Assembly: GCA_965206595.1 (NCBI GenBank)
Contig: OZ242214.1
Coordinates: 6,848,001-6,912,000, forward strand
DNA length: 64,000 nt
DNA from: Candidatus Latescibacterota bacterium
GTDB taxonomy: Bacteria; Latescibacterota; UBA2968; UBA8231
Direction: 5' to 3'
Below the pieces are notes generated by a model. The model saw only the letters and a program-made list of their open reading frames with translations. It had not been told where the DNA came from and searched no databases. The position numbers and the translations under genes were made by a program. How positions within the stretch are numbered: position 1 is the first letter of the stretch; the number at the start of each line of letters is the position of its first letter. This document shows positions 1 to 64,000 of the stretch, piece by piece.

Positions 1-852
1 GCCTTCCTCGGCCTGCTCGACCCCGGGGACGAGGTGCTGCTCCCCGATCCCGGCTGGCCCAACTACGCCATGGCGGTGGCGCTCTTCCACGGGAGGCCGG
101 TGTACTACAACCTGCGTCCGGAGCGCAGCTTTCTCCCCGATATCGAGGAAATGGAGTCCCTGGTGTCGGACCGCACCAAGCTGCTGCTGCTGTGCAACCC
201 GTCCAATCCCACCGGACAGGTGCACGACGAGGCCCTGACCGGGCGGTTGATGGAGTTCGCGCGGCGGCACGACCTGTGGGTGCTGTCCGACGAGATCTAC
301 GGGGAGATCGTGTTCGACGGGAGCCACGCCAGCGCCCTGCCGCACGACGCCGACGAACGCCTGATCCTGGTGACGGGGATGTCGAAGAGCTTCGCCATGA
401 CCGGCTTCCGCGTCGGCTTCACGCGGGCGCGGGCGGACTACGTCGAGCTGGCCGCCAAGCTGCAGGAGCCCCTGGTCTCCTGCGGAGTCGGGTTCGCTCA
501 GAAGGCCGCGGTGGCCGCCCTCGAGGGGCCCGGAGATTGCGTGCGCGCCATGTGCGACCGCTACCGGGCGCGGCGCGACCTCGCCCTGGGGATCCTGCGC
601 GAGTACGGACTCTACCGCTACACGCCGGGAGGCGCCTTCTACCTGCTCGTCGACATCTCTTCGACGGGTCTCGATTCGCGCTCGTTCGCGCTGCGGCTGA
701 TCGCCGAGGAGAAGGTCGCGGTGGCACCGGGGAACACCTTCGGCAGCATGTGCGCCGGCCACGTGCGCATCTCCATCGCCTCACCGGAAGAGCTGATCAG
801 CGAAGGCCTGCACCGGATCTGCCGCTTCATCCGCGAGCTGAGCGCTTCTTAG
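1..852 (+). CDS. Class I/II PLP-dependent aminotransferase (5'-partial)
   Basis: Open frame from base 1 (AFLGLLDPGDEVLLPDPGW); motifs NPSNPTG, SDEIY, SKSFAMTGFRVG (PLP lysine), VRIS. Confidence 0.93.
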   Translation, partial: AFLGLLDPGDEVLLPDPGWPNYAMAVALFHGRPVYYNLRPERSFLPDIEEMESLVSDRTKLLLLCNPSNPTGQVHDEALTGRLMEFARRHDLWVLSDEIYGEIVFDGSHASALPHDADERLILVTGMSKSFAMTGFRVGFTRARADYVELAAKLQEPLVSCGVGFAQKAAVAALEGPGDCVRAMCDRYRARRDLALGILREYGLYRYTPGGAFYLLVDISSTGLDSRSFALRLIAEEKVAVAPGNTFGSMCAGHVRISIASPEELISEGLHRICRFIRELSAS

Positions 853-973
853 GCGTTGTTGCGGGAAGCCGGAAGTCCGTCAGGGCTTCGAAAACGGCTC
901 GATATTCATTTGGGACTCAGATACGAAGGTGCCGTGGACGGAAACAGGCTCCCCGGCAGACACGCGGGGGACG

Positions 974-1351
974 TTAGAGGTACTTGTCTCTACGCCGATT
1001 GAACTCCGCTTCGGTCAACTCCCATCGCCCCTTTTTTCCCTGAACCCGCTTTTCTTTGGCCAGCTTCGTCAGGACGCCCCAAACAATGCCCCTGCTGCCG
1101 CCAAAACCTCCTTCTGCCTGAAAGGTGAGGAGGTCCGTTTCCCAGGCAATGCCCGTCCGTTTGCCGATCTCCCAGAAACCAAGGGGCTTTTTCTCATGCC
1201 AGGCTTCCAGCAGAATATCCAATACCGCGTTTTCCAGATGACGTATCCCAATCAATCCGTGCTGCTTCGGAGTATGTTCGCTCACTTGCGGCCTCCTGAA
1301 GTCACTATTCCGCTTAAAAGCGAGGGATTCAACCATCTGCGACAGAGACAT
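974..1351 (-). CDS. Hypothetical small protein, possibly winged-helix
   Basis: 125-aa ORF in a lower-GC patch; pattern 'VLDILLEA..EIGKRTGI..VWGVLTKLAKEKRVQGKKGRWEL' resembles wHTH; true start may be downstream. Confidence 0.5.
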   Translation of the reverse strand: MSLSQMVESLAFKRNSDFRRPQVSEHTPKQHGLIGIRHLENAVLDILLEAWHEKKPLGFWEIGKRTGIAWETDLLTFQAEGGFGGSRGIVWGVLTKLAKEKRVQGKKGRWELTEAEFNRRRDKYL

Positions 1352-1436
1352 CGAAAAGGTGAGGGGAAGTCAACCATTCGCCGATGAACCTCTTACCTGC
1401 GACGCCTTCGATTCTGCCGTATTTCCGGACCGGGTG

Positions 1437-2522
1437 CTACATGTATCGCGAGAGACCGCCGTCGGCACCGAGACGGTCGAGCAGTTCCTTGACCCGCTGC
1501 GCCTGGTCCTTGCGGCAGACGAGAAGGGCGTCCTCCGTGTCGACGACCACGAGATCCTCCACCCCGACCAGGGCGATCAGCTTCTCCCTGCCGCCGTACG
1601 CGGTGACGCGGCGCGCGTCGATGGCGAGAACGGTTCCCGAGAGCAGGTTGCCGTCGTCGTCCGCGGGCAGGACGTCGGTCAGGGCAGCCCAACTGCCGAT
1701 GTCCCCCCAGGCGAACTCCCCTTCCAGGGTCCCGACCCGGGGGGCGCGCTCGAGGACGGCGTGGTCGATGGAGATCGACGGCAGGCCGGGGTAGAGCCCG
1801 GCGATCACCGCATCGGCTGAGCCGGCCGCGGCAGCCTCGCGAATCTCCGCGAGGGCGGCGAAGATCTCCGGCTCGAAGCGCTCGAACAGGTCGAGAACGG
1901 TCGCGGCTTTCCAGACGAACATGTTGGAGTTCCACAGGTAGTCGCCGCTGCCGGCGTACTGGGCCGCGAGGTCGGCGTCCGGCTTCTCTTTGAACTCCGG
2001 CACCCTGTAGATCGGCTGGCCGGAGATCGCGCACAACACCTCCCCCTTGCGGATGTAGCCGTACCCGGTCTCGGGCCGGGTCGGCACGACGCCGATGGTC
2101 AGCAGGAAATCCGGGTGCTCCTCGACCGCGGCCTCGGCGACGGTCAGCAGGCGGCGGAACTCCGCGGGATCCCCGATGTAATGGTCGGACCCGAGGCTGG
2201 CGACGACGCAGCCCGGGTAGCGCCCCTCGAGCAAGGCGCACTCCAGCCCGACCGCTGGTCCGGTGTTGCGCAGGGCCGGCTCGACGATCAGCTGCCCGGG
2301 ACCGAGGTCTGCGAGATGCTCGCGCACGAGGGCGGCCGTCGCCGTTCCCGTCGACACGAAGAGATCCTCTGCGGATGCGAGCGGGCGCACGCGGGCGACC
2401 GCCTCCTGAATCATGCTCTGCGGCCCGGTCATGGCGTGGAACTGCTTGGGCCGCCGCTGGCGGCTGAACGGCCACAGCCTGGTGCCGGCGCCCCCGGCCC
2501 TGACGACGAATTTCACCGGCAT
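1437..2522 (-). CDS. manC: Mannose-1-phosphate guanylyltransferase
   Basis: AGGAGTRLWP..PKQF, EPALRNTGPA, PETGYGYI, FKEKP, WNSNMF, WGDIGSW; ATG at 2522 after a GGAGGAG RBS. Confidence 0.92.
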   Translation of the reverse strand: MPVKFVVRAGGAGTRLWPFSRQRRPKQFHAMTGPQSMIQEAVARVRPLASAEDLFVSTGTATAALVREHLADLGPGQLIVEPALRNTGPAVGLECALLEGRYPGCVVASLGSDHYIGDPAEFRRLLTVAEAAVEEHPDFLLTIGVVPTRPETGYGYIRKGEVLCAISGQPIYRVPEFKEKPDADLAAQYAGSGDYLWNSNMFVWKAATVLDLFERFEPEIFAALAEIREAAAAGSADAVIAGLYPGLPSISIDHAVLERAPRVGTLEGEFAWGDIGSWAALTDVLPADDDGNLLSGTVLAIDARRVTAYGGREKLIALVGVEDLVVVDTEDALLVCRKDQAQRVKELLDRLGADGGLSRYM

Positions 2523-3514
2523 CCTCCTCCCGGCGGGGAAGCCGCCAAACACTTGGTCCGGCCGGCAGCCCGGACGTCCACCTCGCAGCGGGGGGGAACC
2601 AGGGCGGTCCCCCCGAGAGGGAGACTGCCTTGGCAACCGTCGCCGGCTCCGTACTCCAGCGGACCTCCCTCGATGACGGTCACGGAAAGAAAGGAGTCCC
2701 CGGCAGCGAGCCGCTGCTCTAGCTCCCCGACTACGCAGAGATCGAGATCGAAGCGCGGCGAGCGCACCAGCTCCGTGCGCCCCTCGGGCGGAGAGGTCTC
2801 CACCTGCAGCGGGGCCGGGGCAGGTTCCCCGAAAGCGATCACTTCCAATCCGCGTTCGACATGGAGCTCGCGCGGCTTGCCGTCCGCTCCGGGGCGGTCG
2901 TAGTCGTAGAGGCGGAAGGTGACGTCGCTCGACTGCTGGATCTCGTAGATCATGATGCCGGCGCAGGCCGCGTGCACGACCCCCGGGGGGACGAACACCA
3001 CCTGGTCCGGCGCGGCGTCGTGGAACTCCACGGTGTCGAGAACCCGCTGCTGTGCCAGGGCCCGCGAGAACTCCTCCCGGGTGACCCCCTCCTTCAGGCC
3101 GGCGGCGAAGCGGCCGGTGGCCCCGGGGAGCAGGTACCACGCCTCCATCTTGCCGAAGCGGTCGAGGCCGTGGCGGCGCGCGTACCCGTCATCGGGGTGG
3201 ACCTGGAGCGAGAGGTCGGCGCCGGCGTCGATCAGCTTGACGAGCAGCGGAAAGTGACCTTCGCAGGCCTCCCAGGTCGCCCCTCCGACCAGCCGTTCCC
3301 CGTACTCCTCGAGCAGGCTCTGCAGGGACCGGCCGCAAAGCGGACCGCCGGCGACGCTGCTCTCCATGCCGGGATAGGCCGACAGCTCCCACGACTCCCC
3401 TATCAAGGCGCCGGGAGGCAACTGCTTGCCGTACTGCTCGAGGCGCCGCCCGCCCCATACCATCTCTCGCAGGAAGGGCCGCATCGGCAGGATGTGAGAA
3501 AGTGGGACGGACAC
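2513..3514 (-). CDS. manA: Type I mannose-6-phosphate isomerase
   Basis: VWGG, IGESWELS, FPLLVKLIDA..LSLQVHPDD, GKMEAW, EIQQSSDVTFRLYDY, RELH; overlaps manC. Confidence 0.9.
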   Translation of the reverse strand: MSVPLSHILPMRPFLREMVWGGRRLEQYGKQLPPGALIGESWELSAYPGMESSVAGGPLCGRSLQSLLEEYGERLVGGATWEACEGHFPLLVKLIDAGADLSLQVHPDDGYARRHGLDRFGKMEAWYLLPGATGRFAAGLKEGVTREEFSRALAQQRVLDTVEFHDAAPDQVVFVPPGVVHAACAGIMIYEIQQSSDVTFRLYDYDRPGADGKPRELHVERGLEVIAFGEPAPAPLQVETSPPEGRTELVRSPRFDLDLCVVGELEQRLAAGDSFLSVTVIEGGPLEYGAGDGCQGSLPLGGTALVPPRCEVDVRAAGRTKCLAASPPGGGCR

Positions 3515-3752
3515 GTGAAGTCTGGTTGAGGATGACCGGCCGCCGCTCATCGGCAGAGGCGGGCCTGTGAAGGGAGGAAGCGCTGGTCTGCCCGGGCAAC
3601 CTGCAGAATTTATGGCGCCGAAGGGCCCGACCTGCGTAAACGCGATGGACCACTTGGGAGGAACATGGCGCGCTGACGGCAACGCGGCAGGCCGGGATAC
3701 CCGGGCCACGGGTTTCAGGTAGTCACGGAGGGCATGCCCAAAGGCCGCGAAA

Positions 3753-3877
3753 AGGTAAGACCGCCGATCCACTCCGGACAGCGCCAACCGCCTCGCACAG
3801 CATCTGAAGCTAGCCATCAGGTTGAGACCGCCCTATCCCCTGCGACAGCACCGTCCGCCTCGCACAGCGACTGAAGC
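3753..3877. repeat. Imperfect tandem repeat, two ~58-nt units, period 67
   Basis: aggtaagaccgccgatcc..gacagcgccaaccgcctcgcacagcatctgaagc (ends 3810) vs aggttgagaccgccctatcc..gacagcaccgtccgcctcgcacagcgactgaagc (ends 3877). Confidence 0.75.
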
Positions 3878-4164
3878 GACCCGCCCCAGAGGGAAACCTC
3901 GGCCCCTATTGAGGTTAGCCGCGGCCCGTCTCCTCAGGGGAAGCGGGCCCTCCAAAGAGGAAGCCTCCGCCACAGCCGAGGCCGCCGGAAGGGATGGGAG
4001 CCCTGAAGGGCAGGTGCCTGCGAGAGGATGCACGAATGGGTCGGGATAGCCTTCTCCAGTCTCCTGGCCCCGTTCCTGTTTCGTTTGCCCAGTGATTGAA
4101 CAGGCACATATTCGGTTTGCCGACAGCGATGGTCCTCTCCCCTCGAAAACAGGAGTCAGCCATC

Positions 4165-6015
4165 ATGACCAGATCCCTGTATGCCGCGTTCCTCTGCCTG
4201 CTGCTCGGGACCCCGGCCGCGCGCGCCTGCGGCGGCTTCTTCTGCACCACCTTCCCGATGAACCAGGTCGCCGAGAACATCCTCTTCATTCAGGGAGAGG
4301 GGACCGTAACCACCCACGTCCAGCTCCTGTTCAGCGGCACCGCCTCGGACTTCGCCTGGATCCTGCCCCTGCCCTCGGTCCCGGAGCTGGCCGTGAGCCA
4401 CAACCAGATCTTCACCCAGCTGCAGTTCGCCACCCAGCCCTTCTTCCAGCTGAACTTCGCGGAGCAGGAGGACTGCTTCTTCCGGCCCATTGTTCTCAGA
4501 TCCCCCGAGACAATTGCCCTTGACGAGTCCGCGGAAGTCGAAGTAGTGGCCCAGGAACGGGTCGGCCCGTACGACACCGCGGTCATCACCTCCGAGGATC
4601 CGCAGGCCATCGTCGACTGGCTCGTCGACAACGGCTACCAGCTCGGCGACCTCGGGGTCCCGCTCCTGACCCCGTACGTCGAGGGGGACTTCTACTTCCT
4701 CGCGCTCAAGCTCGCCGCCGAAAGCGAGGTCGGCGACCTGCAGCCGATCGCCATGACCTACGCCGCGGAGACGCCCGGCATCCCGATTCGCCTGACCGCG
4801 GTGGCCACCGTGCCCGACCTCGGCGTCCTCGCCTGGGTCCTGGCAGACCACCGCGCCATCCCGGAGAACTACCTGCACGTGCAGATCAACGAGGCCCTGA
4901 TCGACTGGTTCAATGGCGGCTTCAACTACCCCGAGGTCGTCACCCAGGCCGCCAACGAGGCCGGGGGCCAGGCCTTCGTCACCGACTACGCCGGCCCCAG
5001 CAGCATCGTCGGCGACTTCATCTTCTCGCAGTTCGACCTGGAGGAGCTGCGCGGAAAGACGGGCCCGGCCGACTTCCTCGAGGCCGCCCTGGCGCAGGGT
5101 TTTCCCCGCGACGCCCAGATGCAGACCCTGATCCGCCGCCACATCCCGATGCCGGCCTCCGTGCTCGAGGAAGGGGTGCTCGAAGTGGTGTTCGACGGGG
5201 ACCGCGATGCCTACGACGAGGCGCGGGTAGAAGGCCGCCTCCAGGACATCGCGGAGCGCTCCTTCTACAACAACATGCGCGCCTACGACCGCTGGACCGC
5301 CGATCTCGACTTCGACCCCGGAGCCCTTGCCGACGACCTGGAGCGGATCGTCGTCGAGCCGCTGGAGGGGCTGCAGGAACTGTTCGACGAAAAGCCCTAT
5401 CTCACCCGGCTCTACACCACCCTCTCTGCCGACGAGATGAGCGTCGACCCGGTGTTCGACTACAACCCCGACCTGGCGGAAGTGGACAATATCCGTTACG
5501 CCGACGCGCGCTGGGACTGCGGCGGCTCCGAGGAGACCCCGCTCGAGAAATGGGACCTGATCGTCACTCTCGCCGACGGCCGCGAGGTCCGCTCCCGTCC
5601 CTTTGCCGACGGCGGTCCGCGTCCATTCGCCGAACCGGCCGCCGCCTCTGTCGAGCAGCTGCGCACCTCCGGGCCTCCGGAAGTCCTCAGCCGCCCCACC
5701 GCGGTCGAGACCTCAAACGCCTCGGCTGCCGCCCCTGCGGACTGGGCCCTCCTGCAGAACTACCCCAACCCCTTCAACCAGGGGACGGTCCTCTCCTTCC
5801 ACGCGCCCCGCCCCGCGCAGGCCGCCCTGCACCTCTACAACCTCCGGGGCCAGAAGGTCCGCACCCTGTTTCAGGGCGAGGTCGCCGCGGGCTACCGGAG
5901 GGTCCATTGGGACGGCCGCGACCGGCAGGGCCGACTCGTTGCCAGCGGCGTCTACCTCTACCGCCTGGAGACCGGGGCGGTCGAGCTGACGCGCAAGCTG
6001 CTCTTCCTGCGCTGA
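4165..6015 (+). CDS. Secreted DUF2330-family protein with C-terminal FlgD-Ig/T9SS-like sorting domain
   Basis: Signal peptide then ACGGFFC, FAWILPLPSVP, PIRLTAVA, YLTRLYTTLS..EMSVDP; C-terminal LLQNYPNPFN..GQKVRTL..WDGRD..ASGVYLYRL; AGGAG RBS. Confidence 0.85.
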   Translation: MTRSLYAAFLCLLLGTPAARACGGFFCTTFPMNQVAENILFIQGEGTVTTHVQLLFSGTASDFAWILPLPSVPELAVSHNQIFTQLQFATQPFFQLNFAEQEDCFFRPIVLRSPETIALDESAEVEVVAQERVGPYDTAVITSEDPQAIVDWLVDNGYQLGDLGVPLLTPYVEGDFYFLALKLAAESEVGDLQPIAMTYAAETPGIPIRLTAVATVPDLGVLAWVLADHRAIPENYLHVQINEALIDWFNGGFNYPEVVTQAANEAGGQAFVTDYAGPSSIVGDFIFSQFDLEELRGKTGPADFLEAALAQGFPRDAQMQTLIRRHIPMPASVLEEGVLEVVFDGDRDAYDEARVEGRLQDIAERSFYNNMRAYDRWTADLDFDPGALADDLERIVVEPLEGLQELFDEKPYLTRLYTTLSADEMSVDPVFDYNPDLAEVDNIRYADARWDCGGSEETPLEKWDLIVTLADGREVRSRPFADGGPRPFAEPAAASVEQLRTSGPPEVLSRPTAVETSNASAAAPADWALLQNYPNPFNQGTVLSFHAPRPAQAALHLYNLRGQKVRTLFQGEVAAGYRRVHWDGRDRQGRLVASGVYLYRLETGAVELTRKLLFLR

Positions 6016-6113
6016 CCTCCGGAAGGCCGGTGGATCCGAAATCCGCCCGCGGAAGTCTCAGACTGTAGCGTCCCGATATCGCGCTGCACACCTCTGACCG
6101 AAGAGCCGCAGGC

Positions 6114-6706
6114 ATGGCTGCTCCCTATCGCGACATCCTCGAGAAATCCGGCTGGCCTTTCCCCAGCCGGCATCCGACCCGATCCACGATTCCTATTTCG
6201 TGCACTCCATCATGCGCGCTGCACAACCCCAACGTCGCTTGGGACGAGTACAGCCGCCTCGTTGCCCAGGCCGAAGTCGAGGTCGCCGGCATCACCGCCC
6301 GGCTGGTCGGGTACGACCCGGAACAGGCGAGCGGCGTGTTCACCTTCGGGGGCACCACCGTGCTCAACCGGGACAACTTCGGCACGGTGACGCTGTTTCG
6401 CGCCTACCCCCCGGGAGTCGATACCTTTGCATCAAGCGCCGGGAATTCTACGACCCGGCCTGGCGGGACTGCCTGCTGGCCGGCAACGAGTACAACCGGA
6501 GAGTGTTCGAGTACGTGCACGAGGAGGCGATGGCGGGACGAGGGGTCGTCATTTCCTCGACCGACTGCTACCGGCACACCAGCTACCAGGAGCCGATCGT
6601 CGCCCTGAAATCCTACATCCTGTCCCCGTTCGTCGACGAAGCGGACATCGGAGCGGTCGTCGCCAAGCTCCTCCAAGCCCGGGAAAGGATCAGTGCCGGC
6701 ATTTAG
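6114..6706 (+). pseudogene. PLP-dependent decarboxylase remnant (internal deletion and frameshift)
   Basis: N-terminal block NPNVAWDEYS..AEVE..GVFTFGGT is joined directly to C-terminal block VLNRDNFGTVTLFRAYP / ..IVALKSYILSPF in another frame; the catalytic middle is missing. Confidence 0.65.
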
Positions 6707-6796
6707 CTTCCCGTCCCCTTCAATTTGGGACCCTGGGGGGAGAACCAGGAACCAGGGAGCACCGGACCGCCATCTGAGGAAGGAGACCGGATCCCC

Positions 6797-7606
6797 GTGT
6801 CCAATTTTAAACACCTGACTGCCGAGCTGGAGGTGCTCGTCCAGAATCTGGCCCAGCACCTCTCGGGGACCGCCCCCCGGATCGCCGGCGCCCTCGCCCT
6901 GGTTTTGCTGGGCCTGGCGCTCGCCTTCCTGGCTCGAACCCTGAGCCGGCGGATCCTCGCCGGGCTCCACCTCCGGGTTCCCGGCTTTCGGCGCATCCAG
7001 CACGGAGCCGACCTGCAGCAGTCGGCCGGACGCACGGTCGGCCGGGTCCTCTTCTGGATGGTGCTGCTCTTCTTCGTAACCGCGGCCACCGAAGTCATGG
7101 GGCTGCCCGTTGTCTCGGTCTGGTTAAGCGGCATCGTCCTCTACCTGCCGCGGCTGCTCGCCGCCGTCCTGATCCTATTCGCCGGCCTCCTCGGCGGCCA
7201 CTTCCTCCGGGATCTCATCACCTCGACCCGGATCGCCTACGCCAACGCCCTGGGGCGATTGGGACAGGTATCGGTCCTGGTAGTGAGCGCCCTGATCGCC
7301 GTGGACCAGGCGGGGCTGAACGTCGACTTCCTGACCAGCGTCCTGCTCCTCGTCCTCGGCAGCTGCCTCCTTGGCAGCGCCCTTACCTTCGCCCTCGGGG
7401 CTCGCACGACCGTGGCCAACATCCTCGCCTCCTACTACCTGCAGAAGACTTACCGGGTCGGCCACCGGGTGCGGGTCGGGGATTTCCAGGGGGAGATCGT
7501 CGAGATAACCGCCACCTCGGTCCTGCTGGAGACCGAGGAAGGGCGGGTATCGGTGCCGGCCTCCCTCTTCGGGGAGCAGGCCTCGATACTTCTGTTTAAA
7601 AGGTGA
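6797..7606 (+). CDS. Small-conductance mechanosensitive channel (MscS) family protein with TM-helix region
   Basis: Several TM helices, YLPRLLAAVLIL, then 'YRVGHRVRVGDFQGEIVEITATSVLLETEEGRVSVP' MscS beta domain; GGAG RBS. Confidence 0.82.
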   Translation: MSNFKHLTAELEVLVQNLAQHLSGTAPRIAGALALVLLGLALAFLARTLSRRILAGLHLRVPGFRRIQHGADLQQSAGRTVGRVLFWMVLLFFVTAATEVMGLPVVSVWLSGIVLYLPRLLAAVLILFAGLLGGHFLRDLITSTRIAYANALGRLGQVSVLVVSALIAVDQAGLNVDFLTSVLLLVLGSCLLGSALTFALGARTTVANILASYYLQKTYRVGHRVRVGDFQGEIVEITATSVLLETEEGRVSVPASLFGEQASILLFKR

Positions 7607-7610
7607 ACCG

Positions 7611-8465
7611 ATGGACGGCTCGAACCTGATCCACAGCTTCATCCGCGACCATACTCACCAGGCAGCCAGGGTGCTGGAGAACCGCTCGCTCGACGAGCTG
7701 GTTCCCTTCTTCGAGCACATCCCGCCGGAGCTCGCCGCCTCCCTCTTCAACACCATGGAAGCCCACACCGCGGGAGGCTGCCTGGAGCGCATGGAGGCGG
7801 ACCGTGCCGCCGGGGCCCTGGCCCGGGTTCCCCTGGAGCGCACCGCCCTGCTCCTGCGCCGCCTGCTCCCCGATACCCGGGAAGCGGTTCTGCGGCGGCT
7901 TCCACCCGAGCCGGGCAGGTATCTCCGGCTCCTGCTGCACGGCCGGGAGGATACCGCCGGGGCCCTGATGGAGCCCCGAGTCTTCACCCTTCCTCCCGAG
8001 ATCTCGGTCGCGGAGGCCCTGGCACGGGTGCGCTCGAACCCGGAGCGCGCCTCCCACTACCTGTACGTGCTCGAGCGCGACCAGACCCTGGCCGGGGTCC
8101 TCACCCTGCGGGAGCTGCTAGCCGCGGCGGAGGGAGCCGAGGTCGCCTCCCTCATGCAGCGGGACGTCGTCTGCCTGCGCATGGGGGATTCCCTGGCCTC
8201 GGTGCTGGTCCACCCAGCCTGGCTGGAGTTCCACACCCTCCCCGTGCTCGACGAGAAGGACCTTTTCACCGGTGCCTTGCGCCATAAAACCCTGCGCCAG
8301 TTGACAGAGCGCGTACAAGGGCCTGTCCGACTGGGCCATGCCGGGGTGGCTCTCGGGGAGCTCTTCCGCATCGGCCTGTCGGGCCTTGTCAACAGCGCCC
8401 TGGGTATGGATGACCGACCTCGAGTAGAGAACGTTTCCCAGATTCGGCGGCCCCTTTCTCCTTAA
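7611..8465 (+). CDS. MgtE-like intracellular domain + CBS pair protein (no membrane domain)
   Basis: Helical N-region, TAGALMEP, YLYVL..LAGVLTLRELL, LPVLD. Confidence 0.82.
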   Translation: MDGSNLIHSFIRDHTHQAARVLENRSLDELVPFFEHIPPELAASLFNTMEAHTAGGCLERMEADRAAGALARVPLERTALLLRRLLPDTREAVLRRLPPEPGRYLRLLLHGREDTAGALMEPRVFTLPPEISVAEALARVRSNPERASHYLYVLERDQTLAGVLTLRELLAAAEGAEVASLMQRDVVCLRMGDSLASVLVHPAWLEFHTLPVLDEKDLFTGALRHKTLRQLTERVQGPVRLGHAGVALGELFRIGLSGLVNSALGMDDRPRVENVSQIRRPLSP

Positions 8466-8600
8466 GGGCCATCCCTCAACTGTCGGAACGCCGAAGGGAA
8501 GGACCAAGTTCGCCAGAGCCTTGATTTGTTGGTCCATGGGCAAGGATAGGCTTTTTGGGGAATACATTGACTTGGCAGCCGAAAATCAGGTGGACACGGA

Positions 8601-8943
8601 ATGACCGAAACACATCGCAAATTCAAAAGCTCCCGCCGTTTCCAGGCTGGCGTCGGCGCTGATGGGAATCGGTCTGCTTGCCAGTTACGGTCCTCTCACG
8701 GCTCAGGTCCTTGCCTTTCTTTTGCCTGATGGTCCGGCCAAACGGAAACGCAGGATCTTCGTCGGGCCAGTAAAGCCTTTCCAGACAGGCGTCGTGGGCA
8801 CCATCCACGACCTCGACGGAAACGAGATCCTGGTCAAACGCACCAGGGACGGGTTTCACGCCTTCAGCTCGACCTGTCCCCACCTTGCATGCAAAGTTCG
8901 TTGTGTCCGGGGAGAAGTCCTCGACACTCAGCCCGACTCATAG
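8601..8943 (+). pseudogene. Truncated Rieske 2Fe-2S protein
   Basis: ATG 8601 with an SRR (Tat-like) leader is out of frame with ORF 8662; first Rieske box CPHLAC is present, second box (CPCH) is absent. Confidence 0.7.
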
Positions 8944-9013
8944 TCTGTTCTTTCTACTCGGTGCCGGGGTTCGAGCACGCACTGAACATGGTTTCGCTTC
9001 GCTAAAAACGCAC

Positions 9014-11113
9014 ATGGCTATCCCCAGGTTCTTCCGGCCCGTTCCCGAACTCGACGACGAAGAGCGCCGGCGCGGGTTGGGAAACATGACCCGGCAGGCA
9101 ATCTCGGCGGCGGGTGCCGACGGACTGGCATCCGGCGGGTTTCTCGCCTCGTTCGCCCTGATTCTCGGAGCGTCCAATTTCCACATCGGTATCATGACGG
9201 CCATCCCGTTCGTCATGCAGCCCCTGCAACTGATCGCAGTGCTCGCCGTCGAGCGACTGCGGCTTCGCAAGGCCGTCGCCGTCACCGCCTATTTCTTCGC
9301 CTACGCGACCTGGATCCCGATCGCGCTGCTCCCCTTCCTTGTCGACGTTCCCAACCCGGGCGCAGTGGTTCTCATGCTCGCGTTCATCGCACTTCGAGGC
9401 GTAAGCAACGCCTTCGTGAACACGAGTTGGAACGGCTGGCTGCGCGACCTCGTGCCGCAGGACCTGATGGGCAAGTTCTTCACCCAGCGTCTCCGGGTGG
9501 CGACGATTGCCTCGGCAGTGTCGGGGCTCATGGCCGCCCTCTACATCGACTGGTGGAAGACGTCCGGCCCGAACGATGAGATCTTCGCCTATTCATACGC
9601 GATGCTGTTCGGTAGCGTCGTGCTGGGATTCGGGGCCGTCGGGTTCATGGCGCGCATGCCCGAGCCACGGATGGTCGTCCCCGAAGACAAACGCCCCTCG
9701 GTGTTCAGCAGCCTGGGGACGCCGTTCCGGGACCGGAACTTCCGGCAGCTGATAAATTTCCTGTTCCTGTGGAACTTCGTCGCCCAGCTGGCAGTACCCT
9801 TCTTCACCGTTTACATGCTGACCAAGCTCGGCCTGACCCTGACCTGGGTCGTGGGGCTGGGTGTGCTGAGCCAGCTCGCCAACGTCCTCTTCCTGCGGGT
9901 CTGGGGGCCGTTCGTCGATCGGTTCGGCAGCAAGGCGGTGCTGTCGCTCTCCTCGTCCCTCTACTTCCTCGTCATCCTCGGCTGGACCTTCACCGCCCTG
10001 CCGGAAAAACACGCCTTCACGGTGCCCATGCTCGTGGTCCTGCACATGTTGATGGGGATCGCGAGCGCCGGCATCAACATCGCGACGACGACAATCCGCA
10101 TGAAGATGGCCCCGCAGGCCCAGGCCATGACCTACCTGACAGCCGCATCCCTGGCGGCCAACCTCGGAGCCGGGATCAGCCCGCTTCTCGGCGGCGCTTT
10201 CGCGGACTTTTTCAGCGTGCGTCACCTCGAAGTCGCTGTGCAGTGGGTCGATCCGGTTCGCACCATCGGTTTTCCCGCGGTCTTCCTTACCGGCTTCGAT
10301 TTCCTGTTCGCCATCGCTTTCGTCCTCGGTCTCTTCACCCTCGGGGTACTGGCGGGCATCCGGGAGGAGGGGGAAGCGGAGAGTGCCGTCGTAATGGACG
10401 AGCTCGTGTCGCAGACGCGGGAGAACCTGCGGGTTCTGACCTCCGTCCCGGGCTTGAGCTTCGTAGCGAACTTTCCGCTGGAGTCGCTGCGCAAGCTGTC
10501 CCCCATACCCGGCCTCGATGTGGCCGTAGGAGTCACCGCCCACCAGCTGTCCTCCACGATCAAGGCCGCAGTCGAAGGACTCAACTACGGACAGTTGCGG
10601 ACCGGCCAATTGACTGTGCGCGTCAGACAGTCGGTAGAAAGAGCCGCTGACACATTGGAGCAGATCGGCAAACAGGGGGCCGAGGTGGCGACGGGCGCGA
10701 CCGCAGGGGCCATGTGGGCGGCGGCGGACGTCACGACGGAAGTCGGACGCGTCGCGGAGGAGGCGGTGCTCGGCACGATGCAGGCGCTCGCCAAAACCGC
10801 GACCGATCCTCTCGAGGCGGTGCGCGGCGCAATGCACGGCGTCATCCAGGGGGCGAGCCAGGCCGGGCTGCACGTGGGCAACGCCGTCAGGCACGCTGTG
10901 AAAGCGGCGCGCGGGTCGGCGGCGGATCTCGGCGTTTCGGAGCAGCAGGCGGGCAAGGCGGCGGCACAGGGAGCGGTCGAATCGGCTGCGCAGCTCGGCA
11001 AGGAGTTGGAGACCGAGATCGTCCAGGTGGTCCTGCAAGAACTGATGGAGGATACCGACACTCGCTCCGAAGAGAAGACAGCCGCCGACGAATCGCCCGA
11101 AACGCAACCCTGA
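9014..11113 (+). CDS. MFS transporter with long Ala/Gly-rich C-terminal extension
   Basis: About 12 TM segments, WGPFVDRFGSKAVL MFS motif; ~200-aa helical tail with repeats such as GATAGA, GAMHGVIQGA, AAQGAVESA. Confidence 0.85.
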   Translation: MAIPRFFRPVPELDDEERRRGLGNMTRQAISAAGADGLASGGFLASFALILGASNFHIGIMTAIPFVMQPLQLIAVLAVERLRLRKAVAVTAYFFAYATWIPIALLPFLVDVPNPGAVVLMLAFIALRGVSNAFVNTSWNGWLRDLVPQDLMGKFFTQRLRVATIASAVSGLMAALYIDWWKTSGPNDEIFAYSYAMLFGSVVLGFGAVGFMARMPEPRMVVPEDKRPSVFSSLGTPFRDRNFRQLINFLFLWNFVAQLAVPFFTVYMLTKLGLTLTWVVGLGVLSQLANVLFLRVWGPFVDRFGSKAVLSLSSSLYFLVILGWTFTALPEKHAFTVPMLVVLHMLMGIASAGINIATTTIRMKMAPQAQAMTYLTAASLAANLGAGISPLLGGAFADFFSVRHLEVAVQWVDPVRTIGFPAVFLTGFDFLFAIAFVLGLFTLGVLAGIREEGEAESAVVMDELVSQTRENLRVLTSVPGLSFVANFPLESLRKLSPIPGLDVAVGVTAHQLSSTIKAAVEGLNYGQLRTGQLTVRVRQSVERAADTLEQIGKQGAEVATGATAGAMWAAADVTTEVGRVAEEAVLGTMQALAKTATDPLEAVRGAMHGVIQGASQAGLHVGNAVRHAVKAARGSAADLGVSEQQAGKAAAQGAVESAAQLGKELETEIVQVVLQELMEDTDTRSEEKTAADESPETQP

Positions 11114-11326
11114 GCGCTGCATGCCCCCCGGGCAGCCGTCTTAAAGCCCTGCCGGGCCCACTATGCTCCGGTAATTGACCTGTGAAGTCTACGGGTTTGT
11201 AGGGTCCTCCAAGAGGATGGTTTTATCTTGATCATCGGGTCCCCCATCATTTTCAGTTAGGGGAAACACTTGGTTCACCCTTCTTCCAAAGCGCGAGACC
11301 ACCAGGACCCTGAAATCGAAGAAAGA

Positions 11327-12283
11327 TCAGAAACCCTCGCCCCGCCGTTCCTGGCAGAGTTGTGCGACCTCGGCCCCGACAATAAAGACGATGGCAGTGA
11401 AGTAAAGCCATATGCCCACTGCAACAGAAAGAAAATAGGCCCCGTACAAATACCCTAGCGTTCCAAAATTACCGAGATAGTAACCGAAAAGCCATTCGGA
11501 AAGTTTCCACAATAATGAGGCACATAATGCGCCCCGCGCGAGCACCTTGATACCCGGTTGCTCCTGGGGAACCAACCAATACAACCCGAGAAACACCGAA
11601 AAAACCAAAATGATGGTGACAAGACCATAGAAGTAACTAGTCGAGGAACCCAGCGGCACAAGGACAGAAACGATTGTCGAAAGACCCGGAAGCAAAAGAA
11701 CCGAAAGCAGAAAAGCGAAAAGAACAAGCAGCAGCAAGGCGAAATCCTTCAACTTTCCCACCGCACTTAAAAGGGCCATGACCATAATGCTTGGCCTGAA
11801 ACTGGAATCGCCCCTACCTTGCTCCCTCAGTTTTTTGACCACCGCGGGCCATTGCCAAAAAAGCTTTTCGGCAAGTTTGTGCTCTTCCCCGGAAGCCTTG
11901 AAAACAGTATTGAGGAGGGTTCGCATACTGCTGAAAAGACCGCTTGCGGTGAAAATCAGGATTGACAGCCCCGAGACCCCGTACGCTTCCTTGAATTCGA
12001 CGACCTCGGGGATGCGGGAGTAGAGGACCTCCTTCATATACGCAGCCTCATTTTGGTAAGGTATTATTACCTCCACCGTCATATCCACCAAACGAGTCAT
12101 CGAGGCCGGATCAAGGAACGAGCCCAGTACAAAAAAAACAAGAAATGCAAGAGGAACTAGAGTGAACAAGGTGGCAAAGGCCAAGCCGGCAGCGAAAAGA
12201 AAATGATGGTTGTCGCACATTCTGATAAACAGACCAGCAAGGTAGTAGGTCCAAAAGCCTTGCTTTCCTTTTTGCGTTCCCAT
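11327..12283 (-). CDS. YihY/BrkB-family inner membrane protein
   Basis: AAGLAFATLFTLVPL, LYWLVP, LYGAY..IWLY..IVGAE. Confidence 0.88.
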   Translation of the reverse strand: MGTQKGKQGFWTYYLAGLFIRMCDNHHFLFAAGLAFATLFTLVPLAFLVFFVLGSFLDPASMTRLVDMTVEVIIPYQNEAAYMKEVLYSRIPEVVEFKEAYGVSGLSILIFTASGLFSSMRTLLNTVFKASGEEHKLAEKLFWQWPAVVKKLREQGRGDSSFRPSIMVMALLSAVGKLKDFALLLLVLFAFLLSVLLLPGLSTIVSVLVPLGSSTSYFYGLVTIILVFSVFLGLYWLVPQEQPGIKVLARGALCASLLWKLSEWLFGYYLGNFGTLGYLYGAYFLSVAVGIWLYFTAIVFIVGAEVAQLCQERRGEGF

Positions 12284-12428
12284 ATGAGTAACCTAACCTT
12301 TTCAAAGCAAATAATGGCCGGCAAACCGGGAAGGGGCCTCCCCTGCCAAAAAAGGCAACCAGGAAGGCCCCCATGTCAACTGGCCAGGGTCGTGCATCGC
12401 AATGCCTGCTTCCCTGGTATCCCCTGCC

Positions 12429-13371
12429 TCAGCGGAGGCGGTACTCCACGGCCACGTTCACGCCCTGGGTGGGGTCCTGACCTCGCTCCTTGGCTATTGT
12501 CCCGGTGACGTTGAGGTTGATATGGTTCTCGATGAAGAAAATGAAACCCGATCTCACCTGCTCTACCACTGTAGCCTTGACGTTCGGGTCGCTGCGCGAA
12601 GCCGTAATAATGTTGCTGACGGTGAAGTCGACCCGGTTGGTCACCTCATACAGGTAATTCAGCGAGCTCGATAGCGTAAAGATATTCGACCCGAAATCGC
12701 CCGTAAACGGAGAGGTCATTGGTAAACTGCCCGGACCTGGAAATCACCCTTTCCATTTCCTCGAACCATTTGATTTTGTAACGGTCGCCAAACTTGGTTT
12801 CGAACTCGTCCCTGCGTTCGATCACCTGCGCCAGCTCGATCAATGTCTCATCCGGCAAAACTCCCGTGACCAATCCTTCATCGCGCAGGAATTTCTCGAT
12901 ACGCACGGCCTGGGCGAGAGGCGTGACCCGAATGAAACGTCCGGATCCGACCCCGGGTGTAAAGTCGACGGTCGGCCGGTCGTAATCACTGTTTCCTGTA
13001 ACGCGCAGCTCGCCTGAATAAAACAGGTCACCCTCAGGATTGAAATATTTCCTGATCCCCGGACCGGCAACGAAATTATAGGATCCTTCCTGCTCGTCGT
13101 CAGCATTCCGACGCGTCACCCCGACTCCGTTAAAATTCAGGTCCCACGCGTACGGCAACGAGTTGTAATAACGGCGGTATAGCAGCGAGGCGGAACCGTC
13201 GTTGGTTCCGGTGTTGGTGCCGCTTCCCGCATACGCATACGTTCCTCCGAGACGGAGCTGTTGGTCTGTGCTAACCGGAACATCGTAGTCGGCAGGAGTC
13301 ACCGCCCATAGTCCGGGAGGGGCCAGAAATGCAACCGCGAGAAGTATCAAAGCCGAAAGGATTACAACCAT
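12429..13371 (-). pseudogene. Putative outer-membrane beta-barrel protein, split near 12720
   Basis: Signal peptide and alternating beta-strand pattern in 12646..13371; a different frame (12429..12719) carries further strands ending VNVAVEYRLR. Confidence 0.55.
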
Positions 13372-13427
13372 TTCATCCTCCTTTTGAAGTGAAGGGTATG
13401 CGTAAATTACTGGTTGGGATGGACCAA

Positions 13428-15059
13428 CTACCTGTCTTGTCGAGAAGATGGATCGGGATTGGTTCCGGAAGACGAAGGGTCGTTGTTCTTCGCCTCCTCC
13501 AGACTTCGGGACCATTGTTCCAGTCGGTTTCTCGCAATGTCACGGCCGCCTATGCCGAACGCGATTGCCGCAGCTACGGCCGCCGAACCAAGGATCAATG
13601 CAAAGGCCAGGGTAATGATCTCGTTAGCGATTCCCATCTGCCCCAGCGCCATGAAGAGAGACAGCGCCACTATCGCGAACCTCACAGCTACCCCGAGCAG
13701 GGTGCCATAGGTTCCCCCTTTTCTGGCGGTGAGGCGGCCAAATACAGACGCAAGGAATAATCCAAAACCAAAGATCACGCCCCCTAGAACAACCTTTCCG
13801 AAAAGAAGCGTCAGTTTCACCAGCATTCCTGCAAGATTCTCGAACCCGAGCTGGGAAGTTGCCTCGATGGCGGAGAAAAGAAGGACCGCCACCATTGCGA
13901 CATAGCCCGCGATTTGCGAAGGCGGCCGTTGCACCGGGAACGCCGCTTCACTCGTTGAGGGCGCGGCTTCCGCAAAGGTTGCTTCGGCTATGGAAGGGGA
14001 ACGTTCCTCGGCAATCGTTACCTCCGCTATTCCGAGGCGCTGCAGTAGCGAGTTGAAACCGATCTGCCTCAGGACGTCGTCGACCACGCGGGCAACGAAT
14101 CGACCCGTCAGGTAGCCGATGAGCAGGATACCTCCGGCGACCAGGATAGACGGCCCTGCTGCCAATACCCCGGCAAGCATGGAACTGGCGGGATTGGAGA
14201 TGGCCTGGAAATCCAGGGATTCCAATGCCGCGATGCCCGCGAGGATCAGAATCACCGCATAGGTCAAAGTACCTACGAGACCCGAAAGACTTTCGATACC
14301 CAGCCCGGTAGCCAAGCCCATACGACGGCCGAAACCATCAACCCCTGTTGCCTCGAGGACGTTTGAGACCACCTGCTTGACGATTCGAGCTCCAAGCCAG
14401 CCGAACAGCATGAGGAGGGCGGCAGCGAACAGGTTGGGCAGGAATCCGACGATTTTTGCAATCATCACCTGGACCGGCTGCAGCAATCCCTGCAAACCCA
14501 GGGCATCCAATATGGCCGGGAGCAAAACGAGAAACGTGAGCCAGTAGACCACGTTTCCCACAGTCTGAGGGAGCACGCTCTCCGTCTTTGCCTCGAGTCC
14601 GGCCGGTTTAGCCAGGCGTCTTTCGATATCGGTCCTTGCAAGCACGCCGGTTACCACCCGCCGCAGCAGGCTGCCTACGATCCAGGCAACCACCAGTAAA
14701 ACCGCGCCGCTAAGCAGCTTGGGCAGGTAAGCGAAAATCTGGTTCAGCGTCTTGTTCAGCGGCTCGGTCAATGCCGTCATGCCAACCATCTGGAAGAAGG
14801 CAACGAGCACGAAGAGCATCACCAGATAGAACACCCCTCTGCCGATCCAGCGTTCGGCGTGAATCCCCGTCGCGGCGTCGCGTCCCATTATCAACGCCAG
14901 CAATTTGTCGTCCAGGTGCGTTCTCAGCAGGGCTCGACGGACAATCGATGACGCCAGATGGGCAACGAGCCATCCGAGCACCAGTATGCCGAAAGGCAGG
15001 ATCAGGTGGGCATATGGGGAGATGTACTGCTCCCACCATTGCCATTCAAAGACGTGCAT
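13428..15059 (-). CDS. CmpX-like / mechanosensitive channel protein with repeated conserved TM helices
   Basis: Repeats YLPKLLSGAVLLVVAWIVG, FLPNLFAAALLMLFGWLGA; C-terminal ALGQMGIANEII.LAF.LILG..AVAAAIAFGIGGR. Confidence 0.85.
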   Translation of the reverse strand: MHVFEWQWWEQYISPYAHLILPFGILVLGWLVAHLASSIVRRALLRTHLDDKLLALIMGRDAATGIHAERWIGRGVFYLVMLFVLVAFFQMVGMTALTEPLNKTLNQIFAYLPKLLSGAVLLVVAWIVGSLLRRVVTGVLARTDIERRLAKPAGLEAKTESVLPQTVGNVVYWLTFLVLLPAILDALGLQGLLQPVQVMIAKIVGFLPNLFAAALLMLFGWLGARIVKQVVSNVLEATGVDGFGRRMGLATGLGIESLSGLVGTLTYAVILILAGIAALESLDFQAISNPASSMLAGVLAAGPSILVAGGILLIGYLTGRFVARVVDDVLRQIGFNSLLQRLGIAEVTIAEERSPSIAEATFAEAAPSTSEAAFPVQRPPSQIAGYVAMVAVLLFSAIEATSQLGFENLAGMLVKLTLLFGKVVLGGVIFGFGLFLASVFGRLTARKGGTYGTLLGVAVRFAIVALSLFMALGQMGIANEIITLAFALILGSAAVAAAIAFGIGGRDIARNRLEQWSRSLEEAKNNDPSSSGTNPDPSSRQDR

Positions 15060-15129
15060 TTTTTTCTCCTTTTCGTCCGGAAAAGACGGTCTGTGCGAAT
15101 TGACGGGCCCCCGCCGTTCAAAAGGGTAA

Positions 15130-15146
15130 AGCAAGGATAGTGCCAG
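15130..15146 (-). promoter_or_regulatory. Sigma-54 (-24/-12) promoter
   Basis: Minus strand reads CTGGCACTATCCTTGCT, a perfect TGGCAC-N5-TTGC, ~70 nt upstream of the 15059 ATG and divergent from an NtrC-type activator. Confidence 0.85.
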
Positions 15147-15331
15147 TTAGGTCCCCCTCTCCCGGCCCTCACTGGCCATTTCCCCTAACTCCCTGTGGGA
15201 CAGTAGACAACGGAGATATCACCCCGAGATCCGACTTCGACAACCGCAATTGAGTTTGACAGCGGCCAATCAGGATTGTGACATTTTGTCGTCCTGATGG
15301 ACTTTTTGACGCATCACCTTGGCCGAACCCT

Positions 15332-16738
15332 ATGAAGGACTTCCCCGACTCGATCAATACCACGCCTTTGTCAGGGCGGGTGCTCGTCGCGGACAACAAC
15401 CCGAAATACTTGGCATCCGTGACTGAAATCCTTCGGGAAAGCGGATATGAGGAGGTCTTCGAAGGGAGTGACGGGACCTCTGCGGATCGGCTCCTCAGGT
15501 CGCAACCCTTCGATGTTGCCGTCATCGACATCAAGATGCCTGGCGGTATCCAGTTGCTGCGCACCGCCATCAGGCTCACCCCGCCCCTGCCGGTTATCAT
15601 TTTCACGTCCTATTCGACCGTGAAGCAGGCAATACAGGCAATGCGGCAAGGTGCTGTTGACTACGTCGTCAAACCTGTCGATGCCAATGACTTGGTGACG
15701 GCGGTACATCGTGCGCTCGAACGCAAACGGATGATTGGCCCTGCCTCAGCCGAGCAAGTGGAGGTGAAAACCGGATTCGGAGAATTGCTGGGGACATCCA
15801 GGGCCATGCAGGCACTTTTCGACCAGATTCGACGTGCGGCGCCATTCAAGTCCACGGTCCTGATATCGGGAGAAAGCGGCACAGGGAAAGAGTTGGTGGC
15901 TGGTGCCATCCACTCGCTCAGTGCTATGAGGGATGGGCCTTTCATTGCGCTCAACTGCTCAGCCCTGCCTGTAGAACTGGCCGAAAGTGAGTTGTTCGGC
16001 CACGAGAAGGGTTCCTTTACCGGGGCCACGCAGACCCAACCTGGGCTGATAGAAGCTGCCAACGACGGGACTCTTTTCCTCGACGAAATCGGTGACCTCG
16101 AGATGCAGATGCAGACCAAGCTTTTGCGGGTCCTGGAGGAACAGAAAGTCCGCCGCCTGGGGGCCACCCGCATGATGGACATCAACGTGCGGTTCGTTGC
16201 GGCCTCGAATGTCAACCTCCCGGATGCGGTGAAAAGGGGGAGATTCCGGGAAGACCTGTATTATCGCCTCAATGTCATCCACATTTCGGTGCCGCCTCTC
16301 AGCCAACGCAAGTCGGACATCCCTTTTCTTGTACGGACTTTCGTGGAACGTTTCGCAGAGCAAAATGGAATCCCATCCGTCGAGATAGCGGACCGTTGCC
16401 TTGACCGGATTGCCCGATACGATTGGCCTGGAAACGTGAGAGAGCTGAAGAATGCAGCGGAGCGCCTGGCGATCTATGCCGCAGACAGGACCACGGAGGT
16501 CGGGGAGAAAGAAATCGAGACCATTCTGTCCAGCGATCTTGGAAAGCCAGCCGAAGTTGGTTCCACAACCCGGGCAGAGGATTTTGAGCCCAGGACCCTG
16601 GCCGAAGTGGAAAAGGAAATGATCCTGAACTCCCTCTTGCATACGGAGGGGAACCGTACACAGGCTGCGCAAATCCTGGGAATCAGTCTGAGAACCTTGC
16701 AACGGAAGCTCATTCAGTACGGAGAACCTCATGACTGA
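15332..16738 (+). CDS. NtrC-family sigma-54-dependent response regulator (REC-AAA-Fis HTH)
   Basis: DIKMP receiver, GESGTGKE, ESELFGHEKGSFTGA, LFLDEIG, FREDLYYRLNV, WPGNVREL, GNRTQAAQILGISLRTL. Confidence 0.95.
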   Translation: MKDFPDSINTTPLSGRVLVADNNPKYLASVTEILRESGYEEVFEGSDGTSADRLLRSQPFDVAVIDIKMPGGIQLLRTAIRLTPPLPVIIFTSYSTVKQAIQAMRQGAVDYVVKPVDANDLVTAVHRALERKRMIGPASAEQVEVKTGFGELLGTSRAMQALFDQIRRAAPFKSTVLISGESGTGKELVAGAIHSLSAMRDGPFIALNCSALPVELAESELFGHEKGSFTGATQTQPGLIEAANDGTLFLDEIGDLEMQMQTKLLRVLEEQKVRRLGATRMMDINVRFVAASNVNLPDAVKRGRFREDLYYRLNVIHISVPPLSQRKSDIPFLVRTFVERFAEQNGIPSVEIADRCLDRIARYDWPGNVRELKNAAERLAIYAADRTTEVGEKEIETILSSDLGKPAEVGSTTRAEDFEPRTLAEVEKEMILNSLLHTEGNRTQAAQILGISLRTLQRKLIQYGEPHD

Positions 16739-16874
16739 CCTCTTCAGTTCTCTTTTCAATGACTGTCATCTTGTCGCCATACGTCCTTTTGTCTGAATAC
16801 GAGATTCGCTTTGGCCCTGAAATAGGCAAGCCCCCTGTTGCACAGAGGGTTGGTCAATGAAGAGAAGGTGAAAG

Positions 16875-18191
16875 ATGAACGGTGAAACCGCGGCCTCGCA
16901 GGCCCTCATCGAGGAGTTTTTCCGCCTCCACCCCGGCGAGGCGGCCCGGGCCCTGGCCGCCTCGCCCGTCCCGGAGGCTCTGCGGCTGCTCGAGGCCGGC
17001 CACGAGGAAACCGCGGCCCGTGTGTTCGAGCGGCTCGACCCGGACCGGGCGGTCGAGCTTGTCGAGGCGATGGGCGACGCCCTGTTCCAGCGGCTGTGGC
17101 AGGGGATGGACCCCGGCGTCGGCTCCGCCCTCCTGTCCCGGCTGGAGAAAGAGACCCGGACGGACCGCCTGGCCGCCCTGCCGGAGGGGCTGGCCGCGGA
17201 AATGAAGGAGCTGATGCGTTACCCGGCCGAATCGGCCGGCGGCCTCATGGACACCGCGGTGACCGTCTTCAGCGCCAACGAGACCGCGGAGGAGGCGCTC
17301 GACCGCATCCGCTCCTTTTCGGAACGGCGCATTCACGATCTCTGCGTTGCCGATGCCGACGGACGCCTGGCCGCGGTGCTCCCGCTCCAGCGGGTAGCCG
17401 TTGCCCAACCCGGGGAGCGGCTCGGGGGGCTTGCCCAGGGGCCGCCGGTCTGCGTGCAGGCGATGTCCTCCCTCGAGGAAGTAGTCGAGCTGTTGGAAAC
17501 CCATAAGCTGGCCTCGCTGCCCGTGGTCGGGTTCGAGGGCCGGCCGCGGGGGATCATCCTGCACGACGCGCTGGTGGAGGCCGCCCAGCAGGAGGCCAGC
17601 GAAAACCTGCAGACCATGGTCGGGGCCGGCGCCGACGAGCAGGCCCTGTCATCCCCCTGGCTGGCGGTGCGCAAGCGCCTGCCCTGGCTGCAGGTCAACC
17701 TCGCCACCGCCTTTCTCGCCGCCTCGGTGGTCGCCCTCTTCGAGGGCACCATAGCCAAGTTCACCGCCCTGGCGGTCTTTCTCCCGGTGGTGGCCGGCCA
17801 GGCGGGCAATACCGGCGCCCAGTCCCTGGCCGTGGCCATGCGCGGGCTCGCCCTGCGCGAGTTCAGGCCGCGCGGATGGTTCCGCGTCGCCCGCAAGGAG
17901 CTGCTGGCCGGGATGATCAACGGAGTGGCCGTGGCCGTGACCACCTCCCTGGTGGCCTACCTCTGGTCCGGCACCTTGGGATTGCCGCTGGTGATAGGTA
18001 CATCCATGGTCTTCTCGATGGCCATGGCAGGCCTGACCGGGGCCCTCATCCCCGTGGTTCTCACGGTCCTGGGGAAGGATCCGGCGCAGTCGGCGTCCAT
18101 CGTGCTGACCACGGTAACGGATGTGCTGGGTTTCCTCAGCTTCCTGGGGCTGGCCACCCTGATGGCCGGGAAGTTCGGGGTGTCTCTTTAA
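16875..18191 (+). CDS. mgtE: MgtE-family magnesium transporter
   Basis: SAGGLM CBS domains, RKRLPWL, FLPVVAGQAGNTGAQ, DPAQSASIVLTTVTDVLGF. Confidence 0.92.
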   Translation: MNGETAASQALIEEFFRLHPGEAARALAASPVPEALRLLEAGHEETAARVFERLDPDRAVELVEAMGDALFQRLWQGMDPGVGSALLSRLEKETRTDRLAALPEGLAAEMKELMRYPAESAGGLMDTAVTVFSANETAEEALDRIRSFSERRIHDLCVADADGRLAAVLPLQRVAVAQPGERLGGLAQGPPVCVQAMSSLEEVVELLETHKLASLPVVGFEGRPRGIILHDALVEAAQQEASENLQTMVGAGADEQALSSPWLAVRKRLPWLQVNLATAFLAASVVALFEGTIAKFTALAVFLPVVAGQAGNTGAQSLAVAMRGLALREFRPRGWFRVARKELLAGMINGVAVAVTTSLVAYLWSGTLGLPLVIGTSMVFSMAMAGLTGALIPVVLTVLGKDPAQSASIVLTTVTDVLGFLSFLGLATLMAGKFGVSL

Positions 18192-18195
18192 GGGA

Positions 18196-18273
18196 AAGGG
18201 CGAACAAGGGGGTCCGCTGCTACTTCAGAAGGCCGACGACGGAGCAGGGGATCAGGACCGCTTGTTTGCCCTT
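18196..18273. other. Long imperfect inverted repeat after mgtE (possible terminator or REP-like hairpin)
   Basis: Arms aagggcgaacaagggggtcc and ggaccgcttgtttgccctt. Confidence 0.45.
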
Positions 18274-18352
18274 CTGAGAAACAGGTCACTCCGCGAAGGT
18301 CTCCTCTCCCCTTCCTTTGGCAGGTCGAGAATCAGATAGCGAGGGACAAGCG

Positions 18353-20971
18353 ATGAAGTGGACATTGGCAGCGGCGGCGTTGTGGATGGTGGCACCGGCG
18401 TCAACGCCATCCGGGGCCGAGCCGGCGGACCGTCCGCGCGAGAACATCGCGTTGGGAGCGAGCTACACCCTGGAGCCGAATCCGAATTACGGGCTTTGCA
18501 CGGACCCCGGTGACCACGAGCAACTGACGGACGGGGTGTACACGGACGGCTATTTCTGGGCACAGCAGTCGACGGTGGGCTGGCAGGAAAAGACACCTTC
18601 GATCCTGACGCTGGACCTGGGTACGGTGAGGCCCATACGGGGGGTCTCGTTCAGTACGGCGGCGGGGTTTGCAGACGTGAGGTGGCCGCTGACGATCCGC
18701 ATCCTGGTGGCGGGGGAAGCCAAGGAGTTCCATGAAATCGGGGAGCTGGTGCAGTTGAGCGCGGAACAACACGGTCCGTTCGCACCGACGAAAGCGAGCG
18801 ATGCCATGTGGGCCCGGGAGGGCATGGGTTTCAATGAGGCGGAGATACATCATCATTACGACGGCAACCGGGATCGGTACCCGCCGGAGCTCGCCCCCGA
18901 AGTGCGTCAGCAGATCCTCCGCGATCTCAACGAAGAGCGCGCCGCCCGGTATGGGACGCATCGGTACTGGACGGACCGGCTGCGGACGCACGGCCGCTAT
19001 GTCAGCCTGGTGGTGTGGAGCGAGCCGTACACGTTCGTGGACGAGATCGAGGTCTACGCGGGAGAGCCGGAGTGGGTGGATGAGCCGCTGCCGGGTCCGG
19101 CCATCGCGGACGTGAAGGCGTATGCGGGCCGGATCGCCATCCAGAAAGGGATCCGGACGCGCCTTGTTGGGGACATCGAGGCCCTGAGGAAGGAGGCGGC
19201 GGATGAGGGGGTCCCGGTGCAGACGCGGAAGGATGTTCTGGGCGAGTTGGCGGCCGTGGAAGGGGAGTTGGGGCCGGCCACGGACTTCGGGGATGACTTC
19301 CAGGCGGTGCTGCCGTTGAATGCGTGGCACGAACGGGTGTTGCGCACGCAGGCGTGGCTGTGGCGCGCCCGGGGCCTGGAGCCGCTTGCGTTCTGGCGTT
19401 CGAACCTGTGGGATCCGCTTCCCCTAACCGGCATGCCGGACACCGCGGCGGAACCGGCCGTCGAGGTGCACATGATGCGGAAGGAATACCGCGCCGCGGC
19501 GTTCAATGTGAGCAACAGCAGTGACGGACCGATGCAGGTGGCGTTCCGTTTGAGCGGGCTGCCCGGGGGCGACAATCCGGAGTATGTGACCGTTCACGAG
19601 GTGGCATGGACCGACACGCGGAGCGGGGTGCCGGTGGCGGCGGCACTGCCTGAGGTTTCTGCCGAGAACAATCTGTATACGGTCTCCGTGCCCTCGGGCA
19701 TGACGCGGCAAGTGTGGCTCACCTTCCATCCGGTGGACGTGGAGCCGGGCACCTATGAGGGCGAGGTCGTCGTGGCGTCCGTGCCGGGGGGCAAGCGGTT
19801 CCCGTTGCGCATGCACCTGTATCCGCTGGACTTCCCGGAGAAGCAGTCGCTTCACTTCGGCGGATGGGACTACACGGACCGGGTCGGTCACTTCCGCTTT
19901 CTGACGGAGCAGAACCGGCCGGCGATCATCGAGCACCTGCGCGAACACCTCGTCGACTCGCCTTGGGCCCTCAAGCTGGCGCTGCCGCGGGGCACCCACG
20001 ATGCGCAGGGGGGAATGACTTCGCCGCCCGACACCGGCTACTTCGATGCCTGGATCGAATTGTGGCCGGATGCGGCCCAGTACCTCGTGTTCGCGAAAGT
20101 TGGCAGGCAGTTCGAGTCGTGGCCCATGGGCACGCCGGAGTTCAACACGGCGGTCAAGGCGTGGATCACGTTCTGGGCGGAGCATATGGTGGCCAAGGGG
20201 TTGCAGCCGGAACAGTTGGCGCTGCTCCTCGTGGACGAGCCTGACGAGCCGTTCATGGACGAGCGCATTCTGGCGTGGGCGAAGCCGATCCGCGAAGCCG
20301 ACACGGGAGTCCGCATCTGGGAGGATACCAACCACCGGGACATGGACCGGGCGAATCAGGAGATGATCGATGCCTGCCACGTCCTGTGCCCGAACTACGC
20401 GGCCTTCCTGAGACAGGGCCAGGATTATCGCGACTACTACCTGAAGAAGCGGGATCAGGGGATCGGGTTGGAGTTCTACGCGGCGTGGACGGGCAGGGTC
20501 TTCGATCCGTACGCCGGCCGCCTCATGGCGTGGACGAGCTGGCGTTATGGAGCGACGGCCATCTACATGTGGTCGCTGACCGACACGGGCGGAGCGTCAT
20601 CCTGGAACGAGTATCTCACCTTCAAGGATGCGTACTCGCCAATCTTCCTCGACGAGGACTCGGTGACCGCCGGGAAACACCTCGAGGCGGCCCGGGAAGG
20701 GATGGAGGACTACGATTACTTCTCCATGCTGGAGCGGGCGGTCCGGAAGGCGTCCGCGCAGGGAAGGACGGGGCCGGAGGTGGCGGAGGCGCGCCGGTTG
20801 CTGGAAAGTCTGCCGGCCCGTGTCTGTGATGCTGCGGGCCACGGGGGCGGGATCGCCTCCGACGAGCCCCTGGGCGGCTTTCACTGGCTCAACGAGAAAG
20901 TGGACCGCACGCTGGCGGACGAAGCGCGGATCCGGGTGTTGGCGGCGTTGACGGCTCTGGCTGAGCTCTGA
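18353..20971 (+). CDS. Secreted protein with N-terminal discoidin/CBM-like domain and putative glycoside hydrolase (GH123/DUF4091-like) domain
   Basis: Signal peptide; NIALGASY..LTDG..TLDLG..FVDEIEVY; VDEP putative catalytic motif; C-terminal EAAREGMEDYDY. Confidence 0.65.
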   Translation: MKWTLAAAALWMVAPASTPSGAEPADRPRENIALGASYTLEPNPNYGLCTDPGDHEQLTDGVYTDGYFWAQQSTVGWQEKTPSILTLDLGTVRPIRGVSFSTAAGFADVRWPLTIRILVAGEAKEFHEIGELVQLSAEQHGPFAPTKASDAMWAREGMGFNEAEIHHHYDGNRDRYPPELAPEVRQQILRDLNEERAARYGTHRYWTDRLRTHGRYVSLVVWSEPYTFVDEIEVYAGEPEWVDEPLPGPAIADVKAYAGRIAIQKGIRTRLVGDIEALRKEAADEGVPVQTRKDVLGELAAVEGELGPATDFGDDFQAVLPLNAWHERVLRTQAWLWRARGLEPLAFWRSNLWDPLPLTGMPDTAAEPAVEVHMMRKEYRAAAFNVSNSSDGPMQVAFRLSGLPGGDNPEYVTVHEVAWTDTRSGVPVAAALPEVSAENNLYTVSVPSGMTRQVWLTFHPVDVEPGTYEGEVVVASVPGGKRFPLRMHLYPLDFPEKQSLHFGGWDYTDRVGHFRFLTEQNRPAIIEHLREHLVDSPWALKLALPRGTHDAQGGMTSPPDTGYFDAWIELWPDAAQYLVFAKVGRQFESWPMGTPEFNTAVKAWITFWAEHMVAKGLQPEQLALLLVDEPDEPFMDERILAWAKPIREADTGVRIWEDTNHRDMDRANQEMIDACHVLCPNYAAFLRQGQDYRDYYLKKRDQGIGLEFYAAWTGRVFDPYAGRLMAWTSWRYGATAIYMWSLTDTGGASSWNEYLTFKDAYSPIFLDEDSVTAGKHLEAAREGMEDYDYFSMLERAVRKASAQGRTGPEVAEARRLLESLPARVCDAAGHGGGIASDEPLGGFHWLNEKVDRTLADEARIRVLAALTALAEL

Positions 20972-20997
20972 GCTCAGGCGTTTTGGTGTGGGTGCGA

Positions 20998-21903
20998 TCA
21001 GTCGGCGGGACTTCGGTCCAGTGTCTCCAGCCAGCGATACCCATAGCTTGGAACGTCCGGGGACGCGGGGGTTTCCTCCCCGGCGAACATGTCGAAGCGC
21101 TCGACTCGCAGACGATAACTGTACCCGTGCCACGGGTTGAAACCGACGATTTCGCTGCGAAACGCCTCCCCATTGACCACGTTGCAGTACACCTGGTTGC
21201 CGCCGCCGCAGTCGATCCGGTGCGGGGCGACGGTTATCTCTTCTTCGATCCCGGCGGCTTCGGTCTTCGAGACGAGCGAATTCAATACGTACCTGCCGTC
21301 GCTGTACCTGTTTACGTCGAGGGTGTAGTAATAGCCGGCCTCGTATTCGAAACCGGTGACTATGTCGGTGTACGGGGCGCCGTCAACCAACAGGCAGAAG
21401 TCGTCGATCTGCGAACATTTCACCCGCGCCGGTCCCAGGGACACAGTCGCCGGACTAGATGCGGCGGGGGTCTTTTCCAGCTGTTCCAGCAGGCGATAAG
21501 CGTATCGGCCGGCATCCTGCGGCGGCTCCTTTCCATCCCAGGGGTCGTACTTCTCGATTCGCAGGCGATAGTCGTAGCCCGCTTCGTAATCGAAGCCCTC
21601 GATCGCATCGTAGAACAGGAAACCGTCAACCACCATGCAGGTCCGTTCGCCCACGCCGTAGCATCTGGCCAGAGTCGGGCCCACCGTCACCACCTGCGCC
21701 GTTCCGGAAACATCGGAGGTCTCCGGTCGGGCCGTGAAATCGTCGACGACACTGCTGCTTCTGCTGTTGTCGATGCCGGCTACCGGCTCCGAGAAGGTCA
21801 CGGCGCTGGAGATGCGCTTGGCTGCCGACTGACTCCCGACCGGATTGTTGTCTCGATAGCAGGAGGCAAAAATCAAAGCGGCGAGGAAAACCACGAACGG
21901 CAT
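20998..21903 (-). CDS. Lipoprotein with three tandem DUF4377-like domains
   Basis: Lipobox IFASC; three repeats V.P....C......C..V.G..F...I.GF.YE.GY.Y.L.V. Confidence 0.8.
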   Translation of the reverse strand: MPFVVFLAALIFASCYRDNNPVGSQSAAKRISSAVTFSEPVAGIDNSRSSSVVDDFTARPETSDVSGTAQVVTVGPTLARCYGVGERTCMVVDGFLFYDAIEGFDYEAGYDYRLRIEKYDPWDGKEPPQDAGRYAYRLLEQLEKTPAASSPATVSLGPARVKCSQIDDFCLLVDGAPYTDIVTGFEYEAGYYYTLDVNRYSDGRYVLNSLVSKTEAAGIEEEITVAPHRIDCGGGNQVYCNVVNGEAFRSEIVGFNPWHGYSYRLRVERFDMFAGEETPASPDVPSYGYRWLETLDRSPAD

Positions 21904-22021
21904 GGGAGGGGTTCTCTCTTCCTTGACATTGTCATGACAGGTCCATCGGGACGGATTCGTCGAGGCTCCTTTTGCCTCTTGCATTTCTTCATTGCCCAGC
22001 GGTAGAACTCACAGGCAGAAG

Positions 22022-23008
22022 TCAGGTGTTGAGAGCTGGCCCCCAGTATTTCCAGAGGTTCTCCGACACGTCGTAGCGCTCGAGCTTCCGGCCCGGGTGA
22101 CCGGGTGGCAGAAAGCCTGTCGCCTCCGCTTGCTCGTCAGACTCCGAAGTTCTGCCGACGTTCGGTGACCGCGCCGGGGGCGACCATGGCGTGCCATCCT
22201 TGTCGGGAAACATGACCATGGGTGCCTGCTCGCGCATTAGCCTGTGGCAGTACCGTGCAAACTGCGCAACCCGCGGTTGCCGTGATCCCGCGGCGTTGGC
22301 CGAGCCGACGTGCGTAGTGAGGCCGTGCAACAGCATTGCATCGCCAGCTCGCCCCGTCATGCATGCCACTTCCCCCACATTGGGATCCCCCTCCAGGAGG
22401 GCCCGGTGCCCGCCGCTTTTCACGGGCTCCGTGAAGAGGTAGGAGCCGTCGAATTGCTCGGGGTGCTCGAGGAAGTACCGGTGGTTCGCCAGGTGCGACC
22501 TCGGCCACCAGGCCGTGCCTCCGCCCCTGGGGCTGCTGACGTCCCAGAGCAGCACGGCGAAGAACGCCATGAACCCGCCGCCCCAGCCTGTCGCGTACCC
22601 ATCGAGGTGACCTTCGACAGGGGGGGCCCACTCCGTGCCCGGCTCGCTCGGCAGGATCACCCGCGTCATCGGCACCTGCGGCGTCCACGGCTGCCCCGCT
22701 GGGTGGGAGGGGGCAAAGGCGCCGCCACCGATCTGCTCCACGATGGACCGCAGGTTCGGCAACTCGTACAGGCCGGGACTGAACTCTGGCCAACCACCCT
22801 CGGGTGCATAGCGCCCAGGGGGCCAAGTGGTGCCGGGATCGTCGAGGTCGACGCCGTCTGAGCAGGCAGCGCGTACCTGGTCCTGCCACCCGCCAAGCAC
22901 ATCGGGAGGTACCAATCCCGGAATCGGGAGCGCGCCCTCTGCTTTGAACTCGTCCAGCTGGGCAGGCGACAGCAGCATCCCGGGCCCGCAACTTTCTGAT
23001 TTATTCAT
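22022..23008 (-). CDS. Phytanoyl-CoA dioxygenase (PhyH)-like 2OG-Fe(II) oxygenase
   Basis: LSPAQLDEFKAEG, GHLDG, WPRSH, AGDAMLLHGLTTH..N..R. Confidence 0.8.
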   Translation of the reverse strand: MNKSESCGPGMLLSPAQLDEFKAEGALPIPGLVPPDVLGGWQDQVRAACSDGVDLDDPGTTWPPGRYAPEGGWPEFSPGLYELPNLRSIVEQIGGGAFAPSHPAGQPWTPQVPMTRVILPSEPGTEWAPPVEGHLDGYATGWGGGFMAFFAVLLWDVSSPRGGGTAWWPRSHLANHRYFLEHPEQFDGSYLFTEPVKSGGHRALLEGDPNVGEVACMTGRAGDAMLLHGLTTHVGSANAAGSRQPRVAQFARYCHRLMREQAPMVMFPDKDGTPWSPPARSPNVGRTSESDEQAEATGFLPPGHPGRKLERYDVSENLWKYWGPALNT

Positions 23009-23539
23009 TGATCAACACTCCATTTGGTAAATTCGGGACCATCCGAATCTTCGTAGTAATCCTTCAGCATTTCAAGCCCCAACTGCTTCTTCCTATGGGG
23101 CCTACCATTAGGAACTTCTCCTGATGGATACGACTACGCTACGCTGTGGTTGCTGGATCTGCAACGAAGGCAATGGCATATCAGGTGCAAGTGGACGCGC
23201 TGAGCCGAATGCCGCCGATCGCGACCGCATCGTACCGGGGTCGCAGGAAGCGCCTACGGAGGGACGCTGCGAATCGAGGATGCGCAGACGCCCCGACGCC
23301 AGGGCCGGCCGGACCACGGCGGCATAAGCGTTCGAGCCCCTGCCGGTCAGGGGCCGCGATCCGCGTGTAGCGGCATGCAGCGAAAAGCCGCGCGAGGCGA
23401 AGCACAAGGGCGCTGTACGCACCCCGGTTGCCGGATCTTGCAGGAACCTCGCAAGCGCTGGCCGGCGCGTGCCCCGCCGGGCTGCGCGAAGCGAAGGGCT
23501 GGCAGAAGACGATCCCCCCGTTGCGCGGCGGCAGGACAG

Positions 23540-23798
23540 CGCTACCTGGAGCGCACCACTGCGATGCTCCGCAGGTCCGGATGGCGGGTGGTCAACGTCG
23601 ATGCTACAATTATCCCTCCAGCGCCCCAGGCTCTCGGAGTACATCCCGGCCATGCAGTGGGCCATCGCCGCCGCGCTGGGTGTGGAGCTCTCCGCCGGGA
23701 GCCTCAAGGCCACCACCGAGGACGGCCTCGGGTATACCGGCTCAGAAACGGGGGCAGCGGCCATGGCCGTGGCATCCATCACAGGCGGCAACCCATGA
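23540..23798 (+). pseudogene. ispF: ispF remnant (3' half, frameshifted)
   Basis: YLERTTAMLRRSGWRVVNVDATII then, in another frame, QRPRLSEYIPAM..IAAALG..KATTEDGLGYTGSETGAAAMAVA; N-terminus absent. Confidence 0.8.
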
Positions 23799-24557
23799 AA
23801 ACTCTCCGACACCCTCACCGGCGAGAAGCGCGATTTCGCACCCGCTGGCGATGAGGTTCGCATCTACGTCTGCGGCGTCACCCCCTACTCTTCCGCGCAC
23901 GTCGGCCACGCGATGAGCTGCATCATCTTCGACGTACTCCATCGCTACCTGGAGTTCCGGGGCTTCACCGTCCGCCGTGTCCAGAACTTCACGGACATAG
24001 ACGACAAGCTCATCGACCGCGCCATCCAGGAAGGCACGACCGTCAAGGCACTGGCCGAGCAGCACATCGCCGAATACTTCGCGAACATGGCAGCGCTCAA
24101 CGTACGCGAGGCCGACGAGTACCCCCGCGCTACGCAGGAGGTGCCGATGATCATCGAGGTAATCTCCGGCCTCATCAACAGCGGCCACGCCTACGAGTCC
24201 AACGGCGACGTCTACTTCCGCGTCCGCAGCGACGACCAGAACGGCAAGCTCAGCCGCCGCTCACTGGACGCGATGCGGGCAGGCGCGCGCATCGAGCCGA
24301 GCGTGCAGAAGGAGCACCCCATGGACTTCGCGCTCTGGAAGTCGGCCAAGCCCGGCGAGCCGTCGTGGGAGAGTCCGTGGGGCGTCGGACGCCCCGGCTG
24401 GCACATCGAGTGCTCCACGATGGCGCTGCGCAACCTCGGCGAGAGCATACGCGACTTCGCTGGCGCCGACGCCGTCCGTGAGCAGCTCACGGCGATGGGC
24501 ATCGAACTCACGGACTCGCCGCCCTGCACAACCTGGCGCGTCGTGGGGAAAGATTGA
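23795..24557 (+). pseudogene. cysS: Cysteinyl-tRNA synthetase remnant (frameshift after codon 2, large internal deletion)
   Basis: IYVCGVTPY..HVGH, NFTDIDDK, PRAT, DFALWK, GRPGWHIECSTM, then a jump to the C-terminal RDFAGADAVREQL..GIEL.D; KMSKS region absent. Confidence 0.9.
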
Positions 24558-24595
24558 TTGATGAAGTCAGAAGACATAGCTAAGGAGAACGACGG

Positions 24596-26072
24596 ATGTT
24601 GAAAGAATTACACCTCACCAACTTCAAGGCGTGGCGAAGACTGGAAATGCGCCTTGGAAGGATCACCGGCGTATTCGGTACGAACAGCTCCGGTAAGAGC
24701 AGTCTGCTCGAGTTCCTGCTCTTGCTGAAGCAGACCAAGACTGCGACAAATCGTGGCCTTGTATTGGATTTCGGCGGTCCTGGCGAACTAGTCAACATGG
24801 GAGGTTACCGAGATGTCGTCAATCGAGGAGACGAAGGACTTGACATCGAATGGACGCTGAACTGGGGACTGTCTGATGAACTCAGGATACGCGACCCGTC
24901 AGGCCGACGTACGGACGTACTAATGAAGGACCACAACCTGCAAACGAGCTGCTGCATTGGACTAAGGGGTCCGAATCTCACCACACGTCGTGTCAAGTAC
25001 AGGTTCGCCAATACCGAGTTCTTCATTGAGTCCAAAGCCGAGCGTCCTTCAGAGTTCGTTTTACTATCGCACGGCGCTCATGAACTCCATTTCATACGAA
25101 ATCAAGGACGTAAATGGGCGCTTCCAGAACCGGTCAAGACACACCTTTTCCCTGATCAAGCGCAGACCTACTTCCAGAATACCAGCTTTCTGAGTCAATT
25201 CCAAGCCGAATACGAAGCTCTGATGGATAGTGTATTCTATCTCGGACCGCTCCGCGAGTATCCGCAACGTGAATACCGATGGTCAGGAGCAAGTCCTGTC
25301 GATGTCGGGCCACGCGGGGAACACAGCGTTGATGCGATTCTTGCGGCTACATCGCGTAATGAGAGAATGAATCTTGAGCCCCGAGGGAAGCTCAAGACGT
25401 TCCAGGAAATGATTGCGCATTGGCTACAAGAGCTCGATTTGATTCATTCGTTTGAGATCAGAGAGATTGCACAGGGTTCGAACCTCTATCATGCGCGTGT
25501 ACGAGCGAATGCATCGAGTCCCGAAACGATGTTGACGGACGTCGGGTTTGGCGTCTCTAAGTGTCGAGATCAGAGAGATTGCACAGGGTTCGAACCTCTA
25601 TCATGCGCGTGTACGAGCGAATGCATCGAGTCCCGAAACGATGTTGACGGACGTCGGGTTTGGCGTCTCTAAAGTCCTCCCCGTGCTAGTGCTGTTGTAT
25701 TACGTACCAGAGGGCTCGATCGTCCTGATGGAGCAGCCGGAGATCCACCTGCATCCATCGGTGCAAAGCGGACTAGCTGACGTGATGCTGGCGGTAGCCA
25801 GACGACGCAACGTACAGATCATCGTGGAAAGCCACAGTGAGCATCTCCTGCGTCGTTTCCAGCGACGCGCCGCTGAGGGAGAAGCCGATTCATCCGATCT
25901 CAAACTCTACTTCGTGAGCAACAACCGTGGAGTCGCGAAACTCAATGACTTGGCCCTGAACGAGTTTGGCGAGATAGAGAACTGGCCCGACCACTTCTTC
26001 GGAGACGAAATGGGAGAGATCGCAGCGATCAGCGAAGCATCGCTCAAGAGACGAATAGAAGCGTCGAGATGA
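24596..26072 (+). CDS. ABC/AAA_21-type ATPase with DUF3696-like C-terminus, interrupted by an internal tandem duplication
   Basis: Walker A GTNSSGKSS, YLGPLR, DVGFGVS signature, MEQPEIHLHP, ESHSEH, NWPDHFF; split into ORFs 24596..25672 and 25548..26072. Confidence 0.85.
25454..25672. repeat. 107-bp exact tandem duplication with 5-bp linker
   Basis: gagatcagagagattgc...ggcgtctctaa at 25454-25560 and 25566-25672; period 112 shifts the frame. Confidence 0.9.
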
Positions 26073-26557
26073 CCAGTATTGTGGTGGATACCAACGTCGC
26101 TATCGCCGCCAACGGGAAGAACACTCATGCGGATCTGGACTGCCAACTGGCTTGCGTCGAAACGCTCAAAGCCGTGTGCCGCGATGCGGTAATCGTTCTT
26201 GACGACGGCAACCTCATTTTCGATGAGTACAAGGATCGGTTTAGTTTCGCAGGTGCTCCAGGAGTAGGAGATGCATTCTTCAAGCACGTGCACGATCACA
26301 TGTACGGTAGACAACGCGTGCGTCAGGTCTCGATTACGCCCTGCAACGATGGGCGCCGCAGCTTCGTCGAGCTGCCGGAAAACGAGATGGATGCGTCGGA
26401 TCGCAAGTTCCTCGCCGTCGCCGTGGTTGCTGAGGCCGGGATTCTCAACGCCACGGACAGCGACTGGAGCGAGCAGGAAGCGCTGACACGCGAGTTGGGA
26501 GTGAGCGTGCGCCAACTGTGTCCGCAGCATGCACGGAGATCCGCAAAAGAGCAATGA
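26069..26557 (+). CDS. PIN-like domain protein
   Basis: IVVDTNV N-terminus, DEY, DASDRKFLAVA, ATDSDW; ATGA overlap with the ATPase. Confidence 0.7.
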   Translation: MTSIVVDTNVAIAANGKNTHADLDCQLACVETLKAVCRDAVIVLDDGNLIFDEYKDRFSFAGAPGVGDAFFKHVHDHMYGRQRVRQVSITPCNDGRRSFVELPENEMDASDRKFLAVAVVAEAGILNATDSDWSEQEALTRELGVSVRQLCPQHARRSAKEQ

Positions 26558-27231
26558 GTGCAACTCTCCGGGCCGCCTCTCGAGTGTGGAAGTACCCTCG
26601 AACTCCGTACTGGCCGTACTCGCCAGCGCACTCCCGAGATGGAGACGCTCTGGCCGATCCTACGCGGTTTGTGGGGGGGGCGGTCGTGGTTCCCGAGAAG
26701 CTGGACGGGAGCAACACGCTGCTGCACGAGGGCGACGTTTATGCACGCAGCGTGTCCGCTCCTGCAACCGCGAAGTGGCTGGGGATGGTCAGGAAGCATC
26801 ATGCGTGGAAGGTCACCGGTTCGGACGTATTTCTCTATGGCGAAGAGATATACGGTGTGCACAGCATCGCGTATGACCCGGTCCCCGAAGACGCGACCTT
26901 CTATGCGTTCGCGCTGCGCTACGGAGATGGGTCGTTCGCCTCGTTCCGGGAGATGGCGGACTACGCGCGGTCGCGTGCCATCCCGGTGGTGCCGGTTCTG
27001 TTCGAGGGGACGTTCGGCTCCGTGCAGCAGGTTCGCGACTTCGTCAGCGAAGCGCACGCCCAGCCGTCAGCGCTGGGCGGGGAGCGGGAGGGCGTAGTGT
27101 TGCGCCTTGCGGCCGGGTTCCCGGCGGCGGACTTCGAGCACTGCGTCTGCAAGAGCGTTCGGGTGGGTCACGTACAATCGGACGAACATTGGTCGAAGCG
27201 CTGGCGGCCATGCCGCATAGCGAGCCGGTGA
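26554..27231 (+). CDS. ATP-dependent RNA ligase family protein (Rnl2-like nucleotidyltransferase core)
   Basis: KYPRTP, EKLDGSN (motif I), YGE, FYAF, VPVLF, EGVVLR, K.VR..HVQSDEHW; ATGA overlap. Confidence 0.85.
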   Translation: MSATLRAASRVWKYPRTPYWPYSPAHSRDGDALADPTRFVGGAVVVPEKLDGSNTLLHEGDVYARSVSAPATAKWLGMVRKHHAWKVTGSDVFLYGEEIYGVHSIAYDPVPEDATFYAFALRYGDGSFASFREMADYARSRAIPVVPVLFEGTFGSVQQVRDFVSEAHAQPSALGGEREGVVLRLAAGFPAADFEHCVCKSVRVGHVQSDEHWSKRWRPCRIASR

Positions 27232-27457
27232 GGGAGCCGGCCAACGAGGAACAAGTGCCCCGGAGGAATGTGGGTCAGATGCCGAGGTCGTACTGCTCGT
27301 AGTCGGTCAGGACGGCCTCGCGGTTCGTGTCGTGTTCATCAGATAGCCGCTTGCGGGTAAACGCCCCAACAAGCGGGCATACGGGAGCCTGACTTCGCGG
27401 GATGCCAGCGCGGTACGGCTCTCTATTTTATGGTCTCCGGCAAGGAAAATCGCGCCA

Positions 27458-28211
27458 GTGCCTTTCCTGAAGTTACATGGTATTGCATTCGCAAGCCTGT
27501 TGGTTTTGCATTCATCCGTTGGGTTCGCCGAAAAAAAACATGGTGTAGGTATCGATATTGGCGTATCAAATTACACAAGCCGTGACGATTTGGCGTCGCC
27601 CCTGTCCTATGGCGGACCGGGCCAGACAATTGGGGCCTTCTATGACTATAGAGGGGCAAAGAATCGGCATTGGGTGGGCGTCGCATATAGGACCGGTAAA
27701 TTGAGACCTTTGTCGTCGGCAAGTTCCGCGGACCACTATTACGGGCTCATCCAATACGGTTATGCGCGCCCGTTGTCAGGGGATTCCAGGGCAGTTATGA
27801 CATGGTGGTTCGGCGGAATCTGGGATAATATGGTTTCGGCAAGAGATTATTCCTTTGGCGCCCGTGCATTGAGAGGACCACCAATCGGCACAGCGGCCTC
27901 GACGCTCAACATGGTCATTTTGTGTGAGCTGCCGCGCCCTGAAAATCGCAGGGTTGTCTTCTCTCTGTCAGCCCCGTTTCTGGGCTATCTGTTTCGAAAC
28001 GGATATGCGGTGAGCGACTTTTCAGGGGGGGGTCATAACCAGCTTGAACAGTTACCAGCGAATTCGGTTTTCCGCCCAATATGAACACACTCTGGACGGT
28101 TATTGGACGCTCCGCCTTGCCTACAGTTTTATGTATCATCGATATGTTCAACCCTTAACGACGGTCTCAATCTTTCACGTCCTGCGTGCGGGCCTGTCGT
28201 TCCAATTCTGA
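27458..28211 (+). pseudogene. Outer-membrane beta-barrel protein frameshifted at a G8 tract
   Basis: Signal peptide, RDDLASPLSYGG; removing one G from 28025-28032 extends the frame to ...VLRAGLSFQF-TGA(28211), a terminal-Phe barrel signature. Confidence 0.7.
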
Positions 28212-28213
28212 GA

Positions 28214-29242
28214 GTGAAGGCGTTGCATTTGCGGTTCCGAATTATCGGCATACTGGGTATCCCTCTGTTGCTGTCTTGCGGTAACACGCTGGTCGGGCCC
28301 GATCCTGCCGACACGGCGCGAAGCAACTTTCAGATTCTGTGGGAGAATTTCGACCGCTACTATGCCCTGTTCGAATTCAAGAACATCGATTGGAATGCCC
28401 TGTATGCCGTCTATTCGCCGCAGGTTACGGAACGCACGGACGATGGCGCGCTCTTTGACATCATGTCCGCCATGCTTGCTCACCTGAAGGACGGTCACGT
28501 CGATCTAACGACACCGTTCGCGTATTTCAACTCTGCGAATAGAAAGCCCCTGAAGACGCTCGATATGGAGTTGGTTAAACGGGAGTATCTGAATTCGGGA
28601 TTTCAGACGGCGGGGAATGGCAATTTCACATACGGGCAAGTGGCCGCCGAGATAGGCTATATCCACATTGCGTCCTTCAGCAGCAGGGCGCGAAGGCTCT
28701 GGGTGGAGGGAATAGATCCCATTGTGGATCGGTTTTCCGAAAATAAGGGTCTGATTATTGACGTCAGAAACAACCCCGGGGGGGACAGCAGGAATACGGA
28801 GGCAATAGCAGGACGATTTGCAGACCGGAAGCGCGTGTCCTCGCTATTGCAGGTACGCCGCGGACCGGGTCATTCGGACTTCAGCCCGCTTCGGGAATTG
28901 CACGTCGAGCCGGCTGGCGCCAGGCAATTCACCAGTTCCATCGTTGTGCTCACGGATAAAACCGTGGCCAGTTCAGCGGAGTATTTCGTTCTGGCGATGA
29001 AAAGATTCCCGTATACTACAGTTATTGGAGACAGGACGGGTGGCGTGATGGCAAACAACGTCCCGCGGGAACTTCCCAATGGCTGGGTATATCGGATCTC
29101 AATCGGCAAGTGGTTTTCAGCCGATGGCGAATTCTTCGAAGCCGTGGGCATACCTCCGGACATTCCCGTTCACGTCGCCGCTTCTGACGAACCGTTGGAG
29201 AGGGACGTGATTTTGGAGAAAGCGTTAGAACTGCTGAATTAG
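28214..29242 (+). CDS. S41-family peptidase lipoprotein
   Basis: Lipobox LLSC, LKDGHV, IGYIHIASF, IIDVRNNPGG, SSAE, GDRTGG, GIPPDI. Confidence 0.92.
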   Translation: MKALHLRFRIIGILGIPLLLSCGNTLVGPDPADTARSNFQILWENFDRYYALFEFKNIDWNALYAVYSPQVTERTDDGALFDIMSAMLAHLKDGHVDLTTPFAYFNSANRKPLKTLDMELVKREYLNSGFQTAGNGNFTYGQVAAEIGYIHIASFSSRARRLWVEGIDPIVDRFSENKGLIIDVRNNPGGDSRNTEAIAGRFADRKRVSSLLQVRRGPGHSDFSPLRELHVEPAGARQFTSSIVVLTDKTVASSAEYFVLAMKRFPYTTVIGDRTGGVMANNVPRELPNGWVYRISIGKWFSADGEFFEAVGIPPDIPVHVAASDEPLERDVILEKALELLN

Positions 29243-29443
29243 CCATCGTCGGGCGCGCAATTGCCCAGCGGACGGAGAATCAGCGGCAACGAGACGGTTT
29301 GAGGAACACGGATTATGGGGAAACTTTCGATTCTGGATCTGGAGCTTGCTCTATAACTGGGTGGTCGGGTACGGGAGTGTGAAGATTCCCCCACTTTCCG
29401 GATACCTTCCACCCACGGCAGCGCGCCGCATCTCAAGGTACCC

Positions 29444-30823
29444 CTGGACTTTTGCAAACTCCGCTTTTTTACTAAAGTTTCAGGTGTGCGACAATTCGCT
29501 GCTCTGTCCACCCTATTGTGGCTTGGTCCACTACCCACGAGATGGTCTTACTGAGCGTTTCTCGCGACACGGCTCGACAGGCTTCGCCAATGGTCGTCAG
29601 CACGGTGTGAGCCCAGTCACGCGCACGGCCCTGCCGCATCCGTGCCCTGAGCAGACTGTGCGTCAGCATCACGAGGTACCTATGCCGGGTCTGGCCCTCG
29701 CCGCTTTTGTAACTGACCGTCTCCCATGCCCAGATGGTGCTTGCCGTCCCGATGAAAAATCTCGGTGCCCGTCCAGCGTTTGCGATAGACGTTCAGAATA
29801 CGACTGATCTCCCAGTGCACGCGATGGGTCAGTAGAAACTTGACCGCTTCCCTGCCGTTCTTGCGATCCCACAGGATCACCAGGCGAACCCGGTGCTCGA
29901 GCTTGGGCAGACTCAGGGTTTTGGTGAAATACCATTGTTTGCGCTTGCCGATGCTGGCCTGTTTGCGATCCTCGGGTGGGATATTCGCAGCCACTTCGGC
30001 GGCCTTCATCAGGCCGCCCTTGAACTCGACCTTGCGGTTGCTCTTCAGGGCCCCTACGTAGCCGCGCTCATGACTATGGATGTGATCGAGACACTCGACA
30101 CTGCTGAAGTAGCAGTCGAAGGCGAAATCACCCGGGATCTGTCGGCACACGACCCCGTCCACCAGCTCTTTGAACAGCTCGGTATGGCTCTTGAAGGACG
30201 CGTCCGTCTCCCCTTCCCGGCGCTTGCGAAAGCGACGGAATTCCATCGGATAGTATTTCCCCGAGGTGCACACGTAGTTGGCGATGACGTAGTCGTGGGC
30301 AATCCTATGGCGCTGGTCGGAGTGATCCCAGAACCAACCCACGTCCTCGATCTTGTCTCCGCTGTGGCCGACCAAGGTGTTGTCGATGGCGATCACCCCG
30401 CGCCCCGAATAGCGCGTCGAGGGGTGCTCCTGCAACCATTCCAGGCGATGTTTGTTGAGCCATTTCCCGTGCCCACCGCACCTGCGTAATCCAGCGGTTC
30501 AGGCAGGATTGATCGGTGGTCTCGACGAACTCGGCGTTGATCGCCGATACATGTTTGCGTTCGGCCACCATCAACCCGGTCAGATACTCGCCAAAGTGAC
30601 GGCGCTCCGGGGCGTTGGCGAAGAGGCCGCCGAACTCTGCCACCGCGTCTTCAACCACCGTGGGAAAATCAACAATACCTGGCATGAACAACCTCTCACA
30701 TGGCCAGGGGAAACGAAGGCGGGGGATGCCTTCGTCCTACCAAAAATACCAAGTTCCATCGAATTCGCGCTACCCTCTATCCTTGCCGATTATTCAGGAA
30801 TTCTGCCTTTTGCAAAAGTCCAG
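29444..30823 (-). mobile_element. Degenerate IS701-like (DDE) insertion sequence
   Basis: Perfect 15-bp terminal IRs ctggacttttgcaaa (29444-29458) / tttgcaaaagtccag (30809-30823); transposase in three frames (start 30685; IAIDNT, FDCYF, YRKRWTGTEIFHRDGK..LGMG). Confidence 0.85.
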
Positions 30824-31111
30824 ATGCACCTCGCCGGCGCCCTGGCGATGGAGCTGGCCCCGGACAACGTCAGGGTGAACACCGTCTGCCCGGGCTCCAT
30901 CCTTTTCCCCGGGGGCGGCTGGGACCTGATGCAGCGCAGAGAGCCGCAGGAGTTCGGCGACTTCGAGCAACGGGAGTTCCCCGCGGGCCGGCTCGGCCGC
31001 GCCGAGGAGGTCGCCGACGCCGTGGTCTACCTGGCGTCGGAACGGGCGAGCTGGATCAACGGGGCCGCGGTTCCCGTCGACGGTGCCCAGGGACGGCCGT
31101 CGATTTTCTGA
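30824..31111 (+). pseudogene. 3' remnant of an SDR oxidoreductase, truncated at the IS end
   Basis: LAMELAPDNVRVNTVCPG..GRLGRAEEVADAVVYLASERASWINGAAVPVDG begins immediately after the IR. Confidence 0.85.
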
Positions 31112-31234
31112 CGCTCCCGATCCCCTTTCCCTCCGCGGAAAGCACAGAGCAGCCTCTGAGTCTGGCCTCGGGGGTACGGGGGCATTCCGGTTTCCGATCT
31201 CGGTCAGAAAGGTGCCCGTCCATGTCACCCTGTG

Positions 31235-31263
31235 TTGACCCCCAATGGATGCCATCATACTAT
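31235..31263 (+). promoter_or_regulatory. Putative sigma-70 promoter of the TA operon
   Basis: TTGACC-N17-TACTAT, followed by short palindromes (gatc, gatatc) and a GGAGG RBS. Confidence 0.5.
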
Positions 31264-31311
31264 GAGATCATATAGATATCATTTTATCGTGGCATTTGAA
31301 GGAGGTGCTTC

Positions 31312-31584
31312 TTGGCGGATTCCCTGAAGAACATGACCCTTCGTGGAGTGGGTCCCCAGCTCGCAGCCAGGTTGAGAGAGGAGGCCGAGCGGGAGGGCAA
31401 GAGCGTGAACCAGACCGCCTTGGACGCCCTTCGAAAGCAGTTCGGATTGGGCAAGTCCCGGCGGTTCACCGAGGTCCATCGAGACCTGGATCACCTGTTC
31501 GGACGATGGGACGAGGATGAGTTCGCGCGGATCCAGCAGAGCATCGACTCCGGCCGGCGAATCGACCCGGAACTCTGGCGGTGA
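31312..31584 (+). CDS. RHH/Arc-type antitoxin (VapB/FitA-like)
   Basis: MTLRGV..L..EAEREGKSVNQ, DLDHLFGRW, IDPELWR. Confidence 0.8.
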   Translation: MADSLKNMTLRGVGPQLAARLREEAEREGKSVNQTALDALRKQFGLGKSRRFTEVHRDLDHLFGRWDEDEFARIQQSIDSGRRIDPELWR

Positions 31585-31592
31585 ACGAATAG

Positions 31593-32063
31593 GTGAACGA
31601 ATACCTGATCGATACCAATATCTACTCGCACGCCATGCGCGCGGAGCCGGCAGTGGTGTCCCTGCTTCGCCGGGCTTCGCGAATCGCGATCAGCTCGATC
31701 AGCATCGGGGAGTTGCTTTCCGGATTCAAGGGCGGAGCGCGGGAGCGCAAGAACCGCGAGGAACTCGCCGAGTTCCTCGATTCTCCTCGCGTGTCGGTGT
31801 GCGGCGTCAGCGAGGATACAGCCGAGTTCTATGCGGAGATCCTCGACAGGTTGAGAACCGCCGGTACCCCGATCCCGACGAACGACATCTGGATTGCCGC
31901 CCAGGCCATGGAGCAGGGTCTGCGGCTGGTCTCGCTGGACCGCCACTTCGCATCCGTGGCGGGATTGCTTCTGCTCTCACCCGAGGAACCCGGGATCCAG
32001 GCCAAGAGCGAAGAACCTGACGGACAAACCGAAGCCGATTCGGGCACCGGTCCGCCCCGATAG
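31593..32063 (+). CDS. vapC: VapC-family PIN toxin
   Basis: YLIDTN, IGELLSG, GTPIPTNDIWIAA, SLDRHF. Confidence 0.9.
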   Translation: MNEYLIDTNIYSHAMRAEPAVVSLLRRASRIAISSISIGELLSGFKGGARERKNREELAEFLDSPRVSVCGVSEDTAEFYAEILDRLRTAGTPIPTNDIWIAAQAMEQGLRLVSLDRHFASVAGLLLLSPEEPGIQAKSEEPDGQTEADSGTGPPR

Positions 32064-32170
32064 GGTAGCCGCCAATCCAGTTTGAACGACCCGGCTGTGA
32101 CGCCTCCGATCCCCTTTCCCTCCGCCGCGGCCCTATCTACACTTTCCCCCGCTTCTCCGGGAGATACGAC

Positions 32171-33004
32171 ATGATCCGCCTGAACGAACAGCAGCTCAAC
32201 TTCTTCGACACCTTCGGCTATCTGGCCCTGCCCGGGCTGATGGCCGACTGCATCGACGAGATCATCGACGCCTTCGAGGCGGTCTGGGCCGAGCGCGGCG
32301 GGGGCCACGACGGCAGACCGCACGACGGCACACGGCGCTCCTGCATCGTGCCCTTCATCGATCAGCACGAGCGCCTCTGCGCCCTGCTCGACGACCCGCG
32401 CATCGAGGGGCTGCTCGCCAGCCTGCTCGGCGACGATTTCAACTACAGCAGCTCCGACGGCAACTACTACGCCGGCGACACGCAGTGGCACTCCGACGGC
32501 TACCAGAAGGAGGTGCGCCACGTCAAGATCGCCTTCTACCTCGACCGCCTGACCCGCGACACCGGCTGCCTGCGGGTGATCCCGGGCAGCCACCGGCTCG
32601 GCGACCGCTACGCCGGGATGCTCGAGGCGAACGCGCGCAACTCGCAGGAGCAGTGGGGCATCACCGGAGATCAGGTGCCGGCAGTAGCCCTCGAAATCGT
32701 GCCGGGAGACGTCGTCGTCTTCCAGCACAACCTCAAGCACAGCGCCTTCGGCGGCGGCGGCCGCCGCCGCATGTTCACCATCAACTGCATGGTGCACGTC
32801 CCCGAAGAGCGCATCGACCTCGTCAAGAACGACATGGCCGGGCTCGCCCGCTTCTGGATCGAGAGCGCCTACGGCGAGAAGATGCTGGCCACCGCCAGCC
32901 CCCGGCGCATGGTGCACCTCGAGCAGCGGAAGGCCAACGAAGGCCACCTCAAGGAACTGGCAGCGAAGGCGCGGGCCGAAATGGCCGAGCCCTCGCGGGG
33001 ATAG
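32171..33004 (+). CDS. Phytanoyl-CoA dioxygenase family protein
   Basis: FFDTFGYL, WHSD, LRVIPGSH, PGDVVVF.H...H, R. Confidence 0.88.
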   Translation: MIRLNEQQLNFFDTFGYLALPGLMADCIDEIIDAFEAVWAERGGGHDGRPHDGTRRSCIVPFIDQHERLCALLDDPRIEGLLASLLGDDFNYSSSDGNYYAGDTQWHSDGYQKEVRHVKIAFYLDRLTRDTGCLRVIPGSHRLGDRYAGMLEANARNSQEQWGITGDQVPAVALEIVPGDVVVFQHNLKHSAFGGGGRRRMFTINCMVHVPEERIDLVKNDMAGLARFWIESAYGEKMLATASPRRMVHLEQRKANEGHLKELAAKARAEMAEPSRG

Positions 33005-33009
33005 GGATC

Positions 33010-33936
33010 ATGAGCGACAGCTACGAATTCAAGATGGGGATGTACCTCGGCGAGCTGCAGCAGCCGTTCGAGGAATCGCTGGACACGGCGCGCGCCCTCG
33101 AGGCCGGCTACGTCTGGTGCGGCACCCACTCCGACAACCGCGCCATCTACGAGCTGCCCGACGCCGAGATCGACAAGGCGGCAGAGCAGGTCGCCGCGCG
33201 CGGTCTCGAGTTCTTCCTGCTCGACGGGGCCGGGCTGTTCAAGACCGTCCATCTCGCCGAGCTCGAGCCGGGCAAAATGCTGGAGCACGCCCAGTTCAGG
33301 GAGCACTTCGACAAGCTGCAGCGGTCGATGGAAGTCTCCGCCCGCCTGGGGATCGCCGCGGTCGGCTGCAGCAGCTTCGCCTGGCCGGCCGAGTACACCG
33401 GCGGCAAGCCGACCTGGCCGATGCGCTGGGCGACCCGCGGCGGCATCATCTCCGACGGGGACATGGCCAAGCTCGTCGAAGCCTTCTCGATGTTCGCCGA
33501 CCTCGCCGAGAAGCACGAGGTCGACGTCGCCTTCCTGATGATGCAGTGGAACTACGGCAACACCAGCCGCAACTTCCGCCGCATCGTCGAGGCGGTGGGC
33601 TCGAAGCGCATCAAGGTGCTCTGGTGCCCGGCCGACAACTTCAACTGCGGCGAGGTCGACAACGCCAGCGCCGGGTTCGAGAACCTGCGCCCCTACCTGC
33701 ACGGCGTGCACGCCAAGGACCTGCGCACCATCGACGGTTCGAAGCTCGAATTCGAGTACGCCCCGATCGGCGAAGGGGACGTCGACTACCCGACGATCCT
33801 GCGCAACCTGCGCGACAACCGCTGCGACGCCGTCCTGTCGATCGCCACCCACTTCCTGCCGGCAAGCGGCTCGCGGCTCGAGGCGATGCGGACGAACTAC
33901 GCCAACATCCGCAGGCTCATCGGCGAGCTGCCGTAG
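33010..33936 (+). CDS. Sugar phosphate isomerase/epimerase (xylose-isomerase-like TIM barrel)
   Basis: VHAKD, PIGEGDVDY..IL; several canonical acidic metal ligands appear substituted. Confidence 0.75.
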   Translation: MSDSYEFKMGMYLGELQQPFEESLDTARALEAGYVWCGTHSDNRAIYELPDAEIDKAAEQVAARGLEFFLLDGAGLFKTVHLAELEPGKMLEHAQFREHFDKLQRSMEVSARLGIAAVGCSSFAWPAEYTGGKPTWPMRWATRGGIISDGDMAKLVEAFSMFADLAEKHEVDVAFLMMQWNYGNTSRNFRRIVEAVGSKRIKVLWCPADNFNCGEVDNASAGFENLRPYLHGVHAKDLRTIDGSKLEFEYAPIGEGDVDYPTILRNLRDNRCDAVLSIATHFLPASGSRLEAMRTNYANIRRLIGELP

Positions 33937-33944
33937 CTTCCGCC

Positions 33945-34247
33945 TTACTCGGGATCATCATCCCTCATCGCGTGAAGCAGGGATGAGGTATCGTCCAGAT
34001 CGATACCGGGTCGCACGCCCCGCCCTTTGAAGGTCTTCAAGGGAACCCTGTCCAACATCGGCTCCGGTGCCGCTTCCCCGTTGGCGTGCATGTCTGCGAG
34101 GCACTCGCGCACAAGGCGCTGAATGCCGGGCAACGCTGCAGCGGGGGTAGGTGCCAGCCAGCTCAGCGATGGGAATTCAGCGCACAGTCCCACATGTGCG
34201 TTGTCTTCGGCCGACCATGTGGTGCGGTAGGTGTACCGGTCGCTCAT
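33945..34247 (-). CDS. HicB-like antitoxin N-domain fused to a VapB-like tail
   Basis: YTYRTTWSAED..HVGLCAEFPSLSW..P then LKTFKGRGVRPGIDLDDTSSLL. Confidence 0.65.
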   Translation of the reverse strand: MSDRYTYRTTWSAEDNAHVGLCAEFPSLSWLAPTPAAALPGIQRLVRECLADMHANGEAAPEPMLDRVPLKTFKGRGVRPGIDLDDTSSLLHAMRDDDPE

Positions 34248-34359
34248 AGCATGCCTTCCCATTTTGTCGGTTTACCTTGAACAGTCAACTGCCCCGACCT
34301 CGCCGGACGACCTGATTTTGTGATCATATTTCTGCCGTTTGCAAGCGAAAGGAAACAGT

Positions 34360-34755
34360 ATGTCCATCGACCAGATAAACCATTACCAGCGCAAGCTCGC
34401 CTATGAAATGGATTCATGGGACCTCTACGAAGCTTTGGGCAAGAACGAACCCATCACCATCGTCGACGGACGTTCCGCGGAGGCTCATGCCCAGGAGCAT
34501 ATTCCTGGCGCGCTCAACCTGCCCCACAGGGAAATCTGTTTCAATTCCACCGGGTCGCTCGACAAATCCAAAGTCCATATCTGCTACTGCGACGGCATCG
34601 GGTGCAACGCCTCGACGAAGACGGCGCTGAAGCTGCTTACACTGGAGTTTCAGGTGCGCGAGCTGATCGGCGGGCTCGACTGGTGGAAGCGGGACGGCTA
34701 CGCCACCTCAGGCACCAAGGGACAACCCGGGACCGAGATCGAATGCGGATGCTGA
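34360..34755 (+). CDS. Rhodanese-like domain protein
   Basis: IVDGRS..HIPGALN, YCDGIGCNASTK, RELIGGLDWW. Confidence 0.9.
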   Translation: MSIDQINHYQRKLAYEMDSWDLYEALGKNEPITIVDGRSAEAHAQEHIPGALNLPHREICFNSTGSLDKSKVHICYCDGIGCNASTKTALKLLTLEFQVRELIGGLDWWKRDGYATSGTKGQPGTEIECGC

Positions 34756-34793
34756 ACCAGGGTCAACGGATCAATACGATTCGGTGGAGGCTG

Positions 34794-37688
34794 TCATCCG
34801 TTTACATTCCCCACACCATGACCACGTGCTGCTTCTGGTTTCGTCTCGGCGGAGCCTCGGTTGGCACCTATCCCAAGGATCCCAAGGTTAAAGTTCAGCT
34901 CGTCCGCGATGCTCCGGGGCAAGGGGATCGTCTCGGCAGAATCCGGAGTTATCAGACTGGCAACCTGGTCCTGTCCCATCACCACACGGAACCACTGCTC
35001 ACGTTCGGTCATTACTTTGTACTGGCGGTCATCGGCAGCACCCGCCAGGTACGGAAGATACACGGTGATGGGTTCTTGCCCCTCCGCCTTGCAGCCGAGG
35101 CGGTCGACGCGGCCGGTTCTCTGCTCGATGCTGCTAGGGTTCCACGCCAAGTCGTGGTGGATGACATGGCGGCAGTTGCGCTGAAGATCCACTCCTTCTC
35201 CCATCACCTGGCTGCAGACCAAGATGTCCGGGAAGAACGGCGTGTTGAAGGCACGCATGAGTCGTGAACGGGTGTCTCGGTTCGTTAACCCTGTGGCCAT
35301 CTGAACGTTCGCAGTGCCCCCCGTCCTGATAGCGGCCGTGGCGTCCAGATAGTCGTCTCGCTCCTTGGACGAACAGTAGCATGTCAGGAAGTCCACGAAT
35401 TTCTCGAACTTCCTCCGCCAAGTCAGGCTCGATGCGTCTTCTTTGTCGAGCATCCGCTCGACGACCATTTCCGGCTCCCGGGCTTCGTACTCCTCGATGG
35501 GGAAACAGCGGACCAATGTGGTCGGCACTCGAAGATATCGACGCATCACCCCGATTATCCGATCCAAAGTCTGCTGCCGAACACCGGAGACGAACAGATC
35601 ATCGCGACGGCGATCCACGATGGAACGGAGGGCTTTATCGAGTTCCCTGCGGCCCGGGGCCTCACGGTCGTCGAAATACCGGACCCTAATCCTGTTCAAG
35701 ACTTGGGTGACTTCGGTTTCTTCGATGGACTCTCCCGGCTTTGCGAGGCGGCGACGAGCAAGCGCTGCGGTCCGCTTCTCGATCTCTTTTCTGACGTGAA
35801 TGCGAAGGGCGGCACAGGTCTGGCGATAGAAGGCGAACACGAGGACCTTCTCCCCGGCCTCCCATAGATCGACCGTCTTTTGCACGGTAGCCCCGATTTT
35901 TGGGTGAATACACCCGGTGCATTGCTTTAGCGCCGTGTCGAACTCCCGAAGATACCAGCCCGAATGTGTGAGATCCGCGGAACCGGGTTCGTCGTCGGTA
36001 TCATCACGCTCGGGTGCACGCTGTTCCCTGGTGTTGCGAAAGGCTTCGTAGGAAGAGCAAAGGGCCTCCCCCAGCAGATCCTTCCCAGGATTGACTGCAC
36101 TGCGAGCCGCGAGAAAAAAGGGCAGCAGTTGGTCGCTTGGGACCGGAAGGCCCGTAGTGCCGTCTTGCCCGGCGACCGCTGAGCCTTCGATCCTGCGGCG
36201 GCGCTCGATCCCGGTCCCGCTCCAATAGGCGCCCTTGTTGTGGCGGACAATCCATGGACGAAGGGTTTCTTCGGCAGTATCTCGAAGAATGCGCGACGTC
36301 TTGAAGCCTTCGACGACCGCCCGTTGTCGGCTCGTGAGCTCGTCGAGCGGCGAGTTGCAGAGTCGCATCCACCACCTTTCTACCTCCTCCTCCTTGCAGT
36401 CTTCGGGCCGCAGTCGGCTCCAGCGGCGCTGCAGAGCGACTGCGGCCCGCTGGCTGTCGTCGAGGTGCTCGCTAAGTGTCTGGAGACGCTCGATGAACTT
36501 CCCCCGCTCGCCGAGCTGCGCTGGATCCCAGCGGACGTCCGAAAACCTTTCGAGGACGCGAACCAACTCGTGGTGACCAAGCTGAAACGGCGTTGCGGTC
36601 AGGAAGAGCATCCGATCGAAGGCGCCGGCCATGGCACCGTCGCCGGTGCGCAAGTCGCTCTTCGAATCCTGGGACTGAAGTTGCCGGGCGAGCGACGTGC
36701 CGGGATTCTTCAGATGGTGCGCCTCATCCACGACCAGAAGCGGTGAACGCCAGCGCGCCTGGGCCAGGAGATCTTTCCAGAGCATTTCCTCGACCGCCTT
36801 CAAGGCTTTCCGCACGTCGTCGAGGCGTTCCGAGACCCGTTCCGGGCCGCCGGTAGCCCGGAGCGGTATCTGTTTCAACGCCTCGGCGAGAGGCGACAGA
36901 TCGATCCGTTTAAGCTTGAGTGCGCGCGCGACCGACTTCGGCACAGGGTCGTCAGGCAGTTGTCGCCGCTCGTTTCGCACCTCGCTGTTGTAGATCCGTT
37001 TCCACTCGGACGGGTCGGTCTTGAGAAGACTCTTCCACAGTTCATCACCCCAGTCGTGGGCTCGCTCCTCGCCTATCGCCTTCAACAACTCGGCGAGGAA
37101 GCGGTGGATCTGCTGCTTCACCTTGATCAGCTGCCTAGCGCCACCCCGGCCGTGCCGCCTCAACGCCTCGGCGATCAATGCCAGCCGCACCCATTTGTCC
37201 GTCTGGCTACGAGACATGGCTCCTTGTGCCAGCAGGATGAGATGGCAGCGCCGGCGCGGCGGATCGTCGAGGAGACGCATCAGGTCGACGCTGTGCCGAG
37301 CGGTGCCATAGCGCACAGCTTCGGGGGCGGCCAGTTCCCGTGCAGTCGCGATATCGCAACGGACCGGGCGGCGATTCTCGAGGTAGAGTTCGCAGAACGT
37401 CGCCAGGTCCTGTTCCCACTTGTCGATGAGATTCGGGGGAACCATCACGACAACCGGGCCACGCCGATTCCGGACGGCGGTGCTGTACGCGACGGCGAGC
37501 GCGACGAAGGTTTTCCCCATTCCGACTTCGTCAGCGAGGATCACACCTGGTCGGCGGCGCAGCCTTGACAGGATCTCCTTGACCTCTTCACGCTGGCGCT
37601 TCTGGTCCGCCGCGGGGACGCGGTTGTTCATCCGTTTCCCGAGCACGAGCTCAGGTGGAACGGTGTACGAATTGTTCTTTATCGACAT
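34794..37688 (-). CDS. SNF2-like SF2 helicase
   Basis: LADEVGMGKT, VDEAHH, LTATP, HPK, EKVLVF, GEGVDLQ, WNPSSIEQRTGRVDR. Confidence 0.9.
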   Translation of the reverse strand: MSIKNNSYTVPPELVLGKRMNNRVPAADQKRQREEVKEILSRLRRRPGVILADEVGMGKTFVALAVAYSTAVRNRRGPVVVMVPPNLIDKWEQDLATFCELYLENRRPVRCDIATARELAAPEAVRYGTARHSVDLMRLLDDPPRRRCHLILLAQGAMSRSQTDKWVRLALIAEALRRHGRGGARQLIKVKQQIHRFLAELLKAIGEERAHDWGDELWKSLLKTDPSEWKRIYNSEVRNERRQLPDDPVPKSVARALKLKRIDLSPLAEALKQIPLRATGGPERVSERLDDVRKALKAVEEMLWKDLLAQARWRSPLLVVDEAHHLKNPGTSLARQLQSQDSKSDLRTGDGAMAGAFDRMLFLTATPFQLGHHELVRVLERFSDVRWDPAQLGERGKFIERLQTLSEHLDDSQRAAVALQRRWSRLRPEDCKEEEVERWWMRLCNSPLDELTSRQRAVVEGFKTSRILRDTAEETLRPWIVRHNKGAYWSGTGIERRRRIEGSAVAGQDGTTGLPVPSDQLLPFFLAARSAVNPGKDLLGEALCSSYEAFRNTREQRAPERDDTDDEPGSADLTHSGWYLREFDTALKQCTGCIHPKIGATVQKTVDLWEAGEKVLVFAFYRQTCAALRIHVRKEIEKRTAALARRRLAKPGESIEETEVTQVLNRIRVRYFDDREAPGRRELDKALRSIVDRRRDDLFVSGVRQQTLDRIIGVMRRYLRVPTTLVRCFPIEEYEAREPEMVVERMLDKEDASSLTWRRKFEKFVDFLTCYCSSKERDDYLDATAAIRTGGTANVQMATGLTNRDTRSRLMRAFNTPFFPDILVCSQVMGEGVDLQRNCRHVIHHDLAWNPSSIEQRTGRVDRLGCKAEGQEPITVYLPYLAGAADDRQYKVMTEREQWFRVVMGQDQVASLITPDSAETIPLPRSIADELNFNLGILGIGANRGSAETKPEAARGHGVGNVNG

Positions 37689-39784
37689 TGCTCGAGGACC
37701 CGCTGCCAGAACCCCATCAGATCGGCGGACACGTTCGCATTCCGTGCAGCAAGCTGCCCCTGGAGCTTCTCGGCCAGCTCGCGAAGAAACGGTCGAAACA
37801 CTTCCTCGAACTCTGGTTTGGTCAAGGAGTCATCGCTCGGCTGGTAGTCGACTTCACGCAGCACAATCAGGAAGTCCGCGAGGGTCAGGAGCCCCTCATC
37901 CGCCGAACCGTCTGTGGAATCGAGCTCACGTACCAGGCGCTCAGCGAACGTCTCGATGCCGATCATGCCCCGCAACCGCCATTCGAGCGCCTGCCGGCCC
38001 CATACCGGACGCTGAAGATTCGAGCGAAGCTGCGCAAGCATGCGGGCCCGACGCCGGATACGGTGGAGGAAGGTGGACTGCAAATCGTGACGCCGGAGCG
38101 GGTCGAGGTCGGAAGGGGTAGCTGAATCGAGGTCGGTGTCGAACGTGTCCGAGGCTTGCTGGCCGCGAGCCCAGGCGCGAAACGCAGCGCTCGGATCCGG
38201 GGCCGCGAGGAGCCAGAGCATGTCGGCGGCGGACATCTGTTCCAGTTCGGCTGGAGGCGGTAACTGCTGCGGGTCTTCCACGTTGAGCGGCAGGAAAGCT
38301 TCCAGGCCGTCCCACGAAATCAGAAGCCGGTCGGGTGGCTGCAGTGGCGGCCAATTCAGGGACACGGCCTCTGGGGATCCCATGTCCGACCACGACCACT
38401 GGTTGAGGAGTTCCCTTTCGTCCCGGCCACAGGCGTAGATCCTCCATTCGGGAGGCAAGAGTTCGGGGACCAGGAACACCACGATCTGCCGCTCGTCGCC
38501 CGCTCGGTAGGTCGCCGACAAGATGCCTACGGGAACGAGTGCACCGGGCTCATTCTCTTCCTCGTCGTGATTCCGCTGAGGCCCCAGCCATTCAGCCTCG
38601 TCCAGATCGTCGACCGGCTCCATCTGAGGCCATATCGCTTCGAGGTTACCGGCCTCACGACCGAAAGCGACCCGCTCCGCAACGGTCACCAGATTCGCCT
38701 CCGCGTTGCGGTGAGAGGTCACCCCCATGCCCGCGCTGGTGAAATTGGACGATCCGACCAAGAGGGCCGAGTACGTGTCCCCTAGCAAAGCGAGCATCTT
38801 CGCGTGCCAGGGTCTACGGTTCTCGTCCTCGTCGAAATCCGGTAGGATCTCGACGGTGACACTCCCTCGATACTTGAGGGGTGTTGATGCGATAGCCTTT
38901 GGCGCAGCAAGACGGGGAACGGCCGGTTCTCCATCTTCGAGGACCGCCGGCACGCAGAAGCAGACCTCACGAGACCTGCCTCTCGCCATCAACCGGCAGA
39001 GCGCCGCAGCCACGCGAGACATGTCCTCGTCGGCATCGAAAAACGGGGAGGCAATCCAGGCCTCGTAAGGCGATCCGCCTCGACGACGGCAGATGGCCAG
39101 CGCCTCCTCGAGGCTACTGCGCCCCTCTTGACCCGATGGGGCGGCCGGAAGCGTGCATGCGAACTTCTGTCGCACCCGGCCCTTGCTCCTCGGGCGCGCC
39201 CAGGCCCCGGCCTGTCGTTCCACGTGCGCCAGGTAGGTATCCGCCCGCTGCACCTCGGGGGTGCTTTCCCGACCACGGGGAACGAACGTGAGGAGGTCGC
39301 GGAGAAAAGCCACCGCCTGGGCAAGCAGCTCCCTGTCGGCTTCCTTGGGGGAAAGGTCGATGGTGGCAGCGACCTCGTGGTTCGTCCGGTAGCCGGGCTC
39401 CGTGAGGTTGGCGGAGGCCACAATGATTCGGATGTGGTTGCTCCATGCGAGAACGCTGAGCTTTGCGTGCTGCCTCCCCCCAGGAATCCGTACCGGAAGG
39501 ATGTCCCAGCGCAGCGAGTGCTCCACGCCTGCCTGCGTGTGATCGACCATAACACCTGCGTATACGCTGCCCAGTCGGCCTTCGCGCTCCAGCAGGAACG
39601 CCAGATCCTCCCGGTTGGGGTCGGACTCGATCTCCAGGAAGCGGGCCAGGCACTGCTCGTCGAACAGGCCGGGCGTAAACGTATAGGTTGTCGCCAGACA
39701 GCCGATGGGGCCTCCGGCATCCGCAGGCGGCCGCCACAGCTCCAGCATGGCGCAGCTACTCTCGCTACTCTTCCCCCTGCTCAT
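37679..39784 (-). CDS. Phospholipase D-family (two HKD-like motifs) nuclease-like protein
   Basis: QHAKL..IIVASANLT and WHAKML..LLVGSSNFT..NAEAN. Confidence 0.82.
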   Translation of the reverse strand: MSRGKSSESSCAMLELWRPPADAGGPIGCLATTYTFTPGLFDEQCLARFLEIESDPNREDLAFLLEREGRLGSVYAGVMVDHTQAGVEHSLRWDILPVRIPGGRQHAKLSVLAWSNHIRIIVASANLTEPGYRTNHEVAATIDLSPKEADRELLAQAVAFLRDLLTFVPRGRESTPEVQRADTYLAHVERQAGAWARPRSKGRVRQKFACTLPAAPSGQEGRSSLEEALAICRRRGGSPYEAWIASPFFDADEDMSRVAAALCRLMARGRSREVCFCVPAVLEDGEPAVPRLAAPKAIASTPLKYRGSVTVEILPDFDEDENRRPWHAKMLALLGDTYSALLVGSSNFTSAGMGVTSHRNAEANLVTVAERVAFGREAGNLEAIWPQMEPVDDLDEAEWLGPQRNHDEEENEPGALVPVGILSATYRAGDERQIVVFLVPELLPPEWRIYACGRDERELLNQWSWSDMGSPEAVSLNWPPLQPPDRLLISWDGLEAFLPLNVEDPQQLPPPAELEQMSAADMLWLLAAPDPSAAFRAWARGQQASDTFDTDLDSATPSDLDPLRRHDLQSTFLHRIRRRARMLAQLRSNLQRPVWGRQALEWRLRGMIGIETFAERLVRELDSTDGSADEGLLTLADFLIVLREVDYQPSDDSLTKPEFEEVFRPFLRELAEKLQGQLAARNANVSADLMGFWQRVLEQCR

Positions 39785-41079
39785 GCGAGATCGTCCCGGA
39801 AGCTGCGGATCGGCAAACCGCGATAGGGGTGCACGTACCGCGTGGGGGAAATTTCGGGGGGCTGGATACGATACGCTTGACGGATGTAGATGCGGTCGCC
39901 TCCGATGCGATCGAACCAGGGCCTCTTGCCGTCGGCGGATTTCCTCTGCTGAACCGTCTCGTGATGTTCGCAGAGCGTTAGAGCGCAGGTCTTGGCATCC
40001 ATCGGCTCCGCCAGCAGGCCGAAACGCTCGTCAAAAAGATTCTGGATGGAGAAGCCGCTTGTCGTGATCTCGCCGAGAGCGCGGTGCGCTGCTGCGAAGC
40101 GCTCGTCGAGCCGGTCGACGCTCTCCCGGAACGCCTGGTTGCCAGCAATGCCGGGCACAAAATACCCTCGGGCGTCAGGCCCGGCCGCTTCGGCACGCAG
40201 GACGTCGAAGGCGTCCTGAAGGCCACGGGCGAAGGCCTCGTAGGACCGGATCGCCTTCACGAGCGGTCTGTACTCTGGCGCCTTGCGCTCCAGGTCGACT
40301 TGAAGCGCCTCTTCCCGAAATGCGCCGTTCCCGTGGTTCACCAGAAGCTGCCAGAGCTGCGGAAGGGCGCCGAATTGCCGGTCGTCTTCGGCGAGAAGAA
40401 GCTCGCGCAGGAGCCTCTTCTCCTTCGCTTTGGCCGCCCCGGGAGCAAACGACTTGGCGAGCTCGGCCCATTCCGACGAACTCCAAGACGGCTTCGTACG
40501 CGGCGGAGACTGTTTCAGGCTGCGGCAAACCGCCACCCTCCAGCGGTCAAACTGCCCCTTCGCGCCCGCGATTCCTCCCAGTCCCCGATCTCGCGCCCAT
40601 GCGTCCGCAAGCCGCTCTGCCTGCGAGTCGGGGCCTAGATGGACGTCCAACAATCCGAGATGGACCGCCAGGCGTTTATAGACTCCATGGAAGCCGAAAA
40701 CCCGAGGCGTCTTCAGGTAGCTTCGGGCGTCGAGGTACCCGTGTCGGGAGAGAGCTGTCCGCGTAACGCGGGTCCCGGGCACGCCCCGGATTGACAGATC
40801 GCTTTCCGTATCCCGAATCAGCGCCTCGACAATCAGCCACTCCCACACGAGATATGGCGAAGCGTCGGGGCGTCGGGGATCGTCTTCCAAACTTTCCGTA
40901 ACGAGGGAACCCACCGCCATGGCGGTCAGGAAACGGATCCGCTGCATCCGTTCGCGGACCCCCGGTACGAGTTGGCTGGCCAGCTGATCAGCGATCTGGT
41001 AAAGACCGAGCGGATCGAGGTTTCCTTCGCTGGTACCGGGTGGATCGTAGCTTGTCAGAAACGGAAGGGAAGCCGCCAT
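39781..41079 (-). CDS. Hypothetical protein, DUF6361/ZacA-like
   Basis: N-terminal DPLGL...ADQL..LVPG..R.RFL, GVPG, GVY, late HH..VQ..K; ATGA-coupled to the PLD gene. Confidence 0.6.
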   Translation of the reverse strand: MAASLPFLTSYDPPGTSEGNLDPLGLYQIADQLASQLVPGVRERMQRIRFLTAMAVGSLVTESLEDDPRRPDASPYLVWEWLIVEALIRDTESDLSIRGVPGTRVTRTALSRHGYLDARSYLKTPRVFGFHGVYKRLAVHLGLLDVHLGPDSQAERLADAWARDRGLGGIAGAKGQFDRWRVAVCRSLKQSPPRTKPSWSSSEWAELAKSFAPGAAKAKEKRLLRELLLAEDDRQFGALPQLWQLLVNHGNGAFREEALQVDLERKAPEYRPLVKAIRSYEAFARGLQDAFDVLRAEAAGPDARGYFVPGIAGNQAFRESVDRLDERFAAAHRALGEITTSGFSIQNLFDERFGLLAEPMDAKTCALTLCEHHETVQQRKSADGKRPWFDRIGGDRIYIRQAYRIQPPEISPTRYVHPYRGLPIRSFRDDLA

Positions 41080-41185
41080 TAGTTTTTCATCTCGCAGGGA
41101 TATGGATATCCGTCACGGGATGTCCAAAATCGTCCCTACACTCAGCCCTCACCTGTTCGGCGTGCGGCACCATGTCTGATCCCGA

Positions 41186-41475
41186 TCAGACTGCCGATGG
41201 GCCGGCAAGCTCGCGGTCGATGGCATCGCCCTTGGTGACTTCGACCTGCGATATGTCGTACTGGCTCTGGAGATTCATCCAGAAGGCCGCCCCGGTGCCG
41301 AAATAGCGCCCGAGGCGAACGGCCGTGTCGGCGGTGATCGACCGCTCCGCGCGAAGGATTGCCGTGATCCGGTTGGCGGGCACCCGGATGGCGAGCGCGA
41401 GTTGATTCGCGCTCATGTTGCGGGCGTCGAGTTCCGCACGGAGGAGCTGTCCGGGTGTGTCTTGATGCGTGTCAT
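41186..41475 (-). pseudogene. higA: HigA-family antitoxin (frameshift near HPG)
   Basis: MTRIKTHP then, out of frame, LLRAELDARNMSANQLALAIRVPANRITAIL..RSITADTAVRL..FWMNLQSQYD; no intact higB seen. Confidence 0.8.
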
Positions 41476-41766
41476 TGGCAGTCTTCCGTTTTCAGTTTCC
41501 CCCGGAGCCGCCGGCTACGGCTTGGCCCCGTCGTATTTGTTGTGCTTTCCTCCGTCGTTTCTTGAAGGCCGCAACGTACAACGTACAACGAGAAACGCTG
41601 GCACCAGGGCCACAACATGAACAGCATGACCCCGCTGCAGGCATTCAAGAAAGGGCCCACAGCCAAGCCCCCGGGTCAAGTGAAGCAGTGGAGAAAAACG
41701 CGGCCTTATCAACAATCCCCAGCAGGGGTGAGTGTCAGGTAGGTAATTACCATCGCCGTATAGTTG

Positions 41767-42444
41767 TCACTTTAGCTTGTTATCAACTTCATCCAAAAAA
41801 ACTTTCGAAACTCTGAAAATCTCGTTCGTATCGGCGACCATATTCTTCTTGGTTCGGGAGCGCCTATTCCTATTGGTTGGAGAGAAATCTATGTCCATTT
41901 CGTGGACAATCTGATTACGTGCCGTGAATATCCGAGCTAGGCCGTCGGGGGCTTTTGTAATTGAATTGGACTGGATATCAAAAAACGAACCTACCCTCAG
42001 CAGTTGGTCTTTCGACTGCAAACTTTGTGAGGTAAGGTCCGAAACCAGAATCTCAATGAGCCGATCTCGTGGTCTTTTCTGAGTGAGAATATCAGCAAGA
42101 AACCTGTGGTCAATCTCCTCTCCTCTGCGGATTCGTCGTTCAATATCTGTACGAAACGTTCGCTCAGCGGCTTCATTGCAATTGATCACATCAGGTAAGG
42201 CATCCTTTATCAGTTGCTTTACTAGAGAGTCCAGACCAGCACAGGCGAATGTGAGCATGGCTCTGAAAAGGTCTTGTTCTTTGTCTGTGGACACTCCTTT
42301 AGCGTTGCGCCCCTTTCTCGTAGTATTGAACACTTCGAGGAAGGAACCCGATGTAGCATGAGCGTTGCGGAGGAGAGTAAAGGCATTTCTACACTGCTGA
42401 CAATTCGGCTCAGAGGGATAGTGCTCGAAGAGTGATGACATCAA
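41767..42444 (-). CDS. HEPN-domain protein (putative RNase)
   Basis: All-helical; RxxxxH motif RNQIVH; FACAGLDS..K; low GC. Confidence 0.75.
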   Translation of the reverse strand: MMSSLFEHYPSEPNCQQCRNAFTLLRNAHATSGSFLEVFNTTRKGRNAKGVSTDKEQDLFRAMLTFACAGLDSLVKQLIKDALPDVINCNEAAERTFRTDIERRIRRGEEIDHRFLADILTQKRPRDRLIEILVSDLTSQSLQSKDQLLRVGSFFDIQSNSITKAPDGLARIFTARNQIVHEMDIDFSPTNRNRRSRTKKNMVADTNEIFRVSKVFLDEVDNKLK

Positions 42445-42755
42445 ACAGTCGCCAGTTCTTCGATGTCTTCAGCAAATGGCGGTAATGGTGAATAACTTTT
42501 GTATCCCGGATAGCCCGGATAGCCCGGATAGCCCGGATAGCCCGGATAGCCCGGATAGCCTCTGTTGGGCCGATCACTGAATCGATACAGTCGATCATTT
42601 GGCGTTATTGTGCCAAGGTACTCGCCGTCAGGGTCGAAGATATCCCCGTCATTCCGGGGTATCCAGCCAATCCAGTTGCCTTCGGTGTCAAAGACATACT
42701 TGTCTCGCTTAAAGGCGATCCACTGGCCAGAAGAGCTAAATAGATACTTGGTCAT
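42441..42755 (-). CDS. Small beta-flower-like protein with (GYP)n tail
   Basis: Repeats LFSSSGQWIAF / VFDTEGNWIGW / IFDPDGEYLGT, then GYPGYPGYPGYPGYPGYPGY; AGGA RBS; overlaps the HEPN start. Confidence 0.75.
   Translation of the reverse strand: MTKYLFSSSGQWIAFKRDKYVFDTEGNWIGWIPRNDGDIFDPDGEYLGTITPNDRLYRFSDRPNRGYPGYPGYPGYPGYPGYPGYKSYSPLPPFAEDIEELATV
42505..42558. repeat. 9-bp perfect tandem repeat (cccggatag)x6
   Basis: Directly visible; encodes GYP on the minus strand. Confidence 0.95.
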
Positions 42756-42878
42756 TTTACTAGCCGTCCTGAAGAAGGTGAGGAGTGAGTCAGGTTATTA
42801 AGAGAGAATACTGCGTTGCGACGCTCTTCGCCAGCCGAACATTCCCGGGCATGGGGGAGGGAATTGAGGCCCATCCCC

Positions 42879-45286
42879 TCACTCCGCCGGTATGACGAAA
42901 TAGGGCGTCCGGGTGCGCCAGTCCGGCCAGTGGGTTGCCCTCCCGTCCTCGAAGAACAGCTCGAAGAAAAGCATAAGGTCCCAGGCCGGATCGATGGCAT
43001 CCCCGGGAACCACTGCCCGATACCCCTCTCCTTCGCAACGCATATCGATTGAGTCGAAGTCCAGGGCCTGGTGGGTGATCCGGTAGTGGCAGCGGACTCC
43101 CAGCGGCCTGGGTGATTCGCACCGGATGCGAAGCACCAGGTCGTGCCCCGGAATGGCGCGGGCAGGAGGGACAAAGCCGACCTCCGGGGGCTCGGGATGG
43201 ACGTCTCCCCCGGGAAAGGGGGCGGGGCCGGCAGTCAGGATCTCCTGCCGTTCCGCGATGAGCGCGTCGACGGCGCCGAGGTCGCGCTCGATCACGGCGA
43301 GGTCATCCTTCCAGTGGCCCGCGTGGCCTTTCTCCCGGAACCCGAAGACGAGATCGCCGCTGTAGGCCCCATCGGTCGCTGAAGACAGGGCCGTCCAGTG
43401 GCCGCGTGCCTCTTCCAGGAGTTGCCGGACCGTTGGCAGCCTGCAGACCTCCCCGGCCTGAGGGTGAAAGGCGAGGTGGGCGGCTGCCAGTTGGCGGCAG
43501 GCATGGTACTCGGCCAGGTGGGTGAGCAGGGTGAAATCGAGGAGGGTGTGCCGCAGCTCCGCCTCCCCCTCCCGACCCAGGTCTGACAGCAGGCCGCGCA
43601 CCCGGTCCGCCAGCCGGCGCAGATGATGGGCTACCTGAGGCGGCGTCCATTTGCCGCTGAGCCGGTTGCCCAGGGCGTCTTCCACGTACTCGTCGATGCC
43701 GTAGAACCGGGTCGGGTCGCTGGGTTCGACCTGCGCGTCCTCCTCCAGGCTGCGGCCGGCGAAGCGCTCGGGCCAGAAGGTCCAGAGGCTGGCCGAATGC
43801 TGCAGCACGACGGTGAGCAGGGGCAGTATCTGACCGCCTGTGTGGTACAGCTCCTCCACGGAAGCTGCCGCGGCGCCGAAGCGATGGCGAAGCTCCCGCT
43901 GCCAGACCTCGGGTGAGGCATCCGGGTCGTAGCCGAGGCGGCCGAACAGCAGGTAGAACATCCAGTGGCGCCGGTGCTCCTCGGCGTGAGACCGAAAGGC
44001 GGGGTCGGCGCTGACCGGCCAGGGCGGCTGTTCGTCACGAACTCCCTTGTTGGTCAGAGGCGCCATCACCTCGAAGCCGTCGCCCCCGAAAGTGACGGAG
44101 CTGGCGAACCGCCGCACCCACTCGGGATCGGCCCACAGCAGCAGGCGCTGGCTTCCCGCGCTCCACAGGCGGTGGATCAGCGCAAAGGAGCGGGGCCTGC
44201 GCAGCAGATCCCAGGTTAGCGGCGGTAGTGTTTCCGGTCGAACTGCTGGATGGCCGGCATCGGATAGGGCATGCCCAGGTGCTCGCACCAGTGCTTGGTG
44301 GAGACCACCGTGTCCGGGACGATCTCCCGGGCGAGGCGGATGGTGTCGTCGGTGAGCCCCTTGGCGCGCAGGTCCAGGCGGATGGGCCGGCCGCAGTCTG
44401 CAACGGCGCGGAACTGCGGCTCGTAGTACCCGGCCTGGCGGTCCTCGGAAACGCCGGACTCGTAGTTCATGCGGAACTGGACCCCGTCGATCCGGGGGCA
44501 GCTTGCCAGCAGGCGCGCGAGCCCGGCGGCATTGTACGGCCCCAGGATCTCCGGGGTCAGGCCCTCCACCAGGGACTCCCCGTAGTCGTAGGCGTGCTGG
44601 GACCAGACGCCGAAGGTGAAGTGCAGTCCGCGCTCGCGGGTCCCCTCGGCGATGCGGATCAGCATCTCCAGGTGCCGGGTGCGCTGCTCCGGGGTGAAAC
44701 CGACCGGACGGACCTGGGGAAACCCGGGAACTTCGAGGAGGAAGGGATAGGGCGGGGACAGGTAGGCGATCTGGTGGCCGAAGGTGAGGCTCAGGTTGTT
44801 GTAGCGGCAGCGGGCCAGCCGGCCCAGGTACTCCTCCCAGAACTCGTCGTCGTAGAACCAGGTCTCCTCGAGCCGGCGGTTGCAGAGGAACAGCTGCATG
44901 CTGCGCCAGGCCAGGTGCGGGGACTCGACCGCGGGAGAGATGGGCGCGAAGGCGTCGGCTTCCGGCGGGGCCAGCTCGAGGGCGCGCGCCGCTTCGAGGA
45001 GGGCGTAGATCAGGCCGCGCTCGTCCCTGCCGCAAACGAGGAATCCCCCTGCTTTTAGAGGTTGAAGGACCAGGGATTCAGGTGCGCCGGGACACCGCAC
45101 CCCGGAGCGGGCAAGGGCATCCTCTACTGCGGGGGACCGGCCTGCCAGGCCGATGATGAACCCGGGATCCGGCTGGGCCGCCGCGGCGGTCTCGACGGAT
45201 TCTCCCCGCCTGCGGAGGGCGCGCCTCAGCTCGTCCAGGGCCCAGCGGGCCGCCGGGGGGAGCTCGGTATCGACAACGAGATTCAT
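42879..45286 (-). pseudogene. Putative glycoside hydrolase-like protein, frameshifted near 44218
   Basis: GH67/GH20-type N-domain (GRDERGLIYALLE), TIM-barrel-like middle, C-terminal Ig-like domain; ORFs 44216..45286 and the 3' part of 42879..45035 rejoin with one added base. Confidence 0.6.
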
Positions 45287-45316
45287 GCCTTTCGGCTTCC
45301 GCCCGGCTCGCCCATC

Positions 45317-46468
45317 TCACCGCCACAGGGCGTTTTCGTCCAGCAGCGCACAGAAGCGGGCGAAAGGCACAACCTCAATGCCGTCGGCTGTCTGCATTGA
45401 CGGCCCGCCGGGATAGACGACCAGTCTCCGGCGCAAGCCCTTCAGGCCTGCGACCGCCCGCAAGCCCTTGCACCAGGTTTCCGCGAAAGTCCTTCCCGCC
45501 TTCACCTCAACGGCGACAAACTCTCCCTGGCGCTTGAGCAGGAAATCCACTTCGATTCCGCTCGGCCCGGCACTGGCCCAGTAGAAAAACTCCTCGCACA
45601 CCCCGCGATAATCCCTGTAAGCCCGGATGAGCTGGGCGACCAACCCTTCGAAGAGGTGGCCGCGCTCTTCCGGGGTGAGTGGACCGGCCGACCGCTTGAG
45701 GGTGCGCACGATCCCGGGGTCGCACCAGTACCACTTGGGCAAGGTGCGCTCGCGCACCCGCAGCCTGGCCTGGTAGGCCGGCAGCTGGAAGCAGAGGAGG
45801 GTTTCCTCCAGGATTTCCAGGTAGCCGGTCACCGTGGTGCGAGCCACCCCGGCCTCGCGGGCGATGTTGGTCGCATTGATCGACTGGCCGTGGAACAGGG
45901 CGGCAATGGGCAGAAAGCGCGCAAACCCGGACAGGTTGCGCACGAGACCTTCGGCCTGGATTTCTTCGCGGAGATACATCTGGGCGTAGGCGGCCAAGGT
46001 CTCGTCTCTGGCCTCGGAAGCCCAGACAATGGGCAGCAGGCCATAACGCATGGCCTGCTCGAGGTCGAAGGCGTCAGCCAGTTCCGACGGGACAAAGGGG
46101 TGCATGGCGCGATGCAGGGCGCGCCCCGCAAGCAGGTTGACGCCCGCCCGCTTGAGCTTGCGGGCACTCGACCCGCACAGAACGAAGCGCAGGCCTCGTT
46201 CCTCGATGAAGCGATGGACCTCGTTGAGCAGGCCGGGCAGCCGCTGTATTTCGTCCAACACTACCCAGCGGCCGCTGTCGACGGCTCTGAGTTCGGCGGC
46301 GAGGAGCCCGGGATGAGCCAGCAGGCGCTGGTAGGTCTCCTCGCTGAGCAGGTCGATCACGTGAGCGTCGGGAAAGGCCGAGCGCAGCCAGGTGCTCTTG
46401 CCGACACCGCGAGGCCCCAACAGGAAGAAGCTCTGCCGGGGTGCCTGAAGGATACGGGGAAGTATCAA
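45317..46468 (-). CDS. AAA_14 ATPase with DUF4143 (PD-(D/E)xK-like) domain
   Basis: GPRGVGKST, LDEIQ, CGSS, LAGRA, KWYWCDPG, EVDF..VEVK. Confidence 0.9.
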   Translation of the reverse strand: MILPRILQAPRQSFFLLGPRGVGKSTWLRSAFPDAHVIDLLSEETYQRLLAHPGLLAAELRAVDSGRWVVLDEIQRLPGLLNEVHRFIEERGLRFVLCGSSARKLKRAGVNLLAGRALHRAMHPFVPSELADAFDLEQAMRYGLLPIVWASEARDETLAAYAQMYLREEIQAEGLVRNLSGFARFLPIAALFHGQSINATNIAREAGVARTTVTGYLEILEETLLCFQLPAYQARLRVRERTLPKWYWCDPGIVRTLKRSAGPLTPEERGHLFEGLVAQLIRAYRDYRGVCEEFFYWASAGPSGIEVDFLLKRQGEFVAVEVKAGRTFAETWCKGLRAVAGLKGLRRRLVVYPGGPSMQTADGIEVVPFARFCALLDENALWR

Positions 46469-46754
46469 TTGTCTACCTTGTCGTCATTTTTCGCGATAAA
46501 CTGACGACAACATAGGCAATCGGGGCGAGCGGTCAAATTCCGGTCCAGTGCCTCACTTCGCCGTGGTCCCGGAGGTTCCCTGCTGCGCGCCCGGCGTCGG
46601 ATGGCCCTGGCCAGGTCCGGGACCGCCGGGTGGTCGTGGATTTCATGGTATATTCTGACTGTATCCGGAACCCAAATGGCGCAACCGATACCCCCGAGCC
46701 TCCCAATCCGCCAACCCCCTGGCCACCGTGGACCACCTGCAGGGACCTGCCACC

Positions 46755-49700
46755 TTGACTGACCCTTTCTTCGAGCGCCCCGTCCTCAACTCCCCCTACG
46801 AGCGCCCGGACAGGCACTGGGAGCTGGACGAGACCGGGCAGCCGACCCAGAAAACCATCGAAAACCGCCGCCAGGCGGAGTTCATCACGCCGATCCCGAA
46901 GCCCCGGAAGCGCAAGGGCTCGGCGCAACAGGCGGCGATGGTATTCGACGAAAGGGCGCAGAAGCTCGGGACCGATGGCCAGCAGTACGACCTGACCGCC
47001 ATCATCAACGGGGTCCGCCAGCAGGTCGACCGCTGGCGCGAGCTGCCGGACCCGGCCCAGTGGCAGGTGACCCCGGAGACGGCCCGCCTGCTCCGGCACT
47101 GGCGGCACCACCACTTCAGCGGCATCCGCCCCTTCTTCTGCCAGCTCGAAGCCGCGGAGACCGCCATCTGGCTCACCGAGGTGGCGCCCGGCACGCGAGC
47201 CGGCCGGGACTTCCTCAACCACTTGGCCAACGCCAACGACGACGCCAACCCGGAGCTGCCGCGGCTGGCTCTCAAGCTGGCGACCGGGGCCGGCAAGACC
47301 ACGGTCATGGCGATACTGATCGCCTGGCAGACCGTCAACGCGGTGCGCCGGCCCCAGAGCAGCCGCTTCACGCGCGGCTTCCTCGTCGTCACCCCCGGCA
47401 TCACCATCAAGGACCGCCTGCGCGTGCTGCAGCCGAACGACCCGGACAGCTACTACCAGAGCCGGGAGCTGGTTCCCAACGACATGCTGCCCGACCTGGA
47501 GAAGGCGAAGATCGTCATCACCAACTACCACGCCTTCAAGCTGCGCGAGCGCATGGAGCTTTCCAAGGGGGGCCGTTCCCTGCTCCAGGGACGGGGCGAG
47601 TCGCTGGCGACCCTCGAGACCGAGGGGCAGATGCTGCAGCGGGTCATGCCGGAGCTCATGGGCCTGAAGAACCTCCTCGTCCTCAACGACGAGGCCCACC
47701 ACTGCTACCGCGAAAAGCCGGGAGAGGTGGAAGAGGAGGCGCTGAAGGGGGACGACAGGAAGGAGGCCGAGAAGAACACGGAGGCCGCCCGCCTGTGGAT
47801 TTCGGGGCTGGAAACCGTCGGCAAAAAGCTCGGCATCAACCGGGTATTCGACCTCTCGGCGACCCCCTTCTTTCTGCGCGGGTCGGGATACGCCGAAGGC
47901 ACCCTGTTCCCGTGGACGATGTGCGACTTCTCGCTCATGGATGCCATCGAGTGCGGCATCGTCAAGCTGCCCCGCGTGCCGGTGGCCGACAACATCCCCG
48001 GCGGCGACATGCCGAAGTTCCGCAACCTGTGGGAGCATATCCGCGAGGACATGCCGAAGAAGGGGCGGGGCAAGGCCAGCCACCTCGATCCCCTGAGCCT
48101 GCCGGTCGAGCTGCAGACCGCGCTGGAGGCGTTGTACGGGCACTACCGGAAAACCTTCGAGATGATGCAGGAGGCGAGCATTTCCGTGCCCCCCTGCTTC
48201 ATCGTCGTCTGCAACAACACCTCGACCTCCAAGCTGGTCTACGACTACATCTCCGGCTTCCACCGCGAGAACGAGAACGGCTCGGCGACGCTTGAGAACG
48301 GGCGCCTCGAGCTGTTCCGCAACTTCGACGACGACGGCACCCGGTTCCCGCGGCCCCGCACCCTCCTGATCGACAGCGAACAGCTCGAGTCCGGGGAAGC
48401 GCTGGACAGGAACTTCCGCGACATGGCCGCCGGCGAGATCGAGCGCTTTCGCCGCGAGATCGTCGAGCGCACCGGCGACCGCCGCCAGGCCGAGAAGATC
48501 ACCGACCAGGACCTCCTGCGGGAGGTCATGAACACCGTCGGCAAGGAGGGCCGGCTCGGGGACTCGATCCGCTGCGTGGTGTCGGTGTCGATGCTGACCG
48601 AAGGGTGGGACGCCAACACCGTCAGCCACGTGCTCGGGGTCCGCGCCTTCGGAACCCAGCTGCTCTGCGAGCAGGTGGTCGGCCGCGCCCTGCGGCGGCA
48701 GTCCTACGACCTCAACGAGGAAGGCCTGTTCGACGTCGAGTACGCCGACGTCCTCGGGATACCGTTCGACTTTACCGCCAAACCGGTCGTGGCCCCGGCC
48801 AAGCCGCCGCGGGAGACCGTCCAGGTGCGGGCCGTGCGCCCGGAAAGGGACGCGCTGGAGATTCGCTTCCCGCGGGTGGCCGGGTACCGGGTGGAGCTGC
48901 CGGAAGAGCGGCTCGCGGCGGAGTTCAACGACGACTCCGTCCTCGACCTCACTCCCGACCTGGTCGGTCCCTCGATCACGAGAAACCAGGGGATCATCGG
49001 CGAGGGGGTCGACCTCGACCTCGTTCACACCAACGGCCTGCGCACCTCGACCCTCCTGTTTCACCTGACCCAGCGCCTGCTCTACACCAAATACCGCGAC
49101 CCGGGCGAGGAGCCGAAGCTCCATCTCTTCGGGCAGCTCAAGCGGATCACCAGGCAGTGGCTCGACGGCTACCTCGTCTGCAAGGGGAGAACCTATCCCG
49201 CCCAGCTCATGTACCAGGAGCTGGCCGACCTGGTTTGCGAGCGCATCGCCGCGGCCATCACCCGGGAGGGAATCGACAGCCGCCCGGTGAAGGCCGTGCT
49301 CGATCCGTACAATCCCGTCGGTTCGACCGCCCACGTAAATTTCAACACCACCAGGACCAACCGGTACGAGACCGATTCCCGCCGCTGCCACGTCAACTGG
49401 GTCGTCCTCGACAGCGACTGGGAAGCGGAGTTCTGCCGCGTCGCCGAGTCCCATCCGCAGGTCAGGGCCTACGTCAAGAACCACAACCTCGGCCTGGAGG
49501 TCCCCTACCGTTCCGGCTCGGAAACGCGGACGTACCTCCCGGACTTCATCGTTCTCGTCGACGATGGCCGCGGCGAGGAGGATCTCCTGCACCTCATCGT
49601 CGAGATCAAGGGGTACCGGGGGGAAGACGCCAAGGACAAGAAGACGGCCATGGACACCTACTGGGTTCCCGGGGTGAACAACCACGAGGACTACGGGCGC

Positions 49701-49823
49701 TGGGCCTTTGCCGAGTTCACCGATGTTTTCGAGGTGGAATCCGCGTTCAACGAGATGATCGAGCCGCAGGCCGTTGGAGACGCTTCGACGAATCCTGGCA
49801 GCAAGGGGTTTCACGAACCATGA
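46755..49823 (+). CDS. Type III-like restriction endonuclease Res subunit (BPTD_3080-like)
   Basis: PVLNSPY, ATGAGKT, NDEAHHCY, LSATP, MLTEGWDA, CEQVVGRALRR, C-terminal YLPDF..VEIKG. Confidence 0.92.
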   Translation: MTDPFFERPVLNSPYERPDRHWELDETGQPTQKTIENRRQAEFITPIPKPRKRKGSAQQAAMVFDERAQKLGTDGQQYDLTAIINGVRQQVDRWRELPDPAQWQVTPETARLLRHWRHHHFSGIRPFFCQLEAAETAIWLTEVAPGTRAGRDFLNHLANANDDANPELPRLALKLATGAGKTTVMAILIAWQTVNAVRRPQSSRFTRGFLVVTPGITIKDRLRVLQPNDPDSYYQSRELVPNDMLPDLEKAKIVITNYHAFKLRERMELSKGGRSLLQGRGESLATLETEGQMLQRVMPELMGLKNLLVLNDEAHHCYREKPGEVEEEALKGDDRKEAEKNTEAARLWISGLETVGKKLGINRVFDLSATPFFLRGSGYAEGTLFPWTMCDFSLMDAIECGIVKLPRVPVADNIPGGDMPKFRNLWEHIREDMPKKGRGKASHLDPLSLPVELQTALEALYGHYRKTFEMMQEASISVPPCFIVVCNNTSTSKLVYDYISGFHRENENGSATLENGRLELFRNFDDDGTRFPRPRTLLIDSEQLESGEALDRNFRDMAAGEIERFRREIVERTGDRRQAEKITDQDLLREVMNTVGKEGRLGDSIRCVVSVSMLTEGWDANTVSHVLGVRAFGTQLLCEQVVGRALRRQSYDLNEEGLFDVEYADVLGIPFDFTAKPVVAPAKPPRETVQVRAVRPERDALEIRFPRVAGYRVELPEERLAAEFNDDSVLDLTPDLVGPSITRNQGIIGEGVDLDLVHTNGLRTSTLLFHLTQRLLYTKYRDPGEEPKLHLFGQLKRITRQWLDGYLVCKGRTYPAQLMYQELADLVCERIAAAITREGIDSRPVKAVLDPYNPVGSTAHVNFNTTRTNRYETDSRRCHVNWVVLDSDWEAEFCRVAESHPQVRAYVKNHNLGLEVPYRSGSETRTYLPDFIVLVDDGRGEEDLLHLIVEIKGYRGEDAKDKKTAMDTYWVPGVNNHEDYGRWAFAEFTDVFEVESAFNEMIEPQAVGDASTNPGSKGFHEP

Positions 49824-50986
49824 CCAGCCGACGATTGCAGATAACATTGCAACCAGACGTGTTGCGTTGGGCGCGGGAGCGGGCAGGCATTGACCCTTCG
49901 GAACTGGCGCGCAAGCTGAACGTAAGCGCGGAGCGAGTGGTGGAGTGGGAACGCGACGGCAGGATCAGTGTTGCCCAGGCAGACAGGCTTGCCCAACGCA
50001 CTCACACCGCCCTGGGGTTCCTGTATTTGACAGAGCCGCCGAGAGACCGCCTGCCAATACCGGACTTTCGTACCCGAGACCATCTACCGCCTCCCAGTTC
50101 CGATCTGCTGGACACCGTTTACCATATGCAGCGCCGCCAGGCATGGATGAGGGATGAGCTCATAGAAGCCGGCGTAGAACCGCTGAATTTTATCGGAGCC
50201 TACAGCACGGGGGCCGATCCTCGGACAGTTGGGCTTGCCATGCGCGATGTCCTGAACCTTACCGGAAATTGGGCAGAAGAGGTGGACAGCTGGAGCGAGG
50301 CCCTCCGACATCTGCGGAATCGGACAGACGCCGCCGGAGTGCTGGTATTTTTCAATGGGATAGTTGGCAACAACTCCCACCGAAGCCTGAATCCCGACGA
50401 GTTCCAGGGCTTCGCCATCGCCGATGAGTATGCCCCACTGGTTTTCGTGAATAGCACCGATTTTCTGGCGGCACAGATGTTTACCCTGGCTCACGAACTA
50501 GCTCACCTCTTCATAGCCGAAAGCGGTGTCTCCTGTTTCGAAGACCTGCAACCGCCCTCGGACAAAGTCGAGCGGTTCTGCAACAAGGCCGCCGCGGAGT
50601 TCCTGGTGCCGGAGGAAGAACTACTCGTTTTCTGGGAGAGTATCGGAAGAACAGGTGACCCTTTTCAGGCCACCGCCCGCAGGTTCAAGGTGAGTTCTCT
50701 CGTTGCCGCCCGCCGGGCACTCGATCTCGATTTGATCGACAGCAGAACCTTTTTCCGATTCTACCAAAACAGGATCGATGAATTGCGCCGCCAGCAGCAG
50801 CGTCAGGGTAGTGGGGGCAACTTCTGGAATACTCAGAAGTGGCGTATCGGCCCGCGCTTTGCCACCGCCATCTTTCGTGCAGTCAGGGAAGGCCGTTTGC
50901 TCTATCGCGAGGCATACAATCTCACTGGCCTGAAAGGAAAAGCCTTTGACAGCATGCCGGAAAAGATGGAAATGTCGCAGGGATGA
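49820..50986 (+). CDS. XRE HTH-ImmA/IrrE metallopeptidase fusion
   Basis: LRWARERAG..WE, PIPDFRT, FTLAHELAH (HExxH), ERFCNKAAAEFLVP, FKVS. Confidence 0.9.
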   Translation: MTSRRLQITLQPDVLRWARERAGIDPSELARKLNVSAERVVEWERDGRISVAQADRLAQRTHTALGFLYLTEPPRDRLPIPDFRTRDHLPPPSSDLLDTVYHMQRRQAWMRDELIEAGVEPLNFIGAYSTGADPRTVGLAMRDVLNLTGNWAEEVDSWSEALRHLRNRTDAAGVLVFFNGIVGNNSHRSLNPDEFQGFAIADEYAPLVFVNSTDFLAAQMFTLAHELAHLFIAESGVSCFEDLQPPSDKVERFCNKAAAEFLVPEEELLVFWESIGRTGDPFQATARRFKVSSLVAARRALDLDLIDSRTFFRFYQNRIDELRRQQQRQGSGGNFWNTQKWRIGPRFATAIFRAVREGRLLYREAYNLTGLKGKAFDSMPEKMEMSQG

Positions 50987-51534
50987 ATCAGGACCATCCC
51001 TTCTTCGTGCTCGATGCGAATATTTCCATAGAGGCGCATCGCCGCTATTACGCGCAAGATCTTTGCCCGGGATTCTGGGATTGTCTGACTCATTTTTCCA
51101 TTGAACGACGAATTCTCAGCATCGATCGAGTGCGTGACGAACTGTTCGTCAGCCAGGATCGGCTGGTTGAGTGGGTGAAGGAGTCACAGGAGGATCTTTT
51201 CGAATCAACGGCAGATGAATCGGTAATAGATGCCTTTTCGGAAATGATGAACTGGGTTCAGGGAAACAATCAGTTCCGACCTGAAGCAAAAGAGCAATTC
51301 GCTGGAGCTGCCGATGGATGGGTCGCCGCTTACGCAAAAGTCCATGACGCAGTTGTTGTCACCCATGAAGCGTTTAACACGCAGGTGAGGAGAAAGGTGC
51401 CTTTGCCCAACGTCTGTGATCAGTTCGACGTTGACTACCGCGATACATTTGCGATGCTCCGCGAGCTCGAGGTGCGTTTTGAGTGGACCCCGCAGGTTTC
51501 ACCTGGACAGAATCTGGGGGAACCCGATCAATGA
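50983..51534 (+). CDS. DUF4411-family PIN-like protein
   Basis: LDAN..IEAHRRYY..PGFW, ADGWVAAYA..VVTHE, KVPLPNVC. Confidence 0.88.
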   Translation: MNQDHPFFVLDANISIEAHRRYYAQDLCPGFWDCLTHFSIERRILSIDRVRDELFVSQDRLVEWVKESQEDLFESTADESVIDAFSEMMNWVQGNNQFRPEAKEQFAGAADGWVAAYAKVHDAVVVTHEAFNTQVRRKVPLPNVCDQFDVDYRDTFAMLRELEVRFEWTPQVSPGQNLGEPDQ

Positions 51535-51821
51535 ACAGAGATGAAGTGCTGAAGGTTCTCAAAACGCACAAGGCGACCCTTGCGCAACGCTTCGGTGTAA
51601 CGGATCTCGCCCTGTTCGGGTCAATCGTCCGCGACCAGGCAACGGACGACAGCGACGTGGACATCCTGGTGAAGTTCGACTCGCCAGCAACATCAAAGCG
51701 GTATTTTGGTGTTCAGTTCTACATTGAAGACCTGCTGGGGCGCCCGGTTGGCCTGGTAACTGACAAAGCACTGCGGGCGGAGATGCGCCCATTTATCGAG
51801 CGCGAGATGGTCAATGTCTGA
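51531..51821 (+). CDS. MNT nucleotidyltransferase antitoxin (copy 1)
   Basis: LALFGS.VRDQATDDSDVDILV. Confidence 0.88.
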   Translation: MNRDEVLKVLKTHKATLAQRFGVTDLALFGSIVRDQATDDSDVDILVKFDSPATSKRYFGVQFYIEDLLGRPVGLVTDKALRAEMRPFIEREMVNV

Positions 51822-51880
51822 CCCCCCCCGAAGAAACGCGTACCTGGCGGCTTTATATCCAGGACATGAATTCAGCAAAA
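51814..51880 (+). pseudogene. 5' remnant of a HepT/DUF86 toxin
   Basis: atgtctgac..gcgtacctggcggctttatatccaggacatg matches the start of 54947..55318. Confidence 0.7.
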
Positions 51881-51934
51881 TTGCGAAACCTGCTGAAAAC
51901 GACCAATGCAGCCTCCGAGTAAAACGAGGAAGCC

Positions 51935-52096
51935 ATGCAACTGAAAGTCGTGATCCATCAAGCGGCGGAAGGCGGGTATTGGGCGGAAGTACCCTCTATC
52001 CCCGGATGTGCAACCCAAGGGGAGACCTTTGAAGAGTTACTGACCAACCTGTACGAAGCAATCGAAGGTTGCCTGTCCGTCTTCAGAGACACTTGA
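51935..52096 (+). CDS. Short HicB-family antitoxin (copy 1)
   Basis: MQLKVVIHQAAEGGYWAEVPSIPGCATQGETFEELLTNLYEAIEGCL; GAGGA RBS; below the ORF-track length cutoff. Confidence 0.8.
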   Translation: MQLKVVIHQAAEGGYWAEVPSIPGCATQGETFEELLTNLYEAIEGCLSVFRDT

Positions 52097-52169
52097 TGAA
52101 ATTGGCGAGTATCGATGAATCCGACCTGTAACCGAACCAGTTTGTGATACGGTAGAAAGACTGCAATCA

Positions 52170-52435
52170 ATGGCGAAACGAAAATCAACCAAGAGCGTCG
52201 AAAAGTCTCCGGCACCAGGACGCATCGCGGAAGAACATCCCCACGGCCGAGTATCAGGCGGTGATGGCGGAGGATGACCGCAATCCGATCGAGGTCGCGT
52301 ACGAGCGGCGCAACCCGGACCTCGACCCGCAGCTTGTCTGGCGCGGCAAGGACGAGCAGGACTGGTCGGACCTGGTGGTGGAGGCGCCGCCGCTGTTCAT
52401 CCAGGAGAAGGTCCAACCAAAGGTGCTGATCGACG
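52170..52435 (+). pseudogene. Duplicate of the 5' end of the mod gene
   Basis: atggcgaaacgaaaatcaacc...KNIPTAEYQAVMAEDDRNP..DPQLVWRGKDEQ..IQEKVQPKVLID, homologous to 55319-55583 with substitutions and one extra A. Confidence 0.9.
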
Positions 52436-52567
52436 AAGAAGCCAGAATCCGAGGCTGAGGAAACCAGTCGGTTCGAAACCCTTGAGGGTGCTCTGGCCTG
52501 CTTGATGGAAGATTTCCATTTGACCGGACTCGACGTCCAAAACGACTATCAAATGAGGATGCTGTGA
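52436..52567 (+). pseudogene. 3' remnant of an unknown gene coupled to the DUF1828 gene
   Basis: Frame KKPESEAEETSRFETLEGALACLMEDFHLTGLDVQNDYQMRML* overlaps the next start. Confidence 0.45.
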
Positions 52568-53346
52568 TGATCGACCTCGACGCGCTCCGAAAACTGTTAT
52601 GCGAGCGTCTTTGCGAAGACGTAGGAGTAGACCAACGCCCTGATGGCGCACTGATGCTGCGCACGCGCTTCGAGTTTCCCGATGGAGACCGCTACCCGAT
52701 TCACCTTGCCGAAGTGGGATCGGGCGGGTTCCGGCTGTCGGACCGCGGACACACACTCATGCACCTCAGCTACGAGCACGACGTGGACGCATTCCTGGAC
52801 GGGACGCGGGGGATGCTCCTTGAACGCATCATGGGTGAGACCGGGCTTCAATGGGACGGGGGCGCCTTCTGCCTCGAATCGTCCCCCGAACGGCTGCCGG
52901 AAGCCATCTTCTCCTTTGGGCAGGCGCTGACCAGGGTCTACGACCTGACGTTGCTGTCCCGCTCGAACGTCGGTTCCACGTTCTACGACGATTTGACCGA
53001 TCTCCTTTTCAGCCTGGTGGACGAAGCCAAAATCGAACAGGACTACCAACCGCAAGTGCCTAACGCCGAAGTCTACCCCGTGGATTACCGCATCGAAGGC
53101 AAGGGGGAGGTTCCTTTGTTCCTTTACGGGGTACCGAACCGTGACAAGGCACGCCTGACCACGATCATGCTGTCGCACTTCCACCGGCACGACCTCCGTT
53201 TCGAATCCATTCTCGTGTTCGAGGGTCAGGCAGAAATTCCGAGGCAGGATCTGGCGAGACTATCCGACGTCGGCGGGGACATGATATCATCTCTGGCCTC
53301 GCGAGAAGATTTCAACCGAAAGGTCTTACAGCGTGTCGCGGCGTGA
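52564..53346 (+). CDS. DUF1828-domain protein
   Basis: TRFEFPDGD..IHL..FRLSDRGHTLMHL; C-terminal YPVDYRI. Confidence 0.75.
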   Translation: MMIDLDALRKLLCERLCEDVGVDQRPDGALMLRTRFEFPDGDRYPIHLAEVGSGGFRLSDRGHTLMHLSYEHDVDAFLDGTRGMLLERIMGETGLQWDGGAFCLESSPERLPEAIFSFGQALTRVYDLTLLSRSNVGSTFYDDLTDLLFSLVDEAKIEQDYQPQVPNAEVYPVDYRIEGKGEVPLFLYGVPNRDKARLTTIMLSHFHRHDLRFESILVFEGQAEIPRQDLARLSDVGGDMISSLASREDFNRKVLQRVAA

Positions 53347-53426
53347 ACTGCTGAAGCACTGCGGGCCACGGGGGTGGCGGTTTGATCGAGGTGATCGGCG
53401 ACCGCTAATTCCCCGATGAGGTAAGG

Positions 53427-53645
53427 ATGAAATTGAAAGTTGTGATCCATCAAGCGGAAGAGGGCGGATACTGGGCGGAAGTACCCTCTATCCCCGGATG
53501 TGCGACTCAAGGGGAGTCCTTTGAAGAGTTGCTGACCAACCTCTACGAGGCCGTGGAAGGTTGCCTGTCCGCCGAGGTTGGGGACGGCTCTAACACGGAA
53601 AAAGCCAAGGTCATCGAAATTGCGATGAATGAAGATCAAAAATGA
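53427..53645 (+). CDS. HicB-family antitoxin (copy 2)
   Basis: VVIHQAEEGGYWAEVPSIPGCATQGESFEELLTNLYEAVEGCL. Confidence 0.88.
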   Translation: MKLKVVIHQAEEGGYWAEVPSIPGCATQGESFEELLTNLYEAVEGCLSAEVGDGSNTEKAKVIEIAMNEDQK

Positions 53646-54481
53646 GTCCAAACTTAAAACAAGCTGCCCTGATTTATGACTTCGACGGCACGCTTGCTCC
53701 CGGGAACATGCAGGAACACAGCTTCATTCCTTCTGTAGACATGACAAAGAATGACTTCTGGGACGAAGTCAAAGCATGTTCAAAGCAGGAAGACGCAGAT
53801 GAAATACTCGTTTACATGCGTCTGATGATTGAAAAAGCTAAACAGAAATGCCTTGAGATCACGAAAGAGGATCTCCGCAAACATGGTGGGGAGATTCCAC
53901 TATTCGAGGGACTCGAAGACAAGAGTTGATTCGATAGGATCAGCTGTCATGCCGCAACTAACGGTTTAGGACTTGAGCACTACATTATTTCTTCCGGACT
54001 TGAGGAAATGATCCGTGGCTGTTCCATTTTCCAGGTATTCCGTCATGTGTTTGCTTCCAAGTTCATCTATGAAGGCGACATTGCAAGATGGCCGGGAGCG
54101 GCGATCAACTACACGTCCAAAACCCAATATCTTTTCCGCATCAATAAGGGCATCGATAACCAATGGGATAACGACACTATAAACAAGTACATGGCGGAGC
54201 ACGAGCGTCCAATACCCTTCCAGCGAATGATTTTTGTAGGCGACGGCTTCACGGACATACCAGCAATGAAGATGATGACTCACCAAGGAGGGAACGCAAT
54301 AGCGGTATATGATCCCGAATGTAAGGACCAGGACCTTGGCAAGATTCATCAGCTGATCGCAGACAATCGCGTTGACTTCGTGGCACCAGCAGATTATTCC
54401 GAGAATTCGCAGATGGAAATAATCGTCAAAGGGATCCTGAGCCGGATCGGGCGTTCGATAGAGATTGGCGGGCCGCAATAG
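53642..54481 (+). pseudogene. HAD-superfamily hydrolase with an in-frame TGA at 53927-53929
   Basis: YDFDGTL..MQE; the frame continues after TGA as FDRI..HYIISSG..KTQYLFRINKG..GDGFTDIPAM. Confidence 0.82.
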
Positions 54482-54663
54482 CGCTCAACGCAGATATGGG
54501 GTGGGTCAGGACAAGGGACCCGAAAAATCCGAAGACCTCACATCAGGCCGTCATGGTAGGGGACGACGGAGCCCGATTGAGGCCGCAGAGATGCGCAGCA
54601 ACCTCGACCGTGAACTCCGGCTCGTCTGTTGTGACAAGGACGACCGGTACGGAAAGAAGATCA

Positions 54664-54954
54664 ATGAACAGAGATGAAGTCCTGAACGTGCTCCGAACGC
54701 ACAAAGCAGCTCTTGCGCAACGTTTTGGCGTCACTGGACTCGCCCTATTCGGTTCCTTCGCCCGCGACCGAGCTACGGACGACAGCGACGTTGACATCTT
54801 AGTTCGCTTTGACAAGCCGGCAACTTCATACGCCTACTTCGGCACCCAGTTCTACTTGGAGGACCTGCTGGGGCATCCAGTCGATCTGGTAACTGACAAA
54901 GCACTGCGGGCGGAGATACGGCCCTACGTGGAGCGGGAAATCGTCAATGTCTGA
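54664..54954 (+). CDS. MNT nucleotidyltransferase antitoxin (copy 2)
   Basis: LALFGSFARDRATDDSDVDILV..VDLVT. Confidence 0.9.
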   Translation: MNRDEVLNVLRTHKAALAQRFGVTGLALFGSFARDRATDDSDVDILVRFDKPATSYAYFGTQFYLEDLLGHPVDLVTDKALRAEIRPYVEREIVNV

Positions 54955-55318
54955 CGCCAACCAAGAATCGCGTAGCTGGCAGCTCTATATTCAGGACATG
55001 ATCGAATTCAGCGGCAAGGTTCTGTCTTATACGGAGGGACTGGACCAAAAGCGGTTCATCGCGGGGACGCTCGTCTACGATGCCACTTTGCGCAATCTGG
55101 AACTGATCGGCGAGGCGGCGACCCACGTCCCGGGTGAGGTGCGTGAGGCTCATCCGGAAATTCAATGGCGCCGCATTATAGCAACGCGGAATCGCCTGGC
55201 TCACAGTTACCTGGGTATGGACGACGACGTTATCTGGGACATCATCCAGACTGATGTCCCGAACCTGCTACCGGCATTGCGCAACGTGTTGAACACGATA
55301 AACGAGGAATCCGCATAA
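54947..55318 (+). CDS. HepT/DUF86 HEPN toxin
   Basis: RNLELIGEAA, RNRLAHSY (RX4HXY), IWDII. Confidence 0.9.
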   Translation: MSDANQESRSWQLYIQDMIEFSGKVLSYTEGLDQKRFIAGTLVYDATLRNLELIGEAATHVPGEVREAHPEIQWRRIIATRNRLAHSYLGMDDDVIWDIIQTDVPNLLPALRNVLNTINEESA

Positions 55319-58267
55319 ATGGCGAAACGGAAATCGACCAAGACCGTTGAAAGTCTCCGGCACCAGGAGGCATCGCGGAAGAACATCCCCACGGCCGAGT
55401 ACCAGGCGGTGATGGCGGAGGACGACCGCAACCCGATCAGCGTCGCGTACGAGCGCCGCAACCCGGATCTCGACCCGCAGCTCGTCTGGCGCGGCAAGGA
55501 CGAGCAGAGCAGGTCGGACCTGGTGGTGCAGGCGCCGCCGCTGTTCATCCAGGAGAAGGTGCAACCGAAGGTGCTGATCGACGATCTGCGGCAGCGGAGC
55601 AAGGAGACGGAGGCGGAAAAGGGCAACGGCGACGGCACCCAGACCGACCTGTTCGCCGACTTCAACGGGCTGCCGGCGGGGGACGCGCAGACGGAGTTCT
55701 ACCAGCACGACGCCAACTGGTCGAACCGGATGATTCTCGGGGACAGCCTGCAGGTGATGGCCTCCCTGGCGGAGCGGGAGGGGCTGCGCGGCAAGGTGCA
55801 GTGCATCTACATCGACCCGCCCTACGGCATCAAGTTCAACTCCAACTTTCAGTGGTCAACGACAAGCCGCGACGTCAAGGACGGGAACGCCGGCCACATT
55901 ACGCGCGAGCCCGAGCAGGTGAAGGCGTTCCGAGATACGTGGCGGGATGGGATTCACTCGTATCTGACGTATCTGCGGGATCGGCTGACGGTGGCGCGGG
56001 ATCTGTTGACGGAGAGCGGGTCGATTTTCGTGCAGATTGGGGACGAGAATGTGCATCGGGTGCGGGCGTTGATGGACGAGATTTTCAGTGAAGAGAATTT
56101 TCACGCGCAAATTGCAGTACGAAAGGCATCACCACTTGGCGGGGCTGGATTGGTTGGAGTGAATGATTATCTCCTTTGGTACAACAAAAACAAAGCAGTA
56201 GCAAAGTTTCGTCGAACCTTCAAGCTATTAGATGCTCAGGGAGATCGGTATTATAACATCGTCGAAACCAACGACGGCCAGCGGCGTTCCATAAGCTCAG
56301 AAGAATTCGCAAATTTAGGGTTGCTGCCCAGCACGGCGCGTCTTATTACGTCATCTGCTCTCGTTTCTTCCGGTCTTACTCCGTCGTGCGTTTTTGACGT
56401 TGATTTTCAGAGCAAGAGGTACAAGCCATCAACTGGCAGGAGTTGGCGAACCAATCCTACTGGTATGGAAAGACTAAAGTTAGCGGGTAGACTCATTTCG
56501 ACAGGTAATACTCTTCGCTATGTAGCGTACTTTGACGACTTTCCCTACGCCACAATTGACAACTCATGGGGGGACACTGGCGGCGGAGCTATCGTTGGAC
56601 AAAAAATATATATTGTCCAAACGCCGAACAAAATACTGGGAAGATGTATCCTAATGACCACCGACCCCGGCGACATCGTCCTCGACCCCACCTGCGGCTC
56701 CGGCACCACCGCGTACGTCGCCGAGCAGTGGGGCCGCCGCTGGATCACCATCGACACCTCCCGCGTCGCCCTCGCGCTTGCCCGCGCCCGCGTCATGGGT
56801 GCGCGCTATCCCTACTACCTGCTCGCCGACAGCCGCGACGGCCGGGTCAAGGAAGCCGAGATTTCCCGCAAGGCACCCTCGGAAGCGCCCACGTACAACG
56901 ACATCCGCCAAGGCTTCGTTTACGAGCGCGTCCCCCACATCACCCTCAAATCCATCGCCAACAACGCCGAGATCGATGTGATCTGGGAGAAGTTCCAGGA
57001 AACCCTGGAGCCGCTGCGGGCGGAGCTGAACGCCGCGCTCAACCGCTCCTATGAAGAATGGGAGATTCCCCGCGAACCGGGCGACCCCTGGTCCGCCAAG
57101 GCCACCGAGGCGTGGGACAAGCTCCAGGCCGCTCGCACGGACACCGAGAAATCCGCAGCGCTGCGCGTGTTGAACAAGGAGCTGGGCCGGAAGTACGCGC
57201 TGGAGGACGTGCCCTGCAGGCCCCGCGATCCGTGGGAACCCGGCGCGACTGATCTGCACCGCCGCTGGTGGGAACAGCGCATCGCCCGGCAGAAGGAGAT
57301 CGACGCCTCCATCGCCGCCAAGGCGGACTACGAATACCTCTACGACAAGCCCTATGAGGACAACAAGAAAGTCCGCGTCGCCGGCCCCTTCACCGTGGAG
57401 AGCCTGTCGCCGCACCGCCTGCTCGGTGTCAATGAGAACGACGAGCTCATCGACAACATCGCCGAAGCCAGCCTCGGGTACGGCGAAAAGCAGGACTTCG
57501 CCGGGATGATCCTCGACAACCTGAAAACCTCCGGCGTCCAGCAGGCGCACAAGGAGGACCGCATCGCCTTCTCAGGGATCAGACCCTGGCCAGGCGACCT
57601 CGTCTGCGCCGAGGGAACCTACGTCGAGGGCAACGGCGACTCCGCCCCCCAGAGACGCGCCGGCATCTTCATCGGCCCGGAGTTCGGCACCGTCTCGCGC
57701 CCCGACCTCGTGTCGGCGGTGCGCGAGGCGGCCGACGCCGACTTCGACGTGCTGGTCGCCTGCGCCTTCAACTACGACGCCCACGCCTCGGAGTTCAGCA
57801 AGCTCGGCCGCGTCCCGGTCCTCAAGGCGCGCATGAACGCCGACCTCCACATGGCCGACGACCTCAAGAACACCGGCAAGGGCAACCTCTTCGTCATCTT
57901 CGGCGAGCCGGACATCGACCTCCTCGACGCCGGGAACGGACAGATCCAGGTCAAGGTCAACGGCGTCGACGTGTTCCATCCCAACACCGGCGAAATCCGC
58001 AGCGACAACGCCGACGGCATCGCCTGCTGGTTCGTCGACAGCGACTACAACGAGGAAAGCTTCTTCGTCCGCCACGCCTACTTCCTCGGCGCCAACGATC
58101 CCTACAAGGCGCTGCGGACGACGCTGAAGGCCGAGATCAACCAGGAAGCCTGGGAGACCCTGCACAGCGACACCTCCCGTCCTTTCGCCAGGCCGGCGTC
58201 GGGCCGGATTGCGGTGAAGGTGATCAACCACCTCGGGGACGAGGTGATGAAGGTGTTCCGGGTGTGA
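55319..58267 (+). CDS. Type III-like N6-adenine DNA methyltransferase (Mod)
   Basis: GDSL, YIDPPYG, VLDPTCGSGTT, WITIDTS; C-terminal IAVKVINHLGDEVMKVF. Confidence 0.93.
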   Translation: MAKRKSTKTVESLRHQEASRKNIPTAEYQAVMAEDDRNPISVAYERRNPDLDPQLVWRGKDEQSRSDLVVQAPPLFIQEKVQPKVLIDDLRQRSKETEAEKGNGDGTQTDLFADFNGLPAGDAQTEFYQHDANWSNRMILGDSLQVMASLAEREGLRGKVQCIYIDPPYGIKFNSNFQWSTTSRDVKDGNAGHITREPEQVKAFRDTWRDGIHSYLTYLRDRLTVARDLLTESGSIFVQIGDENVHRVRALMDEIFSEENFHAQIAVRKASPLGGAGLVGVNDYLLWYNKNKAVAKFRRTFKLLDAQGDRYYNIVETNDGQRRSISSEEFANLGLLPSTARLITSSALVSSGLTPSCVFDVDFQSKRYKPSTGRSWRTNPTGMERLKLAGRLISTGNTLRYVAYFDDFPYATIDNSWGDTGGGAIVGQKIYIVQTPNKILGRCILMTTDPGDIVLDPTCGSGTTAYVAEQWGRRWITIDTSRVALALARARVMGARYPYYLLADSRDGRVKEAEISRKAPSEAPTYNDIRQGFVYERVPHITLKSIANNAEIDVIWEKFQETLEPLRAELNAALNRSYEEWEIPREPGDPWSAKATEAWDKLQAARTDTEKSAALRVLNKELGRKYALEDVPCRPRDPWEPGATDLHRRWWEQRIARQKEIDASIAAKADYEYLYDKPYEDNKKVRVAGPFTVESLSPHRLLGVNENDELIDNIAEASLGYGEKQDFAGMILDNLKTSGVQQAHKEDRIAFSGIRPWPGDLVCAEGTYVEGNGDSAPQRRAGIFIGPEFGTVSRPDLVSAVREAADADFDVLVACAFNYDAHASEFSKLGRVPVLKARMNADLHMADDLKNTGKGNLFVIFGEPDIDLLDAGNGQIQVKVNGVDVFHPNTGEIRSDNADGIACWFVDSDYNEESFFVRHAYFLGANDPYKALRTTLKAEINQEAWETLHSDTSRPFARPASGRIAVKVINHLGDEVMKVFRV

Positions 58268-58332
58268 GGGCTTAAGTTTTCAAATTGTTCGAATAACCTG
58301 ATGGCAAGTGATACTTGTTCGGAGATTACGCA

Positions 58333-61110
58333 ATGACATTCAACCGAAGTGCGGCTGAACGCTGGCACTTGGAGGTGCCGGGGGCGCGGTGGTTCAAGGC
58401 CGATTTGCATATCCACACGATTGACGACTTACCGGGCGACAGGGCAAAGGTCCCGGACGGCGTCGACGGTCGCCGACCAGTCTCGGACGAGGCGCTCATT
58501 TCTTATGCTCGGAAATTCCTGCAAAGTGCGGCCGCTATGGGCGTCCACGTGATCGGTGTCACACCTCATTCCCCGCGCCTCGAAACTGACGACGAGACGA
58601 GCGCGGTCTGGCGGATAGTGGAAGAGTGGAACACCGGCGTTGACGATGACGGCAAGCTGTTTCGGGACAAGATATATGCGGTGTTTCCCGGCTTTGAGCC
58701 TGCGCTCAAACAGGGCAAACGAGGGCTGCATTTGCTGTTCCTTTTTGATCCTGAGATCGGGCGCGACAGCTATTTGAAGGCGTTCAATCTCGCCATGGGT
58801 GGCGTGTCTCCATGGCGCAACAAGGAGCTTCAAATTTCCAGCAAAAGCGCCGACGAGGTTTTTCGCGAACTCCGTGAGTTCCATGGGCAAGAGTGTCCCT
58901 TAGACCGGGATGGGAAGCCTCAATGGAGCTACATTGCGCTCGCACCCCATATAGATACCGATAAAGGCCTCCTCGGAGAACTCAATGCGCAGGTACTGAA
59001 AAACTTCCCGCACAGCGAAGTGACGGGCCTTGAGCTAGGCGACGAGAAACTTCCCGAGGACACCATAAAAAACCGGGATTGGCTGGCAGATGGGATGGCC
59101 GCAAACAATCTGGCGTTCTTCCACGGCAGCGACGCCTACTCAGTTGAGGAGATCGGAAGGCGTCACACATGGCTCAAACTGGCTAGTCCTAGAATCGAAG
59201 CGTTACGTCAAGCGTTCATCGCCAGCGATTCACGGATACGCATCGGATACGAACGGGACGCAGACGGTACTCTCACTGAGATTGGGCATCCGCCCGACGT
59301 AACGGTGAATGAGCGCCCCTGGCTCAAATCCGTCACTGTTGCTGGAGGGGCTTCTTTCTTTAACACGACGAACAAAGATGTAGATGGGACACGCTTCGAC
59401 TTGAATCCAGACCTTACCTGCATCATAGGCGGAAGCATGACGGGCAAGAGCACACTACTGGACGGTCTGCGTTTGTACATCGATGCTCCATTGCCACAGG
59501 ACGACGGAATCAAGAAGCAGGTCGAAGCTCGTGGCCGACAACGTTTTCTCGGGGGTTCAGCCGCAGTCAATCTCGACTGCCCGGGACAAGATCCAACTGC
59601 ATCGCACCACCAGCAGTGGCCCGCGGTCTTCTACGCGCAGAACGAGTTGCAGCGGCTTGCCCAGGAACCAGAAGCAGTTGAAGAGCTTCTCGCCCGACTC
59701 GTGCCGTCGGAGATGCACGGCATTCAGGCGCGTCAACCACAGTTGAGCGCGGCCGACAGGGAACTCGACCGTGCGACGAAGCGCCTCGCGAAACTGGATG
59801 AAGACCTCACGGATGCCGAGCAGGCTTTCGAACGGACGGAAAAAGCCGCTAAGGAACTTGCAGCATTCTCGCAGGCCGGTGTAGAGAAGCTGCACCAAGC
59901 CTCACGCGACCTTCGCCGGTGGCAGGAATCCGCTGAAGTTTCCTGTGCACCGGAAGCCGATCTGGATCGCCTGCTGAATGGGGTGGACGCCTTCGAGTTA
60001 CCGGAAATCGACGACCGTCTAGCCGAGTTATTGAAAGATGCCGACGCTGACGCGGCGCGCTACGAGGACTTGCAGGCTCGTTGGAACCGCATCCTCGAGC
60101 ACGTTCGATCGGCGAATCGGGAGCTGGCATCGTGGAAAGTAGAAACACAGTCGATCGTCGATGCGTTGGAAGTACAAGAGCAACGGGTTCGCACGGAAGT
60201 CGATCGCGCGCTCGCCGCTCACGGACTCGACGGGGCGCGGATCGAGGAATTCAAGGCACTGAACCGGCAGGCATCGCTCTTGGAGAGCTATAAGGCGAAT
60301 CTCGATCAGGTGCGCAACAAGCTTATTACCGGAGAGCGCTCTTTCGAGGGACACCTCACGGAACGGCAAAGCCTCGTGGAAGAGCAACGGGCCGCCTTCG
60401 ACCGTGTGATCAAGACCATCCTCGCCGAATTCGAGGGCCGGATTTCGCCCCGTCGAGTCGACGACGGAAGTCGCGGGCCTCTCGACCGCTTTCTTAAACA
60501 TCTCGGCCAGAGAGGGATCACCCGATGGTGGAACGAACTGGACGACCAACACAGACCCTCACCGAGGGAATTGCTCGATCACTTGCACGAGGACACGTTG
60601 AAAGAGGTCGGTATGAGTGATGCCGTGCAAACGACGTTTCGGGAACAATTAACTCGAACCAGACAACGGGACCTGGCCGCAATTCGCTGCTCCGACCGCT
60701 ATCTCCTGGAGCTCAGGATGGACGACGGAAGCCACCGGCAGTTGGACGACCTTTCCGGCGGACAACGGGTGAGTCTTCTTCTTTCGCTGCTGCTAGAGAC
60801 AAGCGACGAACGTCCCTTAGTCATCGACCAACCGGAGGACGAGTTGGACAACCGGTTTCTCTTCGACACGGTCCTCCCCGCGCTCAAGCGGCTCAAGGGA
60901 CGCCGGCAGATCATCGTTGCGACGCACAACGCGAACATCGTCGTCAACGGCGACGCGGATCAGGTGATTCAGCTCGAGGCGACGGCGAACCGGGGCCGTG
61001 TGGCGTGTGCGGGGGCCATCGAGGAGCCAGCCGTCCGAGACGCCATCGTTGGGACCGTTGACGGCGGTGACGAAGCGTTTCGCCTCCGCCGGCTGAAGTA
61101 CGGGTTCTGA
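58333..61110 (+). CDS. PHP-domain + ABC/SMC-like ATPase fusion (Ppl/TrlF-like)
   Basis: DLHIHT, GLHLLFLF, PHID, GSDAY; Walker A GGSMTGKS, coiled coil, LSGGQ, VIDQPED, ATHNAN. Confidence 0.85.
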   Translation: MTFNRSAAERWHLEVPGARWFKADLHIHTIDDLPGDRAKVPDGVDGRRPVSDEALISYARKFLQSAAAMGVHVIGVTPHSPRLETDDETSAVWRIVEEWNTGVDDDGKLFRDKIYAVFPGFEPALKQGKRGLHLLFLFDPEIGRDSYLKAFNLAMGGVSPWRNKELQISSKSADEVFRELREFHGQECPLDRDGKPQWSYIALAPHIDTDKGLLGELNAQVLKNFPHSEVTGLELGDEKLPEDTIKNRDWLADGMAANNLAFFHGSDAYSVEEIGRRHTWLKLASPRIEALRQAFIASDSRIRIGYERDADGTLTEIGHPPDVTVNERPWLKSVTVAGGASFFNTTNKDVDGTRFDLNPDLTCIIGGSMTGKSTLLDGLRLYIDAPLPQDDGIKKQVEARGRQRFLGGSAAVNLDCPGQDPTASHHQQWPAVFYAQNELQRLAQEPEAVEELLARLVPSEMHGIQARQPQLSAADRELDRATKRLAKLDEDLTDAEQAFERTEKAAKELAAFSQAGVEKLHQASRDLRRWQESAEVSCAPEADLDRLLNGVDAFELPEIDDRLAELLKDADADAARYEDLQARWNRILEHVRSANRELASWKVETQSIVDALEVQEQRVRTEVDRALAAHGLDGARIEEFKALNRQASLLESYKANLDQVRNKLITGERSFEGHLTERQSLVEEQRAAFDRVIKTILAEFEGRISPRRVDDGSRGPLDRFLKHLGQRGITRWWNELDDQHRPSPRELLDHLHEDTLKEVGMSDAVQTTFREQLTRTRQRDLAAIRCSDRYLLELRMDDGSHRQLDDLSGGQRVSLLLSLLLETSDERPLVIDQPEDELDNRFLFDTVLPALKRLKGRRQIIVATHNANIVVNGDADQVIQLEATANRGRVACAGAIEEPAVRDAIVGTVDGGDEAFRLRRLKYGF

Positions 61111-61121
61111 GGGCTTTCGAG

Positions 61122-62315
61122 ATGGAGTGGTTGGATATTCTCAAGCATGTCGAGGCGGGCGAAAGCAGGAAAACCGAGTTCAAACGGGGGCTTGGCGACT
61201 TGTCGGCAATCGGCAGGGCCATTTGTGCCTTCGCAAACACCGGGGGCGGCGTCATCATCCTGGGCGTGGACAACTCCCAGGAAATCGTAGGCGTCAGAGA
61301 AGAGTCCGAAAAGGTACAGGAGCGTCTGACGGCGTTCCTTCAGACCGGTTGCAGCGCGCCCGTTTCCGCGCAAAGCGGACGTCATGAAGACCCCAACGGC
61401 TGGGTACACTGGGTTGAAGTTCCCCGCCAGCGAGGATTCGAACCGCTTCGCTACGATGGCCGGGTGTGGGTTCGCCGGGAACGCAGCAGCGTTGAACCAT
61501 CGCCCAGCGAACTGCTGGAACTCTACAACGCCTTCGGTTACATCATGACGGAAGAACGCCCGATCCAGGCTGCCACGCCGGGACACATCGATCTCCAAAG
61601 CTTTCGCGAGTATCTCCGAGAGCTCGGACTCGATACCGAGGATCAACCGCAGCCCGATGCCGAGGACGATCTCCGCAACCGCGGGGTGATAGCCGAGCTC
61701 GGGGGAGCACTGCACCCGACGGTTTATGGTGTGCTGGCGTTCGGAAAAGAGCCGCAGCGCTATCCGCAGACGCGCAGTTTCCGGATAGAATGCGTCGCAT
61801 ATGAAGGTGACGACCGGGCTTCGAATACACTGCAACTGGCTGATGTCACAGGTCGTTTGGACGAGCAGGTACGACGAGCGGTCGGGTGGTTCCAAGGCCT
61901 CGGGAGATTCGAGTCGTATCGAGGTCTGATCAGGGAAGACCGTTGGCTCCTGCCGGAAGCAGCGCTCAGGGAAGCCTTGGTAAACGCGGTCGTGCACAGG
62001 GACTATGCCATCATCGGCTCGAATGTGTTGCTTGAGGTCTACGACCGTCACGTCGACGTCACAAGCCCGGGAACACTGCCCAACCACATGACAGTCGAGA
62101 GCGTTCGCGCCGGCGCTCATCCGCGATCCCGGAACGAGTCAATGGCGAACTACATGCTTGAAAAAGGATTCATGGAAAAGCGGGGCAGAGGCTGGCCCCT
62201 GATGCGCAAGGCAATGCTGGAGTTCAATGAGACCGAGCCCGAAATATTGCAGGACGACGGAGGCGGGTTCGTCAGAGTGAGGTTCCATCTCGACTCGCCC
62301 GAAGAACAAACATGA
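61122..62315 (+). CDS. Schlafen/AlbA_2 domain + HATPase_c_4 (RecG C-terminal-like) protein
   Basis: GESRKTEFK, ICAFANTGGGVIILGV, REALVNAVVHRDY, SPG, RN..EKRGRG. Confidence 0.88.
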   Translation: MEWLDILKHVEAGESRKTEFKRGLGDLSAIGRAICAFANTGGGVIILGVDNSQEIVGVREESEKVQERLTAFLQTGCSAPVSAQSGRHEDPNGWVHWVEVPRQRGFEPLRYDGRVWVRRERSSVEPSPSELLELYNAFGYIMTEERPIQAATPGHIDLQSFREYLRELGLDTEDQPQPDAEDDLRNRGVIAELGGALHPTVYGVLAFGKEPQRYPQTRSFRIECVAYEGDDRASNTLQLADVTGRLDEQVRRAVGWFQGLGRFESYRGLIREDRWLLPEAALREALVNAVVHRDYAIIGSNVLLEVYDRHVDVTSPGTLPNHMTVESVRAGAHPRSRNESMANYMLEKGFMEKRGRGWPLMRKAMLEFNETEPEILQDDGGGFVRVRFHLDSPEEQT

Positions 62316-62355
62316 ACTCCAACACCGCTAACAGCACGTTCCGCCAGTTGATGGG

Positions 62356-63348
62356 CAGCGCATCGCCCGCCAGAAGGAGATCGACGCCTCCATCGCCGCC
62401 AAGGCCGACTACGAATACCTCTACGACAAGCCCTACGAAGACAACAAGAAGGTCCGCGTCGCCGGCCCCTTCACCGTGGAAAGCCTGTCGCCGCACCGCC
62501 TGCTCGGTGTCAATGAGAACGACGAGCTCATCGACAACATCGCCGAAGCCAGCCTCGGGTACGGGCAAAAGCAGGACTTCGCCGGGATGATCCTCGACAA
62601 CCTGAAAACCTCCGGCGTCCAGCAGGCGCACAAGGAGGACCGCATCGCCTTCTCAGGGATCAGACCCTGGCCAGGCGACCTCGTCTGCGCCGAGGGAACC
62701 TACGTCGAGGGCAACGGCGACTCCGCCCCCCAGAGACGCGCCGGCATCTTCATCGGCCCGGAGTTCGGCACCGTCTCGCGCCCCGACCTCGTGTCGGCGG
62801 TGCGCGAGGCGGCCGACGCCGACTTCGACGTGCTGGTCGCCTGCGCCTTCAACTACGACGCCCACGCCTCGGAGTTCAGCAAGCTCGGCCGCGTCCCGGT
62901 CCTCAAGGCGCGCATGAACGCCGACCTCCACATGGCCGACGACCTCAAGAACACCGGCAAGGGCAACCTCTTCGTCATCTTCGGCGAGCCGGACATCGAC
63001 CTCCTCGACGCCGGGAACGGACAGATCCAGGTCAAGGTCAACGGCGTCGACGTGTTCCACCCCAACACCGGCGAAATCCGCAGCGACAACGCCGACGGCA
63101 TCGCCTGCTGGTTCGTCGACAGCGACTACAACGAGGAAAGCTTCTTCGTCCGCCACGCCTACTTCCTCGGCGCCAACGATCCCTACAAGGCGCTGCGGAC
63201 GACGCTGAAGGCCGAGATCAACCAGGAAGCCTGGGAGACCCTGCACAGCGACACCTCCCGGCGGTTCGCCAAGCCGGCGTCCGGCCGGATTGCCGTGAAG
63301 GTGATCAACCACCTCGGGGACGAGGTGATGAAGGTGTTCCGGGTGTGA
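62356..63348 (+). pseudogene. Second copy of the mod 3' third (no catalytic motifs)
   Basis: QRIARQKEIDASIAAKAD...EVMKVFRV*; lacks DPPY and the SAM-binding motif. Confidence 0.88.
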
Positions 63349-63401
63349 GAATCGGATACGGGCGATTCCCATTCACCCCTGAACACTGAGAAGAGTTTTC
63401 C

Positions 63402-64000
63402 ATGGAAAACCAAATCATACCGACAGCAGGTAAACACTACATCTTCCCACCGGAGCGCTTCCATGGATATATCCAGGTAGGTGGGCAGCGCATAGAGATC
63501 AGTCTATCAGCGAGTGTGGATCGATCCGGGCGTCTGTCACTGTTGGATGTGGATCCTATCAAGGATGTGGCCGGCGGACTCAAACTCATGGAGTCGCTTA
63601 ACGGCTCGGGAAACACTGTCGAGGAATTTCAGCTGGAATGTGAAGGTTCTGACGGCAAAAAATTAACAAGTGATCGAGCGTATCTCGCCTCCGGTCGCCA
63701 AAAATTAACTCCCATCGACTGTAGCCACAAGGAAAGCGATCGAAGATATCTTGTCGAATTCAACATTCAGCTACGGACTGTGGAAGCATGCCTGACAATG
63801 AAAGCGAGCGAAACAAGCGATCTTCCGCAAATCACCCTTAGCTTACTCGGTTTTGAATCCTTTAGCCCTCTGTGTGCTACTACTAGATTCGGAACGGTCA
63901 AGGCTTGGGAGGTTCGCGCTGACCTAGGGAACGAAATTACAGGCAAGCTTGCAATTCAAGGCCAAAAAGGTCTGTCCTCAAACTGGCATACAGACGCGAA
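63402..64000 (+). CDS. Hypothetical low-GC protein, 3'-partial
   Basis: Open frame from ATG 63402 (MENQIIPTAGKHYIFPPERFHGYIQ...) to the window end; not in the ORF track because it has no stop. Confidence 0.65.
   Translation, partial: MENQIIPTAGKHYIFPPERFHGYIQVGGQRIEISLSASVDRSGRLSLLDVDPIKDVAGGLKLMESLNGSGNTVEEFQLECEGSDGKKLTSDRAYLASGRQKLTPIDCSHKESDRRYLVEFNIQLRTVEACLTMKASETSDLPQITLSLLGFESFSPLCATTRFGTVKAWEVRADLGNEITGKLAIQGQKGLSSNWHTDA

Follow-up and report, generated by a model that had tools for sequence, protein, structure and literature searches.

Integrons carry three hallmarks: IntI, attC sites and a fixed crossover point. An integron-like look without an integrase is also seen in the T6SS effector-immunity arrays of V. 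cholerae and in Rhs/CDI orphan modules, for which insertion by homology-facilitated illegitimate recombination (HFIR) was proposed (PMC5361080). In E. coli, a laboratory conjugation assay recovered, at about 4e-9, single crossovers of linear fragments that had been trimmed and recircularised, leaving duplications of 109-950 bp (PMC3240628). Insertion of restriction-modification (R-M) genes with long target duplication has been described, and amplification via the repeats discussed (PMC2853133). Also reported are defence islands bounded by anchor genes, the immigration control region of E. coli among them (PMC12707154), and genes that sit inside defence systems (bioRxiv 10.1101/2024.01.29.577857).

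The locus in this report lies in a 64-kb window, that is, the whole stretch of DNA that was analysed, and the parts of the locus described below are on the + strand. By analogy, it appears to work like the T6SS/Rhs orphan arrays and not like an integron. It shares with those arrays a conserved anchor gene, an old 3' end apparently pushed back together with the downstream gene, and the absence of an integrase behind an integron-like appearance. Its own anchor, however, encodes a DNA methyltransferase, a conserved stretch is duplicated and not a variable toxin tip, and the cargo consists of unrelated anti-phage genes (PMC5361080). As with the recircularised fragments, a partial duplication of variable length of a homologous locus surrounds foreign DNA; those fragments came from a laboratory assay, and here a circle would be one possible origin (PMC3240628). 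This locus and those of PMC2853133 have in common that an R-M locus carries direct repeats of considerable and variable length and no mobile-element genes; in PMC2853133 the R-M genes are the insert, whereas here an R-M gene is the target and the source of the repeat. The insert and the duplication (4,087 and 994 nt) agree with the <20 kb and >30 bp given there, as does the lack of mobile genes, but the insert holds a PHP-ATPase gene, an AlbA_2 gene and a gmrSD stub instead of R and M genes. Variable cargo (GmrSD, HEC systems, TA pairs) flanked by conserved genes is likewise a feature of the defence islands; their content is what was found described in the two sources, while the present locus offers partial-repeat scars and junctions at the nucleotide level (PMC12707154; bioRxiv 10.1101/2024.01.29.577857). 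The recombination process as such has already been described for T6SS/Rhs arrays and in transformation genetics.

The R-M backbone and the slot between res and mod

The locus is a predicted type III R-M system of the BPTD_3080 family. The backbone gene res (46728..49823), for a type III-like restriction helicase/nuclease, scores 1376 bits against NCBIfam NF046055 (cut-off 800) and is 96.7% identical in nucleotides to that of relative L004. The type III mod gene (55319..58267; 982 aa; PADLOC PDLC03632, 1393 bits) is intact. Its target-recognition region (TRD; ~56070-56645) is low in GC (0.465), over half of the TRD columns differ from L004 and L001, and the region has apparently been swapped.

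The slot between the two genes holds older and newer cargo. The older part (49820..52096; Pfam) comprises IrrE/ImmA-HTH, DUF4411, an MNT antitoxin, a short HepT 5' stub and a HicB-like gene, and the order MNT-stub-HicB-mod recurs in L036. Behind it lies a 5' remnant of a mod allele (52172..52436; codons 1-89, with a +1 frameshift) that is 92% identical to the intact mod; between 52231 and 52435 the remnant shows 6 differences to L004, compared to 13 for intact mod. Next to the remnant comes the cut 3' tail (52437..52563) of a gene that relatives carry ahead of DUF1828: in L018, L033 and L064 the match starts at 52436-52438, and in all three the gene extends further upstream. The join of mod codon 89 to this tail shows no extended match and is probably illegitimate. 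The newer cargo (52564..55318) consists of DUF1828, a HicB-like gene, a HAD-like PDC-S34 gene that an in-frame stop codon interrupts, and an MNT-HepT pair. The 5' duplicates noted in the preliminary description are present (mod 5', 271 nt at 92%; MNT, 355 nt at 78%; HicB, 145 nt at 88%).

The direct repeat, its cargo and its junction

The preliminary description had reported direct repeats of about 1 kb around a 4.1-kb defence cassette, near-identical centrally and divergent near both ends, each followed by a different gene of lower GC, and on all these points it was accurate. Copy 1 (57275..58268) comprises the last 331 codons of intact mod, through the stop; copy 2 (62356..63349) comprises mod codons 653-982 of a second allele, without catalytic motifs. 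Together they form an ungapped direct repeat of 994 nt with 15 mismatches, a match (98%; blastn E 0.0) far above chance, with 5,081 nt from start to start and 4,087 nt between the copies. Eight mismatches fall in the first 211 nt, one in the middle 694 and six in the last 89, and one identical block spans 493 nt. In a permutation test that drew sites from positions differing between two close relatives, the observed central stretch of 695 nt was reached in 96/20,000 permutations, with post-hoc boundaries allowed for, so that the central identity likewise exceeds chance.

Third codon positions hold 12 of the 15 differences, supporting the earlier claim of related mod 3' alleles. The protein changes are E723Q, P955R and R958K (EK/QK and RPFARP/RRFAKP), and the other 11 of the 14 changed codons are synonymous. 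Six of the 15 sites are also polymorphic in relatives. Across all 15, the states in L004 and L001 show no consistent phase, and the comparison with eight relatives no consistent donor/recipient pattern. Each copy is the other's nearest neighbour (98.5% identical). Copy 2 alone carries two doublet changes, and the position of its P955R change is P in 67/69 relatives. The copies are two related mod alleles, apparently homogenised in the centre. Copy 2 is a dead 3' third of mod, after which an ApeA-like HEPN gene comes. An octamer matching the E. coli Chi motif ends 4 nt before the repeat start; it occurs 5 times in the 64 kb, is encoded here by the codons R-W-W, and is probably a coincidence.

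Between the copies lie two captured genes, a TrlF-family (Ppl-like) PHP-ATPase (58333..61110; NF045780, TrlF-family AAA-like ATPase, 384 bits, cut-off 350; PADLOC Ppl, E 7e-36), for which family membership suggests a defence role, and a Schlafen/AlbA_2 protein with HATPase_c_4 (61122..62315; Pfam). The ApeA-like HEPN gene behind copy 2 starts at 63402 and runs past the window (63402..64000); a full-length protein of 448 aa (P0001) is identical, and a homologue (P0003) carries PF18739. GC is 0.652-0.654 in the repeats, compared to 0.586 and 0.494 in the genes behind copy 1 and copy 2.

Directly before copy 2 is the cut 5' stub of a HEC-06-like gmrSD gene (62312..62357; first 15 codons), which aligns with the gmrSD starts of L006 and L036 up to 62357; the L036 gene matches GmrSD_N/C and HEC-06. 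Codon 15 of gmrSD is fused to mod codon 653 with two shared bases (62356-62357), an overlap deduced with the gmrSD allele of L006 in place of the donor's, and the imperfect match at the junction ranks 25 of 2,919 mod positions. The join interrupts two coding sequences and is illegitimate, without the character of an att site. Homology at one end (the mod anchor) and a non-homologous join at the other are the combination expected of HFIR, although the exact microhomology of 2 nt, short of the usual 3-10 bp (PMC3240628), and the lack of an extended match at the 5' join count against it.

The slot behind mod in relatives

We surveyed the best 76 loci of 622 matches, with one genome per species. 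The first ORFs downstream of mod fell into 40 families or clusters among 64, in a mechanical survey in which 13/76 loci gave none and some picks were non-defence neighbours or possible shadow frames; the downstream cargo includes IetAS, Dsr2, HEC-01, HEC-06 and SIR2. Variable cargo and partial mod 3' repeats in relatives, both foreseen in the preliminary description, were thus found, the latter rarely: mod 3' remnants occur in 5/64 loci versus 1/118 control ORFs, a modest enrichment (Fisher p 0.021). A 45-nt rule leaves L075 (26 nt of mod) outside this count, and relaxed-search matches in L044, L057 and L066 were intergenic and were dropped.

All six strict downstream mod copies in relatives extend to the 3' end, with breakpoints 51-278 nt from the mod stop, each different. 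Taken with L075 and the present locus, the remnants break at 26, 51, 59, 80, 93, 121, 278 and 993 nt from the stop, with no fixed crossover point, and the duplicated length (994 nt here, 49-274 nt in relatives) varies as in the recircularised fragments. The L053 remnant is 97.8% identical to another genome's mod and 93.5% to its own, and 19/24 differences in the L063 remnant are at third positions; both loci have the layout seen here, with cargo, the truncated start of the following backbone gene and a mod 3' remnant in that order. Partial copies of any kind were found for 8/76 mod genes and, almost as often, for 11/164 other long ORFs. Other island genes thus leave similar partial-copy scars.

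No ApeA-like relative was found in the 76 loci, nor was an empty site, with an ApeA-like gene directly behind a full mod, in the relatives' loci; in L007 the spacer DNA behind mod resembles the spacer at the ApeA-like gene. Plasmid relatives of the PHP-ATPase are distant (top matches about 25%, all 1,136 under 60%), so a donor context of PHP-AlbA-gmrSD was not found. Phages and E. coli genomes gave no further matching locus, and 0/38 plasmid records held a second place, in a search that would miss short remnants. A literature search, with most subscription papers outside its reach, returned no description of partial mod repeats in this mod family.

Origin of the scar and its wider meaning

The scar was probably left by homology-anchored gene capture, in which homologous recombination in mod was coupled to an illegitimate second end; this is an ordinary process that involves no new kind of mobile element. 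The locus appears to be a type III R-M defence hotspot with the conserved backbone res, slot, mod, slot, often with a uvrD-like gene next. Host recombination in the backbone that alleles share would usually exchange the cargo and leave no scar. From time to time, a piece of a related allele (here comprising the mod 3' part, the PHP-ATPase and AlbA genes and the gmrSD start) would recombine homologously, presumably with RecA, only at its mod end, and its other end would be joined illegitimately. A fragment that was trimmed, circularised and inserted by a single crossover is tentatively placed slightly ahead of integration as a linear molecule by HFIR, and either route fits the locus. The layout agrees with the circle of the preliminary description, and there is laboratory precedent (PMC3240628), but the identical sequence would result if a linear molecule had entered at one side, or if modules in tandem had undergone a deletion. 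After capture, mod would be intact with new cargo directly behind its stop, and the former mod end with its ApeA-like cargo would be displaced downstream. Recombination between the copies would then homogenise the middle of the repeat and could in principle, as had been suggested, remove or multiply the 5,081-bp unit, up to the point where deletions at microhomologies had worn the remnant away.

The main rival, which we consider rather unlikely, starts from tandem full res-mod-cargo modules. A microhomology deletion with one end at codon 15 of gmrSD and the other at codon 653 in the second module's mod would have removed the redundant R-M genes and spared the cargo, and the 5' remnant would have formed likewise. 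In L058, MNT-HepT precedes a mod whose 5' and 3' ends have been fused to each other, and in L012 an intact operon is preceded by a fusion of a res 5' part to a mod 3' part; since these are internally deleted second modules, this history is favoured at those two loci. The L053 remnant bears a later internal deletion, and one genome contains two loci (L019, L022). However, none of the 76 loci has two full mod genes in flanks of up to 10 kb, and the route requires two steps, with deletion ends that repeatedly hit the last third of mod.

An assembly artefact, from merged strain variants or a collapsed repeat, is very unlikely. A collapsed repeat could indeed look like this, with its identical centre and a 493-nt block free of differences, and at 25454-25672 a gene is disrupted by a perfect 107-nt tandem duplication. 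Nonetheless, one SNP persists in mid-repeat, the identical downstream protein occurs on a 7,053,161-nt contig, and remnants of the same type are found in chromosome-level or megabase records (L007, L058, L063, L064). Furthermore, the gmrSD-mod join shares only 2 nt, so overlap assembly should not produce it.

A dedicated site-specific, integron-like system, with the mod 3' end as att site and a recombinase acting in trans, is highly improbable. The remnants always retain the mod 3' end, the cargo is stacked in a single orientation, and a recombinase-family gene lies 4-6 kb from mod at two plasmid loci. Against this, all breakpoints differ, which largely refutes such a system, and no integrase, recombinase or transposase Pfam match, IntI tyrosine recombinase included, was found in 199 ORFs of the 64-kb window (61 plus 138 of the 140 remaining ones of at least 100 aa, the two left out being longer-start versions of scanned ORFs). 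Among 141/157 ORFs scanned from 10 relatives' loci there were only IS transposases, in 3 loci. The window has 0 tRNA or tmRNA genes, contrary to a tRNA-targeting island, and no attC was found behind cargo genes in 49,800-64,000, where the sole pair of core motifs lies inside mod (57037-57175). An integron-style cassette promoter, expected ahead of the insertion point, could be of another type than the one sought: sigma-70-like sites numbered 0 in 55000-64000 versus a shuffle mean of 2.0. The "recombinase-free, integron-like array" of the preliminary description therefore holds for the missing dedicated recombinase, whereas "integron-like" goes too far for a locus with different breakpoints throughout, no attC or IntI, and rare remnants; with integrons (compared in PMC5361080) it shares newest cargo that is apparently nearest the fixed gene and older cargo displaced, without IntI, attC or a fixed crossover point. 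"Attachment arm" likewise overstates the role of a mod 3' end whose breakpoint differs in every case, in islands where other genes are scarred almost as often. Equally improbable is plain duplication of the resident mod end with decay of the spare copy, which accords with the 98.5% identity of mutual nearest neighbours and the doublets private to copy 2, but not with 11/14 changed codons being synonymous and several matching relatives' polymorphisms, unlike neutral decay, and which brings no new cargo by itself.

The way in which defence islands that lack integrases acquire genes tends to be assumed, not observed. Under homology-anchored capture, this locus preserves a young, nucleotide-resolved intermediate and its relatives keep older, eroded stages, which makes the route testable, and candidate anti-phage genes can be sought compactly in the slot that follows mod in this family. 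In a wider and improbable reading, the res-mod-uvrD backbone would have been selected, in many phyla, for stacking cassettes without a recombinase: recombination at one side, in mod, would swap methyltransferase specificity and install defence cargo at once, the last mod codons may give a translation start signal to the next gene, young kilobase repeats would act as a reversible amplify/excise switch, and a strand skew that flips across the TRD would be the trace of recombination arms evolved to act in one direction. The idea that the skewed flanks of the TRD form a stem was rejected (mean z 0.11; 5/71 above 2). Neither the mod 5' end nor either res end shows the skew, so it is no general marker of cargo slots, and flank skew was not described in the literature searched, most subscription papers being outside reach. 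Synonymous composition flanking the TRD is C-poor on the left in 62/68 loci and G-poor on the right in 61/68, and strand-skewed composition reappears in the last 7 mod codons (54/62).

Duplicated mod end and its joins

The type III methyltransferase gene mod (982 aa, intact; PADLOC PDLC03632) and its partner res (BPTD_3080 family, NF046055) have their nearest relatives in Ca. Latescibacterota genomes, judged from the best 76 of 622 matches. The 3' end of mod (copy 1, 57275-58268) is repeated directly as a piece starting at codon 653 (copy 2, 62356-63349); between the copies lie genes for a TrlF-family PHP-ATPase and an AlbA_2/HATPase_c_4 protein, and behind copy 2 begins a gene for an ApeA-like HEPN protein (448 aa). 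The alignment bears out the repeat structure proposed in the preliminary description, near-identical centrally and divergent toward both ends: 994 nt align without gaps at a spacing of 5,081 nt, and of the 15 differing sites, 8 fall within the initial 211 nt, 1 within the central 694 nt, and 6 within the final 89 nt. The related res-mod locus L004 is syntenic upstream (96.8% nucleotide identity over 37533-41461), with one mod only and different cargo.

Eleven of the 14 changed codons are synonymous, third codon positions account for 12 of the 15 sites, and several sites are polymorphic in relatives, which argues that the copies diverged as working alleles rather than by decay of one duplicate. 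Copy 2 is a remnant: the catalytic half of mod is absent, and P955R replaces a proline present in 67 of 69 relatives. In the central 694 nt, 28 sites separate the independent alleles of L004 and L001, compared to 1 for the window copies, and only 96 of 20,000 permutations, with post-hoc boundaries allowed for, reached the observed central identity; we infer that conversion at or after insertion homogenized the middle of the repeat.

The 44 nt preceding copy 2 are a gmrSD gene start that overlaps the AlbA stop. As far as 62357 the sequence aligns with the gmrSD genes directly behind mod in L036 (GmrSD/HEC-06-like) and L006, after which it changes to mod codon 653. With L006 as donor stand-in, the join shares 2 nt, within an imperfect match ranking 25 of 2,919 mod positions. 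An upstream scar of similar construction links mod codons 1-89, at 52436/7, to a truncated gene tail; in L018, L033, and L064 the gene in question lies ahead of DUF1828. No extended match was found at this join. Both joins are illegitimate, and each cuts coding sequence. An assembly artefact is unlikely, since the 2-nt overlap should not come from assembly and a protein identical to that downstream of copy 2 is recorded on a 7,053,161-nt contig.

In relatives, gmrSD and HepT genes are repeatedly cut to stubs (L006, 12933-13009; L007 and L038, just before mod), which suggests frequent loss of nucleases and toxins via small deletions.

Cargo and mod remnants in relatives

One scan of relatives covered the 76 best-matching loci among 622 matches; 63 of these and the window gave a first co-oriented ORF after mod (n=64), and 13 gave none. 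These ORFs form 40 clusters, including UvrD-like, IetA, HEC-01, SIR2, Dsr2, GmrSD, PIN, and AbiJ-type proteins. Within the same best 76 of 622 matches, a uvrD-like gene lies downstream at variable distance in 28 of the 55 loci with at least 9 kb downstream, and it also follows in two annotated plasmids.

Under a remnant rule of at least 45 nt, at least 80% identity, and the same strand, downstream mod 3' copies occur in 5/64 loci (best 76 of 622 matches), compared to 1/118 other long ORFs (Fisher p 0.021), the single control ORF being itself a res-mod remnant. All six mod copies extend to the gene end, and every breakpoint is different. Both the variable cargo and the partial mod repeats had been anticipated in the preliminary description. 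L053 and L063 share the window layout, a cut uvrD start followed by a mod remnant, and the L053 remnant resembles another genome's mod more than its own. The ORF behind mod overlaps its stop in 14/64 cases, and most begin within 55 nt; a start signal for the cargo within the mod end may therefore explain why remnants are retained.

Some findings speak against mod being special: partial copies, irrespective of type, number 8/76 for mod, 5/68 for res, and 11/164 for other long ORFs; no second mod place was found in any of 38 plasmid records; and internally deleted second R-M modules appear as a res 5'-mod 3' fusion (L012, 968-2089) and a mod 5'-3' fusion (L058, 18400-18558).

Extra segments of 200-450 nt occupy the same mod position, near codon 876, in L006 (about 12370-12575, in frame), L027, L055, L063, and L065. 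In L051 (5348-10001), mod is interrupted at codons 336-341, within the target-recognition region, by about 4.6 kb.

Proposed routes of capture

The locus, a type III R-M defense hotspot, is best read as bearing a young and well-resolved scar left by homology-anchored capture. The shared step would be homologous recombination at a mod anchor, combined with one illegitimate end. By one route, that of the preliminary description, a fragment cut in mod and gmrSD would circularize and insert through a single crossover. In the part of PMC3240628 consulted, recircularized-fragment products in E. coli carry duplications of 109-950 bp (56/60 clones). By another, linear homology-facilitated illegitimate recombination (HFIR), the divergent target-recognition region would be the homology border, with conversion afterwards. 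The main rival, tandem modules followed by a deletion, draws support from the deleted second modules of L058 and L012. Phasing of the copies against relatives does not separate the three routes.

The gmrSD stub is too short to anchor, so the PHP-AlbA cargo is probably newer than the ApeA-like cargo. RecA recombination between repeats of 994 nt at 98.5% identity could in principle amplify the unit, or release it as a 5,081-bp circle unable to replicate; the ApeA-like gene would then stand behind an intact mod.

The interpretation in the preliminary description is supported in part, but its attachment arm and integron-like array overstate the case. No recombinase or transposase was found among 199 window ORFs, in line with its remark that no integrase is visible, and no tRNA in the window; no cargo gene is followed by an attC-like core pair. 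In ten loci (nine with repeats, and L004), the 141 of 157 ORFs scanned contained no site-specific recombinase, and only IS transposases appeared, in three loci. Lacking a recombinase, attC, and a fixed breakpoint, the locus is not an integron or site-specific element.

As far as the portions consulted of these sources go, T6SS/Rhs orphan arrays operate alike, with HFIR proposed and the integron parallel already drawn (PMC5361080); R-M insertion with long target duplication is mirrored here with roles reversed, although inserts there are to hold R and M and the window insert does not (PMC2853133); and anchor-bounded or embedded defense hotspots are of the same class (PMC12707154; bioRxiv 2024.01.29.577857). 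Among the titles listed, no description of such scars was found for BPTD_3080-family R-M.

Synonymous skew and other window features

Skewed stretches flank the target-recognition region (55919-56090 and 56650-56820), at the same mod codons in 68 loci. After normalization by codon box and by locus, the four-fold sites on the left have observed/expected ratios of 0.43 for C and 1.76 for G, with G excess in 62/68 loci; on the right G falls to 0.48, with excess in only 7/68, these being counts over phylogenetically related loci without tree correction. The last 7 mod codons are C-poor again in 54/62. No complementarity between the flanks and no literature account of the skew were found. Repeated domain exchange may have left the flip as its footprint, and a ribosome-binding signal may be all that the terminal skew reflects.

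The E. coli Chi octamer lies at 57264-57271, its end 4 nt short of the repeat; it occurs 5 times in the window and is probably a coding coincidence here. A minus-strand cluster of three genes (34794-41079), encoding an SNF2 helicase, a PLD protein, and a protein of unassigned family, whose 37533-41461 part is the stretch shared with L004, is a probable defense system. An AAA ATPase gene (HEC-03B-like) is split by an exact 107-nt tandem duplication (25454-25672), either real or an assembly error, and an HAD-like PDC-S34 candidate defense gene (53642-54481) has an in-frame stop at 53927-53929. Adjoining a HEPN gene, a 9-nt tandem repeat (42493-42564) codes for GYP repeats in a 4-fold beta-flower protein.
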